From positions 1,054,715-1,118,714 of the forward strand of contig AP025250.1 in NCBI GenBank assembly GCA_020886235.1: 64,000 nt of DNA. The letters are read 5' to 3'. Of this stretch, positions 1 to 64,000 are shown piece after piece; the first letter of the stretch is position 1; every line of letters begins with the position of its first letter. The position numbers and the translations under genes were made by a program. The DNA is from Candidatus Dependentiae bacterium Noda2021. GTDB lineage: Bacteria; Babelota; Babeliae; Babelales; Vermiphilaceae. The notes under the pieces were generated by a model, which was not told the origin of the DNA, searched no databases, and saw only the letters and a program-made list of their open reading frames with translations.

Positions 1-1343
1 ATACGCTCAATTTCATTTGCGGCAGAATCATAGCGATCTTGCTTATCCTTAAGCTGCTTGTTAAGCGAATCGATCTGAGTAATTAAACGCTGATTTTCTA
101 GGGCAAGCACCGGCTCACCCTGCTCGGAACGTGCAAGATTTTGCTGTAACGTTGCAATTTCTTTTCTCAATTCATCAGATTTTAATTCCGCTTGTGCAAG
201 ACGTTCTTGAGCGTTTTGTTGTGCTTGATCTACTATATTAAATTGCTCTTTCAACGAGTTATTAAGTTGTGTTATTTGTGCATCGCGTGCAGCCACAAGC
301 CCTTGGGCTTGAATTATATCTTGTTGTAGTAGTTTAACTTGAGCTTGTGCGTTAGCAAGATTTGCTTCTGCTGTGGCTCGACGTTGTTGTTCTGCTTGCA
401 ATGCGGTTGCGTGGCTCTGCTCAGCAGCGGTAGCTTGAACACGCGCTTGTGTTACATCTTTTTGAAGCTGTGTAATTTGTTGAGTTATATTTGCATTGAC
501 CGCGGTTAATCGTTCATTTTCTTTTACTAATACCGGCTCACCAGCACTTGCACTACGTAGCTGGTCTTGCAATTCATTATTTCTATCTTGAGCTTCTTTT
601 AAGGCTACTTGATGCTGTGCTCTTAAATCAGCAATTTCTTTTTTTGATTGTGCGTCGAGCGCATCAAAACGTTTTTGTAGATCTTGTTGTGTGGTGGTAG
701 CCGTTCGAATTTTAGTATCAAGTAATACTTGCAATCTGTCACGCTCCAGTCGCATCGCATTAAGCTGGTCTGTGTTATCACGCAACTGTCGAGAAACGGT
801 TGCTACACGATCTGCGGCCTCTTGTTGCACGCTCTCAATATCACGAGTCAGTGTATTATTTTGATTTCGTAGCTGCGCATTGAGATCACGCAATTCTTTT
901 TCAATACGATTACGCTCATTAATATCAGCAGTAAAATCTTTTTGCAGCCTATTAAATTCTTGTTGGAGCGCAATACTTTCTGCTTGCACCGCTTTTAATT
1001 CTTTGCGTAACTGCTCAATTAAAACAAGATCTTTACGAACTTGTTCTTTTTGTAATCTTAAATCTCTTTTAACATCAGTTAATTCTTGGCCAATGTCTGC
1101 ACCAAAATCTACGGCATAATTTTTTATTGCCTCTTCTAATTGCACGCGTAATGGCAAGGCTATGGCTCGTGCGCCTGCACCTTCAAGTTTGTCTACAATT
1201 TCACGAGCGCGATCAAAATTTTGTGCCGCTAATACTTGTTTAAATTCTTGTTGAAGGGCAGATAGCTGGCTTGGCGCCATTGAAAAGCTTAAGCTGTAGG
1301 TTGCAAACCCTACTAGTGCAAAAAAATACTTTATTATCTTCAT
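1..1343 (-). CDS. Secreted coiled-coil protein; C-terminus runs off the window (ATG at 1341-1343). Paralogue of the gene at 1461..2312.
   Basis: Reverse-strand translation from rc-ATG at 1341-1343 stays open to position 1. N-terminus MKIIKYFFALVGFATYSLSFSMAP is signal-peptide-like. The rest is Q/E/L/R-rich heptad coiled coil. It shares the motif VDKLEGAGARAIALPLRVQLE with IDQLEGAGARSVAQPLRTQLE of the downstream paralogue. It is absent from the ORF track only because it has no stop inside the window. Confidence 0.6.
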   Translation of the reverse strand, partial: MKIIKYFFALVGFATYSLSFSMAPSQLSALQQEFKQVLAAQNFDRAREIVDKLEGAGARAIALPLRVQLEEAIKNYAVDFGADIGQELTDVKRDLRLQKEQVRKDLVLIEQLRKELKAVQAESIALQQEFNRLQKDFTADINERNRIEKELRDLNAQLRNQNNTLTRDIESVQQEAADRVATVSRQLRDNTDQLNAMRLERDRLQVLLDTKIRTATTTQQDLQKRFDALDAQSKKEIADLRAQHQVALKEAQDRNNELQDQLRSASAGEPVLVKENERLTAVNANITQQITQLQKDVTQARVQATAAEQSHATALQAEQQRRATAEANLANAQAQVKLLQQDIIQAQGLVAARDAQITQLNNSLKEQFNIVDQAQQNAQERLAQAELKSDELRKEIATLQQNLARSEQGEPVLALENQRLITQIDSLNKQLKDKQDRYDSAANEIER

Positions 1344-1410
1344 AATTACCCTTAAATAATACATTATTTCTACAATAAGGGTACCATTTGAAGCTTTCAA
1401 TTAGCAATAA

Positions 1411-1440
1411 AAAGGGCCAGGAAATCCTGACCCTTTTTAT
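1411..1440. terminator. Stem-loop plus T-run between the two coiled-coil genes; intrinsic terminator for the 1461..2312 transcript (minus strand).
   Basis: GGGCCAGG-AAAT-CCTGACCC (7/8 bp) followed by TTTTTAT on plus. On minus it reads GGGTCAGG..CCTGGCCC followed by TTTTTATTGC. It lies 20 nt after the stop of the 1461..2312 gene. Confidence 0.4.
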
Positions 1441-1460
1441 TGCTTTAAAAACTCGAAAAA

Positions 1461-2312
1461 TTAATTAAACAAGCCTCTAAAGGTGTTTACAAAGGTATTA
1501 ATAGCTAATGGGTTTCTGCCATTATCGTAGTCTGTTATCAACTGCTTTAAGCCTTGTTCAGTAATGTACGCCTTAACATTCTGGAGCTTGTTACTAAACT
1601 CAGTTGCTTTGCTTTGCAATGTTTTTTGAATGCTTCTGTAATCATTCACTTGTTGTTGTAAGTCAGCAATTTCTTTTCTTGCTGCTTCAAGATCTTTCTC
1701 AATAGCATCAGTATCTTGATTTGCTTGATTGATATAATCTTGGTTTGCTTTTAATTGTTTTCTTGCAGCATCTAATTGTCTTTGGAAATCCTGATTTCCA
1801 GCCTCGAGATCATTAACACGGTTCTGGTATGCATCACGTTCTGCTTGGACTTTACGAAGGTCGCTTTGCAGTCTTAGGTTAGCTTCTTCTTGTTTTTTAA
1901 GCGCAACACGCACATCTGAAACTCCGCGTTGTTGAACACCCGCTTCTTCACGTGCACGCAATAAATCAGCTTTTACATTTTGCAATTGGTTTTGCAATTC
2001 TGCACGCGCTCTTTCAAGTTGTTTCTTTTCACGATCAGCAACATTGCGATACAATCTTTCAAAAGCTGATTCATTAATAGCTTGTTTTTTAAGCGCAGAT
2101 TCAAGCTGTGTTCTTAAAGGTTGTGCAACTGAACGTGCGCCCGCACCTTCAAGTTGATCAATAAGTAAACGGGCTTGAATAACATCTTCAGCTGCCAATG
2201 CTGTTCGCACTTGTTGCTCAAGACGAGAAACATCTGCTGGTGCTAATGCAACTAATGGCACACCATGTGCCATTAGCGCTATAAGCGATAATTTTGTTAT
2301 TACTTTTTTCAT
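1461..2312 (-). CDS. Secreted coiled-coil protein (Skp/OmpH-like architecture is possible but unproven)
   Basis: 283 aa. Signal peptide MKKVITKLSLIALMAHGVPLVALA. The remainder is a continuous heptad-repeat coiled coil rich in Q/E/R/L/A. Paralogous to the upstream partial gene. Confidence 0.6.
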   Translation of the reverse strand: MKKVITKLSLIALMAHGVPLVALAPADVSRLEQQVRTALAAEDVIQARLLIDQLEGAGARSVAQPLRTQLESALKKQAINESAFERLYRNVADREKKQLERARAELQNQLQNVKADLLRAREEAGVQQRGVSDVRVALKKQEEANLRLQSDLRKVQAERDAYQNRVNDLEAGNQDFQRQLDAARKQLKANQDYINQANQDTDAIEKDLEAARKEIADLQQQVNDYRSIQKTLQSKATEFSNKLQNVKAYITEQGLKQLITDYDNGRNPLAINTFVNTFRGLFN

Positions 2313-2329
2313 ACTAAATCCTTGTTAAA

Positions 2330-3988
2330 TTAGAAGGAGATACCTGCTTTACCCCACACCATCCAACGATTCATTGCGGTGTTATCAGGTGCTACTTCAT
2401 ACTGCCCGCCAAGACCTACAAACACTGGACGCTCGCGCTCATCCCAACGACGACCGATTGAACCGTAGAAGGTATGAGATACTACTGCAGGGTGAGCAGC
2501 TGACTCAAGGCAAAGATCTTCTGTTCTGATGATGTTATTTTCATACGCATCAACGGTGTCAGAAATTACATTTCCTGGGAAAATGCTATTGATCTGTACC
2601 AATTTACTTGTTTGTCCAAAGCCGTTGAGATATTTTAACGCAGCGGTTTCGATAAACGGACAATCTAGCTCAACACATTCTGCTTGACGTGCATAGAAGT
2701 TATAACCAACTTCTGCTTGCCACCAGCAACGGTCATACGCAATACCAAAGTTGAAATCACGTAAGAAGCCAGGTTTTACGCGTAGATCTTGTGTTAAAAT
2801 GTTAATACCGGGAGTATGCAAGGTAAGACCGGTTGCAAAGTCTACTGCGTTCGCTGCTAACAATGCTTGATCAGCGTTAGCGTAGAACTGCATGTAACGA
2901 CTCCATGGTTTGCCTTTTAAGTCAAATGAACGTCTTTCAGTTCTTTCAACAAAATACTCAAAAGACATATCTAAGTAGAACCATACGGTGCCTAAATCAC
3001 ATTTTGGACGCCAGATTTCAATACCAAAAGAAGTACCGGTTAATACACCTGGGTGATGGTTGTGACCAACCACCGGTTCAAATACATTGCGACCTCTTAC
3101 ACGGTTACCGGTTGGAGCTAACACACCAATAAATGAATCTAAGAAGCAGTGGTCAGATTTTACAATTTCATATCCAACACGCAACTCAAGATCACCCGCG
3201 CCGGTTTTATGATTACGGCTGCTGCAGTCGTCAATTCTACCATAGCACCAGCCTGGTTGTGCAAACGCTTCTGTAACACTGCCCACTGGGGTTAATGCAA
3301 CGGTAGGATCAATCGTGCATTGTGTGTTACATTGTGTGCTGCATGTATCAACATTACCACAAGAACCAACGTTGCCGCATGCACGAACTTGTGCAAGGCC
3401 TGGTTCAACTGGTGTTACGCCCGCGCCACCACCATTATCAATAATGTTTTCACAGATTCTGATTCTGTTTTTTACATTAGCGATTGGCAATGCAATGCTG
3501 TACCATAAGGCTCTGCCATCTTCTCTTTCATAGAAAGCTTGTTGCCATTGCAAACCGGCACCAACCCAGCTATGACGAGGCTCAAAGGTTACTTCACTCA
3601 AGAAAGTACCATTGACGGTATAAATGTTGAGGTAGTTTGCAAGTACATCAGTATCAGGTACTGCTGGTGTTGCTTGCTCACGTACAATTAACGTTGTTTT
3701 GCAATTAGGTAAGAAAAAACGCGCTAGGCGGTCATTTTTGGTTGATTTACCACCAAAGATCACTGCTTGGAATGCTCCATTTCCTTTGCAAGCGTCTCTG
3801 TCACTCGCGTGCATACGATCTCTAAATAACGTTACGCGAGAAGGAGATGTTGGTCCAAAAATTAATTCCCACTCGTCAGAAAAGAAAGTATGACTAGTTG
3901 CTTTGCAGTCACACTCGTCTCTTACTTGACGCGCCTGGAGCGCTGAAGCCATACTTAATATAAGCAGGCCAGACAAAAGCTTTTTCAT
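2330..3988 (-). CDS. Cysteine-rich outer-membrane beta-barrel protein (MOMP/porin-like)
   Basis: 552 aa. Signal peptide MKKLLSGLLILSMASALQA. Alternating amphipathic beta-strand character. Many Cys, including a CGNVGSCGNVDTCSTQCNTQC cluster. C-terminal aromatic terminus ...WGKAGISF is typical of OMP beta-barrels. Confidence 0.5.
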   Translation of the reverse strand: MKKLLSGLLILSMASALQARQVRDECDCKATSHTFFSDEWELIFGPTSPSRVTLFRDRMHASDRDACKGNGAFQAVIFGGKSTKNDRLARFFLPNCKTTLIVREQATPAVPDTDVLANYLNIYTVNGTFLSEVTFEPRHSWVGAGLQWQQAFYEREDGRALWYSIALPIANVKNRIRICENIIDNGGGAGVTPVEPGLAQVRACGNVGSCGNVDTCSTQCNTQCTIDPTVALTPVGSVTEAFAQPGWCYGRIDDCSSRNHKTGAGDLELRVGYEIVKSDHCFLDSFIGVLAPTGNRVRGRNVFEPVVGHNHHPGVLTGTSFGIEIWRPKCDLGTVWFYLDMSFEYFVERTERRSFDLKGKPWSRYMQFYANADQALLAANAVDFATGLTLHTPGINILTQDLRVKPGFLRDFNFGIAYDRCWWQAEVGYNFYARQAECVELDCPFIETAALKYLNGFGQTSKLVQINSIFPGNVISDTVDAYENNIIRTEDLCLESAAHPAVVSHTFYGSIGRRWDERERPVFVGLGGQYEVAPDNTAMNRWMVWGKAGISF

Positions 3989-4119
3989 TCCTTCTCCTTT
4001 TTTGAAAAAATTATGATTATACTATTAATCCTGTTATGGTATCTACCATAGTCGCTTTGATAGAGTCAACATTCAATCAGAGCATCTCAAGAGAATTTTA
4101 TGTCACATAAAGGCTACTC

Positions 4120-5385
4120 ATGTTTGGACGCATTAAAGGAACTCAAGATTTACTTGATCTAACACTGATTAATTTTGTGCTCAGCACCATCAAGCAGCAT
4201 TTAATAACCTACCATTTTACACAAATAGAAACGCCGATAATTGAATCGACTGATTTATTCACGCGCTCACTGGGCGTGCAAACGGATGTTGTTTCAAAAG
4301 AAATGTTTTTAATCAAAGGTAAAGACCAAGACTCTGATGGCACCATATGCTTACGTCCAGAAGCAACTGCCTCTACCGTGCGTGCATTTGTTGAAAATGC
4401 TATTGCACAAACACCATGGAAAGCATTCAGCTACGGCCCTATGTTTAGATATGAACGCCCGCAAAAAGGACGATTCCGTCAATTTCATCAAATTAATATT
4501 GAAACTATTGGCTCTAGCGCCGTAGAACAAGATGTTCAATTTATCAAAATGTTGGATCGTTATTTTAGTGAAAAATTATCGCTCAACAATTACGCCTTGT
4601 TAATAAATTATTTAGGGTGCCCAGAAGATAGAGTGCGTTACCGCGCAACGTTGCTTGCATTCTTGCAAACGCCACAAGCTCAGGGCATTTGCTCATTATG
4701 CCAAGAGCGTAAAGAAAAAAATTTAATGCGTATTTTTGATTGCAAAGTACCAAATTGCCAATTGATTTATCAAAACGCGCCACGCTTGATTGATTCTCTG
4801 TGCGCGCCATGTTCACAAGAATGGCAAACCTTACAAAATGACCTGGAACTGTTGTCAGTAACCTTTATCGTACAACCGCATCTAGTGCGCGGTCTTGATT
4901 ACTATCAAAAAACAGTGTTTGAATTTGTGAGCCATAACCTGGGAGCGCAGAGTGCATTCTGCGGCGGTGGAAGGTATGATCAGCTTGTCAGCCAAATCGG
5001 TGGCAAACAAGATCAACCATCCATTGGGGCGGCTATTGGTATGGAGCGATTGGTTCTTTTACTTGAACCCTACAAAGATACTCTGCCGTTGCCGCAATTA
5101 CCTCCCTTGCACGCAATAGTGCCTATGGCACCTGAACAAAAAGCACTTGCCCTTCTTCTTGCCGATGAGCTGCAAGCACATAATTTGTGCACAGAAATTT
5201 TTTTAGAATCTGATTCTATGAAGAGTATGATGCGCAAAGCTAATAAAATTGGTGCAAAGTATGTGCTCATCCTGGGTGAAAATGAACAAAAAACTCACTC
5301 GGTTACTATTAAAAATATGATTAATGGTACAGAAGAAAACATGCCACAAGTCAACGCAGTACCCTATTTATTGCATCAGATTTAA
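4120..5385 (+). CDS. hisS: Histidine--tRNA ligase
   Basis: 421 aa. Class-II aaRS motifs FRYERPQKGRFRQFHQ (motif 2) and GGGRYDQLV (HisRS motif 3). C-terminal anticodon-binding-like domain. Confidence 0.9.
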   Translation: MFGRIKGTQDLLDLTLINFVLSTIKQHLITYHFTQIETPIIESTDLFTRSLGVQTDVVSKEMFLIKGKDQDSDGTICLRPEATASTVRAFVENAIAQTPWKAFSYGPMFRYERPQKGRFRQFHQINIETIGSSAVEQDVQFIKMLDRYFSEKLSLNNYALLINYLGCPEDRVRYRATLLAFLQTPQAQGICSLCQERKEKNLMRIFDCKVPNCQLIYQNAPRLIDSLCAPCSQEWQTLQNDLELLSVTFIVQPHLVRGLDYYQKTVFEFVSHNLGAQSAFCGGGRYDQLVSQIGGKQDQPSIGAAIGMERLVLLLEPYKDTLPLPQLPPLHAIVPMAPEQKALALLLADELQAHNLCTEIFLESDSMKSMMRKANKIGAKYVLILGENEQKTHSVTIKNMINGTEENMPQVNAVPYLLHQI

Positions 5386-6060
5386 TTAATAGTGGAATCT
5401 AAACAGTTCCACTAAATAATCTTTGAAAATGTAAAAGAAAAACACTGCAAATAAAATGCCGTCAAAGCGATCAAGAAAACCACCGTGTCCGGGCAGAAGA
5501 TTACCTGAATCTTTGATATGCGCTTTTCGCTTGAGCCATGATTCAAACAAATCACCAATTAACGATAATACACACACGCACAAGGTAAAGAGTGCAATAA
5601 CATACCATGGCTGCATTTTATTAAGTTCAAGCAAAACTAAAAACAACCCAATGCAGGCAAAGATATAGCCACCCGCTACCCCTTCCCACGTTTTATTCGG
5701 GCTAATCGATGGAGCCAGCACGTGCTTGCCAATAAAAGTCCCGACAATGTATGAACCGGTATCAAAACTTGAAACTATGATAAATAAAATAAATAAGAGC
5801 GGATGGTGCAAAGAATTTTGATTCATTTTAATCAAAAGAGCAAAGGGCAAAATGGGATACAAGGGCATCGTTAACCAAAATGCTAAGCGACGCACGTTGA
5901 AAAAATTTGTCCATTCAAAAATAATAATAGTAGCCAGGATACCAGCAAGAATAAGTGAGAAATAAAACGGAGGAAGATAGACAAATGAAAGCCAAAACAA
6001 GAGACCCAAAACGAATCCTGTAATTGATCGCTTAATAAATGTTTTCATTGTGCCTATCAT
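5386..6060 (-). CDS. cdsA: Phosphatidate cytidylyltransferase (CDP-diglyceride synthase)
   Basis: Polytopic membrane protein. C-terminal CdsA signature KRKAHIKDSGNLLPGHGGFLDRFDG (K-D-x-G...P-G-H-G-G-x-x-D-R-x-D). Confidence 0.8.
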   Translation of the reverse strand: MIGTMKTFIKRSITGFVLGLLFWLSFVYLPPFYFSLILAGILATIIIFEWTNFFNVRRLAFWLTMPLYPILPFALLIKMNQNSLHHPLLFILFIIVSSFDTGSYIVGTFIGKHVLAPSISPNKTWEGVAGGYIFACIGLFLVLLELNKMQPWYVIALFTLCVCVLSLIGDLFESWLKRKAHIKDSGNLLPGHGGFLDRFDGILFAVFFFYIFKDYLVELFRFHY

Positions 6061-6077
6061 TGCAACCTCCTAAAAAA

Positions 6078-6452
6078 TTAATAGCCTCTAATGTCGCTTT
6101 GCATAAACGCATTAGGTATATACGTTAGCTTAAAATTATCGTCTATTAATTCTACCAAAGCAACATCAAATTGGCATATTTTATCAAAAAATTGATTGGT
6201 AGATAGGTAGTGATGGGCAGTTTTAATAATTTTTTGTTGTTTTGCGGGTGTTATGAGTTCTTCCATTGCAAACAGTGGCTTAGATCGTAACTTTACTTCA
6301 ACAAAAAGCACATGAGTTTTGTTGCTTGCAATAATATCAATTTCACCAAACATTTGCTGATAATTTTGTGCAAGAATTGTTTTACCTTGCTTTTTTAGAA
6401 CATCAACAACAAATTGTTCCGCCGCACGGCCAGTAACTCGCGAATTAGACAT
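6078..6452 (-). CDS. yraN: YraN/UPF0102-family endonuclease-like protein
   Basis: 124 aa. Motifs AEQFVVDVLKKQGKTIL, GEIDIIA and VLFVEVKLR are characteristic of YraN/UPF0102. Confidence 0.75.
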   Translation of the reverse strand: MSNSRVTGRAAEQFVVDVLKKQGKTILAQNYQQMFGEIDIIASNKTHVLFVEVKLRSKPLFAMEELITPAKQQKIIKTAHHYLSTNQFFDKICQFDVALVELIDDNFKLTYIPNAFMQSDIRGY

Positions 6453-6455
6453 ACA

Positions 6456-7454
6456 TTAAAAACGTTCAGTAAACGATTTAGGTGTTGCTTGTGCTACTAC
6501 AATAGTATCGCTTGGTAAATTGAGCGATTTATCAAGTCCTGCAAGTAATTGCTCCAATTCTGATTTTTGTTTTACAAAGGTAACTGATACAGGATGTTCT
6601 GGAAAACGTGTTACCAACTCATATCGTTTTTTTGCAGCACTGGCATTATCATTTTGCATTTCTGCAAGAAGTGCCTCTCGAGATAATAATTCAGGCTCAA
6701 TGCGGCTTGCTTTGCTCAGATAATCAGTGCGCGCAGACTCAAGTCTTTTTGATGCAGTAACTAATTTATTTTGTTTAAAATAAAAATCAGCCACATACAG
6801 TTCACGCTCAGCCAATTGTAAATAACAATCAGTAATGATTTTTTCTATTTCTGCTTTGTATGCAAGGCATTCAGGCAAATCGATAGTTTCTTGTGCAAGC
6901 TTCAGCGTCTCTTCAGTTTTGGTTTGGTCGCGGTCGCAGCCAAGCATTTGCTTACGCACACACATGAGCAAGTTATAACGTGCTTGTGATATTTGATCAC
7001 TTCCCGGGTACAGCTCAATAAACAAACGGTATACTGGTTCAGCTTTAGAATATCGCTCAAGCTCAAATAGTAAATCAGCTTTTTGTAAGGTCAATTCACG
7101 GGCATCATGCAGTTCATCGCACAACGGGATAAGCTTTTCTAAATAATGAAGCGCAGTATCTCTATCTTTTGATTTAATTGCTTCATCTTTATTTTTCTTT
7201 AATTCAGCAATCGTGATATCTGAGACATACTCAGGAACAACAAAAAGCTCTTTTACCCCATGGGCGAGCTTGCCCCAAAAAGTGGTGGGTTTTTGCTTTT
7301 CAATCTGTACTAAATCATTGTTTGTGGAGCGCTTTAAGCGCGTTTTTGTCTCCGTACGAGCCTGAGTAGGCACGTGTACACCGGCCGGAGCAGCCTCTAA
7401 GTATGGCATAAACGTTAACAAAATAAGGTATAACGGTAGTTTGGATGAGAACAT
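6456..7454 (-). CDS. TPR-repeat outer-membrane assembly lipoprotein BamD-like
   Basis: 332 aa. Signal peptide. Helical TPR-like repeats. The C-terminal half aligns by eye to E. coli BamD (YPGSDQISQARYNL vs YPNSQYTTDA, LAERELYVADFYFKQNKLVTASKRL vs [25 protein letters not shown]). It has no canonical lipobox Cys. Confidence 0.45.
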   Translation of the reverse strand: MFSSKLPLYLILLTFMPYLEAAPAGVHVPTQARTETKTRLKRSTNNDLVQIEKQKPTTFWGKLAHGVKELFVVPEYVSDITIAELKKNKDEAIKSKDRDTALHYLEKLIPLCDELHDARELTLQKADLLFELERYSKAEPVYRLFIELYPGSDQISQARYNLLMCVRKQMLGCDRDQTKTEETLKLAQETIDLPECLAYKAEIEKIITDCYLQLAERELYVADFYFKQNKLVTASKRLESARTDYLSKASRIEPELLSREALLAEMQNDNASAAKKRYELVTRFPEHPVSVTFVKQKSELEQLLAGLDKSLNLPSDTIVVAQATPKSFTERF

Positions 7455-7626
7455 GTGTGTTCCTTTTTACTAATCACTGCTTATGATTGTAATCGACTTT
7501 GATTGCGATCTTTATTACAATCATATCGATAAACAATAAGACACGCAAACAAAACTCTAGGCTCAGATTTGGCTGTTTGATATGGTTGCTAACAGTAATC
7601 GAATTATAGACAGGTAAGGATTTTGG

Positions 7627-9342
7627 ATGGTACCAAAAAGCATTGGGCAAACCCTCTTGGCTAGTGGGGCAATATCACATGAACAACTGCAAGAATGCCA
7701 GGCAGATGCACAAAAAAAAGGAAGCTCTGTTGAAGCCTGCCTTCTAGAAAAAAAATATATTACCCCTGAACAATGCGCTCAAGCCTATGCTACCTATTCA
7801 GGCATACCTTTTATTGAAAAAATTACCGAGCCCATGGCAGATCTTACCATTCTTGCCAAAGTACCCATCAAATTTTTACGTGATAACATCATAATTCCCC
7901 TGGTTATGGATGAAAATTTAGTCATCGTCACGTCCAACCCATTAAACTTTCAGCCTCTAGATGAACTCAATTTGCTCCTGGGCGGTCAACGCCATTATGC
8001 TGTGGCAACCCCTAAAACTATTATAGATGCAATTAATCGCTACTATCCCCTTGAGGGCACCAAGCAAATGATTGCACAACTTGAAGAAAGTGCTCAAGAA
8101 GACCTTGATGAATCAGTTGATTTTGGCGAAATCGAAGAAAAAGATATTGTAGCCATGGCCGCTGAAGCCCCTATCATAAAATTGGTAAACCATATTTTTT
8201 ATCAAGCAGTAAAACGAGGCGCTTCAGATATACACATTGAGCCCTATGAAAAAGAGCTGGTCGTTCGTTATCGTATTGATGGCGTTCTCTATACCGCCAT
8301 GAACCCACCAAAACGTATTCAAGGCGCATTGGTATCCCGCATAAAAATTATGGCTAATTTAAATATTGCAGAAAAGCGGGTTCCTCAGGATGGCCGTATT
8401 GATATTCGTGTAGCCGGAAGACCAATCGATATTCGTGTATCGGTACTACCCGTAGCCTTTGGTGAGCGCATAGTAATGCGTTTGCTTGATAAATCTCGCA
8501 CCTTTGGAAAACTACAAGATCTTGGCTTTAGCGAGCGCGATCTTAAAGTGATTATGAGTAGCATAACTAAGCCCAATGGCATTATTTACATAACGGGTCC
8601 TACCGGATCTGGTAAAACCAGTACCTTGTATGTAATTTTGGGTGAGCTTAATCAACCGGATGTAAATATAATCACCGTTGAAGACCCGGTTGAGTATCAA
8701 ATGGCAGGCATTGGCCAAGTACAAGTAAAAGATAAAATTGGCTTAGATTTTGCAGCAGCATTGCGCTCTATTTTGCGCCAAGATCCTGATATTATCATGA
8801 TTGGTGAAACCCGTGACCAAGAAACCGCCCAAATTGCTATCCAAGCAGCGCTAACCGGGCACTTGGTATTAAGTACCCTTCATACCAACAGTGCTCCAGC
8901 TACTATTACACGACTTCTTGATATGGGTATTGAGCCATTCTTAATTGCATCATCAATCATTTTATCGATGGCCCAACGATTAGTGCGAAAACTCTGCCCT
9001 ACCTGCAAAGAACCTTTTAAGCCCGATCTTGATCTATTAAAAAGTGTTGGGTTGACCGAAAAAGATGCGCAAGGCATAACTTTTTACAAACCAGTGGGGT
9101 GCGAAGAATGCAACCAAACTGGTTATAAAGGACGAATTGCAATTTTTGAGCTTATGCTTACCACTTCTGCTATCTCGCAACTTATTATGAGCCGCGCTGA
9201 TACGGCACAAATTCGCCGACAAGCTATTGCTGATGGCATGACGACGCTTCTTGATGACGGTATTAGAAAAATTAAAGAAGGCTTAACAACGATCGAAGAA
9301 GTATTAGCAGTAGCCGCACTTGAACAAGAAGTAGTTGAATAA
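7627..9342 (+). CDS. Type II secretion / type IV pilus assembly ATPase (GspE/PilB family)
   Basis: 571 aa. N-terminal T2SSE_N-like domain. Walker A GPTGSGKTST. Asp/His boxes. Tetracysteine zinc motif CPTCKEP...CEECNQTGYKGR. Confidence 0.85.
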   Translation: MVPKSIGQTLLASGAISHEQLQECQADAQKKGSSVEACLLEKKYITPEQCAQAYATYSGIPFIEKITEPMADLTILAKVPIKFLRDNIIIPLVMDENLVIVTSNPLNFQPLDELNLLLGGQRHYAVATPKTIIDAINRYYPLEGTKQMIAQLEESAQEDLDESVDFGEIEEKDIVAMAAEAPIIKLVNHIFYQAVKRGASDIHIEPYEKELVVRYRIDGVLYTAMNPPKRIQGALVSRIKIMANLNIAEKRVPQDGRIDIRVAGRPIDIRVSVLPVAFGERIVMRLLDKSRTFGKLQDLGFSERDLKVIMSSITKPNGIIYITGPTGSGKTSTLYVILGELNQPDVNIITVEDPVEYQMAGIGQVQVKDKIGLDFAAALRSILRQDPDIIMIGETRDQETAQIAIQAALTGHLVLSTLHTNSAPATITRLLDMGIEPFLIASSIILSMAQRLVRKLCPTCKEPFKPDLDLLKSVGLTEKDAQGITFYKPVGCEECNQTGYKGRIAIFELMLTTSAISQLIMSRADTAQIRRQAIADGMTTLLDDGIRKIKEGLTTIEEVLAVAALEQEVVE

Positions 9343-9370
9343 CAGTTGTGGAGTCAGCAAGCGACTGACA

Positions 9371-9967
9371 TCAACGATGTTTGAACTGGGGCTGAAAAAA
9401 ACGGTGGTAGCAAATACCTGATTTTTCATCAAAAAAATAGGTGAACGCACCTTTAATTTTCTTTTGATTATGATCAATAATGGTGCCCTGCATGGTCAAC
9501 GTAGTATCATATTGTTTATAATATTTGCGGCTTCGCTTTGTTCCTTGTGCTGCAAAATAAGGCAAATAATCATCAACCAATAATGAAAACGCATGCAATA
9601 GCACCGGATCGTTCCCAAAGCGCGTCGTTAATATATATTTTCGACTTCCGGGGATTAAATATCCTTGATCTTTTTTTGCGGCTTGAGGGTTTTCAAACCA
9701 TTGGCGCACATTGCGCGCATAGCTCAAGGGCAGCGCAATCCGATTGAGTTCATTGGTACTTTTAAATACTGTGAGCACCGCTTGATTACGGGTATCGTGT
9801 ATGATTACCTTATTAGATCGATCGTCTGTAGCCAACACAAATCCGTCGTGTGATTTTTTACTTAATTTAGTAGGAGTTAAAGACGGTTTAGGCAAGGACA
9901 CGGTTGCCTGCTCTGCGCTATGCACGGTGAAAACGCTTAAGAAGAAGAGTACATAATGCCAAACCAT
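9371..9967 (-). CDS. Secreted hypothetical protein, short paralogue sharing a C-terminal domain with 10082..11824
   Basis: The track ORF is 9371..10024. The internal Met at 9967 gives the signal peptide MVWHYVLFFLSVFTVHSA. The C-terminal ~110 aa (QGYLIPGSRKYILT..DPVLLHAFSLLVD..GAFTYFFDEKSGICYHRFFQPQ) is clearly homologous to the C-terminus of the next gene. Confidence 0.5.
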   Translation of the reverse strand: MVWHYVLFFLSVFTVHSAEQATVSLPKPSLTPTKLSKKSHDGFVLATDDRSNKVIIHDTRNQAVLTVFKSTNELNRIALPLSYARNVRQWFENPQAAKKDQGYLIPGSRKYILTTRFGNDPVLLHAFSLLVDDYLPYFAAQGTKRSRKYYKQYDTTLTMQGTIIDHNQKKIKGAFTYFFDEKSGICYHRFFQPQFKHR

Positions 9968-10081
9968 ATCATTTCCCCCTTCTTGCAGAATACGCAATTG
10001 CCTACCAACTATAATAGTAGGCAAATAGCATTACTCTACACAAGAGAATTGCTTGTCATCTAGGTTCCTGAGAACTCTGGC

Positions 10082-11824
10082 CTATTTATTTTTTTCTACA
10101 GCAGGAGCACTTAACGGAGGAAATGCTAAGTCATAATAACCGTTAGATGCAGGCGCAAAATGCCCGTTTTCATAAAACCCCTTTATAAGTTGACTGCCAA
10201 GCTGTGGCTCAAAAAAGCGGTGGTAAATATGACCGGTAGCACTATCCCGTAGGTAGGTAAAAATGCCAGTTATTTCTTTTGCATTTTTATCAGTAATACC
10301 GCCAGGAATTGTGTATAAGATATCCTGTTGATGTGCCGTGCGCCTACTTGGCGTCTCTGTTTGAGTAGCATAATCAGGGATAAATCTATCTACTAACGTG
10401 CTAAATGCGTGCAACAAAACCGGATCATACCCTGCTGTAGCCGTTAATGTGTGCTTACGGCTGCCTGGTACCAAATAACCTTGGTTGGCTTTTGCCAACT
10501 CGGGAGACTCAAACCATTCAACAATATTTTTGGTGTATGTAATTTCCGGCGCACTCAATTTTTTTTCAGTCGATTTAATCAACGTCAATTGAGCATGGTT
10601 AACCGCATCGTTAATAATTAATTTATTACTTTGCTCATTTTTAAAAGCTTGACTACCATAACTATCTGTTGCAAAAGGTTTTGCTTGAGGAGTTTTTACT
10701 TGATGTGCAGCCTCACGTTCTTTTGCCAGAGTTTTGATGCGTTCATTAATCAATGTGTTTATGAAGGCGTGATGACTTTGCAATTTGAGATACGTTTTAG
10801 CAAGAACAATAGGCGTTAATGTATCAGGCAACGCACGTGCAACACCCGGCAAGCTCAGTGATTTGTTTGTTTGAATATGTTTAACTATAATTTTTTTAAA
10901 TTCATTTGTTGTTTTAGTTTCTGTTATCAATGCATTTAGCAAGGCCATTACAGAATTATACAAATCTATATATTGGGATTCGATTTGCTGATAGCCAATG
11001 CAGAGCTGACGATTGTTTATCGCATCAGTAAGCAATTGTGAGTCTTTCAAATCTTGAAATTCTGTGTTTTTAAATTGTTTGTCGTTATTAGCCGCCCAGC
11101 GGAGAATAAATGGAACTAATCCAAACTGAACATTTTGGAAAATATCCGCGCTCACAAAGTTATAATAATTATCTTGGGCAATTTGATCATAATTTTTTGT
11201 GTAGGTCAGATGCGCCTCATCAACTAAATATTGCGCAAGTTCCCTACTATTTGGATCTTGGCTTGCACCCACTTTAATTGCAACACTAAATTTAGTCTCA
11301 GGAGTTGAGTTAATTTTAGTATCATTAAATAGATCATCTGCCGTATTAATACTCTTAATTGCTTCTTCAAGATCTGCAACAGTCATATTTTCTTTATAAA
11401 ATCCATACCATTTGCCATCTTTGATTACAAATTTGAATTCATCTGATTGAGGAGGATTACCCATATATCTTTTTAAAAACATGTAGGTTTTAAGATCCAC
11501 GCTACTCATAAATTTATGCTGGACGTACAACGAAAGCGCCATATTTTTTACTTTTGGCAAAAGCTGTTCTGATGATTTAATGTTAAACGATTGTAAAATA
11601 CCAGATCTCATTCTAGCCTGATCGTGCACAGGATATGTTTTTAAAGCAGATGATACGTCATCAAGCCATGAACGAAAACCAGGTGTCATTTCTATTTCTC
11701 TAAATTCAGGTTCTTTGACAATGTCAACTACATGCTCTTGGTTAGGAATATTTTTTTCCATACCTAACAAATTAAAACTGACTGTAGTACAAAGAACAAA
11801 AACAAACAGATTCATAGTATCCAA
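10082..11824 (-). CDS. Secreted hypothetical protein, long paralogue with the same C-terminal domain
   Basis: 580 aa. Signal-like N-terminus MDTMNLFVFVLCTTVSFNLLG. C-terminal QGYLVPGSRKHTLT..DPVLLHAFSTLVD..GIFTYLRDSATGHIYHRFFEPQ matches 9371..9967. I recognise no known domain. Confidence 0.5.
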   Translation of the reverse strand: MDTMNLFVFVLCTTVSFNLLGMEKNIPNQEHVVDIVKEPEFREIEMTPGFRSWLDDVSSALKTYPVHDQARMRSGILQSFNIKSSEQLLPKVKNMALSLYVQHKFMSSVDLKTYMFLKRYMGNPPQSDEFKFVIKDGKWYGFYKENMTVADLEEAIKSINTADDLFNDTKINSTPETKFSVAIKVGASQDPNSRELAQYLVDEAHLTYTKNYDQIAQDNYYNFVSADIFQNVQFGLVPFILRWAANNDKQFKNTEFQDLKDSQLLTDAINNRQLCIGYQQIESQYIDLYNSVMALLNALITETKTTNEFKKIIVKHIQTNKSLSLPGVARALPDTLTPIVLAKTYLKLQSHHAFINTLINERIKTLAKEREAAHQVKTPQAKPFATDSYGSQAFKNEQSNKLIINDAVNHAQLTLIKSTEKKLSAPEITYTKNIVEWFESPELAKANQGYLVPGSRKHTLTATAGYDPVLLHAFSTLVDRFIPDYATQTETPSRRTAHQQDILYTIPGGITDKNAKEITGIFTYLRDSATGHIYHRFFEPQLGSQLIKGFYENGHFAPASNGYYDLAFPPLSAPAVEKNK

Positions 11825-11965
11825 TTAGATATATTTGCAACGTAAGATTTTGCCACAACATAAAATATAAATTGTAACTTTTTCTAATAGAAAAGGCGAT
11901 GCATTTTGTACTACAAAAAAACCCCGTAGAATACTCTACGGGGTACTGTTTGCTGACAAACTACG

Positions 11966-13078
11966 TTATGCCAATTCTACATCCATTGGGGTGCAGTCTG
12001 TGCATTTTTCAAAATAAAAATTATGCCATTCTTGGTCATACCCTTTAAAGCCATGCTTGGTCATAACATCATGTAGAATATGGCGATTTCTTTGAGCCAT
12101 CATTGAACAATCAGTGCTGTCACAATGAGCGCGAGCGCTAAACTCGTTAAAGTCTGATGGCATCTCACAATCTTCGCCGGTCATTAAATCAACCATAGTT
12201 ACGTTAACCGCAAGACCACAGCTATGATAATCAGCGTGCGCAGGATTCACCATATAGCACTCATTGGGACATGCTTTCCATAATTTTTGCTGCATTGACA
12301 TGGGACGATACGCATCCCATACTTTTAAGCATAATCCCATCATTTCTAATTCTTTTTGTACTGCATCTAATGCCATTGCAACTTCTGTGCGCACAAAGCA
12401 TTTGTCACCACACATAGCTTGTTTCATGCAATTGTTATCAGATGCATAACGCATTTCGCACATTATTGCAGGATTAACTTCATTTACTTCCATCATGTCA
12501 TAATCGCGGCAGCAGCTGTTTGTGTAACAAGGACGTGGCGCAGTAAAACATGGGTTACAACAACTTGGGCGTGGTTTGCAACAGCCTTTATCAACCATTT
12601 CTTCTTGTGCCATTTCCATGTCGCCTTGACCTTCTCTGCAGCAGTTATTGGTATAGCAAGGACGTGGTGCGGTGAAGCATGGATTGCAGCAACTTGGACG
12701 AGGCTTGCAGCAGCCTTTATCGGTCATTTCTTCTTGTGCCGTTTCCATGTCGCCTTGACCTTCTCTGCAGCAGCTGTTGGTGTAGCAAGGACGTGGGGCA
12801 GTAGAGCATGGATTGCAGCAACTTGGACGGGGCTTGCAGCAACCTTTGTCTGTCATTTCTTCTTGTGCCATTTCCATTTCGCCTTGACCATCTCTGCAGC
12901 AGTTATTCGTGTAGCAAGGACGTGGTGCGGTAAAGCATGGATTACAGCAACTTGGACGAGGCTTGCAGCAACCTTTGTCTGTCATTTCTTCTTGCATTGC
13001 ATCTTGTGCGTGCACCAATGATTGGTTGTGCAAGCACATAACACCCAACAAAATGTAAATGCTTAATCGTTTTGTCAT
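11966..13078 (-). CDS. Secreted protein: four Cys-rich tandem repeats fused to a VanX-like (peptidase M15D, D-Ala-D-Ala dipeptidase family) domain
   Basis: Signal peptide MTKRLSIYILLGVMCLHNQSLVHA. Four repeats of ~41 aa (QEEMTDKGCCKPRPSCCNPCFTAPRPCYTNNCCRDGQGEMEMA). The C-terminal domain aligns to VanX: LKVWDAYRP (VanX LLLWDGYRP), HADYHSCGLAVNVTMVDLMTGE (VanX SSHSRGSAIDLTLYRLDTGE), GYDQEWHNFYF (VanX SLEWWHYVL). Confidence 0.7.
   Translation of the reverse strand: MTKRLSIYILLGVMCLHNQSLVHAQDAMQEEMTDKGCCKPRPSCCNPCFTAPRPCYTNNCCRDGQGEMEMAQEEMTDKGCCKPRPSCCNPCSTAPRPCYTNSCCREGQGDMETAQEEMTDKGCCKPRPSCCNPCFTAPRPCYTNNCCREGQGDMEMAQEEMVDKGCCKPRPSCCNPCFTAPRPCYTNSCCRDYDMMEVNEVNPAIMCEMRYASDNNCMKQAMCGDKCFVRTEVAMALDAVQKELEMMGLCLKVWDAYRPMSMQQKLWKACPNECYMVNPAHADYHSCGLAVNVTMVDLMTGEDCEMPSDFNEFSARAHCDSTDCSMMAQRNRHILHDVMTKHGFKGYDQEWHNFYFEKCTDCTPMDVELA
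12515..12997. repeat. Four near-identical direct tandem repeats, ~123 nt, in-frame coding repeats inside CDS 11966..13078
   Basis: The DNA unit ...cagcagttattggtatagcaaggacgtggtgcggtgaagcatggattgcagcaacttggacgaggcttgcagcagcctttatcggtcatttcttcttgtgcc... recurs four times with a few substitutions. Confidence 0.8.
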
Positions 13079-13190
13079 GACACTCCTTTAATAAGGGTTT
13101 TAAATTTCTACTATGCACCATAATACGCGAAGTGTGCATGATTCAATCAATTCTTTTTTTATGAATTATAAACGTGTAACAATGCATACT

Positions 13191-13556
13191 ATGAAGTTAC
13201 GCAATAATCAAAAAGACGGATTTACTCTTATAGAGTGCTTATTAGTAATTAGCTTACTGAGCGGACTGAGCATGTTGGTTTTTTCTAGTTTTGAATGGTA
13301 TGAAAAACAACTAGAATTAATAGAGGTAGAACAACTTTATTTATCCTGCATGCACATGCAGCAACATGCTCAATTGACCAATTGCAGTCAAGAGCTTAAG
13401 ATAGATAACATCTGTCACTGTTATAATTTTTTACACAATTTCAAATCGCTGCAAAAACTCACATTTGGATCGTTTAACAATAACCCCGCATACGCGATGG
13501 GATGCCGAGCACATTCAAACATAATACCATTATTTTTTATCCAACCGGCATTGTAA
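13191..13556 (+). CDS. Prepilin-type N-terminal cleavage/methylation domain protein (type IV pilin or T2SS pseudopilin)
   Basis: The track ORF is 13113..13556. Start at Met 13191 gives the leader MKLRNNQKDG followed by FTLIECLLVISLLSGL, the classic G|FTLIE prepilin peptidase site with Glu+5. Confidence 0.7.
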   Translation: MKLRNNQKDGFTLIECLLVISLLSGLSMLVFSSFEWYEKQLELIEVEQLYLSCMHMQQHAQLTNCSQELKIDNICHCYNFLHNFKSLQKLTFGSFNNNPAYAMGCRAHSNIIPLFFIQPAL

Positions 13557-13705
13557 GCGCGGGTACTGTGTATCTTACTAGCTCAAAAAAAACACGAATG
13601 TATGCCATTTCTTCCTCGGTTTCATCCGTTTCTTTTTTACGCAAATACCAGTATGATGGAGGCTGGAAACCATATTCTTAATAGCTTTACTGTGCGCTGT
13701 AACGT

Positions 13706-16423
13706 ATGATCAAAAAAATTTTATTGGGTTTATTTTTAGGAGTGATAGCCACTATAGTATCTCTCCAATACAATGAATCGGTACAAGCGACAATAAGTAC
13801 AGAATTTAAAAAAGCATTTGAAGAAGCACTGGATTGTACCGTCACTTTTACCTTAAAGCGCGTTAATTTTTTCTTTCCGTGCTTGGAACTGGAACATGTC
13901 ACCGTTACGCCAAAATCAGGCAATGCATGGGGCTGGCATACTGATTCTTTTAGCGCAGGATTTTCTTGGCCACATTTACTATTGAGTAAAAGTATTGATT
14001 TACGGGTTTATATTGGCACGATTCAAGCACAATCACTATACACCAACAAAACGCTTGCTATTATGCCGCACATTGAACGCATGATGAAACCAACAATGGG
14101 AGTTCCTCTTGCGCTTACTGAACTAAAGCTTCACAAGGCTTCCTTTGAATTAAAAAATGAGAATGGCTCAAATCATGCTTCAATTGGTTGGCAAAGCCAT
14201 TCAAAAAAAATGCCCGGAATATTTAAAACAATTGTTCACATTTTGCATGGTACCTGCGTAATAGATAACGCGTTGTGTCTGTCAGACTTGCAGGGCAATT
14301 TCCATTTACAATTAACTGAGCTTGCAAACAATGAACTGCAACCGACAGCACATTTTGATACCAATATTGTGTTGCACCCTAACAACCAGCCGCCGATTTT
14401 AGTAAAAACGCGTGCAATGTGGGATAAAACCAGCGGCACAGTATCTATACGAAGCTCTGATGACAGCATAACACTCTCAAATGGGCGTCTTGAAAAAATA
14501 GATGAAAACACTATTCACTCACAAGCTACGATAGCATTACAACTAGAACCGTTCTGCGATCTTGCAGCCAAAATGACCGGGATTGCTCTGCCTGCAATTA
14601 AGGGATCTGTAACCAGTACCGCCACAGGCAACGCCTTAGCTCCCTGCAGCGAATCGCACTTACATGCCAATGTAAAGAATCTTTCTATCAACGATCTAAG
14701 CATCTGTGATACGTGTACTATTACCACCGATTTGAAAAACAACGTATGGCAGGTAGCAGGTAATTTTTACCAAGGATCTCAGGTACATGTGCATACTAAC
14801 GCACAGTATGATGGGTCAACCAATACCGGATCGCTCAATATATCAAACAATAAGCCACTAGCAACAAGCAACTTTATTATTCCTCAATGTCACCTGCACG
14901 CAAATTATCACAAAGAAAATGAGACCGCTTATGGCACATACTCGTTGTATAATCTTACATCACCATCATATTCTCAAAAAACTACACACGGTTCTTACAC
15001 GCTTGATGGATACAACGTAACTACACAAGGTAACCACGCCCAAAATAGCTACGCGGCGAGCGCACAGCTGCAGCCCTTTACCATAAACCATATCGTGTAT
15101 AGCAACGCCGTAAAACCATTATTTGAATTAAAGAGCAACCCAAAAAATCGATATCATCTTAAAAGCATGATTGATCTTTCTTTGATCAAAGATTTTATTC
15201 AGCTGTCAACAGGCTTTGGGGTACAAGCAGATGGAAAATTATTGCTCGATACCCGTTTTGAAGATAGCGCAATACAGGGTCGTTGTACGTTATCTCAAGG
15301 CAACATTCGATTACCACAAACATACAATTTTATTAATGGTCTGAAAGTTCCATTCAGCATTGATCTTAAGAACAAAAAATGCATTATTTCAAATGCAGAG
15401 TGTTCAATGCACAAAGGTCTTATACAATGCAAAAAAGGCACTCTAGAATTTAATAACGCGGGCGGATGTAATTTTGCGCACATTCCTCTTCTGGTGGATT
15501 CCTGCTTACTCAACCCTACTAAAGATCTTTTTGCCATCGTATCAGGTTCTTGTTTGGGTTATTACAAAGCTGGGTGCAAGCCTCGCATACAAGGTGATTT
15601 AATTATTGAACGCGCACAGCTAAAAGAAAATTTATTTTCTCCTACTTTCCAACATGCGTTGTTTTCAAATAGCACGAGTACGCCACCTGATCTTGAATGC
15701 GATATTACCCTTCAAACACGTGACCCCATACGAATTAAAACAGCTTTTCTTGAAGCTAATGCTAAAGTTAATCTTTCGCTTAAAAATAGCGTGAGCAATC
15801 CTGAGCTGGCTGGTTCTATACAAATAGTTTCAGGTGCACTCGCATTCCCTTACAAGCCTCTGTACATAAATAAAGCAGAAATTAGTTTACAAGCCGATAA
15901 ATTGAGCGATCCCACAATAGAGATTCTTGCAAAAAATACAATTAAAAAATATCAAGTTTCTCTTTCAGTAACCGGGTCATTACAAAATCATACCGTCAAT
16001 TTAGAGTCATCCCCTTCACTGACCGAAGATCAGATAATGGCACTTTTATTAGTCGGCTCACCCAGTGAATCATTAAACATTGTAATGCCCGCATTAGTTA
16101 TGCAAAACATAAAAAATATTGTGTTTGAATCTGAGCAATCTCCGCTTAAACTCGATCAATATTTTAGACACATGCTCAAGCCGCTTAAACATATTCACTT
16201 GGTGCCTAGCTTTATTGATCAAACAGGTCGTGGCGGATTGCGCGGCGGCATAGAAATTGAAATAGGTGAGCGATGGCGCGCACTGATACAGAAAAATTTT
16301 AGCTTATCTGAAGACACGCGCTTTGAGCTTGAATACTTAGTTTCAGATGATGTAAGTGTGCGTGCAATTCGCGATGAACGACGTGATGCCAGCGCAGAAG
16401 CTGAAATTAGATGGAAGTTCTAG
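13706..16423 (+). CDS. Large N-terminally anchored protein, TamB/AsmA-like (translocation and assembly module)
   Basis: 905 aa. Single N-terminal TM MIKKILLGLFLGVIATIVSL. Long beta-rich periplasmic body. C-terminus ends ...AEAEIRWKF with an aromatic terminus, as in TamB DUF490. Gram-negative OM-biogenesis context (BamD-like upstream). Confidence 0.4.
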   Translation: MIKKILLGLFLGVIATIVSLQYNESVQATISTEFKKAFEEALDCTVTFTLKRVNFFFPCLELEHVTVTPKSGNAWGWHTDSFSAGFSWPHLLLSKSIDLRVYIGTIQAQSLYTNKTLAIMPHIERMMKPTMGVPLALTELKLHKASFELKNENGSNHASIGWQSHSKKMPGIFKTIVHILHGTCVIDNALCLSDLQGNFHLQLTELANNELQPTAHFDTNIVLHPNNQPPILVKTRAMWDKTSGTVSIRSSDDSITLSNGRLEKIDENTIHSQATIALQLEPFCDLAAKMTGIALPAIKGSVTSTATGNALAPCSESHLHANVKNLSINDLSICDTCTITTDLKNNVWQVAGNFYQGSQVHVHTNAQYDGSTNTGSLNISNNKPLATSNFIIPQCHLHANYHKENETAYGTYSLYNLTSPSYSQKTTHGSYTLDGYNVTTQGNHAQNSYAASAQLQPFTINHIVYSNAVKPLFELKSNPKNRYHLKSMIDLSLIKDFIQLSTGFGVQADGKLLLDTRFEDSAIQGRCTLSQGNIRLPQTYNFINGLKVPFSIDLKNKKCIISNAECSMHKGLIQCKKGTLEFNNAGGCNFAHIPLLVDSCLLNPTKDLFAIVSGSCLGYYKAGCKPRIQGDLIIERAQLKENLFSPTFQHALFSNSTSTPPDLECDITLQTRDPIRIKTAFLEANAKVNLSLKNSVSNPELAGSIQIVSGALAFPYKPLYINKAEISLQADKLSDPTIEILAKNTIKKYQVSLSVTGSLQNHTVNLESSPSLTEDQIMALLLVGSPSESLNIVMPALVMQNIKNIVFESEQSPLKLDQYFRHMLKPLKHIHLVPSFIDQTGRGGLRGGIEIEIGERWRALIQKNFSLSEDTRFELEYLVSDDVSVRAIRDERRDASAEAEIRWKF

Positions 16424-16465
16424 TAAGCTGGTAGCTGGCACGAAAGCAATAAAAAAGGGGGCGAA

Positions 16466-16819
16466 ATGAAACACACCAACTATGTATTATTATGTTTCTG
16501 TTTATTGAGTGGATTTTCAATATACGCAATGGAATACTCTGATGAAGAATCAGAGGAAGCACAACATTCGCTTGAAACAATCGGCGTTATCGACCCTATG
16601 GACAATGATAAAGATAGAGAGTTAATTCGCATTATTCAAACTATGTCTCCGCCTCAACAAGAAGCATTTAACAATAAAGATTATGTAACTATCCCCAAAC
16701 AACAATTCACTACCTTCTTGTTTCACATAATCCAAATGCAAAAAGATTATTATTCTTTAAAAGTTGAACAAGCATCAACCACCTTACCACCAAAATCTCC
16801 CCTGCAAGCATACAAGTAA
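16466..16819 (+). CDS. Small secreted hypothetical protein
   Basis: 117 aa. Signal peptide MKHTNYVLLCFCLLSGFSIYA. Confidence 0.4.
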   Translation: MKHTNYVLLCFCLLSGFSIYAMEYSDEESEEAQHSLETIGVIDPMDNDKDRELIRIIQTMSPPQQEAFNNKDYVTIPKQQFTTFLFHIIQMQKDYYSLKVEQASTTLPPKSPLQAYK

Positions 16820-16831
16820 AAAGGAAACGTA

Positions 16832-17566
16832 ATGTATTTTCTTCTCACTATTATTTGGCTCTTACTCGGAACCCAACAAACAATATCGGCTGAAAAAACA
16901 TGGGGCAAAACGCATTTTATTGTAAAAGACAATACACTCATTTGTCCTGCTAAAAAACCAAGTGGACAAACCGGGCCACTTAATGAATCTTGTTTGATAC
17001 ATGACGGATGCGTCAAACATGCGTTATTTTCCGCCCATGACGATATACAAAAAATGCTTATTGATTTAATTAATAAAGAACAAAAATCTATTAAAATAGC
17101 TATTTTTGCTTTTACTGATATGGAAATTGCAAAAGCACTTATGAGCGCACATGCGCGCGGTGTAAGCGTGCGTATTATATGTGATTGCTCATGCTTACGC
17201 GCAAAATTTAGCAAAATATCATTACTTCAAAAAGAAGGCATCTCCGTTTTTGTCTACACGCCAGCACAAGAACATCTGTTTATTAATGATCTGATGCATC
17301 ATAAATTTGTTATCTTTGAAAAAAATATGATGAATAAATCATTGCTCTGGACCGGCTCGTTTAACTTTACCAAATCTGCAAATACTAAAAACCAAGAAAA
17401 TGTATTGATTATTGATGATCAGTATCTCATTACGCTTTACAACGGTCATTTTGATACTCTGGCAAAAACAATTACCAAGACTCAAAAAAATATAGCGCTT
17501 GCGCAGCGTAAAGAACGAAAAGCTGCACGGGCATTAAAGCAGAGCAAAAAACAAATAATCACGTAA
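16832..17566 (+). CDS. Phospholipase D / Nuc-like single-HKD-domain protein, secreted
   Basis: Signal peptide MYFLLTIIWLLLGTQQTISA. PLD-superfamily HKD-like motif HHKFVIFEKN...LWTGSFNFT. Confidence 0.55.
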   Translation: MYFLLTIIWLLLGTQQTISAEKTWGKTHFIVKDNTLICPAKKPSGQTGPLNESCLIHDGCVKHALFSAHDDIQKMLIDLINKEQKSIKIAIFAFTDMEIAKALMSAHARGVSVRIICDCSCLRAKFSKISLLQKEGISVFVYTPAQEHLFINDLMHHKFVIFEKNMMNKSLLWTGSFNFTKSANTKNQENVLIIDDQYLITLYNGHFDTLAKTITKTQKNIALAQRKERKAARALKQSKKQIIT

Positions 17567-17689
17567 CGGTGTAGAAAAACTAGAAATGCCAAATAAGTTA
17601 AGAGAAAGAGAGTGAGGCTTCATTACTACAATTCCTTCTTAGCTCGTGGTTCAGGCTATTCATCTTTACAAAAAAAGCAAGAAGTTTTT

Positions 17690-18643
17690 TTATTTTTGCA
17701 TGCGCAATTGTGCGAGCAAATCACTAAAATCAGTGGGTAAATCCGCGGTAAATTCGTAATTCTGGCCTTCAAACTCAAATGCTAATTTATGCGCATGAAG
17801 TGCTTGTCTGTTAATAAGTTTAGACTTAGCGCCATAGACAATGTCACCAATAATAGGATGGCCTATGGCAGCGCAATGAACTCGTATTTGATGTGTTCTA
17901 CCGGTCACTGGTTTTACTTCAAGCAGCGCGCTGTCTTTAAAGTACTCTAACACTTTATAATGGGTGGTTGCCGAACGCAGCTTTAACCCTAAGGGTTCAG
18001 TTTTAAATGCTGCCATTTTTTTTCGGTCAGACATGCTGCGTGCAATCGGATAAGAAATAGTACCTTCTGGCTCGGGGTGACCTTGCACCACCGCCCAATA
18101 GGTTTTATGAATGTGCCGATCTTTAAATAATCGCCCAAACTCATTGTGTGCAAAATTAGTACGCGCAATGATGAGTAGCCCTGAAGTATCTTTATCAAGA
18201 CGATGCACAATACCCGGACGCTCAATGTAGCCGACTGACTCTAACTCTTTAAAATGAGCCAAAAGCCAATCAACTACGCTCGGCTGCCCTGCGGCAGTAG
18301 CCGGTTGATGCACCAATAGCGGCGCTGGTTTAGAGAGAATTAAAAAATGATCGGTACGCGCCAGAACTTTTATACCAAGATCGCCAACGACTTGCGCAGA
18401 GGTAGTTTCGCTTGGTGCAGCAGGAAATTGCACCGATACCACATCGCCTTCTTTGAGCAAAACGCTGGGCTTTTGCACTATTTTATCATTAATTAACACA
18501 CGCTGCTCTTCGACCATGCGCTTAAAAAAGCTTCGCGAAAATTGGGGAATATGTTCAGACAAAAATTTATCGATGCGTTCACTAACAGTCTGTTGCACAG
18601 TTATGGTAATAATACTATTTGGTTGAATGAGATTATTATCCAC
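17690..18643 (-). CDS. rluD: 23S rRNA pseudouridine synthase, RluA/RluD family
   Basis: N-terminal S4 domain. Catalytic motif HRLDKDTSGLLIIARTN. Confidence 0.85.
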   Translation of the reverse strand: MDNNLIQPNSIITITVQQTVSERIDKFLSEHIPQFSRSFFKRMVEEQRVLINDKIVQKPSVLLKEGDVVSVQFPAAPSETTSAQVVGDLGIKVLARTDHFLILSKPAPLLVHQPATAAGQPSVVDWLLAHFKELESVGYIERPGIVHRLDKDTSGLLIIARTNFAHNEFGRLFKDRHIHKTYWAVVQGHPEPEGTISYPIARSMSDRKKMAAFKTEPLGLKLRSATTHYKVLEYFKDSALLEVKPVTGRTHQIRVHCAAIGHPIIGDIVYGAKSKLINRQALHAHKLAFEFEGQNYEFTADLPTDFSDLLAQLRMQK

Positions 18644-18792
18644 AGTGACCCCATTTTATAGGTTTTATAGTCGCATTCTGGCTTAATTCATTAAGATAAA
18701 TTGTCAAATGGCAACTATACATAGACAAGCTTTTTCATATATTTTACTCTGAAAAATATAATAAGGCAAAATAGGGATCTTTAGGAGGACAC

Positions 18793-20151
18793 ATGAACAC
18801 TGACACCATCTTCAACGAAATCCAACAGCACATTGATTCTATTATTGAACAAAGTTCTCCCTTTACGCAAGAACTCTGGAAACAGTTCACCCAAAGCCAC
18901 CCCGCTGATATTGCAGGTTTTTTTAGCGATATTAATCGTGAACACTTTAAGCGATTATTTTTAATGCTTCCTCATGCAATAAAGCTATCTGTATTCTTAG
19001 AGCTGCCTGACTCTATGAAGGTGGAAAGCTTAACCTTCATGAGTACTCAAGAGCGTGTTGATGCCCTTAATCAGATGCCTACCGATCAACTTACTGATCT
19101 TTTTGACCTATTTTCTGACGAAGAACTTAAAGAATATTTAGTATTACTCAACAAAACAGAACGTGAAAAAGTAATCTCGCTTCTTAAATTCGATCCTGAA
19201 TCAGCCGGTGGTATCATGAACACCGACGTCATTACTCTAGTGGAAGATTTTACCGTTGAAAAAAGTATCCAGGTTCTACAACGCCTTCAACCTGATCGTG
19301 ACATACATCAACAAATATATGTAACCGATCGTTCAGGTATTTTGGTGGGTAACATACAAATTGAAGACCTTGTTTTGCAGCCTGCAAAGACGCGTATTGG
19401 TGCGTTTATGCACAAAAATGAGCTTATTGTTGCTGCAAATCAAGACCGTGAAAAAATCGCAAAGCAGATGATACACTATGGCTTAATGATTGTTCCGGTT
19501 GTAGGTACCGACGGACAATTTTTAGGTGTTATTCCCAGTGATATCTTAGTTGATATTTTAGTTGAAGAAGCTAACGAAGACGTACAAAAAATGTCTGCAT
19601 TAGCACCCATGAAGCATCCTTACTTTGAAACCTCTTTTTCACGATTGCTCTATGAGCGTGGTTACATCTTAATTGGATTGCTCTTTGCACAATCATTTTC
19701 AACCACCATTATGAAATCATTTAAGTCTACTCTTCAAATTGGATCATTATTATACTTTACTAACATGCTCATAAGTACCGGTGGTAATGCCAGTAACCAA
19801 ACCTCTGCATTGGTAATTCAAGGCTTTGCGTCAGGTGAAATCCATGAAGCAAACTTTAAGCGCTTTATTAAACGGGAAATCCTCATGGCTTGCGTGCTTT
19901 CCATGATGCTTGGATTATTTGCCTTTTTACGTGCATGGTGGACTTCTGCTTCATTGATTGAATGTATTACCATCTCTCTTTCACTTTCTTCAATTGTAAT
20001 CGTTGCGGTAATACTTGGAACCTGTACCCCCTTCTTATTAAAACGCTTAAATATAGACCCTGCTTTTTCTGCCGGCCCTTTCCTTGCTACCTTAATGGAC
20101 ATTCTGGGTGTATTAATTTATTGTTATGTAAGCCAGCTCATACTCTCATAA
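18793..20151 (+). CDS. mgtE: Magnesium transporter MgtE
   Basis: 452 aa. N-terminal MgtE_N helical domain, tandem CBS region, and C-terminal 5-TM domain with GGNASNQTSALVIQG-like segment. Confidence 0.85.
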   Translation: MNTDTIFNEIQQHIDSIIEQSSPFTQELWKQFTQSHPADIAGFFSDINREHFKRLFLMLPHAIKLSVFLELPDSMKVESLTFMSTQERVDALNQMPTDQLTDLFDLFSDEELKEYLVLLNKTEREKVISLLKFDPESAGGIMNTDVITLVEDFTVEKSIQVLQRLQPDRDIHQQIYVTDRSGILVGNIQIEDLVLQPAKTRIGAFMHKNELIVAANQDREKIAKQMIHYGLMIVPVVGTDGQFLGVIPSDILVDILVEEANEDVQKMSALAPMKHPYFETSFSRLLYERGYILIGLLFAQSFSTTIMKSFKSTLQIGSLLYFTNMLISTGGNASNQTSALVIQGFASGEIHEANFKRFIKREILMACVLSMMLGLFAFLRAWWTSASLIECITISLSLSSIVIVAVILGTCTPFLLKRLNIDPAFSAGPFLATLMDILGVLIYCYVSQLILS

Positions 20152-20270
20152 TTAGGCAAATCACTGCACATAATTCTTGTCTGCATATCAATGTTGACAG
20201 CAATGAGACTGATTTTTATAATGGCCATAAAAACTTTACAACCTTTAATTAATTTACTAGAAAGACCTTT

Positions 20271-20858
20271 ATGATCTATTCTCTCTTATTAAATTTTCTT
20301 GCTTTTTTTGCGTGTTGTAACGTTACAGCATCAATGAAAAGCCCTAAAGCCCCCATTGAGCCGGTGATCAAACACACGCTCACTCACAACACGTATTTAT
20401 TACAATTGGATTTAGAAAATAACCCATCATGCGTTAATACACAAGAACCTAATTTTGTCACCAGCATGGCAACACACTTGTACCACGATAAAACTATTAA
20501 CAAAGTGCGCCATGCATTATATACACCCATTTTTTACGCAATACGTGATGGTAATGACACAAGTTTTGACTTATTAATAGAACACAAAGATATCGATATA
20601 ACGATTACTGATTCGCATGGCAATACGATTTTAAACAATGCCGTTGAGGCCGCTTTTCGAACAAAAAATATATCCTACGCAGAAAAAATTCTCAGAAAAC
20701 CTGAAGCAAACGCCTTGATTCACCAAAAAAATTGTCATTGTGCCTCAGCGCTGGATCATGTAAATACTTTAATTAAGCAAACAACAATGCAGTACTACGA
20801 TCGTGAAACGATGGAATCCTTGTTAGCCTTAAAAAACCTTTTTGAGTTTTACAGCTAG
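20271..20858 (+). CDS. Secreted ankyrin-repeat protein
   Basis: Signal peptide. Ankyrin-like units TPIFYAIRDGNDTSFDLLIEHKDIDITITDSHGNTILNNAVEA. Confidence 0.55.
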   Translation: MIYSLLLNFLAFFACCNVTASMKSPKAPIEPVIKHTLTHNTYLLQLDLENNPSCVNTQEPNFVTSMATHLYHDKTINKVRHALYTPIFYAIRDGNDTSFDLLIEHKDIDITITDSHGNTILNNAVEAAFRTKNISYAEKILRKPEANALIHQKNCHCASALDHVNTLIKQTTMQYYDRETMESLLALKNLFEFYS

Positions 20859-20889
20859 TCGTCTTGTATTAAACCTTACTGGGATGTAT

Positions 20890-21669
20890 ATGAAAAATAA
20901 TTTGATGTTTGTACTCTGTTTAATAACTTCTATCTGGCTTCAACCAATACGCGCGATGATATGGTCAGACGTTGAAAAAGATTACGCAGCATGGGCACAA
21001 CAAATGTCAAACGTATACCAACCTAATGAGCTACTTAAAGGTGCATTCTTAAATGATCATCTTCATGTTCAAGCTTTTTGCCATGAAAAACATGGCAATA
21101 TAAATCAGCAAGAACCGCGGTTTGGCAAGTTAACTCATCTTTTAGAGCCTAAACCTAACGTGCGTGACCTGTGGGACATCCCTGAAGCCGCAAAAAAAAG
21201 TCACAACCCCTTTGGAATACCGGCCATTACAGAATTGGCATTATTTAGCCCTGAAATTACCAATAAGTTCTGTCCACGCATATCGGGCATGACAGCCCTT
21301 CATTATTGTGTAATATATGGGTTAAAAGTAAGCATAAAAACCTTGCTTGGCGAGCCTACCATTGATCCAAACTTACAAGATCTGCCAGGAGGCAATACCG
21401 CTCTGCACTATGCCGTAGCTACAGCCAATGAAGACATAGTCGGTCTCATTGCCCGCCATTATAAATGTGATCCATATATTGCCAACAAAAAAAGTCAAAC
21501 ACCGCTCATGATGGCCTATGAGCTTGCAGATTCCCTAAAAAGCTTCTCGGGCCCTTACACCATGAAGCTTAAAAAAATAATTTGTATACTTGAAAAAAGC
21601 ATGGATAAATCTCAGACCTGGATTGCCAACAATCAACCCATTATCATAATACCCATGTCTAATGCGTAA
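20890..21669 (+). CDS. Secreted ankyrin-repeat protein
   Basis: The track ORF is 20842..21669. The Met at 20890 gives the signal peptide MKNNLMFVLCLITSIWLQPIRA. Ankyrin units GMTALHYCVIYGLKVSIKTLL...GNTALHYAVATANEDIVGLIARHY. Confidence 0.6.
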   Translation: MKNNLMFVLCLITSIWLQPIRAMIWSDVEKDYAAWAQQMSNVYQPNELLKGAFLNDHLHVQAFCHEKHGNINQQEPRFGKLTHLLEPKPNVRDLWDIPEAAKKSHNPFGIPAITELALFSPEITNKFCPRISGMTALHYCVIYGLKVSIKTLLGEPTIDPNLQDLPGGNTALHYAVATANEDIVGLIARHYKCDPYIANKKSQTPLMMAYELADSLKSFSGPYTMKLKKIICILEKSMDKSQTWIANNQPIIIIPMSNA

Positions 21670-21695
21670 TTTGAAGCCTATATTCTAATTTTTTC

Positions 21696-21724
21696 TTGAC
21701 AACTACGCTGTGAACATTTATCTT
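21696..21724 (+). promoter_or_regulatory. Candidate sigma70-type promoter for the tRNA pair
   Basis: TTGACA - 17 nt - TATCTT, about 45 nt upstream of the tRNA-Lys 5' end. Confidence 0.3.
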
Positions 21725-21769
21725 TTTATACACTAATGTATATTTTTTTGAAATTACATCTCAAATTAT

Positions 21770-21845
21770 GAGCCGCTAGCTCAGTCGGTAGAGCAACAGC
21801 CTTTTAAGCTGTGGGTCGTTGGTTCGATTCCAACGCGGCTCACCA
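21770..21845 (+). tRNA. tRNA-Lys (anticodon UUU), CCA encoded
   Basis: Cloverleaf folded by eye. Acceptor GAGCCGC/GCGGCTC. D-stem GCTC/GAGC. Anticodon stem ACAGC/GCTGT with loop CTTTTAA. T-arm GTTGG-TTCGATT-CCAAC. Discriminator A then CCA. Confidence 0.9.
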
Positions 21846-21849
21846 GAGC

Positions 21850-21924
21850 GTCCCCATCGTCTAACGGTTAGGACATCGCCCTTTCACGGCGAAAATAAGA
21901 GTTCGATTCTCTTTGGGGACGCCA
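21850..21924 (+). tRNA. tRNA-Glu (anticodon UUC), CCA encoded
   Basis: Acceptor GTCCCCA/TGGGGAC. Anticodon stem TCGCC/GGCGA with loop CTTTCAC. T-arm AAGAG-TTCGATT-CTCTT. Discriminator G, CCA. Close to E. coli tRNA-Glu. Only 4 nt separate it from tRNA-Lys. Confidence 0.9.
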
Positions 21925-22006
21925 ATTTTTTTTAAGCGATTTCTTCTATATTACACATACAACTACACTACTTGATTAATACCTTACAAAAAAGGTCTCA
22001 GGTTCC

Positions 22007-22714
22007 ATGAACTCTTTAAAAAAAACAGCACTTTTGACCTTATTTTTAGTTTCGAGCTCAACTACGCCATCTCAAGGCTTTTTTAATCAAAAAACAAAAA
22101 AATATGTAAAAGCAGCGTTGTATAGCGTTGCAGCATTTGGTAGTGGCTACTTCGCTTATTGCTGCCTTAGAGATTTATACCGCACTGCACCAGCCGATTT
22201 TGATTCCTCTCAAGCGAATTCCCCTCATTTAAATACCGCTCAAGTGGTAACCAATATTAAAAAAGAGATTGATCAAGCTAAATTAGCAGATGAAAATGAC
22301 TACAACAGCGGACTTGATAAAGGAAAAGAAGTGATAACTGAGCTTGTCTTAGCCATCACATCTCGTGAGAGAATTGACATCACTGGAGCTATAGACGCAA
22401 TACGGAGTAAAAGAGACACGACACTATCCTATACACAAACGCAGAACTATCAAAGCGGCATATATGCTACCGCAAAGATAGCAATAGAGGAGCTACAAAA
22501 ATATAACATAAACAAGCAGGAAGAACCTAAGACCTCTTATGCTCGCAAAGATATTCTTGGTATTCTGGTAGCAAGTTGCGCAACGATTCATTTTGGTCAC
22601 GAAGCAATACGCTACCTCAAATCGGGCGATTCCCTAGACGTATGCATCAAGCCACACGTTAAGAATGGAACCATTCAAAGCAGCATGAGTGTTGGCTTTA
22701 CTATGAACCGATAA
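22007..22714 (+). CDS. Secreted hypothetical protein
   Basis: 235 aa. Signal peptide MNSLKKTALLTLFLVSSSTTPSQG. Confidence 0.4.
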   Translation: MNSLKKTALLTLFLVSSSTTPSQGFFNQKTKKYVKAALYSVAAFGSGYFAYCCLRDLYRTAPADFDSSQANSPHLNTAQVVTNIKKEIDQAKLADENDYNSGLDKGKEVITELVLAITSRERIDITGAIDAIRSKRDTTLSYTQTQNYQSGIYATAKIAIEELQKYNINKQEEPKTSYARKDILGILVASCATIHFGHEAIRYLKSGDSLDVCIKPHVKNGTIQSSMSVGFTMNR

Positions 22715-22908
22715 CAACGTAAAGCTAGCGCAAAAGCTGAGGCCAATCTTTCATACAATCATTGCAAGATACAAGCTCAATTTAGGTTTTGCATTAAATA
22801 AATAGAAATATCATATAAAGATTACGCTTTCATATCTCGTCCATGCAGGTTATTTTATAAACTGAATTACGCCTTCAGCATTTGTGATACAGACATAAGT
22901 ATCTTCTT

Positions 22909-24060
22909 TCAACAATATTCTTTGTCTAGCATAACCCTATATAAGCGAAGCATTGCTTTTTCCATGTGCACGTTAACTTCATCCAATAATTCTGGATCTA
23001 TTTGCTTATAAAATGGCGGCGTGCAGCAGGAGATTCTTTTTTCATTTAATGTTCCATCTTCCTCAAGCGCTTTGCTTGGCAGCTTCCAAAAGCCGCCCAT
23101 ACAGTGGTAAGTCATCTTGCCGCCATCACATTGCAGCATAAAAGCAAGGCGCATGGTAGCATCATAGTGGTATTCTTGAATGTGATCAGTTGCTTTATCC
23201 AAAGGTGATGCAAAGCTTAAGTAATCTGATTCATAATATTTTTCAACAATAAAAGAATCATCCTTGTTTTTGAGCCAATAGCCATACTTTTTATCTGGGT
23301 GATGTTGCAAACTCGGCGCCGGCTGTAAAATAATCTTTAACACACTATCAAGTTCCAAAGCCGGCACTATGAGTATGCCATGCGCCAATACTTCGCTGCG
23401 TGGTTTTATTACATACATGTTACTGGGCATATCTTGTTGTATTCTTTGGGCTAAATGCGCATCATATTTTTTTTCATACATTTTCCAATCTGCTTTGTAT
23501 TGCTTGAGCTCATCATCAAGATCAAATAATGCATTCAGTGCGCACTTATCATTCCAATAAGGAAACGTAACTGCGTTGATAAAAAGAATTCCTGGAAATT
23601 TGGTGCGATAATAAATGTTTTTTATCAGTTCAAAGTCAGCGTAGACAATGCCTGCATACGTTGCTATCAATGCCGTATTTTCAGGGTAACGCACTGCACA
23701 GGTCATAAAGCGTGAGTCTTTTACGAGTCTGTTGATGGATTGTTCCATCTTCCAGCCTGTGGCACTCAACAATCGTTTGAGAGGCTGGTACATCCATCCC
23801 GCACCCCATTTATAATGAGGGAACTGAGCAAAATAATCAGCAATCATAGGGCACATACGGCCATCTTGTCCGGCTGTAAATATATCCCCGCCAAACGCAG
23901 AAAGAGATCCGTGTTGCACTTCGCAAATTTTAATCCCCTGTGTTTTGCTGTATTTAAAATCAGACACTAAAAATGAAATATCTGCTGGATAATCTGATTG
24001 CGCAGACACAATAACACAATGAAGAGTTGCTAAAAATATAAAAAATGAAACGTTTTTCAT
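22909..24060 (-). CDS. Secreted hypothetical protein; possible ATP-grasp / tubulin-tyrosine-ligase-like fold (weak)
   Basis: 383 aa. Signal peptide MKNVSFFIFLATLHCVIVSA. Segment MYVIKPRSEVLAHGILIV resembles the TTL/ATP-grasp xIVKP...GxGI motif. Later segments (FIVEKYYES, LAFMLQCDGGK) are loosely TTL-like. The functional call is low-confidence. Confidence 0.35.
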   Translation of the reverse strand: MKNVSFFIFLATLHCVIVSAQSDYPADISFLVSDFKYSKTQGIKICEVQHGSLSAFGGDIFTAGQDGRMCPMIADYFAQFPHYKWGAGWMYQPLKRLLSATGWKMEQSINRLVKDSRFMTCAVRYPENTALIATYAGIVYADFELIKNIYYRTKFPGILFINAVTFPYWNDKCALNALFDLDDELKQYKADWKMYEKKYDAHLAQRIQQDMPSNMYVIKPRSEVLAHGILIVPALELDSVLKIILQPAPSLQHHPDKKYGYWLKNKDDSFIVEKYYESDYLSFASPLDKATDHIQEYHYDATMRLAFMLQCDGGKMTYHCMGGFWKLPSKALEEDGTLNEKRISCCTPPFYKQIDPELLDEVNVHMEKAMLRLYRVMLDKEYC

Positions 24061-24425
24061 ACTAATTCCTTAAATACACAATACCCCAAGACTGGTTAGT
24101 ATACTGATGAGGCAAGACGCATTAGAAGAATGACACAGTCTTTGAACAAACATAAAGCCAATTTATACTTGCAAGTCAAAATGGAATACTGAGGTTTTCT
24201 TTTTAGAACTTTTTTTTGCTAAGCAGCCTCGAAATGGCTGCCCATTAGCACACTTGGAACATACCGCAATTAAGCACTCGGCCTTAGTCTACCCCTATAT
24301 AATTTTCAGTTTTATGATAAACTTAACATTATAAACCATAAATAGTTTCAATTAGAATAACAACAAGCTATCAATTTCTTATTTTTCTAATTTTTAAGAT
24401 AAATCATAGTATCAATGGAGTTATT

Positions 24426-25109
24426 ATGAACATGCGACTAATCCTTTTTGCCCTGCTATTTGCATCATTGCCATTGTCAGCAAGTGAACAGACTGCATCC
24501 TGCACGCCTGATAAAACTAAAACCGAGCGTTTTATACATTTTACTAAAGCTTCTGTATATGGCTGCTTTGCCATGAGCTCTTTACTAATGGCCGCTTCTA
24601 CAGGATGGGCATATTGGTTTCACAAACAAAATCCAGATCTTAAATATCCTGTGTTTTTAAATGAAGATTATAAAAAGAACCAAGCGCTTGCCGGGTTGAT
24701 TCTATCAGGAGCCACTTTTGGCTACACAACCAGCAAAGCACTAGAACATAGCGTTAAAATTTTTGCAAGCAAACCAACTAGTGACGCATTAGCAGCAAAA
24801 CTTGATCGTTTTAGACATGTTTGCAAGAGTGGTTATTGGGTTGGGGCAATAGTAGGATGCTATGCCGTGGTAAATGAGCTTGAAAAAATTCGTACTGAAC
24901 AACACATAGCCCCACATCATTTTGCAGTGCATTATGGTAATCAAGAATCAGCCAACAATAGTTACAACTTACGCGTCAAAGCTCTTACCACTGTCGCTGA
25001 GGGTGCTGCAATGGTAGCAACAGGCTACCCACTTTTTAGAGCAATTAAAGAAGCAGAATACGCAGTTAACGTCTCACCCAATACCGTTTCGGTTACCCTT
25101 CATATCTAA
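24426..25109 (+). CDS. Secreted/membrane hypothetical protein
   Basis: 227 aa. Signal peptide MNMRLILFALLFASLPLSA. Confidence 0.4.
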   Translation: MNMRLILFALLFASLPLSASEQTASCTPDKTKTERFIHFTKASVYGCFAMSSLLMAASTGWAYWFHKQNPDLKYPVFLNEDYKKNQALAGLILSGATFGYTTSKALEHSVKIFASKPTSDALAAKLDRFRHVCKSGYWVGAIVGCYAVVNELEKIRTEQHIAPHHFAVHYGNQESANNSYNLRVKALTTVAEGAAMVATGYPLFRAIKEAEYAVNVSPNTVSVTLHI

Positions 25110-25199
25110 TAATTAAATTTTGACTTTTTGTAGGTAATGCCTACCATTAGGTGGGCATTTGCTTTTAATAACACAACACACCATACAAAAAGGTCTTAC

Positions 25200-26240
25200 A
25201 TGAAGTTATTGTCAAACTATATCATGATTTTTTTAATCGCTAGTGGCTGCTCAATAACAGCACAAGAAAACAACAAGCAGTATCTACAGGAATTAAAAGC
25301 ATTCAAAAAGAGCGCTAGCCATCAAGCGATTTTTAAATATCACGATACATGGCCTAGTATTAGACAACTTCAATGCGACATACATAATTACAAAGAGGTT
25401 TCTTTTATTCATCGCTTCTTATTAAATGTGTTCTTTTCACTCGATACGATCATTGTAACTAAAGACACAATGCCGCAGTTGTTTTCATACATCGATGCCA
25501 TTTGCAAAGCACAAAACATTAAAACACCGGTAATATTTTTGCCTACAAGAAAAGGCTTTTTTAATGCTGCCGCAGCCAAATTAATTAATAGCTCTGGCGG
25601 CATTATCATTGGACAAAAGCTAATTGAAGATAGCACCGATGAAGAACTTGAAGCAGTAATAGCCCACGAACTTGGCCACATCAAATATAACCACGTTAAT
25701 AAAACTATTTTGTTAACTGTTGGGATCTACTACATTCTTAATGGTGCAATAGAACACGTTTTTGAAAATGACTTACGTAAACTTGATACTCAAGAACGCT
25801 TTGGAGTTTCAATGTTAAAAAATTTATATTTAGCACTCTATTCACCCCTTATTGCGCACTTAATCATTGGCAAACGTTTTGAAAAACAAGCCGACACATT
25901 TGCTTACAAAACCCTTCAAAAGGGTAAAGGCTTAAAAGGTTTTTTCAATGTACTCATACAAAAACATGAAAATCAAAAAGCAAGTTTTGGCTTAACAAGA
26001 ACAATCTTGAAAAATTCTTATGACAAACTTTCATTACTTGATTATAGCTTATTAAATGTGCGTTATTTCTTTGCCAAAGTTGACCACGTTCTTCACAGAG
26101 TCGGTCGTTGGATTTATCATAATACCCGCTTAGGTGCACATCCAAGCCCTGAAGCACGTATCAAGGCTGTTGAAAGCTACTTAGCGCAAAAATCATTACA
26201 ATTACAAGAACAATCTGATGGTTGCACTTATAATTGTTAA
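25200..26240 (+). CDS. Zinc metallopeptidase, M48/HtpX-like (HExxH)
   Basis: The track ORF is 25137..26240. The Met at 25200 gives the signal peptide MKLLSNYIMIFLIASGCSITA. Zinc motif AVIAHELGHIKYNHV. Confidence 0.5.
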   Translation: MKLLSNYIMIFLIASGCSITAQENNKQYLQELKAFKKSASHQAIFKYHDTWPSIRQLQCDIHNYKEVSFIHRFLLNVFFSLDTIIVTKDTMPQLFSYIDAICKAQNIKTPVIFLPTRKGFFNAAAAKLINSSGGIIIGQKLIEDSTDEELEAVIAHELGHIKYNHVNKTILLTVGIYYILNGAIEHVFENDLRKLDTQERFGVSMLKNLYLALYSPLIAHLIIGKRFEKQADTFAYKTLQKGKGLKGFFNVLIQKHENQKASFGLTRTILKNSYDKLSLLDYSLLNVRYFFAKVDHVLHRVGRWIYHNTRLGAHPSPEARIKAVESYLAQKSLQLQEQSDGCTYNC

Positions 26241-26506
26241 AACACAACGATGAATATTAATAAGCAACTAAAGTTTATTTATTACTTAATGTTCTATAGT
26301 TGCTTATTGATGCATTTCGTTTTAATCTAATTAGTATGAACTTATATAAAACAACCTCTCAAAAATCATTATTGGCTTCAAGCATTACGGCAAATTCTGC
26401 TACATGCAATAACTGCGCCCTTTTTTCATTTTCATTTTATTTTTTTACCAACGGGGACCGCAGTATGCCTAAATAATGGTTAGAATTAATTATGGCACTG
26501 TGCGAG

Positions 26507-26533
26507 ACCCCAGTTAAAAGCTGGGGTTTTTTG
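26507..26533 (+). terminator. Orphan intrinsic terminator in a 570-nt intergenic region
   Basis: ACCCCAG-TTAAAAG-CTGGGGT followed by TTTTTT. It lies 267 nt after the nearest upstream stop (26240) and 280 nt before the next start (26812). Confidence 0.4.
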
Positions 26534-26811
26534 TTGCCAAAAAATAGAATTTTAGATTGAAAGACTAGTATGAAAAACATTCACACCAAATTAAACATTC
26601 CCCACAGCTCTACCACTAGGACATCATTACGGCATTGCTTATATGCTTTTAGTTACACAAGGTACATTCAACGTTTTTGCGCCTTGGCAGCGCACTAATG
26701 TAAAAACTCACCCATTCTTATTTAGTAACTAAAAAACCACGATCTGCTTGAAAAGCAGTTAGTAAACATTTTGACGACTCAACAAACAGTGTCAATATAA
26801 AGGAAAACTAC

Positions 26812-27774
26812 ATGAACATTAAAATAATCACTATACCAGTTTGTATACTTGCAGGTATTTCATTAGTAATCGCTATAGGCAACCGTAATCATTCACATCA
26901 ATATCAATACACTATCGGAATAATCCAAACAGCTTCTCATCCCGCTCTTGATGCCGCACGAGAAGGATTTGTTGCTACAATAAAAAAAGCCATGCCCAAC
27001 ACAGTTAACATCGTAGTTCACAATGCGCAAGGTTCAATTACAAACCTCCATGCCATAGCGCAGCGCTGCAGCCAAGACAAACGTGTGAATCTGATCTATG
27101 CCATAGCCACTCCAGCAGCTCAAGCAATAGCCACGGTAGAAAAAACCAAACCAATTATTATCGCTGCCGTTACAGATCCGACAATTATTGGCTCTCAACA
27201 GAATCTTGGTGGAGTTACCGATGCTATTAATATAGATAAACAAATTGAAATGATGATGCTGCTAACGCCCTCACTTCAAACTGTTGGGCTATTGTACAGT
27301 ACTGGCGAACCTAACTCACTCAAGCAAATTGATTTGATGAAAACTCGTCTTGCCCAAAACAACATAGATTACGTTGAGGTTGGCATAACGCATGAAAGCG
27401 ATCTTCCCTTGGCAGCCGCTACGGCGTGCCGCAAAGCTGATGCGCTCTTATGCCCTACTGATAATACTATTGCATCGGGTATGCCTATCATTGTCAAAAT
27501 TGCGCGCGATCATAACAAGCCTCTTTACGCGTGTCACAACCAAGCCGTTGAGCAAGGGGCATTGGCATCACGCGGCGTAGATTACACGCAGTGCGGTGCA
27601 CACGCAGGAGCAATTGCTCTTGAATGCCTGACAGCAAAACATACCAACGTCATACCATTAGTAAATGCAAACTGCCACATAACCCACATTAACAGCACAA
27701 CGTTAAACCATCTGGGCTTACCTATACCGGCATCGTTAACTGATTATCACCTGGTTCAGGGAGAGGCCAAATGA
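26812..27774 (+). CDS. ABC transporter substrate-binding protein (PF04392 / COG2984-type)
   Basis: 320 aa. N-terminal signal/anchor. Periplasmic-binding fold. It is co-oriented and overlaps the start of a permease and ATPase of the matching COG4120/COG1101 type. Confidence 0.55.
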   Translation: MNIKIITIPVCILAGISLVIAIGNRNHSHQYQYTIGIIQTASHPALDAAREGFVATIKKAMPNTVNIVVHNAQGSITNLHAIAQRCSQDKRVNLIYAIATPAAQAIATVEKTKPIIIAAVTDPTIIGSQQNLGGVTDAINIDKQIEMMMLLTPSLQTVGLLYSTGEPNSLKQIDLMKTRLAQNNIDYVEVGITHESDLPLAAATACRKADALLCPTDNTIASGMPIIVKIARDHNKPLYACHNQAVEQGALASRGVDYTQCGAHAGAIALECLTAKHTNVIPLVNANCHITHINSTTLNHLGLPIPASLTDYHLVQGEAK

Positions 27775-28640
27775 TAGAACTGATATCAATTGCGCAGGGC
27801 ATTATAGAACGCGGTATGTTATTTAGTTTATTGGGGGCTGGTGTATATATTGCATCAGATATTGTTCACTTTGACAATCTTGCGGTTGAAGGCGCGTTCA
27901 GCCTTGGGGGCGGGCTTACCGCGGTGTTGCTTGCTGCAGGCGTTAACCCATGGCTTGCTCTTCTTGGTGGTGCACTTATAGGAACCATTTCTGGTATCGT
28001 AACGGGATTACTCACCACCCACTTAAAGCTGAACAACTTGATTAGTGGTATCGTGGTGACGACCTGCGCGTTTTCGCTCACGCTGGTGATTGCTGGTTCA
28101 AATAAAGCAGTGCGAACTGAAAATACCATTTTTAATTCGTTACTTTCTGCACAGTTTGCGCCCTATCACACATTGATTGCTTTAACATTATTAACCACTG
28201 CATGCGTAAGCACTCTTCATTGGCTGTTGCACACCGAAGTTGGTATGGTACTGCGTGCAGCAGGCAGCGCTCCCCAAATGGTAACGAACTTAGGCAAACG
28301 CGTTAATGCCTACGTAATGCTTGGGCTGGCGCTTTCAAATACATTAGCCGCGCTTTGCGGATCATTATATGTACAATATGCAGGATATTTCTCTATTTGG
28401 ACCAGTGTAGGCATGCTTGTCATTGGGCTAGCAGGAAAAATATTAGGCCAGACGCTCCAGCAAGGCCTTGGCTGGGGCTTAATTGCAGGCTCCGTGCTTT
28501 ACCAATTAATTGTTGCGGTAACGTTTGAATTTCAAATCAATCCTGATCTGAACAAGCTCATTACTGGACTGCTGATCGTAGCTCTCATGGTTGTTAAGCA
28601 AGGAATGACTCAAAAAAGAGGATATCATGTTAATTCTTAA
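27771..28640 (+). CDS. ABC transporter permease (pairs with the PF04392-type binding protein)
   Basis: 289 aa. Multi-TM, Gly/Ala-rich helices. 4-nt overlap with the upstream gene. Confidence 0.6.
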   Translation: MIELISIAQGIIERGMLFSLLGAGVYIASDIVHFDNLAVEGAFSLGGGLTAVLLAAGVNPWLALLGGALIGTISGIVTGLLTTHLKLNNLISGIVVTTCAFSLTLVIAGSNKAVRTENTIFNSLLSAQFAPYHTLIALTLLTTACVSTLHWLLHTEVGMVLRAAGSAPQMVTNLGKRVNAYVMLGLALSNTLAALCGSLYVQYAGYFSIWTSVGMLVIGLAGKILGQTLQQGLGWGLIAGSVLYQLIVAVTFEFQINPDLNKLITGLLIVALMVVKQGMTQKRGYHVNS

Positions 28641-38320: not shown

Positions 38321-39568
38321 ATGAGAATTGGAATTATAGGCAGTGGTGCAGCAGGACTTGCAAGCGCCTGGTTATTAGAAGAACACCACGAAGTACTATT
38401 GTTTGAAAAAAATGATCGTTTTGGTGGCCATGCACAAACCGTGTATGTTAATCAGAGTGATACACAAATCCCTATTGAAATTGGCTTTGAATTTTTTAAT
38501 GAGCGTATGTATCCTCATTTTTGTAGGTTACTGGCTGCGCTCAACGTTGCAACGCGTACCTTTGATTTTACCTACACGTTTTATCAACCCGAGAAACAAT
38601 TACTCGTGTTACCTCCTATACAAAAGAATAAGATCTTTTGGCATTCATTCTCAGCGCGTAATATCTGCAGCCTCATCCAACTTAAAAAAGTTATTGCCAA
38701 ATCACATGAGCTCATGATGAATAAAAATGGTTTGGTAACACTTGAAGAATTTGCAAAACGCCAAGGTATCTCATCTCACTTTATGTCACAGTTTTTTTTA
38801 CCTCTTTTTTGTGCCGGGTGGGGAGTGAGTGCAGAAGAGTTTGGTACGTTTTCTGCCTACAATGTGCTTGCTTACATTGTAAAAAATCAACCGATAGGCT
38901 TGCAACCGAGCATTTGGCTTGAAATCATAGATGGCATGAGCTCCTACATTTCTAGACTAATAAACAGCTTGACACGAACTCACTTGAAAAAGTCTACAAC
39001 CATTACTTCTGTATCGTATGCAAATGATGAGTATACAATTGCAACACACACTAATGAACTACTTACCGTTGATCACCTTGTAGTTGCTACCGATCCACAC
39101 AGTGCACCAAGTCTTTTACAATTAATTGATCCCGACAAAGCGCGCTATAACGCAATTTCTTCAATTGAATTTATCCCCACAACAATTGCCGTACACCAAG
39201 ATCCACGATTCATGGCACCAAGAAAACAGGATTGGTCTGTTGCCAATGTTAATTATAATGGTACTTACAGCACGCTGACCATCAACAAACAATGGAAAAG
39301 TAGCAACCTATTTAGAAGCTGGCTATTGCCTGGTTTTCCTGAACCCGTGCAAATACATGCAACGCAAGACTATTTTCACCCAAAGCCCAATCTCAATTAT
39401 TTTAAAGCACAACAAGTCATTGCTTCCACACAAGGCATCAACAACCTTTGGATAGCAGGATTGTATACAAATGACATCGATTCACATGAAAGTGCGGTGG
39501 TATCTGCAGTTACTATAGCAAAAAAATTGGCTCCGCAATCCAAACGATTGCAGAGCCTTACTAATTAA
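38321..39568 (+). CDS. FAD/NAD(P)-binding amine-oxidase-like oxidoreductase
   Basis: N-terminal dinucleotide fold MRIGIIGSGAAGLASAWLLEEHHEVLLFEKNDRFGGHAQT. 415 aa. Confidence 0.6.
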   Translation: MRIGIIGSGAAGLASAWLLEEHHEVLLFEKNDRFGGHAQTVYVNQSDTQIPIEIGFEFFNERMYPHFCRLLAALNVATRTFDFTYTFYQPEKQLLVLPPIQKNKIFWHSFSARNICSLIQLKKVIAKSHELMMNKNGLVTLEEFAKRQGISSHFMSQFFLPLFCAGWGVSAEEFGTFSAYNVLAYIVKNQPIGLQPSIWLEIIDGMSSYISRLINSLTRTHLKKSTTITSVSYANDEYTIATHTNELLTVDHLVVATDPHSAPSLLQLIDPDKARYNAISSIEFIPTTIAVHQDPRFMAPRKQDWSVANVNYNGTYSTLTINKQWKSSNLFRSWLLPGFPEPVQIHATQDYFHPKPNLNYFKAQQVIASTQGINNLWIAGLYTNDIDSHESAVVSAVTIAKKLAPQSKRLQSLTN

Positions 39569-39570
39569 AG

Positions 39571-39864
39571 TCACTGTGTGGGCTTACCAAAGAGTATGCG
39601 TAACTCATTTTTGGCTTTTTCAAGCCGCGCTTTATCTTTGTCTGGCAGTTTTTTGCCTGCACGATTAATGTATAAATTAAGCATAGACATAGCTGATTGA
39701 AACTTAGTGCCCTTAGTGCGGTCGCTTTCCAGCACTGCTTCCATGAGCCCTTGAGCTATATCTTTGGCTGACCAGGTAAATATACCTTCAGGGAGATCCA
39801 TGGCATTTGATGTTTCTTGAACTTTCTTCACCCAGGACGTGTTATTTTTTTTCTTCTTAATCAT
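39571..39864 (-). CDS. Small conserved hypothetical protein (DUF3175-like)
   Basis: The track ORF is 39571..39975. Starting at the Met at 39864 (MIKKKK...) avoids overlap with the upstream gene. The FQSAMSMLNLYINRAGKKLPDKDKARLEKAKNELRILFG segment resembles DUF3175-family proteins. Confidence 0.4.
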   Translation of the reverse strand: MIKKKKNNTSWVKKVQETSNAMDLPEGIFTWSAKDIAQGLMEAVLESDRTKGTKFQSAMSMLNLYINRAGKKLPDKDKARLEKAKNELRILFGKPTQ

Positions 39865-39883
39865 ACAGCCCCAACAAACAAAC

Positions 39884-40570
39884 TTACCAAATGATGAGTT
39901 CTGGGCTGCATCCGGGTGCTGTGGTGCTGCCATAAATTTGCGCATGCATATCAAGCTTGTCAATAAAAAGTACATTTAACGCGCCTTGGTGATGCTTTGT
40001 GAGGATATAGTTACCCATAGCCTCTTCAAGATTTACAAAATTATGTTCCATGCGGTTGTAATCTAAGCTATTTGAAAGTTCGATCAAATATTTTACTTTC
40101 ATGGCAAACGCAGCACTTACCATATTACCGTTATACACAATTTTAACTATTGCATCATATCCAAGATTTGCGTGTACTTTTTGTAAAAAATAATCAGTGG
40201 CAAATTTGTGTCGACCGGTTAATTTTATGACCATATCATCGGGTTCAAAGTTAAAATGCGTAACAGCATCTAATACTGCCTTAGCTTCATTGATACCTTG
40301 ATTGCGCAAATGCGGGTTGTTAACGTGTGTATAGTAAACGTGATCCGAATACTCTTCTAAAAAGGTTGGTCCCTGTTTTTTGAGTGATTCAACTATGTAC
40401 AAATCAGCCGGGCCAATTCCGTAATTGTTAAAAGCGGCAAACGATTCAAGATACTGTTGCTTTCTAAAATCAAAATGAAGATCAGACAACGCGGCCGTTA
40501 ACAAAATTTTTACGGCTGCTCCACAATTCATCGTTACGCAAAAAAGTAATGCGAGTATTTTTTTATTCAT
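39884..40570 (-). CDS. Secreted hypothetical protein in the sugar-modification cluster
   Basis: 228 aa. Signal peptide MNKKILALLFCVTMNCGAAV. No recognisable domain. Confidence 0.4.
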   Translation of the reverse strand: MNKKILALLFCVTMNCGAAVKILLTAALSDLHFDFRKQQYLESFAAFNNYGIGPADLYIVESLKKQGPTFLEEYSDHVYYTHVNNPHLRNQGINEAKAVLDAVTHFNFEPDDMVIKLTGRHKFATDYFLQKVHANLGYDAIVKIVYNGNMVSAAFAMKVKYLIELSNSLDYNRMEHNFVNLEEAMGNYILTKHHQGALNVLFIDKLDMHAQIYGSTTAPGCSPELIIW

Positions 40571-40579
40571 CCTACCCTC

Positions 40580-41503
40580 TTAATTTTTTTGCGCTGCAAT
40601 CTTTTTAAATAACTCAACCAATGAATCCTTAATGTGTGGTACATCGGGATAATACGTGAGTAACTTTGCCGCGCTGAGTTCAGCATTGGCACGACGCGCT
40701 TTTAACGTGGCGTCCTGTTCTTGGACCGTTAAACTTTCATACTGATGTTTTGAGTCAATATACTGCTTATACAAATCAAGCACCTCATGATGAGAGATAG
40801 CACCAGGATTTACTAAATTAAAGTTACCTTTAATTTTTTTAACGGTCATATCAACTGCCAACGGCAACAAATCATCTAAAACTGATAATGAATTAGGAAT
40901 ATTCACCACACGTGGGTAATTTATTATTTTACCCACAAAGCCTTTATCTAATTCTAAAGACACTGGCATCTTGATGCGTAAGTTTAATACGTTTGGATAC
41001 TCAAGCAATAATTGTTCGAGTATTATTTTGGTATGCGAATAAAATGAACCATCAAAATTAGGTTCTTCATCTTCAGTAAAGCCTTTACCACTATACATAG
41101 GATGCTCAGCATCATATTCATAGATGCAACCCGTGCTAATGTTCGTTACATGTATATTATATTCATTGGCAACATCAGCTAATGTCACCGTTCCCAACAC
41201 ATTTACTCTAATGGTTTGCTCTTTGTGCGTTTCGCACCAATCAACGTTGGGCTTACCGGTAAGTCCAGCAGCGTTAATGATATAATCTGGCTTGAAATGT
41301 GCTATTTCATTCTGCAGATCTTGTCTATTTTCTAAGCGGGATGTTGCATGCAAAACTTGGTGGTTACCTTGTTCAAGCAACCTAACAATTTTTTGACCAA
41401 TCCAACCTGTTTTTCCACCAAATACTAAGACGCTATCAGCGTTGCATTGCTCAAAAGATGCTATAACGAGTAACGGTAAGACAGCTATAAATTTTAGTTT
41501 CAT
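40580..41503 (-). CDS. NAD(P)-dependent sugar-nucleotide reductase/epimerase, RmlD-like (dTDP-4-dehydrorhamnose reductase family)
   Basis: Rossmann VLVFGGKTGWIGQKIV after a hydrophobic N-terminus. The YSHTK-type catalytic region is loosely visible. Confidence 0.5.
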   Translation of the reverse strand: MKLKFIAVLPLLVIASFEQCNADSVLVFGGKTGWIGQKIVRLLEQGNHQVLHATSRLENRQDLQNEIAHFKPDYIINAAGLTGKPNVDWCETHKEQTIRVNVLGTVTLADVANEYNIHVTNISTGCIYEYDAEHPMYSGKGFTEDEEPNFDGSFYSHTKIILEQLLLEYPNVLNLRIKMPVSLELDKGFVGKIINYPRVVNIPNSLSVLDDLLPLAVDMTVKKIKGNFNLVNPGAISHHEVLDLYKQYIDSKHQYESLTVQEQDATLKARRANAELSAAKLLTYYPDVPHIKDSLVELFKKIAAQKN

Positions 41504-41521
41504 GTCTCTCCTTTTTATTTT

Positions 41522-42598
41522 TTACAATACACCCACTGAGTTAAAAAACAATAAGAGATCTTTTTTTGAAATAATCTCATTACCTGAGGTGTAATCATTC
41601 ATCTCTTCTTTGCTCAATTTTCTGCCATGAACAACGTATTCAGGATCAGGTTGCGTGCTTGCAATAGTAGGACGAATTATGTAATAGCCCTTGTATTCAT
41701 AGGTGCGGGCTACTTCAGATTCGTTTATCAGCGTTTCGTGTATTTTTTCACCCGGACGCAAGCCAATTAATTTAACAGGATTTTGAGCATTGTGTTTTTC
41801 TTTTAGAATTTCTATCAAGTCAGTTACTTTAAGCGCGGGAAGCTGAGTTACAAATATTTCACCACCAATGCCATATTGTAGCGCGCTGAATAAGGTTTTT
41901 ACCGCCTCTTCTTTGGTAATAATAAAACGCGTCATATGTTCGTCGGTAAGCGTTAAATCTTCACCTTTGAGAATTTTATCGGTAAATAGTGGTATTACTG
42001 AGCCAGTGCTTTCCAAAATATTACCAAAACGGGCTACTACAAATATTGTGTCGTTGCCGTTGCTCACATGATTGGTGAATATTTTTTCACTTACAAACTT
42101 ACTTGCGCCGTAAGCATTAATAGGCCAACATGCCTTATCGGTAGACATAAACAATACTTTTTTTACCTTATTTTCAAGGCACGCATTGTACACATTAAGA
42201 GATCCGATAATATTTGTTTTTATGCCTTCTTCAACGTTGTGCTCTACTGACTCAATACGCTTGAGTGCCGCTACATGAAAAACAATGTCCATATCTTTAG
42301 TTGCTTTTAATACATTGTGATAATCACGGATGTCACCCAACAGGGTTACCACTTTAGGGTTGTTGTTAAAGGTACGCGTGACATTAAAATGCTTAACTTC
42401 ATCACGGCTAAAGATAGTAATTTTGTGGGGATTATATTTTAACAATTCTGCGGTTATTGCGCGGCCTAAATAGCCGGTACCGCCAATTACCAGAATGTTT
42501 TTATTTTGAAATAATGAAAAATTTTGATCATCCGTTGCATAATTACTCATTGCTGAAAAACACGCTGTAATTGTCAGTGCCCATATAAAAATCTTCAT
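41522..42598 (-). CDS. Polysaccharide biosynthesis protein, CapD/PseB/WbpM family (UDP-sugar 4,6-dehydratase, PF02719-like)
   Basis: NILVIGGTGYLGRAI, FMSTDKACWPINAYGASKFVSEKIF, RFGNILESTGSVIPLF and TDEHMTRF motifs. Hydrophobic N-terminus. Confidence 0.65.
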   Translation of the reverse strand: MKIFIWALTITACFSAMSNYATDDQNFSLFQNKNILVIGGTGYLGRAITAELLKYNPHKITIFSRDEVKHFNVTRTFNNNPKVVTLLGDIRDYHNVLKATKDMDIVFHVAALKRIESVEHNVEEGIKTNIIGSLNVYNACLENKVKKVLFMSTDKACWPINAYGASKFVSEKIFTNHVSNGNDTIFVVARFGNILESTGSVIPLFTDKILKGEDLTLTDEHMTRFIITKEEAVKTLFSALQYGIGGEIFVTQLPALKVTDLIEILKEKHNAQNPVKLIGLRPGEKIHETLINESEVARTYEYKGYYIIRPTIASTQPDPEYVVHGRKLSKEEMNDYTSGNEIISKKDLLLFFNSVGVL

Positions 42599-43010
42599 TA
42601 TTACTCCGCTTTTATAACTTCTATCGCTTCATCAAGAGCTTTATACTAAATCATCTCTTTAGCTTTAACATAACAAACAGGAATTATGAATAGTTTTTCA
42701 CCCGCTCAATTGTTAACTATTTTGGATGAATTAATTTAATATCCTTTTAAATAAATTATATAAGTAAAAATTTTAAATTTGGTTGACATTATTCAACATC
42801 AAAGAATCACTCGCGACAATCATTTATTAAAATCTAATTATTCAACAAGTCTTGCGCCGCAATTAAAAATTATTGGGGAATTGAGTTTGATGAAAGCACC
42901 TATGTTAACAGAACTTTTGAAAAAGATGGCCGTACCTGGCACTTTATACACTATCCGTTCTGTAATGGTTTAGCGGTACTTAAGCGCCTTAAAGCGTAAA
43001 TTCTCAGTAA

Positions 43011-43052
43011 AAATAAAAAAGAACCTTCACGGATTTGTGAAGGTTCTTTTTT
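43011..43052. terminator. Stem-loop flanked by A-run/T-run; terminator for the minus-strand rarA transcript
   Basis: AAATAAAAAA GAACCTTCAC-GGATTT-GTGAAGGTTC TTTTTTATTTT, abutting the stop at 43051. Confidence 0.5.
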
Positions 43053-44187
43053 ATTTTAAATATTTTTTGTTTTTTAATTTCTTAGGCAAGAGACAATCAA
43101 GTGTATATTTTTGGTATCCATCGCCATAGCCTAAATCTTTCATTAATTTAGTTAGTGCGTTTCTTATGCTCATGGGTACCGGTAAATTGCCGTACTGCTT
43201 AACATCGTCAACCGCGCTAAAATAGGCATAATAAGACGCTTTGCTTTTTGGCGCTTTGGCCAGATAACATACGCCATGACTTAAGTTTATGGCACACTCA
43301 GGATACCCAATGGTCTCTACCGCCCTGAACACTGCATTGGCCAGAACTAACGCATGCGGATCTTCAAGACCAATATCTTCTGAGGCAAAAATCACCATAC
43401 GGCGAGCAATAAATTTGGGATCTTCACCTGCTTGTATCATGCGAGCCAACTAATAAAGAGCAGCATCTGGTTGACTTGCCCGCATAGACTTAATAAATGC
43501 TGAAATCGTATTGTAATGTTCTTCAGCTTTTTTATCATAACGCAGGGTAGAATCTTGTAGGGTTTTTTGTAGACTCTCAACCGTAATTTCTTGATACAGC
43601 TTGAACGCATTCTCAACCATCACCAGTGCTTGCCGAGCATCCCCATTGGCCATCCGCGCTAGCCACTCTTTTGCCTCATTATCCATGGCATGCCCGGTAT
43701 GGGCGATAATGGTTGCTATATCTTCAGGGCGCAACTCTTGTAATACAAAGACACGACAGCGTGAAAGCAGGGGAGAAATAACCTCAAAGCTTGGATTTTC
43801 TGTGGTTGCGCCAATGAGCGTAAGGGCACCCGATTCTACATAGGGCAACAAAAAATCTTGTTGAGCTTTATTAAATCGATGAATTTCATCAAGAAATAAG
43901 ACCTTGGGGCGATTGCTCTCTTGAGAAGACTTTTTATCAATAATCTTTCTAATATCTTCTTTACCCGTAGAAACCGCTGAAAGCTCATAGTAATCTGCGT
44001 CAAGAGCACTGGCATAAATGCGAGCTAGGGTAGTTTTACCCACTCCAGGCGGACCCCACAAAATAAAGCTAAAAATATGTTTTTTTTCAATTGCTATTCT
44101 GAGTGGTTTGCCCGATCCCACCAGATGCTCTTGGCCTACAAAAGCTTGAAGGGACTTTGGGCGGATTTTGGCTGCTAAAGGTTCCAT
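43051..44187 (-). pseudogene. rarA: Replication-associated recombination protein A (RarA/MgsA, AAA+) interrupted by one in-frame TAG
   Basis: The N-terminal ORF 43450..44187 has Walker A ILWGPPGVGKTTLA and ends ...DAALY. A TAG follows on the coding strand at 43450-43452. The same frame then continues TTG-GCT-CGC-ATG = [27 protein letters not shown] (MgsA_C). E. coli has DAALYW-YAR at this junction, so the stop sits where Trp (TGG) is expected. Confidence 0.75.
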
Positions 44188-44306
44188 TTAAACCTCACAC
44201 CGGTAAAATACAATTTGACTGATAAAATGAATTAATCCATAATTTTAGTATAATTAAAAAATAATTTTTAGCGAGAACAAGCCACCTTTTATCAAGGATC
44301 ATCATA

Positions 44307-44684
44307 ATGAATTTTAAGAAAATAGTTCAGAAAACCATTTTAGCAGTTTTGAGTGTTAGCAGCATAAGCTATGGCACATTGCCACATGGTATCAGTGTTT
44401 TTACTTTTTCGAGTGTACCGGGACAGGAATTAGTCGACAATGCCCCTGCCGGTAAAGAGACAGTGGACGCTAAAACAGAAAAAATTCGTAAATATACCGA
44501 TATCGCTGCGTGGGCGGGTGTTGCAACGGTAAATGCTCTCGTGTTTGGTCAGGTGTACTCAGCACTTATAAAAAAAGTAGAACTAACCGGTCAAATCTCT
44601 GCAAAAGACTGCATAGCTCCGGCAGTGTTAACAGGCAGTCTATATAAGTTAGGCCAGATGCTACACAATAAGATTCGATCTTAA
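44307..44684 (+). CDS. Secreted hypothetical protein
   Basis: 125 aa with signal-like N-terminus. Confidence 0.4.
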   Translation: MNFKKIVQKTILAVLSVSSISYGTLPHGISVFTFSSVPGQELVDNAPAGKETVDAKTEKIRKYTDIAAWAGVATVNALVFGQVYSALIKKVELTGQISAKDCIAPAVLTGSLYKLGQMLHNKIRS

Positions 44685-44690
44685 AAGATA

Positions 44691-44716
44691 GGGCGCTCCA
44701 AGCGCCCTTTTTTTAT
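44691..44716. terminator. Bidirectional intrinsic terminator
   Basis: GGGCGCT-CCAA-AGCGCCC followed by TTTTTTT. It lies between the stops at 44684 (+) and 44713 (-). Confidence 0.5.
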
Positions 44717-44919
44717 TTCTTTTTTTTGCGAAGCATTGGCAAGCCAGTACGCTCATTTTCCATTACTTCATAACCAGCAGGTAACGCATCAAGCGAATTT
44801 TTACCTTCTTCCCCGGCAAAATAGAAGATTTTTTGCTTACGGTCACCGGCTAACTTAACTTCTTTGGTATGCAAGTAGTAAGTCTTTCCGCTTTTTTTGG
44901 ACTTCACGCTAAAAGCCAT
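44713..44919 (-). CDS. Small basic hypothetical protein
   Basis: 68 aa, Lys-rich, with a C-terminal KKKK tail. Has a bounded promoter-side intergenic region. Confidence 0.3.
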   Translation of the reverse strand: MAFSVKSKKSGKTYYLHTKEVKLAGDRKQKIFYFAGEEGKNSLDALPAGYEVMENERTGLPMLRKKKK

Positions 44920-45118
44920 GCTTTGTTCTCCTTTTTTCGTAAAACAATACTAGAGGAATCTTTAAAGCACACCTTAATACATATCAAAGATTAAAATCTA
45001 GAGGTTGCGTGATTTATCTCAATTGAAACATTATCAGATTTAAATAGTTTTTTTGCTCAAAAACAATTAAACCGGTACCATTGCTCTAGTTTGCTAACCA
45101 TTAAACCAAAAAGATGTT

Positions 45119-45535
45119 ATGAAAAAGATACTCTTTGCAATTTTGCTATCAAGTTCAATTTTTTCAATGGAAAAAGACATTCACACCACTATCGCTCATA
45201 TCAATGAAGATCAAAATGCGCTGGAGGGATATTTTTCATCCTTGTTTGATATGATGTCGGTAGCCAATATCCCCGGCAAACCATCAGCGTATGTTAATTT
45301 CTGCAGTAAGCAGAATTCTGGAATCGATAACACGATCGAAACTAAACATATGCAAGCCCATATGTATGTAGGAAAATTGATAGTACCGCGCAGCACAGCG
45401 CTTGATGCAAAATTTGCAGAACTACTCAACGATGAACCGCAGAACAATGAAAAAGCCTGGCAAATGCTAAAAAAACATTTTCTAGATACGATTTTGCGAC
45501 CAGCGTTTAATGAGTATAAAAAGTTAAATGACTAA
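45119..45535 (+). CDS. Secreted hypothetical protein
   Basis: 138 aa. Signal peptide MKKILFAILLSSSIFS. Confidence 0.4.
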   Translation: MKKILFAILLSSSIFSMEKDIHTTIAHINEDQNALEGYFSSLFDMMSVANIPGKPSAYVNFCSKQNSGIDNTIETKHMQAHMYVGKLIVPRSTALDAKFAELLNDEPQNNEKAWQMLKKHFLDTILRPAFNEYKKLND

Positions 45536-45553
45536 CCTATGGACGGTTAGCTG

Positions 45554-47383
45554 CTATAATTTTCGTTTGAACTTTCGCTCAATTTCATTAAGTGAAAGAA
45601 GCCATCCGGTTGGCCTTCCATGCGGGCAGGTAAAACGATTAGGTGTTTGCATAAGATCTGCAAGCAATTGTTCCATGTGAGCCATAGTTAGAATATCGCC
45701 TGCTTTTACTGCAGCTTTGCATGCCATTTGTGCATGAAGTTTTTCATGTATTATTTTTTGAAAATTATCTTTATCAACTTGTTTATATTCTTTTAACCAT
45801 CCAATAGTTTGATGTATAAGTTCTTGTACATCAATTTCTTTTGCATGAACTGGTAGAGAAGAAATAGCAATCTGATTCTGGCCTATTTGCTGCCACATAA
45901 TGCCGTTTTCTGAAAATAAATAATAGTGCGATGCCAATATGTCTAAGTCATCGAGTGCAACTGTAACCATGATGGGAAACAAGAGCGCCACAGGCTGATT
46001 ATTCTCAAACCGATTTGCAAATTTTTCATATAATATGCGCTCATGTGCGGCATGTTGATCTACTAAAAAGAGCCCCTGTTCTTGCTCAATTAAAATATAC
46101 GTTTTATTAAACTGTCCAAGCACCGTGTAGTTACCCAGAATGGGAGTAATTTCCTGAGGCATATGAGACTGGTTTGATGGCTCATTATTTGAAAACAACT
46201 GTTCTTGTATGCCAAGTGACGCTGCCTGCACCACTGGCGTTGTTGAAACGGTTTGAATAGGCATAAACGGCGCGTCGATTTCAAAAGACGGCGTTTGCAT
46301 AGAAAGCGGCATTGAAAAAGGCATATCAGGTGAATAACTGATTGGCTTTTTTTCCTGATAAAACGTAACTTCTTTTCCAATTTGCTCAGACAAATGACGT
46401 TCAAGGCCGTTTTTGACAACCTGTGTTACCAGTGTTTCCACTGATCGTGGATGCAAAAATTGCACTTCTTCTTTACGCGGATGAATATTAATATCAACTT
46501 CGTGGGGATCAATCGTGATAAATAAACAAACAGCCGGGTATCTATCTGCCGGAATTACATTTAAGTATCCCTTAGTAAGCGCTTTAGTCAGTGCTATATT
46601 TTTAACCCAGCGATTATTGACAAAAAAATACATACACGAGCGATCGTATCGGTAGTATTGGTGGTTTGAAATCAAACCACGCACATGAACTTTGTACGCA
46701 CTGTTTTGGCCAGATACTTCAATTAAGCTCTGAGCAAGGGTGGCATCCCATAGTTGTGCAAATCGCTGCGATACATGCTGCGTTGGCGGACAATTGTATA
46801 GCTCGCTACCCTCAGAATACATTTTAAAATGGATCGATTGATAATCAAGCACAAATGCTTGAAATAAGTGTACGATTTGGCGCCATTCAGTATCACGCGT
46901 TTTTAAAAATTTTTTCCGAGCGGGCATATTATAAAACAACTGCTCAACGGTTATATCAGTACCCTGGACACACGGCACTACTGACTCAGACTCGATTACC
47001 CCTGCATGCAAGACTAATTTAGTGCCTTCAATGCCATCTTCATTAGTCAGCAGCGTTACATGGCTGACGGCACTAATACTTGAAAGAGCTTCACCTCTAA
47101 ATCCAAACGTATTAATGCTACTTAAATCGTGAACGCTTGTTATTTTACTGGTTGCATGATGCAAGAAGCATAATCGGGCATCTTCTGGCGACATACCACA
47201 TCCATTATCAATGACACGTATGAGTTCTTTGCCACCGTCAATGATATGCAGCGTAATATGAGTAGCGCCTGCGTCGATTGCATTTTCAACGAGCTCTTTT
47301 ACCACGTTAGCTGGTCTATCAACAACTTCTCCTGCTGCAATTTTTTGTGCTTCGTGCAAGGGAAGTTGTTTAATACGCGCCAT
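45554..47383 (-). CDS. mutL: DNA mismatch repair protein MutL
   Basis: N-terminal GHKL ATPase (IAAGEVVDRPANVVKELVENAIDAGAT, DNGCGM). C-terminal dimerisation domain. 609 aa. Confidence 0.9.
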   Translation of the reverse strand: MARIKQLPLHEAQKIAAGEVVDRPANVVKELVENAIDAGATHITLHIIDGGKELIRVIDNGCGMSPEDARLCFLHHATSKITSVHDLSSINTFGFRGEALSSISAVSHVTLLTNEDGIEGTKLVLHAGVIESESVVPCVQGTDITVEQLFYNMPARKKFLKTRDTEWRQIVHLFQAFVLDYQSIHFKMYSEGSELYNCPPTQHVSQRFAQLWDATLAQSLIEVSGQNSAYKVHVRGLISNHQYYRYDRSCMYFFVNNRWVKNIALTKALTKGYLNVIPADRYPAVCLFITIDPHEVDINIHPRKEEVQFLHPRSVETLVTQVVKNGLERHLSEQIGKEVTFYQEKKPISYSPDMPFSMPLSMQTPSFEIDAPFMPIQTVSTTPVVQAASLGIQEQLFSNNEPSNQSHMPQEITPILGNYTVLGQFNKTYILIEQEQGLFLVDQHAAHERILYEKFANRFENNQPVALLFPIMVTVALDDLDILASHYYLFSENGIMWQQIGQNQIAISSLPVHAKEIDVQELIHQTIGWLKEYKQVDKDNFQKIIHEKLHAQMACKAAVKAGDILTMAHMEQLLADLMQTPNRFTCPHGRPTGWLLSLNEIERKFKRKL

Positions 47384-47455
47384 GAAAAGTCCTTGTAGGG
47401 TAATGAGGTAGATTAAAGTTTAGTATACCACACCACCAAATATTTGAATTATTGT

Positions 47456-48430
47456 TTATAAATTTTCTTGAAATAATTTCAAGCACGCCGCATTTTTTTT
47501 GACCAAATCCTGAGGTAGTTGCTGACTCTTATTTCTTTTTGGCCGAGCTCCTGCTGCAAGCAGTACATTAATTTGCTCTGCATGCCCATAGCGTGCCGCT
47601 TCGTGCAATGGCGTATCACCATCATTGTTTTCAGCGTCCACATTGCTACCAGCATCAATAATGACCTGAGTGGCATTTAGATTATTTTCTTTGATACTTG
47701 CTGATAATAATTGCGCGTATCCAAAAACCAAAGGATTTTTAGCAATTGCTGCTACATAATTTTTGAAAACCATTTCTTGTGTTGATCGTGGCGCAAATTC
47801 TTGTAACAGCATGTGTCGTGCAATACCAATTAGCCAACCCGGATGCACTGACTCAACGATCTGACACCAAAATTCAGTCGCTTTATCCTGCAGCGATAAC
47901 AATAAATTACGCGGATCTGCGCCCATCTCAAGCGCATGGGTAATAATAGTCTCGGGAACTGTATTATGGTCAACCATCGGTTGATAACATTCTATGCGCG
48001 CGCAATGCTCAAGATACGATTTTGCATTAACCAAACCATTTTTTTGCAAAGAATTTAGCAAGGTAAGTTTTCTTAAATAATAAATGGGAGGAAAAATTTG
48101 ATTAACAGGTGACAGGGAATGATGCAAAATAAACTCAATTATACGATTAGTGTATTCTTGGCCTTTTTTGTGATTAATATCTTTAATACCTTTAATCATA
48201 GTATCAGTGTCAAACAGTGATTCTGACCCATTAATACTATTTCTATTTTTTCTAACACCCTCGGGAGAATACAATTGGCTAATGCTTATTATTTTTTGAG
48301 AAATGCGCAATGCTTTTATTTCAAACTCAGTGGTAGTTGTTAATTCTTTACCTTTATGTGTAATTTCTGCACTGTGTGTAGAAAAAAAACTTATAACAAA
48401 AATATATATTACACAGCATCTCTTGATCAT
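47456..48430 (-). CDS. Secreted ankyrin-repeat protein
   Basis: Signal-like N-terminus. C-terminal ankyrin units NDGDTPLHEAARYGHAEQINVLLAAGA. The ...ALEMGADPRNLL segment is shared with the upstream paralogue. Confidence 0.5.
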   Translation of the reverse strand: MIKRCCVIYIFVISFFSTHSAEITHKGKELTTTTEFEIKALRISQKIISISQLYSPEGVRKNRNSINGSESLFDTDTMIKGIKDINHKKGQEYTNRIIEFILHHSLSPVNQIFPPIYYLRKLTLLNSLQKNGLVNAKSYLEHCARIECYQPMVDHNTVPETIITHALEMGADPRNLLLSLQDKATEFWCQIVESVHPGWLIGIARHMLLQEFAPRSTQEMVFKNYVAAIAKNPLVFGYAQLLSASIKENNLNATQVIIDAGSNVDAENNDGDTPLHEAARYGHAEQINVLLAAGARPKRNKSQQLPQDLVKKNAACLKLFQENL

Positions 48431-49821
48431 ATACCCCCATCATTTTTTTTAATTTTTTCTTGAATAATATTGTTGTTTTCCAGCAACGTGATCGTATCCT
48501 GCGTTAATCCGACTTTTTTTTTCAAATACTCAAGTGCTTCCTTTTTTTGGTGCACGTGTGCGTAAATAAGATATTTTTGAATATCTACATTACTATTCTG
48601 ACGCATATAATTAAGTAATTGCAGTAAACTGGGAAAATGTTTTTTGTAGTTTTTATAAATGATAGTTTTGGCACAAAGATCTATCCGCCCGACGTCACAC
48701 TGCCATAGCATAGCTGCAATATTAGTATTAGACCGCTGAATATCATCAAACGCAACACGTGGGTCAGCCCCCAACTCCAAAACTTTGTGCAGCGCACTTA
48801 TAGACATATTTTTTGAGAAAAAAAAATTTGGTAAGTACTCAATAATTGCACGATAACTTAAATATTCTAAGGGACTGAGTTGTCTATATGATTTGTACAA
48901 TTTATTGAGCAAGTCCAGTTGCGTTTTAGGGTAAGGCAGCCCAACACTGTTTATGACAGACTCTGGATGAAGCAAGAGAATTGAAAAAAACAACTTTCTA
49001 TTATTTTGATTATTCATCCAACCAATGACAGTGGGAAAAAAATCTCCAATAACAAGGTTATTCTGACCGATTTCAATTGTTTTTTTGATAACGCTCAGAC
49101 TTGCTAAAACAAATAATGAAGGAAACTTTTTGTCATTAATAAATTTGTTATTTATTTGAACTTGATCTCTAAAAAAAGTGGCCCGCTGGGATGCGTAACC
49201 GCTCACCTTAGAGCAAAAAAAATCAACGCTTTCTGTGTTCAAGCTATCCGTAGGTATTTTTTTTATATCAACGAGTGCTCCCTCATCCAACCCCCAATGG
49301 TGCTGCGTGAAAGTTGGAAGCCTTTGACTAAATAACAGCTGACTTTTTTCATGAGCAGCATGCGTAAACGGATTCACCCCCCAATTAAGAAGGTGGCTTA
49401 TTAGGACATCCGACAGCTTGGGCACGTGTAATAATTGCGAATAATAATCAAGCGCACATACATGCTCAACATACTCATAGGGACCAATATGGCCGTGATC
49501 CAAAAAGGTATTGAGCAATTTCATTTTTTTATTTTTTTGGATATGTGTTTTTTGTAAGGTTTCTACTGCTGGATGGAAAAAGTTAAAAGCAAGCAATAAC
49601 TTTCTGTGCGCATCTGATTGGTTGTTAAGACAGAGAATTATAATATCTTTTCTCATTTGTTCAGTAGTTGAGCCAAGAGGCTCTTTATAATAAGGAAGAA
49701 GGTAATTATCAAAATAGTCTTGATAAGATATATTGTGTTCTGCGCTGTAACTACAAAAAATAGTTAAAAAAAGACTTATTACCAAAACCTGAATTTTTTT
49801 AAAATATCTATCTAACCTCAC
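48427..49821 (-). CDS. Secreted hypothetical protein, paralogous to 47456..48430
   Basis: Signal peptide. The ...KVLELGADPRVAF segment resembles HALEMGADPRNLL of the neighbour. 4-nt overlap suggests co-transcription. Confidence 0.45.
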   Translation of the reverse strand: MRLDRYFKKIQVLVISLFLTIFCSYSAEHNISYQDYFDNYLLPYYKEPLGSTTEQMRKDIIILCLNNQSDAHRKLLLAFNFFHPAVETLQKTHIQKNKKMKLLNTFLDHGHIGPYEYVEHVCALDYYSQLLHVPKLSDVLISHLLNWGVNPFTHAAHEKSQLLFSQRLPTFTQHHWGLDEGALVDIKKIPTDSLNTESVDFFCSKVSGYASQRATFFRDQVQINNKFINDKKFPSLFVLASLSVIKKTIEIGQNNLVIGDFFPTVIGWMNNQNNRKLFFSILLLHPESVINSVGLPYPKTQLDLLNKLYKSYRQLSPLEYLSYRAIIEYLPNFFFSKNMSISALHKVLELGADPRVAFDDIQRSNTNIAAMLWQCDVGRIDLCAKTIIYKNYKKHFPSLLQLLNYMRQNSNVDIQKYLIYAHVHQKKEALEYLKKKVGLTQDTITLLENNNIIQEKIKKNDGGI

Positions 49822-49905
49822 CCTATTATCCCCTGTATGATAGATTCTATTATTAAGATTACTATATTCATGTGACCAGAAACTACGATTTTAAAGGAAA
49901 AAAAC

Positions 49906-50673
49906 GTGAAGAACTTTATTATTGTTTCCAACTGGAAAATGCAATTGTCCTACCAGCAGGCACTATCCTACCTAACAAGCCTAGTTAATAAAATGAGCCC
50001 TGAAACAGCCACACCTACCTTAGTTTTTTGTCCCTCGTTTGATGCTCTGGCAGGCGCTCAGGCTATCTTAAAGAACACAATTTTTAATCTAGGAGCCCAA
50101 GATTGCTCAGCACATTCTTCCGGCGCGTTTACGGGACAAGTCCAAGCAAGATCTCTTGCAGAACTTTCATGTCGCTACACCATTATTGGCCATAATGAGT
50201 TGCGTGTGTGTGGCCAAACATCAGAACTCATTGCCGCAAAAATGAGCCAGCTGAGAGCACACAACATAATACCAATTGTATGTGTCGGTGAGTCTGCTGA
50301 TGATAAACAGAACAATAATTCACAAGCGGCACTCAAAAAACAAATACAGCCGTTGGTTGATGAGCTCAATAAACATTCAAAAAATAAGAAACAAATTATC
50401 ATTGCGTATGAACCAGTATGGGCCATCGGGACATTAATTACCCCCAGCACCGAATATATTACTGCTCAACTGGTCTATATAAAAAACTTATTTAATGAGA
50501 TGACGCATCCAATTCAAATACAAACGTTATATGGAGGCAGCATTGATGAGAATACTATTACTTCATTACTCAAAATACCTGAACTTGATGGAATACTGCT
50601 GGGAAAAGCAAGTCTCGATTCTCAAAAATTTAAAAAAATAGTACGCTCATGTATGTCTATTACAAAAAATTAA
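49906..50673 (+). CDS. tpiA: Triosephosphate isomerase
   Basis: IVSNWKM and AYEPVWAIGT signatures. Confidence 0.9.
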   Translation: MKNFIIVSNWKMQLSYQQALSYLTSLVNKMSPETATPTLVFCPSFDALAGAQAILKNTIFNLGAQDCSAHSSGAFTGQVQARSLAELSCRYTIIGHNELRVCGQTSELIAAKMSQLRAHNIIPIVCVGESADDKQNNNSQAALKKQIQPLVDELNKHSKNKKQIIIAYEPVWAIGTLITPSTEYITAQLVYIKNLFNEMTHPIQIQTLYGGSIDENTITSLLKIPELDGILLGKASLDSQKFKKIVRSCMSITKN

Positions 50674-50688
50674 CTATGGAGCACACAT

Positions 50689-50994
50689 ATGTTATATGGA
50701 TTACTCGTTTCTTTGTTTATTTTTAATTCATTTTTATTAGTACTTCTTATTCTTATTCAACAAGGCAAAGGCAATATGGGCCTTGGTAATTTAGGCGGTG
50801 GCGCACAAATGCTCTTTGGTGGATCAGGCGGACAAGATATTTTTCAAAAAATCACCTGGATCTTAGGCGCAATTTTTATGGCAGGCTCATTATTATTAGC
50901 GGTAATGAAATCTTCACGTATTGATACCTATACTCGTTCAATGCGTCCATTAACAACTCAATCTGCACCTATGCCAACAGCATCTCAAGAATAA
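50689..50994 (+). CDS. secG: Preprotein translocase subunit SecG
   Basis: 101 aa. Two TM helices and a Gly-rich loop (LIQQGKGNMGLGNLGGGAQMLFGGSGGQD). Conserved tpiA-secG synteny. Confidence 0.75.
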   Translation: MLYGLLVSLFIFNSFLLVLLILIQQGKGNMGLGNLGGGAQMLFGGSGGQDIFQKITWILGAIFMAGSLLLAVMKSSRIDTYTRSMRPLTTQSAPMPTASQE

Positions 50995-51026
50995 TAGTCT
51001 ACTCAATCTGATTTAACGAGCGTGGC

Positions 51027-51806
51027 GTGGTTACAGCATTCATCACTGGCTTAGGAACAAAAACACTCATGTTGTGTAACGCCATTGGCGCGTTTACTCT
51101 TTTTTTCTACCAAACACTAAAAGTATTATTTAGAACTAAACTGAAGCTCGGTAAAGTGTTTGATCAAATCAATAGAATCGGCGTTGACTCTATTTACATT
51201 GTAATCCTTACAGGCACCTTTAGCGGTATGGTTTTTGCACTCCAAAGCTATATTGGTTTTCAGCGTGTAGGTGGCGAACAATTTATTGGAGCCGTCGTTG
51301 CTCTTGGTATGATACGAGAACTGGGGCCGGTATTAACCGGACTCATGGTGACCGGTCGCGCTGGATCAGCCATTGCCGCTGAATTAGGCACCATGAGTAT
51401 TACTGAACAAATAGATGCCCTTATAACGTTGCGTATTAATCCGTATCAGTATTTGATAGTACCGCGGGTACTTGCCGGCACTATTGCGTTGCCCTTTCTT
51501 GCTGTGTTTAGCATGCTTTGCGGTATCATGGGTGGATATATTATTTGTGTATATGTACTCCATTTAAGCCCTGAAGACTATATGAGCAACATTAAAACGT
51601 ATGTTGAATTAGCAGATATTAGAGGCGGCTTAATAAAATCAGCTTTTTTTGGATTAATTTTGTCATGGGTAGGAGCCTACAAGGGCTACCACACCACAGG
51701 CGGAGCGCGCGGAGTAGGTATTTCTACTACTCAAAGCGTCGTGCTTGCCTCAATACTTATTCTGGTAAGCAATTACTTTCTCACCAAACTTCTTGAACAT
51801 TTATAG
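51027..51806 (+). CDS. mlaE: Mla phospholipid ABC transporter permease MlaE
   Basis: TGRAGSAIAAELGTMSITEQIDAL signature of MlaE/YrbE. Confidence 0.8.
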   Translation: MVTAFITGLGTKTLMLCNAIGAFTLFFYQTLKVLFRTKLKLGKVFDQINRIGVDSIYIVILTGTFSGMVFALQSYIGFQRVGGEQFIGAVVALGMIRELGPVLTGLMVTGRAGSAIAAELGTMSITEQIDALITLRINPYQYLIVPRVLAGTIALPFLAVFSMLCGIMGGYIICVYVLHLSPEDYMSNIKTYVELADIRGGLIKSAFFGLILSWVGAYKGYHTTGGARGVGISTTQSVVLASILILVSNYFLTKLLEHL

Positions 51807-52584
51807 CGTAAGAAATTATATGGCATTGATTGATATTGTTGATCTTAAAAAAAGGTTTGATACGCACTGGATTACCAAAGGGGTAAACCTTTCTATCCCT
51901 AAAGGCCAAATGACCGTTATTATCGGAAGATCTGGCGAAGGCAAATCAGTGCTATTAAAACAAATCATTGGGCTTATTAAACCCACATCAGGGTCAATAA
52001 TAATCAATGGGGTAGATATTACTACTCTTTCTGATGCTCAACTTGAAGATCATTACAAAATGTTTGGGTACGTTTTTCAATTTGCCGCGTTGCTTGATTC
52101 CTTAACCGTGTTGGAAAACATAGGCATCACGTTGCTGGAAAAAGGTTGCTCAAAAAGCGAAATTTTACCTTTGGTAAAAGAAAAACTCGCATTAGTGAAC
52201 CTAAGTCAATCAACACTCAATAAATATCCTTCAGAATTATCTGGTGGTATGAGAAAACGTGTTGGTCTTGCGCGAACTCTTATGACAAATCCCCAAGTCA
52301 TTCTTTATGACGAGCCTACTACTGGTTTAGACCCGGTAACAACACGCGTTATCCATGAATTGATGCACGACATGCAACAAAAATTGAATATTACTTCTAT
52401 TGCAATTTCCCATGACACTGAAATTTTTAATTATGCTGATAATGTAGCGCTCCTGCATGAAGGCACTATAAAATATTTTGGTGATGCAAAAACCATTTGG
52501 GAATGTGACAACCCTTTTATTCATCAGTTTATTAGAGGTCAAACACATGGCCCTATTCAATCAGACAATCCTAATCATTATTAA
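51793..52584 (+). CDS. mlaF: Mla ABC transporter ATP-binding protein MlaF
   Basis: Walker A IIGRSGEGKSVLLK. Signature LSGGMRKRVGLAR. Overlaps the mlaE stop. The true start may be the ATG about 27 nt inside the track ORF. Confidence 0.8.
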   Translation: MNIYSVRNYMALIDIVDLKKRFDTHWITKGVNLSIPKGQMTVIIGRSGEGKSVLLKQIIGLIKPTSGSIIINGVDITTLSDAQLEDHYKMFGYVFQFAALLDSLTVLENIGITLLEKGCSKSEILPLVKEKLALVNLSQSTLNKYPSELSGGMRKRVGLARTLMTNPQVILYDEPTTGLDPVTTRVIHELMHDMQQKLNITSIAISHDTEIFNYADNVALLHEGTIKYFGDAKTIWECDNPFIHQFIRGQTHGPIQSDNPNHY

Positions 52585-53110
52585 ACGTTGATATTGGCCG
52601 CCATTCTTGCATGTCGCCCTGCTCTAGATTGTCAATTAATGATAATCCCGATTTTGTTTTTCGAATTTCTTTGACGGAAGTTTTGTGCCCTTTTTGGGGA
52701 ACTAGATTACCATTTTTATATTTGACATAAATTGTTTTATCAAGCGGCAATTCATAATGTTTGGCCTTGGCAGGTGCGCCAGCTGGCCAAATTTTTATTG
52801 ATAAAGAATTTTCAGCATCAAGGTCGCCTATCCGAATAACCGGCGATCTACTCAGATTATGCTTTTTGACCGTTTCATGCACGATAGCCTCAGTATCAGC
52901 ATAAATGATACATTCGATGTCAACGTTGCTTTTGTTTTTTATTTCGAGATAAAATTTTTGCCCTGAAGCTCGCTTGGTGTATTCAATGATGATCGCATTA
53001 ATTGATGCTACTGCAATCATGCCTACTATAATAATTATTCTTTGTACTATCTGAAAGTTCATGTTTACATCTCCTGTGTTAACTCCTAATGAGCATAGCA
53101 CCTTACACAA
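52571..53110 (-). CDS. Membrane-anchored hypothetical protein
   Basis: N-terminal TM IIIIVGMIAVASINAIII. No recognisable MCE pattern. Confidence 0.35.
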   Translation of the reverse strand: MCKVLCSLGVNTGDVNMNFQIVQRIIIIVGMIAVASINAIIIEYTKRASGQKFYLEIKNKSNVDIECIIYADTEAIVHETVKKHNLSRSPVIRIGDLDAENSLSIKIWPAGAPAKAKHYELPLDKTIYVKYKNGNLVPQKGHKTSVKEIRKTKSGLSLIDNLEQGDMQEWRPISTFNND

Positions 53111-53204
53111 TGCATTTTCAATTTAAAATTTTTTTAGAATCATTATTGTTTTATAATTGCCATTTTTACTATTATTAAAAGAGAGCTTTTTAAAAAGGGT
53201 AATT

Positions 53205-54041
53205 ATGAAGCAAGCAATATTCCTGATGGTGTTCTTTTCCTCCTTTATACCGGTGTGCGGGCAATGGCACATAAGCTCTTTGAATATAAACGCACCAAAA
53301 AACATCGTAGAAATTGCTGCTCAGTCCAAAAACAGTGTATGGGCATTAGTTCAAAACAAAGAAAATGTATTTTCAATTTATCTATGGGACGGCGCAACAT
53401 GGTCTATTGTCAGCGGTATCATAAATGGCCCGGTGCAAAGATTTGATATTATTGGCTTCGTACCAGTTATATTGACCGCTCAAGAAGCTGAATCTCAGCG
53501 CATCCTCGCTTTAAAAAATAACGCATTTATTACTCGCCACACATTCAACACTCCATTGCCCGTAATTAATATTATTGAATTTCACAACACTCTTTTAGCG
53601 TTAGAAAACTCTAAAATACACCCTATCGGTCAGCTTCCTAACGCATTACAATACCTTACCAAACTCAACCACATCTCTGATTGGACGGTAGATGAGACAG
53701 AAAGATTGTGGCTGGTAGAAAAAACATTAGTTGGACAAGGCCGACAAACGACTCTTTTTATTAAATTAAAATATTGGGATGAGTTATCGCAAACTCTTAA
53801 ACAAGCCTATCAGCAAATGGGTCCTCGGATATTTAAATTTTCAAGTGGAAGAGGAAAAACTATCTGGTCTTTGCAAGGAGACGCCCCAACTCAATTGTAT
53901 GCATTTTGGTGGGACAGCGCCGCAAACAAATGGGATATTGCCGGAGCATTGAAGGGGTTAAAAAGTATTGATGTAACTCCAGATGGCACTGTTTATGGGT
54001 TGCACCACAACAATACCATCTACGAGTGGAGAGAACATTAA
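53205..54041 (+). CDS. Secreted hypothetical protein
   Basis: The track ORF is 53157..54041. The Met at 53205 gives the signal peptide MKQAIFLMVFFSSFIPVCG. Confidence 0.4.
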   Translation: MKQAIFLMVFFSSFIPVCGQWHISSLNINAPKNIVEIAAQSKNSVWALVQNKENVFSIYLWDGATWSIVSGIINGPVQRFDIIGFVPVILTAQEAESQRILALKNNAFITRHTFNTPLPVINIIEFHNTLLALENSKIHPIGQLPNALQYLTKLNHISDWTVDETERLWLVEKTLVGQGRQTTLFIKLKYWDELSQTLKQAYQQMGPRIFKFSSGRGKTIWSLQGDAPTQLYAFWWDSAANKWDIAGALKGLKSIDVTPDGTVYGLHHNNTIYEWREH

Positions 54042-54543
54042 TATTATTTTTCAGTTTCTGGTGTACTGAGCGTCGCGGGTATTGCGCCTTGTATCGGGCA
54101 TGTATGCATCGTTTTGTCGCGATACATATAACCAAGCCAAAAACCAAATAGCCCCGTTAACAAAGATGCTACAAGCGCACGAGAACGTAGCTCATTTTCT
54201 TTTCGTTTATGTAACGAGCGACACCGATCAAAACTTATTACATCTTCAGGAATTTTGCCTTCGTGATGGTTTTTGTGAGGCTCTTTCATAGTATTTCCTT
54301 TTTAAAAATTAATTAGATCACACAAATGAGATTACAATAAAACTACTACAACCAGATTGCAATAGTTGCTACCTATTTTTGAAAATTCGGCCTTATGGCA
54401 AATCTATTGCCACGAAACTTTGTAATTTATAGGCTTGTAGCAATAATACATGTAATGTTATTTCATGAAGTTTTCTCTGGTATGTATACCCAAGGATAAT
54501 ACAATAGAAGATATCGTAAAAAAAATATGATAAGGAGTTTTGC

Positions 54544-55320
54544 ATGCTCATGTCATTACTCGCAACGTGCGCGGGGATCATTCTTGTCTACATGACGATC
54601 TTTTTTGTCAATGCCCAGATAAAAAAAGACAACAGTATTGCTGATATTGCTTGGGGCCCAGGCTTTGCGCTAATTGCGCTCTACACTCTCTTTAACAGCG
54701 GTACATTTTTCCCACGACAATTGTTAGTCACAGCCTTAGTATTGCTCTGGGCAACACGACTTTCATCCCACATCCTCAAACGCAATTGGAATAAAGGCGA
54801 AGACGCACGCTATGCACAATGGCGACAAAGTTGGGGCAAACATGCAACCCTATTCAGCTTTACCAATGTTTTTTTACTGCAAGGTTTTTTATTGCTCGTA
54901 ATTAGTTACCCGATAATGATAATCAATAGTTACTCAGATGCAACTTTAAATTACAAAGATTTTTTGGGTCTAGCAATGTGGCTCGTAGGCTTTTACTTTG
55001 AAGTAGTGGGCGACGCTCAACTTGCTGCATTTTTAAAGCAACCCGCTAACCGCGGCAAAATACTTATGTCTGGATTGTGGAAGTACACCCGTCATCCCAA
55101 TTATTTTGGTGAAGCACTGCTCTGGTGGGGAATATTTGTGATCGCGCTTTCAGTGCCATATGGTTACACCAGCATAGTAAGTCCCGTGTTAATCACCTAT
55201 CTACTCGTGTTTGTCTCAGGTATCCCACTTGCAGAAAAACAACTTGAAAAAAATGATCAATTTGCTGACTATAAAAAAAGAACGAGTTCCTTCATCCCCT
55301 GGTTTATCAATCAAGACTGA
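54544..55320 (+). CDS. Polytopic membrane protein of the DUF1295 / steroid-5-alpha-reductase / ICMT-like superfamily
   Basis: SGLWKYTRHPNYFGE motif typical of this methyltransferase/reductase-like membrane family. Six or more TM helices. Confidence 0.55.
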   Translation: MLMSLLATCAGIILVYMTIFFVNAQIKKDNSIADIAWGPGFALIALYTLFNSGTFFPRQLLVTALVLLWATRLSSHILKRNWNKGEDARYAQWRQSWGKHATLFSFTNVFLLQGFLLLVISYPIMIINSYSDATLNYKDFLGLAMWLVGFYFEVVGDAQLAAFLKQPANRGKILMSGLWKYTRHPNYFGEALLWWGIFVIALSVPYGYTSIVSPVLITYLLVFVSGIPLAEKQLEKNDQFADYKKRTSSFIPWFINQD

Positions 55321-55946
55321 AGTTGTTGAACTCGCTTTATCAAAGACATAATAGAGCCGGTAGCCTGTTCCCTAATTTTTATATTATCACTCAAATATGC
55401 TGCTTGATTAAAATATTCAAGCGCTTTAGAAGTCTTAGTATTTTCATAGACTTGCCCTAACAGGAAGTAAGCAGCGGCTCTACATTGAGTATGTGATGAA
55501 TCAAGAACAGGAATTAAATATTTTTTTACTACCTTAGGATTATTACTTAAGAGATACAATCTACCCAGAGCAACAGCGCTAAAGTATTTCTTATCATTTT
55601 TTGATGCGTCAACAACAAATGATAAATGTTTTATTGCAACGCCAACATCATTGAGCATTAGTGCGTCAAAGCCAATTTCGTGCGCAAGCTCACTCAGGGA
55701 ATGATTAAGCTTTTCATCGATAAATTGATTGCTGGCAGCAAACGACACGCACTCATTAAAATATGCATCTGCTAATTGCACAAATTGAGTCGATACGTCA
55801 ATGCGTTTTTTAATGGCTTTGTATTCTGTAATTGCCAAATCTATATGAGCGAGCAAATGGGCTAGCTCTTGCTCTTGCCTATCAAAAACTTGAACGCGTT
55901 GCATTGCAGATAAGGAAAACGAGAACAATAACAGCAATAATATCAT
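55311..55946 (-). CDS. Secreted helical-repeat (TPR/Sel1-like) hypothetical protein
   Basis: Signal peptide MILLLLLFSFSLSA. Helical-repeat character. Confidence 0.4.
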   Translation of the reverse strand: MILLLLLFSFSLSAMQRVQVFDRQEQELAHLLAHIDLAITEYKAIKKRIDVSTQFVQLADAYFNECVSFAASNQFIDEKLNHSLSELAHEIGFDALMLNDVGVAIKHLSFVVDASKNDKKYFSAVALGRLYLLSNNPKVVKKYLIPVLDSSHTQCRAAAYFLLGQVYENTKTSKALEYFNQAAYLSDNIKIREQATGSIMSLIKRVQQLQS

Positions 55947-56036
55947 AGTAACACCTAAGCTTATGTGAATTGTGACGCATTATTATCTCAATAAATTAAA
56001 GCTTAGTGTAGAGGGAAAATATGTTTAAAAAATTAA

Positions 56037-56612
56037 TTATTGGGAAGATTCTGGAGTATCCACATATAATTTTAATGTTACAATTTCTTGGATAACTTCA
56101 GGTTGAAACTTCTGAAAAAAAACTAATGGGTGGACTTTATAATACGTTACTTCTTTTAAACTATGATGTTTTTTTGGCTCTTTTTTTAGCGTACATTCGC
56201 TACGCGCAAATGAGCGTATTGATGCCTCATCAAGGTGCTGAATACCCCCATCAGAATCTATGGACATGTTGTGATTATCGCAACTTATATCAAAATACCG
56301 CTCGTTAAATACACGCGCATCAAAACTTTCATTGACATACTCCCCATTCCTGGTCAAAAATAGTGCACGCGCAAGAAAATAAGCGCCTTGCTTTTGACTA
56401 TCGTCTTTGACCAATTTGTTCCATGGCAAGCCGGTCAATGTCTCGCAATTGGTGTAGTTAAAATAGGTAGCCACCTGAGGATCGGCGTCGTGAAGCAAAA
56501 TAAACTCTTCTTTTTTCTTTTTCTTATTTCGAAGAGTTTGATTTTTTTCGTTACAGACCATCAGTGATGATAGGCAACAGCATACGATGAGTATTTGACG
56601 CAGTAACTTCAT
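56037..56612 (-). CDS. Secreted hypothetical protein
   Basis: Signal peptide MKLLRQILIVCCCLSSLMVC. 191 aa. Confidence 0.4.
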   Translation of the reverse strand: MKLLRQILIVCCCLSSLMVCNEKNQTLRNKKKKKEEFILLHDADPQVATYFNYTNCETLTGLPWNKLVKDDSQKQGAYFLARALFLTRNGEYVNESFDARVFNERYFDISCDNHNMSIDSDGGIQHLDEASIRSFARSECTLKKEPKKHHSLKEVTYYKVHPLVFFQKFQPEVIQEIVTLKLYVDTPESSQ

Positions 56613-56684
56613 ACTACCCCCTGAACTTTTTTATAATCAATATAATGGGGATCGAATAGTTAGAACAATGTAATTATTAAAAAA

Positions 56685-57206
56685 TTATCTCTCGAAATCT
56701 TTATAGAGCATGCTCGCTTGAATGCTACGATTATTCTGGTACTTATTGCTTGAATAGCGATCATATGCGCCTTCAATGGAGTGATAAAATATTTGGCAAA
56801 TTTCCACATCAGGATAAATGCGAATAGGTTGAACACAAAATATTTCCAACGTCCAAAAGCCCTTAAAACCAACGTCGCCAAACCCAGCAGTGATATGAAT
56901 AAACAATCCTAATCTACCAATAGAAGAGCGCCCTTCTAACATAGGCACGTACTCATCAGTCTCGGTATGCTCTACCGTTCTGCCTAAGTATAATTTACCA
57001 GTTTCAAGAACTAATCCTTCAGGTGGGATAATAAGTGAACGCGTGCTGTTTTTTTGCTTCATATCAAGAACAGCATCTTCGTATACCAATAGCTCATTAT
57101 GTAAGCGCAAATTATAACTATTGGGACCCAGCTGTTTTTCATTGAATGGCGCAATATTAATCTGTTTGCCGAGTTTGTTTTTTATTTCTTTGCCCGAAAG
57201 AATCAT
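56685..57206 (-). CDS. dcd: dCTP deaminase
   Basis: Full-length alignment by eye to E. coli Dcd (GRSSIGRLGLFIHITAG vs GRSSLARLGLMVHVTAH; NKYQNNRSIQAS vs AKYRNQQGAVAS). Confidence 0.85.
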   Translation of the reverse strand: MILSGKEIKNKLGKQINIAPFNEKQLGPNSYNLRLHNELLVYEDAVLDMKQKNSTRSLIIPPEGLVLETGKLYLGRTVEHTETDEYVPMLEGRSSIGRLGLFIHITAGFGDVGFKGFWTLEIFCVQPIRIYPDVEICQIFYHSIEGAYDRYSSNKYQNNRSIQASMLYKDFER

Positions 57207-57356
57207 AGAATGTAAACCTATTTTGTTTTAAAAATAAAAAATCTAACTACGTTAGAATGACTTTGTATCTATTGTAAGATTAACATAAGCTTGTTACAAT
57301 GAAACCATTATTTTTAAAAAGTTATTAGTGCGTGAGCGTTAAGCGAAAGGCATACT

Positions 57357-58349
57357 ATGATAGAAGCGCAAACACACGATAGTTCTATCATTGAACACAT
57401 TAAAAATGAAAGCTCCCGCTTTCAGGGCCTTACCCAAGAAATAAGTAAGGTGATAATTGGTCATCATGAAGTAATCAATTTTATGATGATAGCAATTCTA
57501 TGCAATGGCCACATCTTATTAGAAGGTGTTCCGGGCGTTGCTAAAACTACTATGATTAAGGCATTAACTAAGGCACTTGGATTAAAATTCAATAGAATCC
57601 AATTTACACCTGACCTCTTGCCCTCTGATGTTATCGGAACATTAATTTATAACCCTAAGACACAAGATTTTGAAACAAAAAAAGGTCCTATTTTTGCCAA
57701 TTTAATTCTGGCCGACGAAATTAATCGTGCCCCTGCAAAAGTACAGGCTGCTTTGCTTGAAGCAATGCAAGAAAAACAAGTGACTATAGGCTCACATACG
57801 TATAAGCTTGATGAGCCGTTTTTGGTTTTTGCAACACAAAATCCTATTGAGCAAGAAGGAACGTATCGACTACCTGAAGCTCAGGTGGATCGCTTCATGT
57901 TTAAATTATTGGTAGATTATCCCAACAAACATGAAGAGCGAGAGTTATTAAAACGCTCATTAGACACCAGCTCATTGCGCCAGATCCTCAATAAAGAAGA
58001 AATAATTTCAGCTCAAAAATTAGTTGATGCTGTTTACATTGATGACAAAGTAATTGATTACATGGTAAACATTGTTTTTGCAACACGATCTCCTGAGCAA
58101 TATGGGTTAAGCAACCTGAAGGCGTATATCCAATCAGGGGTATCACCGCGCGCTACATTAACACTGCATCATGCATCTAAAGCGTACGCTTTCCTAAAGA
58201 AGCGTCACTTTGTGACACCAGATGATGTAAAAGCCGTTGCGCTTGCAGCACTTCGTCATCGGTTAGTTCTTACGTATGAAGCAGAAGCCGATGGATTAAA
58301 TACTGATACGGTGATAAATAAAATATTGCAAACTATTCCTTCTCCATAG
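57357..58349 (+). CDS. MoxR-family AAA+ ATPase
   Basis: Walker A GVPGVAKTT. The MoxR motif IQFTPDLLPSDVIG. Walker B LILADEINRA. Confidence 0.85.
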   Translation: MIEAQTHDSSIIEHIKNESSRFQGLTQEISKVIIGHHEVINFMMIAILCNGHILLEGVPGVAKTTMIKALTKALGLKFNRIQFTPDLLPSDVIGTLIYNPKTQDFETKKGPIFANLILADEINRAPAKVQAALLEAMQEKQVTIGSHTYKLDEPFLVFATQNPIEQEGTYRLPEAQVDRFMFKLLVDYPNKHEERELLKRSLDTSSLRQILNKEEIISAQKLVDAVYIDDKVIDYMVNIVFATRSPEQYGLSNLKAYIQSGVSPRATLTLHHASKAYAFLKKRHFVTPDDVKAVALAALRHRLVLTYEAEADGLNTDTVINKILQTIPSP

Positions 58350-58455
58350 TAGTCAGATTACCGCAGCGGTAAGTCATTTTCACACGATTCGGGGACTTGA
58401 CAAAAAGCAAATATGAGGGGTATTGTGTGAAAGAACTTATCGAAGGAATGAATGA

Positions 58456-59562
58456 ATGAAACAACCATTTTGGCTTTTAAACAGCGCGCTTCTTTTCCTT
58501 TTTATTTCCGTAATGGGTTTTATTCTTTTTTCTTCAGTTTCTGTGCCTGAGCGCGAAGATATTACTACTATAGAGTACGTAAAACCAATTACCACAACTT
58601 CTTCGCAAGTTAATATCAGCAAAATTTATGAAAATGATTTATTTAATACGGTTGTACCGGAAGTTCCTTCAGAACAAGCTCCCTCTTTTAATGTAGTCGC
58701 ACCTGAGCCACCTGCACCTCAACCTATTTACAAACCTGAAGAGCAAAAGCCACAATTTCAAGACCCGCTCCCCATTACCTTGCGCGGCATTATTGTAATT
58801 GTGCAAGATGATACACGTAATCGTGCAATCATCGCCGAAAATGCCACTGGTCAAGAGTCAAGTTATCAAATTGGAGACCGCATAGAGGATGCGCAGCTCA
58901 TTCGGATTATGAGTAATAAAATTATTTTCCTCCGATCTAATGGACAGCAAGAAGTATTGTACTTAAAAGAGCGCGATGCACAGTCGGACCCTGCCTTTAC
59001 CTTCTTGGATGATTGGAGCAAGGTTATACGCTCGGTTTCTTACAACCATTACATTGTAAACATTGCTGAGTTTGCTTCTCGCGTACACAGCCTTGCCCAG
59101 CTGCTTGATATGCTTGATCTAACGGGGGTGTATAGCCAAGGATCAAGTATGGGATGCCGCATAGGAGCAGTAAATCCGGGCTCTCTTGGTTACGCGCTTG
59201 GATTAGAGCGTGGCGATATTGTAACTTCGATTAATGGGGTACCAGCAACGACCACTGCAAACCGATTTGCCATTTATCAGGATTTAACAGCTCTCAAGAC
59301 AAACAGAACAATTCCCGTTACCATAATACGTGGTGGCTCTGAGTTAACTATAAATTATGAATTGCGAGAAACCTTAGAAAGACAATCAACACGAAACAAT
59401 ACACGAAGAACCGCAGACCAAATAACTCAAGAGCAATTAAAACGATTAGAACAACGAGAAACATTTGCACCAACTATTGAAGAATTAAGGGCCAGAGAAA
59501 GAAAAAATATGTTGGAAAAAGGAAGACGGCCAATACAAAACATGTTATCTAATGTAGAGTAA
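58456..59562 (+). CDS. GspC-like secretion-system protein (N-terminal TM, Pro-rich linker, C-terminal PDZ)
   Basis: TM LLNSALLFLFISVMGFILF. Pro-rich stretch. PDZ-like GCRIGAVNPGSLGYALGLERGDIVTSINGV. Immediately upstream of the secretin. Confidence 0.45.
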   Translation: MKQPFWLLNSALLFLFISVMGFILFSSVSVPEREDITTIEYVKPITTTSSQVNISKIYENDLFNTVVPEVPSEQAPSFNVVAPEPPAPQPIYKPEEQKPQFQDPLPITLRGIIVIVQDDTRNRAIIAENATGQESSYQIGDRIEDAQLIRIMSNKIIFLRSNGQQEVLYLKERDAQSDPAFTFLDDWSKVIRSVSYNHYIVNIAEFASRVHSLAQLLDMLDLTGVYSQGSSMGCRIGAVNPGSLGYALGLERGDIVTSINGVPATTTANRFAIYQDLTALKTNRTIPVTIIRGGSELTINYELRETLERQSTRNNTRRTADQITQEQLKRLEQRETFAPTIEELRARERKNMLEKGRRPIQNMLSNVE

Positions 59563-59567
59563 AAAAT

Positions 59568-62140
59568 ATGAATTTATATCGTATTCCTTTCGCGTGGTTT
59601 TTATTAATTTTGCTATCAATCACACCTTCATGTGGTAAAAAAAAGCCATGCGCTCCTACGCCTGAATGCTTTAAAAAACTTGAATCAAAACCACAACCGG
59701 TAGAAAAAGTATTAGAAAACGAACCGGTAAAACCAGTAATACCTGCAGAAAATCCTGTTTTTGCAGAGCCTGCACCCATGCCGGTAGAAGATGCAGAACC
59801 CGTAAGACCTCTTAATGATCAAGCGCTCAGAGAAAGTCCCACAGAGGCAACCGATCGCCTGATGCAAACTAAAGAGTTGCCACTTGAAGAACCACACATT
59901 GAGCTGCCGCGTCCTGAAGATTTAATTGAATTCTATTTTGAAAATGCTGACCTTGAACAGCTGGTAAAACAAATAGAAGATATTTACGACATCACCTTTA
60001 TCACCGATGACACCGTAACCCCTCCGGCTCAAGGTGCCGTTGTGCGACCAATTAAAGGTAATAAAATATCTTTTAAAACAGAAAAACCATTAACAAAAAA
60101 AGCTGCGTGGAATTTATTTAATACATTTCTCTCGATTGCAGGGCTAGCTGTTGTACCAGAACCTACTCCCCGTGTAATGCGAATTACGACGACTGAAAAT
60201 GCGCGAAGATCTCCTTTGCCTGCTTTTATTGGTGTACCTTTTGAGACATTGCCCGACAGCGATGAAATGGTACGATTTGTTTATTTTTACGACAACATAT
60301 CAACTGACACGCTGCGCTCATTAATAGGCGATGATAATAAGCCGGGATTACGTAGCCCTACATCCGCCGTCGTCGTATTGCAAGAATTAAAAGCTCTGGT
60401 AATAACCGACAGAGCTTACAACATTAAAAGTTTAATGACCATCATAAAAGAGCTTGATAAAGCAAATGCACCACAGGCAATGTCCGTTTTAAAATTAACG
60501 CGTGCTGATGCAATGGATGTCGCAAAACTGTATAAACAATTAAACCCTGAAGAAGATCGTCAGAGCGTTACCGCCCGTCTATTTCCTGGACGAAGAACAC
60601 CAACAGGACAGTATTTCCCTGAAAATACTAAGATTTTTGCAGAGCCGCGTACCAACTCATTAATTATCTTAGGAGCTGCGGAAGGCATTAAAAAAGTTGA
60701 AGACTTTATCAGCCGCTTTATCGACGTTGAGCTTACTCAACCGTATTCGCCGATTCACGTTATCAAAATGCGTTACGCTGATGCACGAACTATTGCAAAC
60801 ATCATGAATAGCGTGACAACTCTTGGGCAAAATAGCCCCAAGGTGTCTACGGCTCAGTTCGTGATGGCGATAAGTTTTTTAAACCCATGACCTTTGTGCC
60901 CGAGGCAGAGGGCAACCAACTGATTGTTCGTGCTGACTATGAAGACTTTTTAAAAGTTAAAGATATTGTGGCAATGCTTGATGCGCCTCAACGACAAGTT
61001 GCTGTTGAAGTATTAATATTACTTGTTGATCTTGTTAACACGAAAGAGCTTGGCGCACAGATTAGAACGCGAGTACCCGGCGTTGAAGGCCTGACTGGTT
61101 ACGATGTTAATTTTCAGACATCTGGATTGCGTGCCGGCGGTGCTGCACAAGGGATTGTTCAAAATACCTTTGGGCCTGGGGCTAATCGCTTACTCGGCAA
61201 TCTTCTTTCGCTGGTAAATTTTGCACCAGCTGGTAACACCGTTATCTCATTGGGTGATAATTTAAACGTATGGGCTATATTACAACTGTTACAAACAGTT
61301 AGTAACACTCAAGTAGTCTCTAACCCTTTTGTAATTGCAACTAATAAAACTAAGGCTACCGTAACGCTGGGAGAAATTCGTCGCTTAATCACCAGTCAAA
61401 TTATTAGTAACGCAACAGCAAACACATTTGGTGATGAGTCAGCTAAACTAGAAATCAACGTCACACCACAAATAAACTCCGATGGTATGATCGTACTTGA
61501 TCTTGGCATTGAATTATCAAACTTCATCACCGCTGCTGATCCAGTTAACGCAGCCCGTATTACCAGAAAAATCAACACCACCACAATTTCTGCAAACCGA
61601 GAGGTAATAGCACTGGGTGGATTGATACAAAATACAACGACCAATAATATTAGTAAGGTTCCTATATTAGGGGACATTCCAGGTCTTGGATGGCTCTTTA
61701 AAAATAGACGCCAGGCAGAGCGTAAACAAGATTTACTCATTTTAATTTCTACCACTATTATTGAACCGTTTGATCGTGGAACCGTTTCGCAATTTACTCA
61801 AAAGCATATCACTGAGTATGAGTTGACCATGGATGACATGCGTGATGTTTCACAAAAACGTGATCCAGTACAACAACTGTTCTTCCAACCAAGTCGCCCA
61901 TCAACCGAGCGTGCTGCGGATGACTTCATATTCCAGCGTAAAAACAATAGTTGTCCTATGCCATCAGAACCACCAATACCTACGGTAGGACCCAGAGAAG
62001 CATTAGATTTGGCTCACACAACGATACAACAACCTGAACTTGGTGTTCAGCCACGTTCACGATCACTCGCACACAGTACATCCAAAAAATCACTGGCTGA
62101 CTTATTTGCACAAGAACAGCAAGAAGGAGTACAGTCATGA
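59568..62140 (+). pseudogene. Secretin (GspD/PilQ family) split by a frameshift into ORFs 59568..60890 and 60887..62140
   Basis: ORF 1 has the signal/lipoprotein-like N-terminus and N0-N3 domains. ORF 2 begins mid-N3 (NQLIVRADYEDFLKVKDIVAMLD) and carries the secretin C-domain (VVSNPFVIATNKTKATV...VPILGDIPGLGWLFKNRR). The two frames meet at a T6 homopolymer (60875-60880) with an ATGA overlap. Confidence 0.7.
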
Positions 62141-63756
62141 TACGAGAGCTGTTTATTCCACAAGAAGTAAAAAATTACTACATTGTGCCCACGCGCATTA
62201 TTGGGTTTGATATTGGCAAGACTCAGGTAACGGCAACACAAGTGCTTGCTAAAGGGCGCAAGCTATTTGTTGAAAAATGGTATCAAGAACAACTTGATAC
62301 TGATGTTGCAGCAGATTATGATGCACGAGTAACTGCCGCAATTAAAAAAATTATTGATTCTGTTGATTCAAAATACCAAGCAATCCATAGCTCAATTAGC
62401 AATGCACAAGCAATTTTTAAAGAACTTAAATTTCCTTTTACTGAGCCAGAAATGATCAGTCGTGTGGTGCATCATGAGATTGAGCCGCTATTACCTTTTC
62501 CCATAGAAGATGCAGTTATTGATTTTGTGATCACTAAAATAAATAAAGAAGAAAAGAGTGCAGAAGTCTTGATTGCTGCGGTGCAAAAACAACACATCGC
62601 TCATCATCTGGCACTTTTTGAAGCTGCAGGTGTCGATCCTGATCGCGTAACCATTGATTTATTTGCATTGTATGGTTTGTATCATGAATTGTATAACACC
62701 AGTCATGGTGACACAATCATCGCAGAAATAGGTATCCAATCAACGCGCATGGCTTACATTCAACACGGCCAATTACGATCAATGCGTACACTGCCCAAAG
62801 GAATTTTTGATGTTGCGCGTATTGCAAGTGAAGAACTTGATATATCATTTTCAGACGCACTTAACCACATCATGCGGTATGGTCTTGAAAAGCATGCAAC
62901 TAACGATAATTATACCCAAGCTATAACTAAAGGATTTGCATCACTTGCTCAAGATATGCAATTTACCATACATTCATTTACATCACATAATCCCGCTGAA
63001 TTAGATTCGGTCTTGTTCTTTGGACAAACAGTAAACATAAAAGGAATGTTGGATTATTTCTCGCAACAATTTCAATTACCAGCTACGGTATTTGATTTTG
63101 CCACTATTAAAAAAACACATTTAGTATTGCCGAAAAAAAACAACTTTCCTCAAGAAAATATTGCAAGTTTAGCAGTTGCATTGCCTAGTACAATTACTGG
63201 CTCATTTAATTTACGCAAAAAAGAATTTGCAACGGAATCTCCGTGGTTAATTTCACGACAGCTTCTTACCAGCGCACTATTAGCCCTTGGCATCATTGGG
63301 TCTTTGCTGGCCTACAATTTCTTAACGGTAAGAACGCTACGCAACGAAGCGTATAGTTCTCAAGAAGAAGTAATTGAAACATTGCGCGAGCGGTTCCCAA
63401 AAATACCAGATGATATCAATGACCTGGACGATATTATCGCAGAAGCTCAACGAGCGGTTAATGACGAGGAAAAGCGCTTTGCGGTACTCACTACGGCTCG
63501 CACATCATATTTAAAGTACTTGCTTGAATTAACTGATAAAATTGACAAACAAGCGCTCGATTTGGATCTTGAAAAAATTACCATCTCATCAGATCGCATC
63601 TTAACTCTCCAAGGAAAAGTTAAAGATTACGAAGCATTGAAAAATCTCGAGCGAGATCTAAAAAAATCAAAGCTCTTTAAATTAATCGAAGAAGGCAAAG
63701 AGCCACAATTTACCATTGTTATCCGTTTACTAGGTAACGGTCAGGAGAAATCATGA
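62137..63756 (+). CDS. PilM-PilN-like (GspL-like) fusion: cytoplasmic actin-like ATPase-fold domain + TM + periplasmic coiled-coil domain
   Basis: N-terminus IIGFDIGKTQVTATQV is PilM/FtsA-like. TM SALLALGIIGSLLAYNFL is around residue 375. C-terminal coiled-coil region follows. Confidence 0.5.
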   Translation: MIRELFIPQEVKNYYIVPTRIIGFDIGKTQVTATQVLAKGRKLFVEKWYQEQLDTDVAADYDARVTAAIKKIIDSVDSKYQAIHSSISNAQAIFKELKFPFTEPEMISRVVHHEIEPLLPFPIEDAVIDFVITKINKEEKSAEVLIAAVQKQHIAHHLALFEAAGVDPDRVTIDLFALYGLYHELYNTSHGDTIIAEIGIQSTRMAYIQHGQLRSMRTLPKGIFDVARIASEELDISFSDALNHIMRYGLEKHATNDNYTQAITKGFASLAQDMQFTIHSFTSHNPAELDSVLFFGQTVNIKGMLDYFSQQFQLPATVFDFATIKKTHLVLPKKNNFPQENIASLAVALPSTITGSFNLRKKEFATESPWLISRQLLTSALLALGIIGSLLAYNFLTVRTLRNEAYSSQEEVIETLRERFPKIPDDINDLDDIIAEAQRAVNDEEKRFAVLTTARTSYLKYLLELTDKIDKQALDLDLEKITISSDRILTLQGKVKDYEALKNLERDLKKSKLFKLIEEGKEPQFTIVIRLLGNGQEKS

Positions 63757-64000
63757 CCTTGTTAAAAAAAATTCAAGACTTTATTCAAAATCTTAATGAG
63801 AAATCGTTTATTAAATATGTAATTCTCTTTTGGTGTTTCATATTTTTGATCGTGCTGTTACTAGTGGTAAATTATTTTTTGAGTGTTTCCTCAGCACAGC
63901 AACAAATTAACGCTATTAATGACTCACGTGAACAAACCGTAGAAATTTTACAAAAAGCACAACGCGTTGAACAACAGCGAAAAGCGGTTGATGCAATCTT
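63753..64000 (+). CDS. GspM/PilO-like bitopic protein, 3' end beyond the window
   Basis: ATG at 63753 overlaps the previous stop. TM ILFWCFIFLIVLLLVV followed by a coiled coil. Confidence 0.35.
   Translation, partial: MTLLKKIQDFIQNLNEKSFIKYVILFWCFIFLIVLLLVVNYFLSVSSAQQQINAINDSREQTVEILQKAQRVEQQRKAVDAI

Follow-up and report, generated by a model that had tools for sequence, protein, structure and literature searches.

Our analysis of a 64,000-nucleotide stretch of DNA from Candidatus Dependentiae bacterium Noda2021 (hereafter the window) showed that the gene at 11966..13078 on the minus strand encodes a protein composed of a predicted signal peptide, an array of Cys-rich repeats and a VanX-like M15 domain, in agreement with the architecture and the exact boundaries given in an earlier, sequence-only reading of this DNA. 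The coding sequence is complete (370 aa plus stop in the ORF list) and corresponds, with 100% identity over its full length, to Noda2021_11100, a 'hypothetical protein'. The genome, from a bacterium whose host is Vermamoeba, was assembled as one contig from 1.25 Gb of subreads (PacBio RS II / HGAP3; PMC8812299). A Shine-Dalgarno-like AAAGGAG motif, read from the sequence, lies 4 nt 5' of the ATG (13083..13089, minus strand), and a terminator scan found an intrinsic-terminator-like hairpin (11921..11944, minus strand; 10-bp stem with 6 GC pairs, then TTTTTTT) 22 nt past the stop codon, where the transcription unit ends, ahead of the following gene (10082..11824). The presence of its own Shine-Dalgarno sequence and terminator suggests that the gene is independently expressed, possibly at a high level. 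We set aside operon context as a guide to function, because the gene has its own terminator and the synteny of its neighbours merely reflects the kinship of the three genomes in which it occurs.

The predicted Sec signal peptide covers aa 1-24 (MTKRLSIYILLGVMCLHNQSLVHA, followed by QD; 13007..13078, minus strand). As judged from sequence and hydropathy, it consists of an n-region with K3 and R4, a hydrophobic stretch at residues 5-16 and then VHA before QD, so that the signal peptide proposed ahead of the repeats is indeed recognisable, and the same pattern is kept in the orthologues. The 370-aa protein contains neither a lipobox nor a membrane anchor; a lipoprotein was considered and rejected since M or F precedes the conserved Cys15. 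Cys makes up 12.4% and Met 8.4% of the whole protein, compared to medians of 1.3% and 2.2%, respectively, in the window.

The gene family was found in this genome and two other lineages only (P0002/L001/L002 and P0007/L003). A scan of genome contigs yielded one locus, in a MAG close to P0002, and a scan of metagenome contigs no further member. Synteny around the gene is conserved among the three lineages; P0003, the closest canonical homologue, has an unrelated gene neighbourhood, and P0011 lies on a 1.2-kb contig. The M15 domain is 72-78% identical between lineages (dN 0.14-0.18, dS at least 1.5, dN/dS ~0.08) and is more conserved than the neighbouring TamB (56-57% identical, dN 0.37). With an intact frame, this low ratio in the domain and a dN/dS of ~0.03-0.1 in the repeats, the gene is not a pseudogene.

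The Cys-rich repeat array

Tandem Repeats Finder and a comparison of codons place four Cys-rich units at aa 30-192 (12503..12991, minus strand), namely units 1-4 at 12863..12991, 12734..12862, 12605..12733 and 12503..12604, all on the minus strand. The last is partial: it matches the others over its first ~34 residues only (aa 159-192) and then enters the M15 domain. Tandem Repeats Finder describes a single array (12509..12994) with a period of 129, 3.8 copies and 88% matches. The four copies of the sequence-only reading are thus present, but not its period of 41 aa or 123 nt, which is in fact 43 aa or 129 nt; the unit sequence written out there, quoted correctly and with the right number of Cys (8), is itself 43 residues long. 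Each unit is made of a basic core of 29 aa with 8 Cys (KGCCKPRPSCCNPC[FS]TAPRPCYTN[NS]CCR[DE]) and an acidic, Met-rich linker of 14 aa (GQG[ED]ME[MT]AQEEM[TV]D) with 3 Met each. The core is 28% Cys, with CC and CxxC motifs, and is Pro-rich; it contains Phe and Tyr and no His. Between lineages, the number of Cys per unit varies (8, 9 and 11), as do the Met runs of the linker (EMEM here, MMM in an orthologue) and the copy number (2 to 4), the orthologues in independent assemblies carrying 2 or 3 units.

The near-identity of the repeats, which had been ascribed to recent expansion or concerted evolution, is a property of the protein and not of the DNA. The core copies differ at 5-16 of their 29 codons, almost always synonymously, with a dS of 0.36-0.56 among copies 1-3 and a pS of 0.73-0.91 between copy 4 and the others, figures that speak against either process. 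In L003, repeat copies 1 and 2 are identical as protein and differ at 13 of 32 codons. Conservation of the core is nearly as strict at residues other than Cys as at the Cys themselves (dN 0.01-0.045). Because synonymous sites are moderately to fully saturated and amino-acid changes almost absent, the codon comparison indicates that the repeats are old and kept by long-term purifying selection, rather than the product of recent duplication or gene conversion. The sequence-only reading had also raised the possibility of an assembly artefact; this is contradicted by the long-read assembly, by the orthologous arrays found elsewhere and by the identical sequence obtained in independent runs.

Searches of Pfam with the repeat region, a single unit or the repeats of an orthologue gave no relevant match at E-values up to 10, and in particular none to the metallothionein, SilE/PcoE, Csp, Chlam_OMP3, Chlam_OMP6 or keratin profiles. 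A repeat profile run against 5.8 billion proteins retrieved two word-sharing candidates, neither of which scored, and a profile search of the PDB retrieved a conotoxin alone, at a non-significant E-value of 5.3. In a full-length phmmer search of 1.84 billion representatives, the repeat part was matched by P0002 only. As far as sequence searches can tell, the repeat unit thus has no detectable relative outside this gene. The pattern CC[KR]P..SCC and the Cys, Pro and basic content are reminiscent of keratin-associated high-sulfur proteins and of the CC-C-C-CC frameworks of conotoxins, but these are eukaryotic and unrelated, and the resemblance is convergent at most. AlphaFold2 gave the repeats a pLDDT of 37-51 in the full-length protein and of 49 for one unit modelled with six aligned units, low values that are uninformative rather than evidence of disorder.

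The VanX-type domain and its zinc site

The C-terminal part of the protein (aa 192-370; 11969..12505, minus strand) is a VanX/DdpX-type Peptidase_M15 domain according to Pfam, NCBIfam, AlphaFold2 and Foldseek. The M15 profile search suggested in the sequence-only reading gave a strong match to PF01427 over aa 194-354 (E = 1.4e-25, 90.7 bits, for a gathering cut-off of 27 bits), while the NCBIfam equivalog cut-offs were not reached (120 vs 176 bits for DdpX, NF007557; 64.8 vs 320 for VanX, NF033115). The domain is predicted with a pLDDT of 84-98 over aa 192-370, and its top structural match in Foldseek is VanX (1r44, E = 1.2e-14, TM 0.77 normalised to the target), followed in order by LdcB, VanY, Ply500 and Hedgehog-N. 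Compared to VanX (PF01427; MEROPS M15D), it is 27% identical and has the same predicted fold. The WDxYRP block is present as WDAYRP, which holds the equivalents of VanX Asp68 and Arg71 (here Arg258), and RYA (Tyr21) and MPSDF are also kept. The SxHxxGxA block retains its His, but its 'SxH' reads DYH. A signal peptide is found in many DdpX-type relatives, whereas the fusion to a novel Cys-rich repeat array sets this protein apart from VanX and DdpX.

The metal site itself has been largely dismantled. The identities of the VanX Zn ligands are documented (bioRxiv 10.1101/2023.10.13.562161), and alignments show that the only canonical ligand kept here is His285 (codon 12224..12226, minus strand), equivalent to VanX His116 and replaced by Asn in the L003 lineage. 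At the position of VanX Asp123 lies Asn292 (codon 12203..12205, minus strand), confirming the Asp to Asn change noted earlier in LAVNVT; this residue is Asp in L001/L002 and Ser in the L003 lineage. The VanX Glu181-Trp-Trp-His184 block aligns without gaps to Glu350-Trp351-His352-Asn353 (codons 12020..12031, minus strand), so that the EWWH motif is altered, as had been noticed, by two substitutions (W183 to H and H184 to N) and not by the shift then described. At the VanX His184 position, this protein thus has Asn and the sister lineages Tyr, with a clade-invariant His (His352) one position before it, and the Glu181 position is Glu350 here and Gln in both sister lineages. In summary, the tetrad H116/D123/E181/H184 reads HNEN here, HDQY in P0002/L001/L002 and NSQY in P0007/L003, whereas the full HDEH is kept by 145 of the 156 sequences in the alignment (VanX plus 155 retrieved homologues). 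All four tetrad positions vary within a clade in which 118 of 176 domain positions are invariant, an outcome with a chance probability of ~0.012. The former substrate pocket is also heavily remodelled (D142N, in VanX numbering, and R287C, F217C and Y223C). D142 is Asn in all three lineages and Asp in 148 of the 156 aligned sequences, and it belongs with the Arg of HxRG, F217 and Y223 to a group of residues that show no variation in 89 canonical enzymes and are replaced here.

Taken together, the alignments suggest that catalysis has very probably been lost. Different tetrad residues are missing in the two sister lineages, and the function common to the three lineages is for this reason very unlikely to be canonical Zn-dependent hydrolysis; with one of three canonical Zn ligands left, the D-Ala-D-Ala dipeptidase envisaged in the sequence-only reading is not supported as a working enzyme. 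Since the canonical Zn site is lost and the domain nevertheless remains under strong purifying selection, we are confident, short of certainty, that this is a pseudo-peptidase with a conserved, non-hydrolytic job. It would represent a clean natural case of a cell-wall Zn peptidase fold that was retired from catalysis, rebuilt for other chemistry and is still selected. The Drosophila Hedgehog N-terminal domain likewise kept a Zn DD-peptidase (LAS) fold under selection after losing its Zn-coordinating and catalytic residues (PMC6027127), and Hedgehog N-domains are among the structural matches here. EnvC and NlpD, degenerate LytM (M23) factors, are comparable cases. Our domain shares with these proteins the fold only and no sequence relationship. 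All three act as ligands or amidase activators, and neither a wholesale shift towards Cys, Met and His nor Cys-rich repeats are known to accompany their degeneration, in contrast to the present case.

This shift extends well beyond the repeats, an aspect of the M15 domain absent from the earlier note. In the domain there are 13 Cys, 19 Met and 7 His; the motifs CxxC, HCx4C and HxxHxxM occur among them, and its composition is 7.5% Cys and 9.8% Met, compared to 0.5% and 1.6% in the 89 canonical homologues (~14-fold and ~6-fold, respectively). Ten of the domain Cys (217, 223, 227, 270, 287, 304, 319, 324, 359 and 362) do not vary within the clade. Twenty-one of the 32 clade-specific signature positions, or about two thirds of the lineage-specific substitutions, are Met (11), Cys (7) or His (3). 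Met replaces K, R, E or A at positions charged in the canonical homologues, which are probably exposed, and Cys replaces F217, Y223, R287, R319, W359 and Y362, each 87-100% conserved in canonical enzymes and some of them invariant there.

Possible roles of the protein

The most likely role of this protein is in metal binding or in cross-linking of the envelope, rather than in D-Ala-D-Ala cleavage. We tentatively propose that it binds soft metals in the periplasm or at the surface, as a 'sponge' or buffer, with Cu(I) the most likely metal and Zn or Cd possible. The job would be performed by sulfur and imidazole side chains: in the C-terminal half, the dead VanX fold may have become a stable scaffold in which Met, Cys and His now occupy surface and formerly invariant positions, with candidate sites at C359-x2-C362, H318-C319-x4-C324, H333-x2-H336-x2-M339 and, beside the former Zn site, C287, and in the N-terminal half, basic 8-Cys cores alternating with acidic Met-rich linkers could contribute further ligands. 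Such a binder might shield an obligate parasite of amoebae from the metal and oxidant attack of its host; Hao et al. reportedly proposed in 2015 that the need to survive in amoebae selects for Cu and Zn resistance in bacteria. Metal-thiolate sites fit better than one fixed disulfide topology because the number of Cys per unit varies and the totals in the mature protein are odd in all lineages. Csp1, a metal store, is a four-helix bundle. The protein shares export and dense Cys/Met/His ligand motifs with metallothioneins, SilE/PcoE and Csp1 but no homology, and the residues used by SilE and PcoE are Met and His instead of Cys. SilE, a periplasmic silver-binding protein, is described as an intrinsically disordered 'molecular sponge' (PMC5008109), and the modelled repeat is likewise without a predicted fold on its own. 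Several observations weigh against metal binding: the 64-kb window is devoid of cop, cus, czc, msr and dsb genes, and the Pro-rich, aromatic and His-free cores, with their strict conservation of non-Cys residues, are atypical of metallothioneins. Exported thiols, moreover, are usually oxidised to disulfides.

The enrichment in Cys and Met would be explained equally well by a sacrificial oxidant sink, in which HOCl and ROS from the amoebal phagosome would be scavenged in the periplasm, mainly by exposed Met and Cys and less so by His, a role likened to that of MrpX of Azospira, a periplasmic Met-rich peptide. The same shift towards Cys, Met and His that underlies the metal-binding proposal, the export of the protein and its possible abundance, given its own Shine-Dalgarno sequence and terminator, are all compatible with this idea, but a simple scavenger needs neither the conservation of every non-sulfur residue of the core nor a folded domain maintained at a dN/dS of ~0.08, and there is no MsrP/Q or thiol reductase gene nearby; we consider it improbable. 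Still less probable is that the protein remains a working peptidase whose metal site has been re-engineered. The metal would then be bound by His285, Asn292 and the displaced His352 (or a Cys close by), with Glu350 as the base, and the substrate would be D-Ala-D-Ala or a similar peptide from the cell wall or the host. The equivalents of His116, Glu181, Arg71, Asp68 and Tyr21 are all present in an intact predicted fold, and His352 is clade-invariant; L003, however, has none of the tetrad residues (NSQY), L001/L002 lack both Glu181 and His184, and these degenerate orthologues are under the same purifying selection with the same architecture and synteny. The replacement of the Arg of HxRG, D142, F217 and Y223 is equally hard to reconcile with an enzyme. 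The identical basic 29-aa cores, their acidic linkers, the conservation of every core residue and the variable copy number (2 to 4) would also be expected of a polyprotein that releases small basic Cys-knot peptides, similar to defensins or conotoxins, onto the host, e.g. onto the mitochondria around the parasite, or of a store of sulfur amino acids for a dormant stage. A conotoxin was the sole, non-significant resemblance in the PDB, Type II secretion genes lie within the window and altered mitochondria surround Noda2021 cells (PMC8812299). The lack of recognisable processing sites and of a bacterial homologue or precedent, and the failure of this scheme to account for a conserved, sulfur-enriched M15 domain, nonetheless make it very unlikely.

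The main competitor of soft-metal binding is a disulfide-linked envelope, already suggested in the sequence-only reading, which we regard as plausible although doubtful. In this scenario, the Cys/Pro-rich basic cores would oxidise on exit from the reducing host and cross-link to one another and to Cys-bearing outer membrane proteins, producing a hardened extracellular form like that in which OmcA, OmcB and MOMP take part in chlamydial elementary bodies, and the dead VanX domain might hold peptidoglycan stem peptides. The CC-x-P-x-x-S-CC motifs are reminiscent of both chlamydial OmcA, whose CC/PC-type spacing is similar, and keratin-associated proteins. Like OmcA and OmcB, the protein is exported, very rich in Cys and found in an obligate intracellular bacterium with an extracellular infectious stage; its odd mature Cys count leaves at least one thiol free for intermolecular bonds, and the joint absence of C207 and C250 in the L003 lineage is as expected of a disulfide pair. 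The retention of VanX Tyr21, Asp68 and Arg71 is in keeping with the binding of stem peptides, but the remodelling of the substrate pocket described above leaves peptidoglycan binding unproven. A potential partner is encoded 8 kb away (2330..3988), a conserved 552-aa protein with a signal peptide, a C-terminal Phe, a set of 18 Cys and an CGNVGSCGNVDTCSTQCNTQC loop. Background from related bacteria also counts in favour of this scenario: LPS is absent in Babeliales (PMC4776705), cells of a related species remained infectious for four years outside their hosts (PMC6561590) and Chlamydia provides a precedent for a Cys-cross-linked envelope (PMC6752827). On the other hand, this scenario does not account for the accompanying rise in Met and His, which includes the K/R/E to Met changes at canonically charged positions, and the protein has no lipobox or membrane anchor. 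The Chlam_OMP3, Chlam_OMP6 and keratin profiles were unmatched, the Met-rich linkers and M15 fusion distinguish the protein from OmcA and OmcB, and the confinement of the family to three closely related lineages argues against a phylum-wide solution.

A more specific version, which we think improbable, is a thiol-based envelope peculiar to these Dependentiae, either a redox-switchable tether between the outer membrane and the wall or a chlamydia-like outer membrane complex. As a tether, the dead VanX domain would recognise peptidoglycan and the Cys-rich stalk would be disulfide-linked to outer membrane proteins such as the 552-aa protein. A survey of ten Dependentiae genomes detected no representative of the four known systems that tether the outer membrane (bioRxiv 10.1101/2021.05.31.446380), which also counts in favour of the broader envelope scenario; the protein would, if the tether version were true, provide a tether in a phylum for which none of these four has been reported. 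On balance, we slightly favour soft-metal binding over a role in a disulfide-cross-linked envelope. With sulfur amino acids making up 21% of it, this exported and seemingly abundant protein is in either case a candidate for metal or oxidant defence in amoebae or for envelope hardening, in a phylum with only four isolates and years-long extracellular survival in one of them; the family is tiny (three lineages), and the impact of these observations is accordingly moderate.

The labels 'M15 family metallopeptidase' and 'D-alanyl-D-alanine dipeptidase' should not be taken to mean enzymatic function here. The annotation of this locus calls for care in other respects as well. A 200-aa open reading frame on the plus strand (12419..13021), antisense to the repeats, is a by-product of TGC/GCA-rich codons, and a gene call at 5631..5978 on the minus strand of L003 is the same antisense artefact. 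Gene callers also frequently shorten members of the family to 165-176 aa.

An exported protein of the VanX fold

Our analysis showed that Noda2021_11100 (11966..13078 on the reverse strand; 370 aa) is an exported, selectively maintained and catalytically degenerate VanX-fold protein that carries a novel Cys-rich repeat. It is identical to an entry, annotated 'hypothetical protein', of Candidatus Dependentiae bacterium Noda2021. The bacterium is an obligate parasite, with Vermamoeba as host, and its 1.22 Mb genome forms a single contig (PacBio RS II, 1.25 Gb of subreads; PMC8812299). Database names for the family also include 'M15 family metallopeptidase' and 'D-alanyl-D-alanine dipeptidase'. 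The literature searched yielded no paper on the family, and the Noda2021 genome announcement (PMC8812299) does not describe the protein. A ribosome-binding site (AAAGGAG) lies 4 nt 5' of the ATG, and a strong terminator-like hairpin with a trailing T-run lies 22 nt past the stop (11944..11921, reverse strand). The N-terminus, MTKRLSIYILLGVMCLHNQSLVHA|QD, reads as a putative Sec signal peptide without a lipobox; once mature, the protein has an acidic pI of 4.9.

The sequence-only reading had proposed a C-terminal VanX-like domain, and this is borne out by a Pfam Peptidase_M15 (PF01427) match to aa 194-354 (E = 1.4e-25; 90.7 bits vs a cut-off of 27). VanX (1r44) is the sole PDB sequence match, and AlphaFold2, with a 92-sequence alignment, models aa 192-370 at pLDDT 84-98, with VanX as the best Foldseek match (E = 1.2e-14; TM 0.77 normalised to VanX), ahead of the rest of the LAS group: LdcB, VanY/VanXY, the Ply500 endolysin and Hedgehog N-domains. 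Both NCBIfam equivalog models score under their cut-offs (DdpX 120 vs 176; VanX 64.8 vs 320). By homology and fold the protein is a member of the Peptidase_M15/VanX-DdpX family; judged by the defining catalytic features, it appears to be neither a VanX nor a DdpX enzyme. Run exhaustively against 1.84 billion representative proteins, phmmer returned 3,426 M15 relatives with only two close ones, P0002 from the L001/L002 lineage (E = 3e-113) and P0007 from the L003 lineage (E = 3e-83), the next standing at E = 3e-42; the family is limited to Noda2021 and these two lineages, all three being Dependentiae and closely related.

The Zn ligands of VanX are His116, Asp123 and His184, and its base is Glu181 (bioRxiv 10.1101/2023.10.13.562161); this H-D-E-H tetrad is kept in 145 of the 156 sequences aligned (VanX and 155 retrieved homologues). 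The altered metal site suspected earlier is confirmed in gap-free alignments, where the studied protein has His, Asn, Glu and Asn, with a His at position 183 instead. The tetrad is H-D-Q-Y in P0002 and in a near-identical MAG protein of L002, and N-S-Q-Y in P0007, and all three lineages have Asn in place of Asp142 (VanX numbering), an Asp in 148 of the 156 sequences. No tetrad position is invariant within the clade, although 118 of the domain's 176 positions are (chance probability ~0.012). The one-time catalytic residues are now among the least constrained, and the site is degenerate clade-wide. These losses across three lineages argue that the shared function is not canonical Zn-dependent hydrolysis; the protein is very probably a pseudo-peptidase, and a still-active peptidase is improbable. 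The equivalents of Tyr21, Asp68 and Arg71 are kept, and some ligand binding is therefore still possible. Among the closest conceptual precedents is Drosophila Hedgehog, in which the LAS fold was kept after loss of the Zn site (PMC6027127).

The gene is not decaying. From lineage to lineage the domain keeps 72-78% identity (dN 0.14-0.18, dS at least 1.5, dN/dS ~0.08); the adjoining TamB is only 56-57% identical (dN 0.37). Two other M15 homologues, P0033 (H116N, D68N, R71C) and P0116 (R71Q, E181D), have signal-peptide-like N-termini and degenerate catalytic residues, and each has a Cys substitution in common with the clade (NNF to NNC in P0033, HxRG to HTCG in P0116); non-catalytic, Cys-enriched VanX-like proteins may extend beyond it.

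The Cys-rich repeats

Tandem Repeats Finder detected a single array at 12509..12994 (period 129 nt, 3.8 copies, 88% matches). Protein comparison gives three full units of 43 aa (aa 30-72, 73-115 and 116-158) and a partial fourth, which matches over aa 159-192 and then runs into the C-terminal domain; the 41 aa and 123 nt reported from sequence alone were a miscount, the unit as written there having 43 residues. Each unit joins a basic core of 29 aa that contains 8 Cys, KGCCKPRPSCCNPC[FS]TAPRPCYTN[NS]CCR[DE], to a 14-aa acidic, Met-rich linker, giving an alternation of charge (cores +4, linkers -5). The unit has no detectable relative in Pfam, among 5.8 billion proteins searched with a unit profile, or in the PDB (best match a conotoxin, E = 5.3), and AlphaFold2 gave no confident structure for it. 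It is a Cys-rich module outside every described family.

Recent expansion or concerted evolution, the origin proposed earlier for the array, is contradicted by the synonymous divergence of cores with near-identical protein sequences. Cores 1-3 differ pairwise at 5-7 synonymous and 1-3 non-synonymous sites (dS 0.36-0.56), and core 4 differs from them at 13-16 synonymous and 2-3 non-synonymous sites over its 29 codons (pS 0.73-0.91, saturated), while cores 1 and 2 of L003 encode the same protein with 13 of 32 codons different. Under neutrality, replacements this few would have a probability of 3e-3 to 4e-9. This pattern shows that the repeats are old and maintained by selection, and that purifying selection holds every core residue, not Cys alone. 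The module differs between lineages, with four units of 8 Cys in Noda2021, three of 9 in L003 and two of 11 in L001/L002, and amplification therefore came after the lineages split.

The array is evidently a source of breaks or errors in short-read and MAG assemblies. Two short-read contigs with an L003-type orthologue, L005 (1..237) and L006 (1..235), stop inside it, their 235-237 nt matching upstream sequence before the contig ends, and one NCBI MAG has the gene in three pieces of 140, 56 and 122 aa, with a frameshift in repeat 3. Antisense to the repeats runs a long stop-free ORF (12419..13021, forward strand; 200 aa), with an L003 counterpart at 5631..5978 (reverse strand), an artefact of TGC/GCA-rich codons. 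Gene callers working on related contigs take it for a gene and cut the true one to 165-176 aa from an internal Met; P0007 is such a shortened call of a full 328-aa ORF in L003.

Sulfur enrichment and possible roles

The studied protein contains 12.4% Cys and 8.4% Met, vs medians of 1.3% and 2.2% for the window's 60 large ORFs, all others of which have at most 4.1% Cys and 6.0% Met. The enrichment reaches beyond the repeats into the M15 domain, which by itself has 7.5% Cys and 9.8% Met (medians 0.5% and 1.6% in 89 canonical homologues). Cys217 replaces a Phe canonical in 88/89 homologues, Cys223 a Tyr (89/89), Cys287 the Arg of HxRG (89/89), Cys304 a Leu (78/89), Cys319 an Arg (86/89), Cys359 a Trp (77/89) and Cys362 a Tyr (78/89); Met stands in for core Leu or Val and also at canonical Lys, Arg, Glu or Ala positions. 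Signature positions, invariant in the clade and found in <5% of canonical homologues, number 32 (11 Met, 7 Cys, 3 His and others), and among the new motifs are C359-x2-C362, H318-C319-x4-C324 and H333-x2-H336-x2-M339. Ten of the domain's Cys are clade-invariant; C207 and C250 are both lost in L003.

Several features suggest that the protein may bind soft metal ions in the periplasm or at the surface: Cys, Met and His are enriched together, the linkers are acidic and Met-rich, the Cys totals are odd, and the Cys count per unit differs between lineages. Hao et al. 2015 (cited in PMC4824010) are said to have proposed that survival in amoebae selects for resistance of bacteria to Cu and Zn. SilE is described as a disordered periplasmic metal sponge (PMC5008109). 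On these grounds we tentatively rank metal buffering first, as a possible role in a predicted periplasmic or surface location. A close second, and somewhat more doubtful, is a role in a disulfide-cross-linked envelope, for which there is precedent in Chlamydia. The repeat cores resemble high-sulfur cross-linking proteins, Noda2021 spends part of its life in a reducing host and part outside, and a relative remains infectious for four years; Babeliales are without LPS, and a survey of ten Dependentiae genomes found none of the four known outer-membrane tethers. A conserved Cys-bearing outer-membrane-like protein is also encoded nearby (2330..3988, reverse strand). Cross-linking leaves the Met and His shift unexplained, however. 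An oxidant sink is unlikely, and a peptide polyprotein or storage role very improbable. The 64-kb window has neither dsb nor msr nor copper-resistance genes that could favour one of these readings over another.

Genes around Noda2021_11100

Architecture and gene order are common to the three lineages: TamB, a pseudopilin-like gene, the studied gene, function-unassigned proteins of 535-580 aa and ~200 aa, a GspE/PilB-type ATPase, BamD, UPF0102, CdsA, HisRS and a ~550-aa Cys-bearing protein. The last, of 552 aa with a signal peptide in Noda2021, contains 18 Cys (3.3%) and a CGNVGSCGNVDTCSTQCNTQC loop, has no Pfam match, and ends in ...WGKAGISF, similar to outer-membrane beta-barrel proteins; it is 81% identical to its L001 orthologue (19157..20803), the best conserved protein of the neighbourhood. 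It could be a major outer-membrane protein, and it might pair with the studied protein through disulfides. The two proteins directly downstream, of 580 aa (10082..11824; signal-peptide-like start) and 217 aa (9371..10024), both on the reverse strand, hold the same position in all three lineages, are set off from the studied gene by the terminator and have no Pfam match.

Type II secretion or type IV pilus-like components are scattered on the forward strand (7627..9342, 13113..13556 and 58456..63756) and include a GspE/PilB ATPase, GspC-like (PDZ), secretin N-domain and PilM/GspL-like proteins and the pseudopilin-like gene, which has a GFTLIECL motif and is divergent from the studied gene; they could provide an export route past the periplasm. 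Ankyrin-repeat proteins with signal peptides and a secreted PLD-like protein (20271..21669, forward; 47456..48430, reverse; 16832..17566, forward) belong to the usual host-interaction repertoire of Dependentiae. A 256-aa ORF at 34180..34950 (reverse strand) matches Bac_rhodopsin (PF01036; E = 1.2e-37), and a microbial rhodopsin is unexpected in an obligate intracellular amoeba parasite of minimal metabolism.
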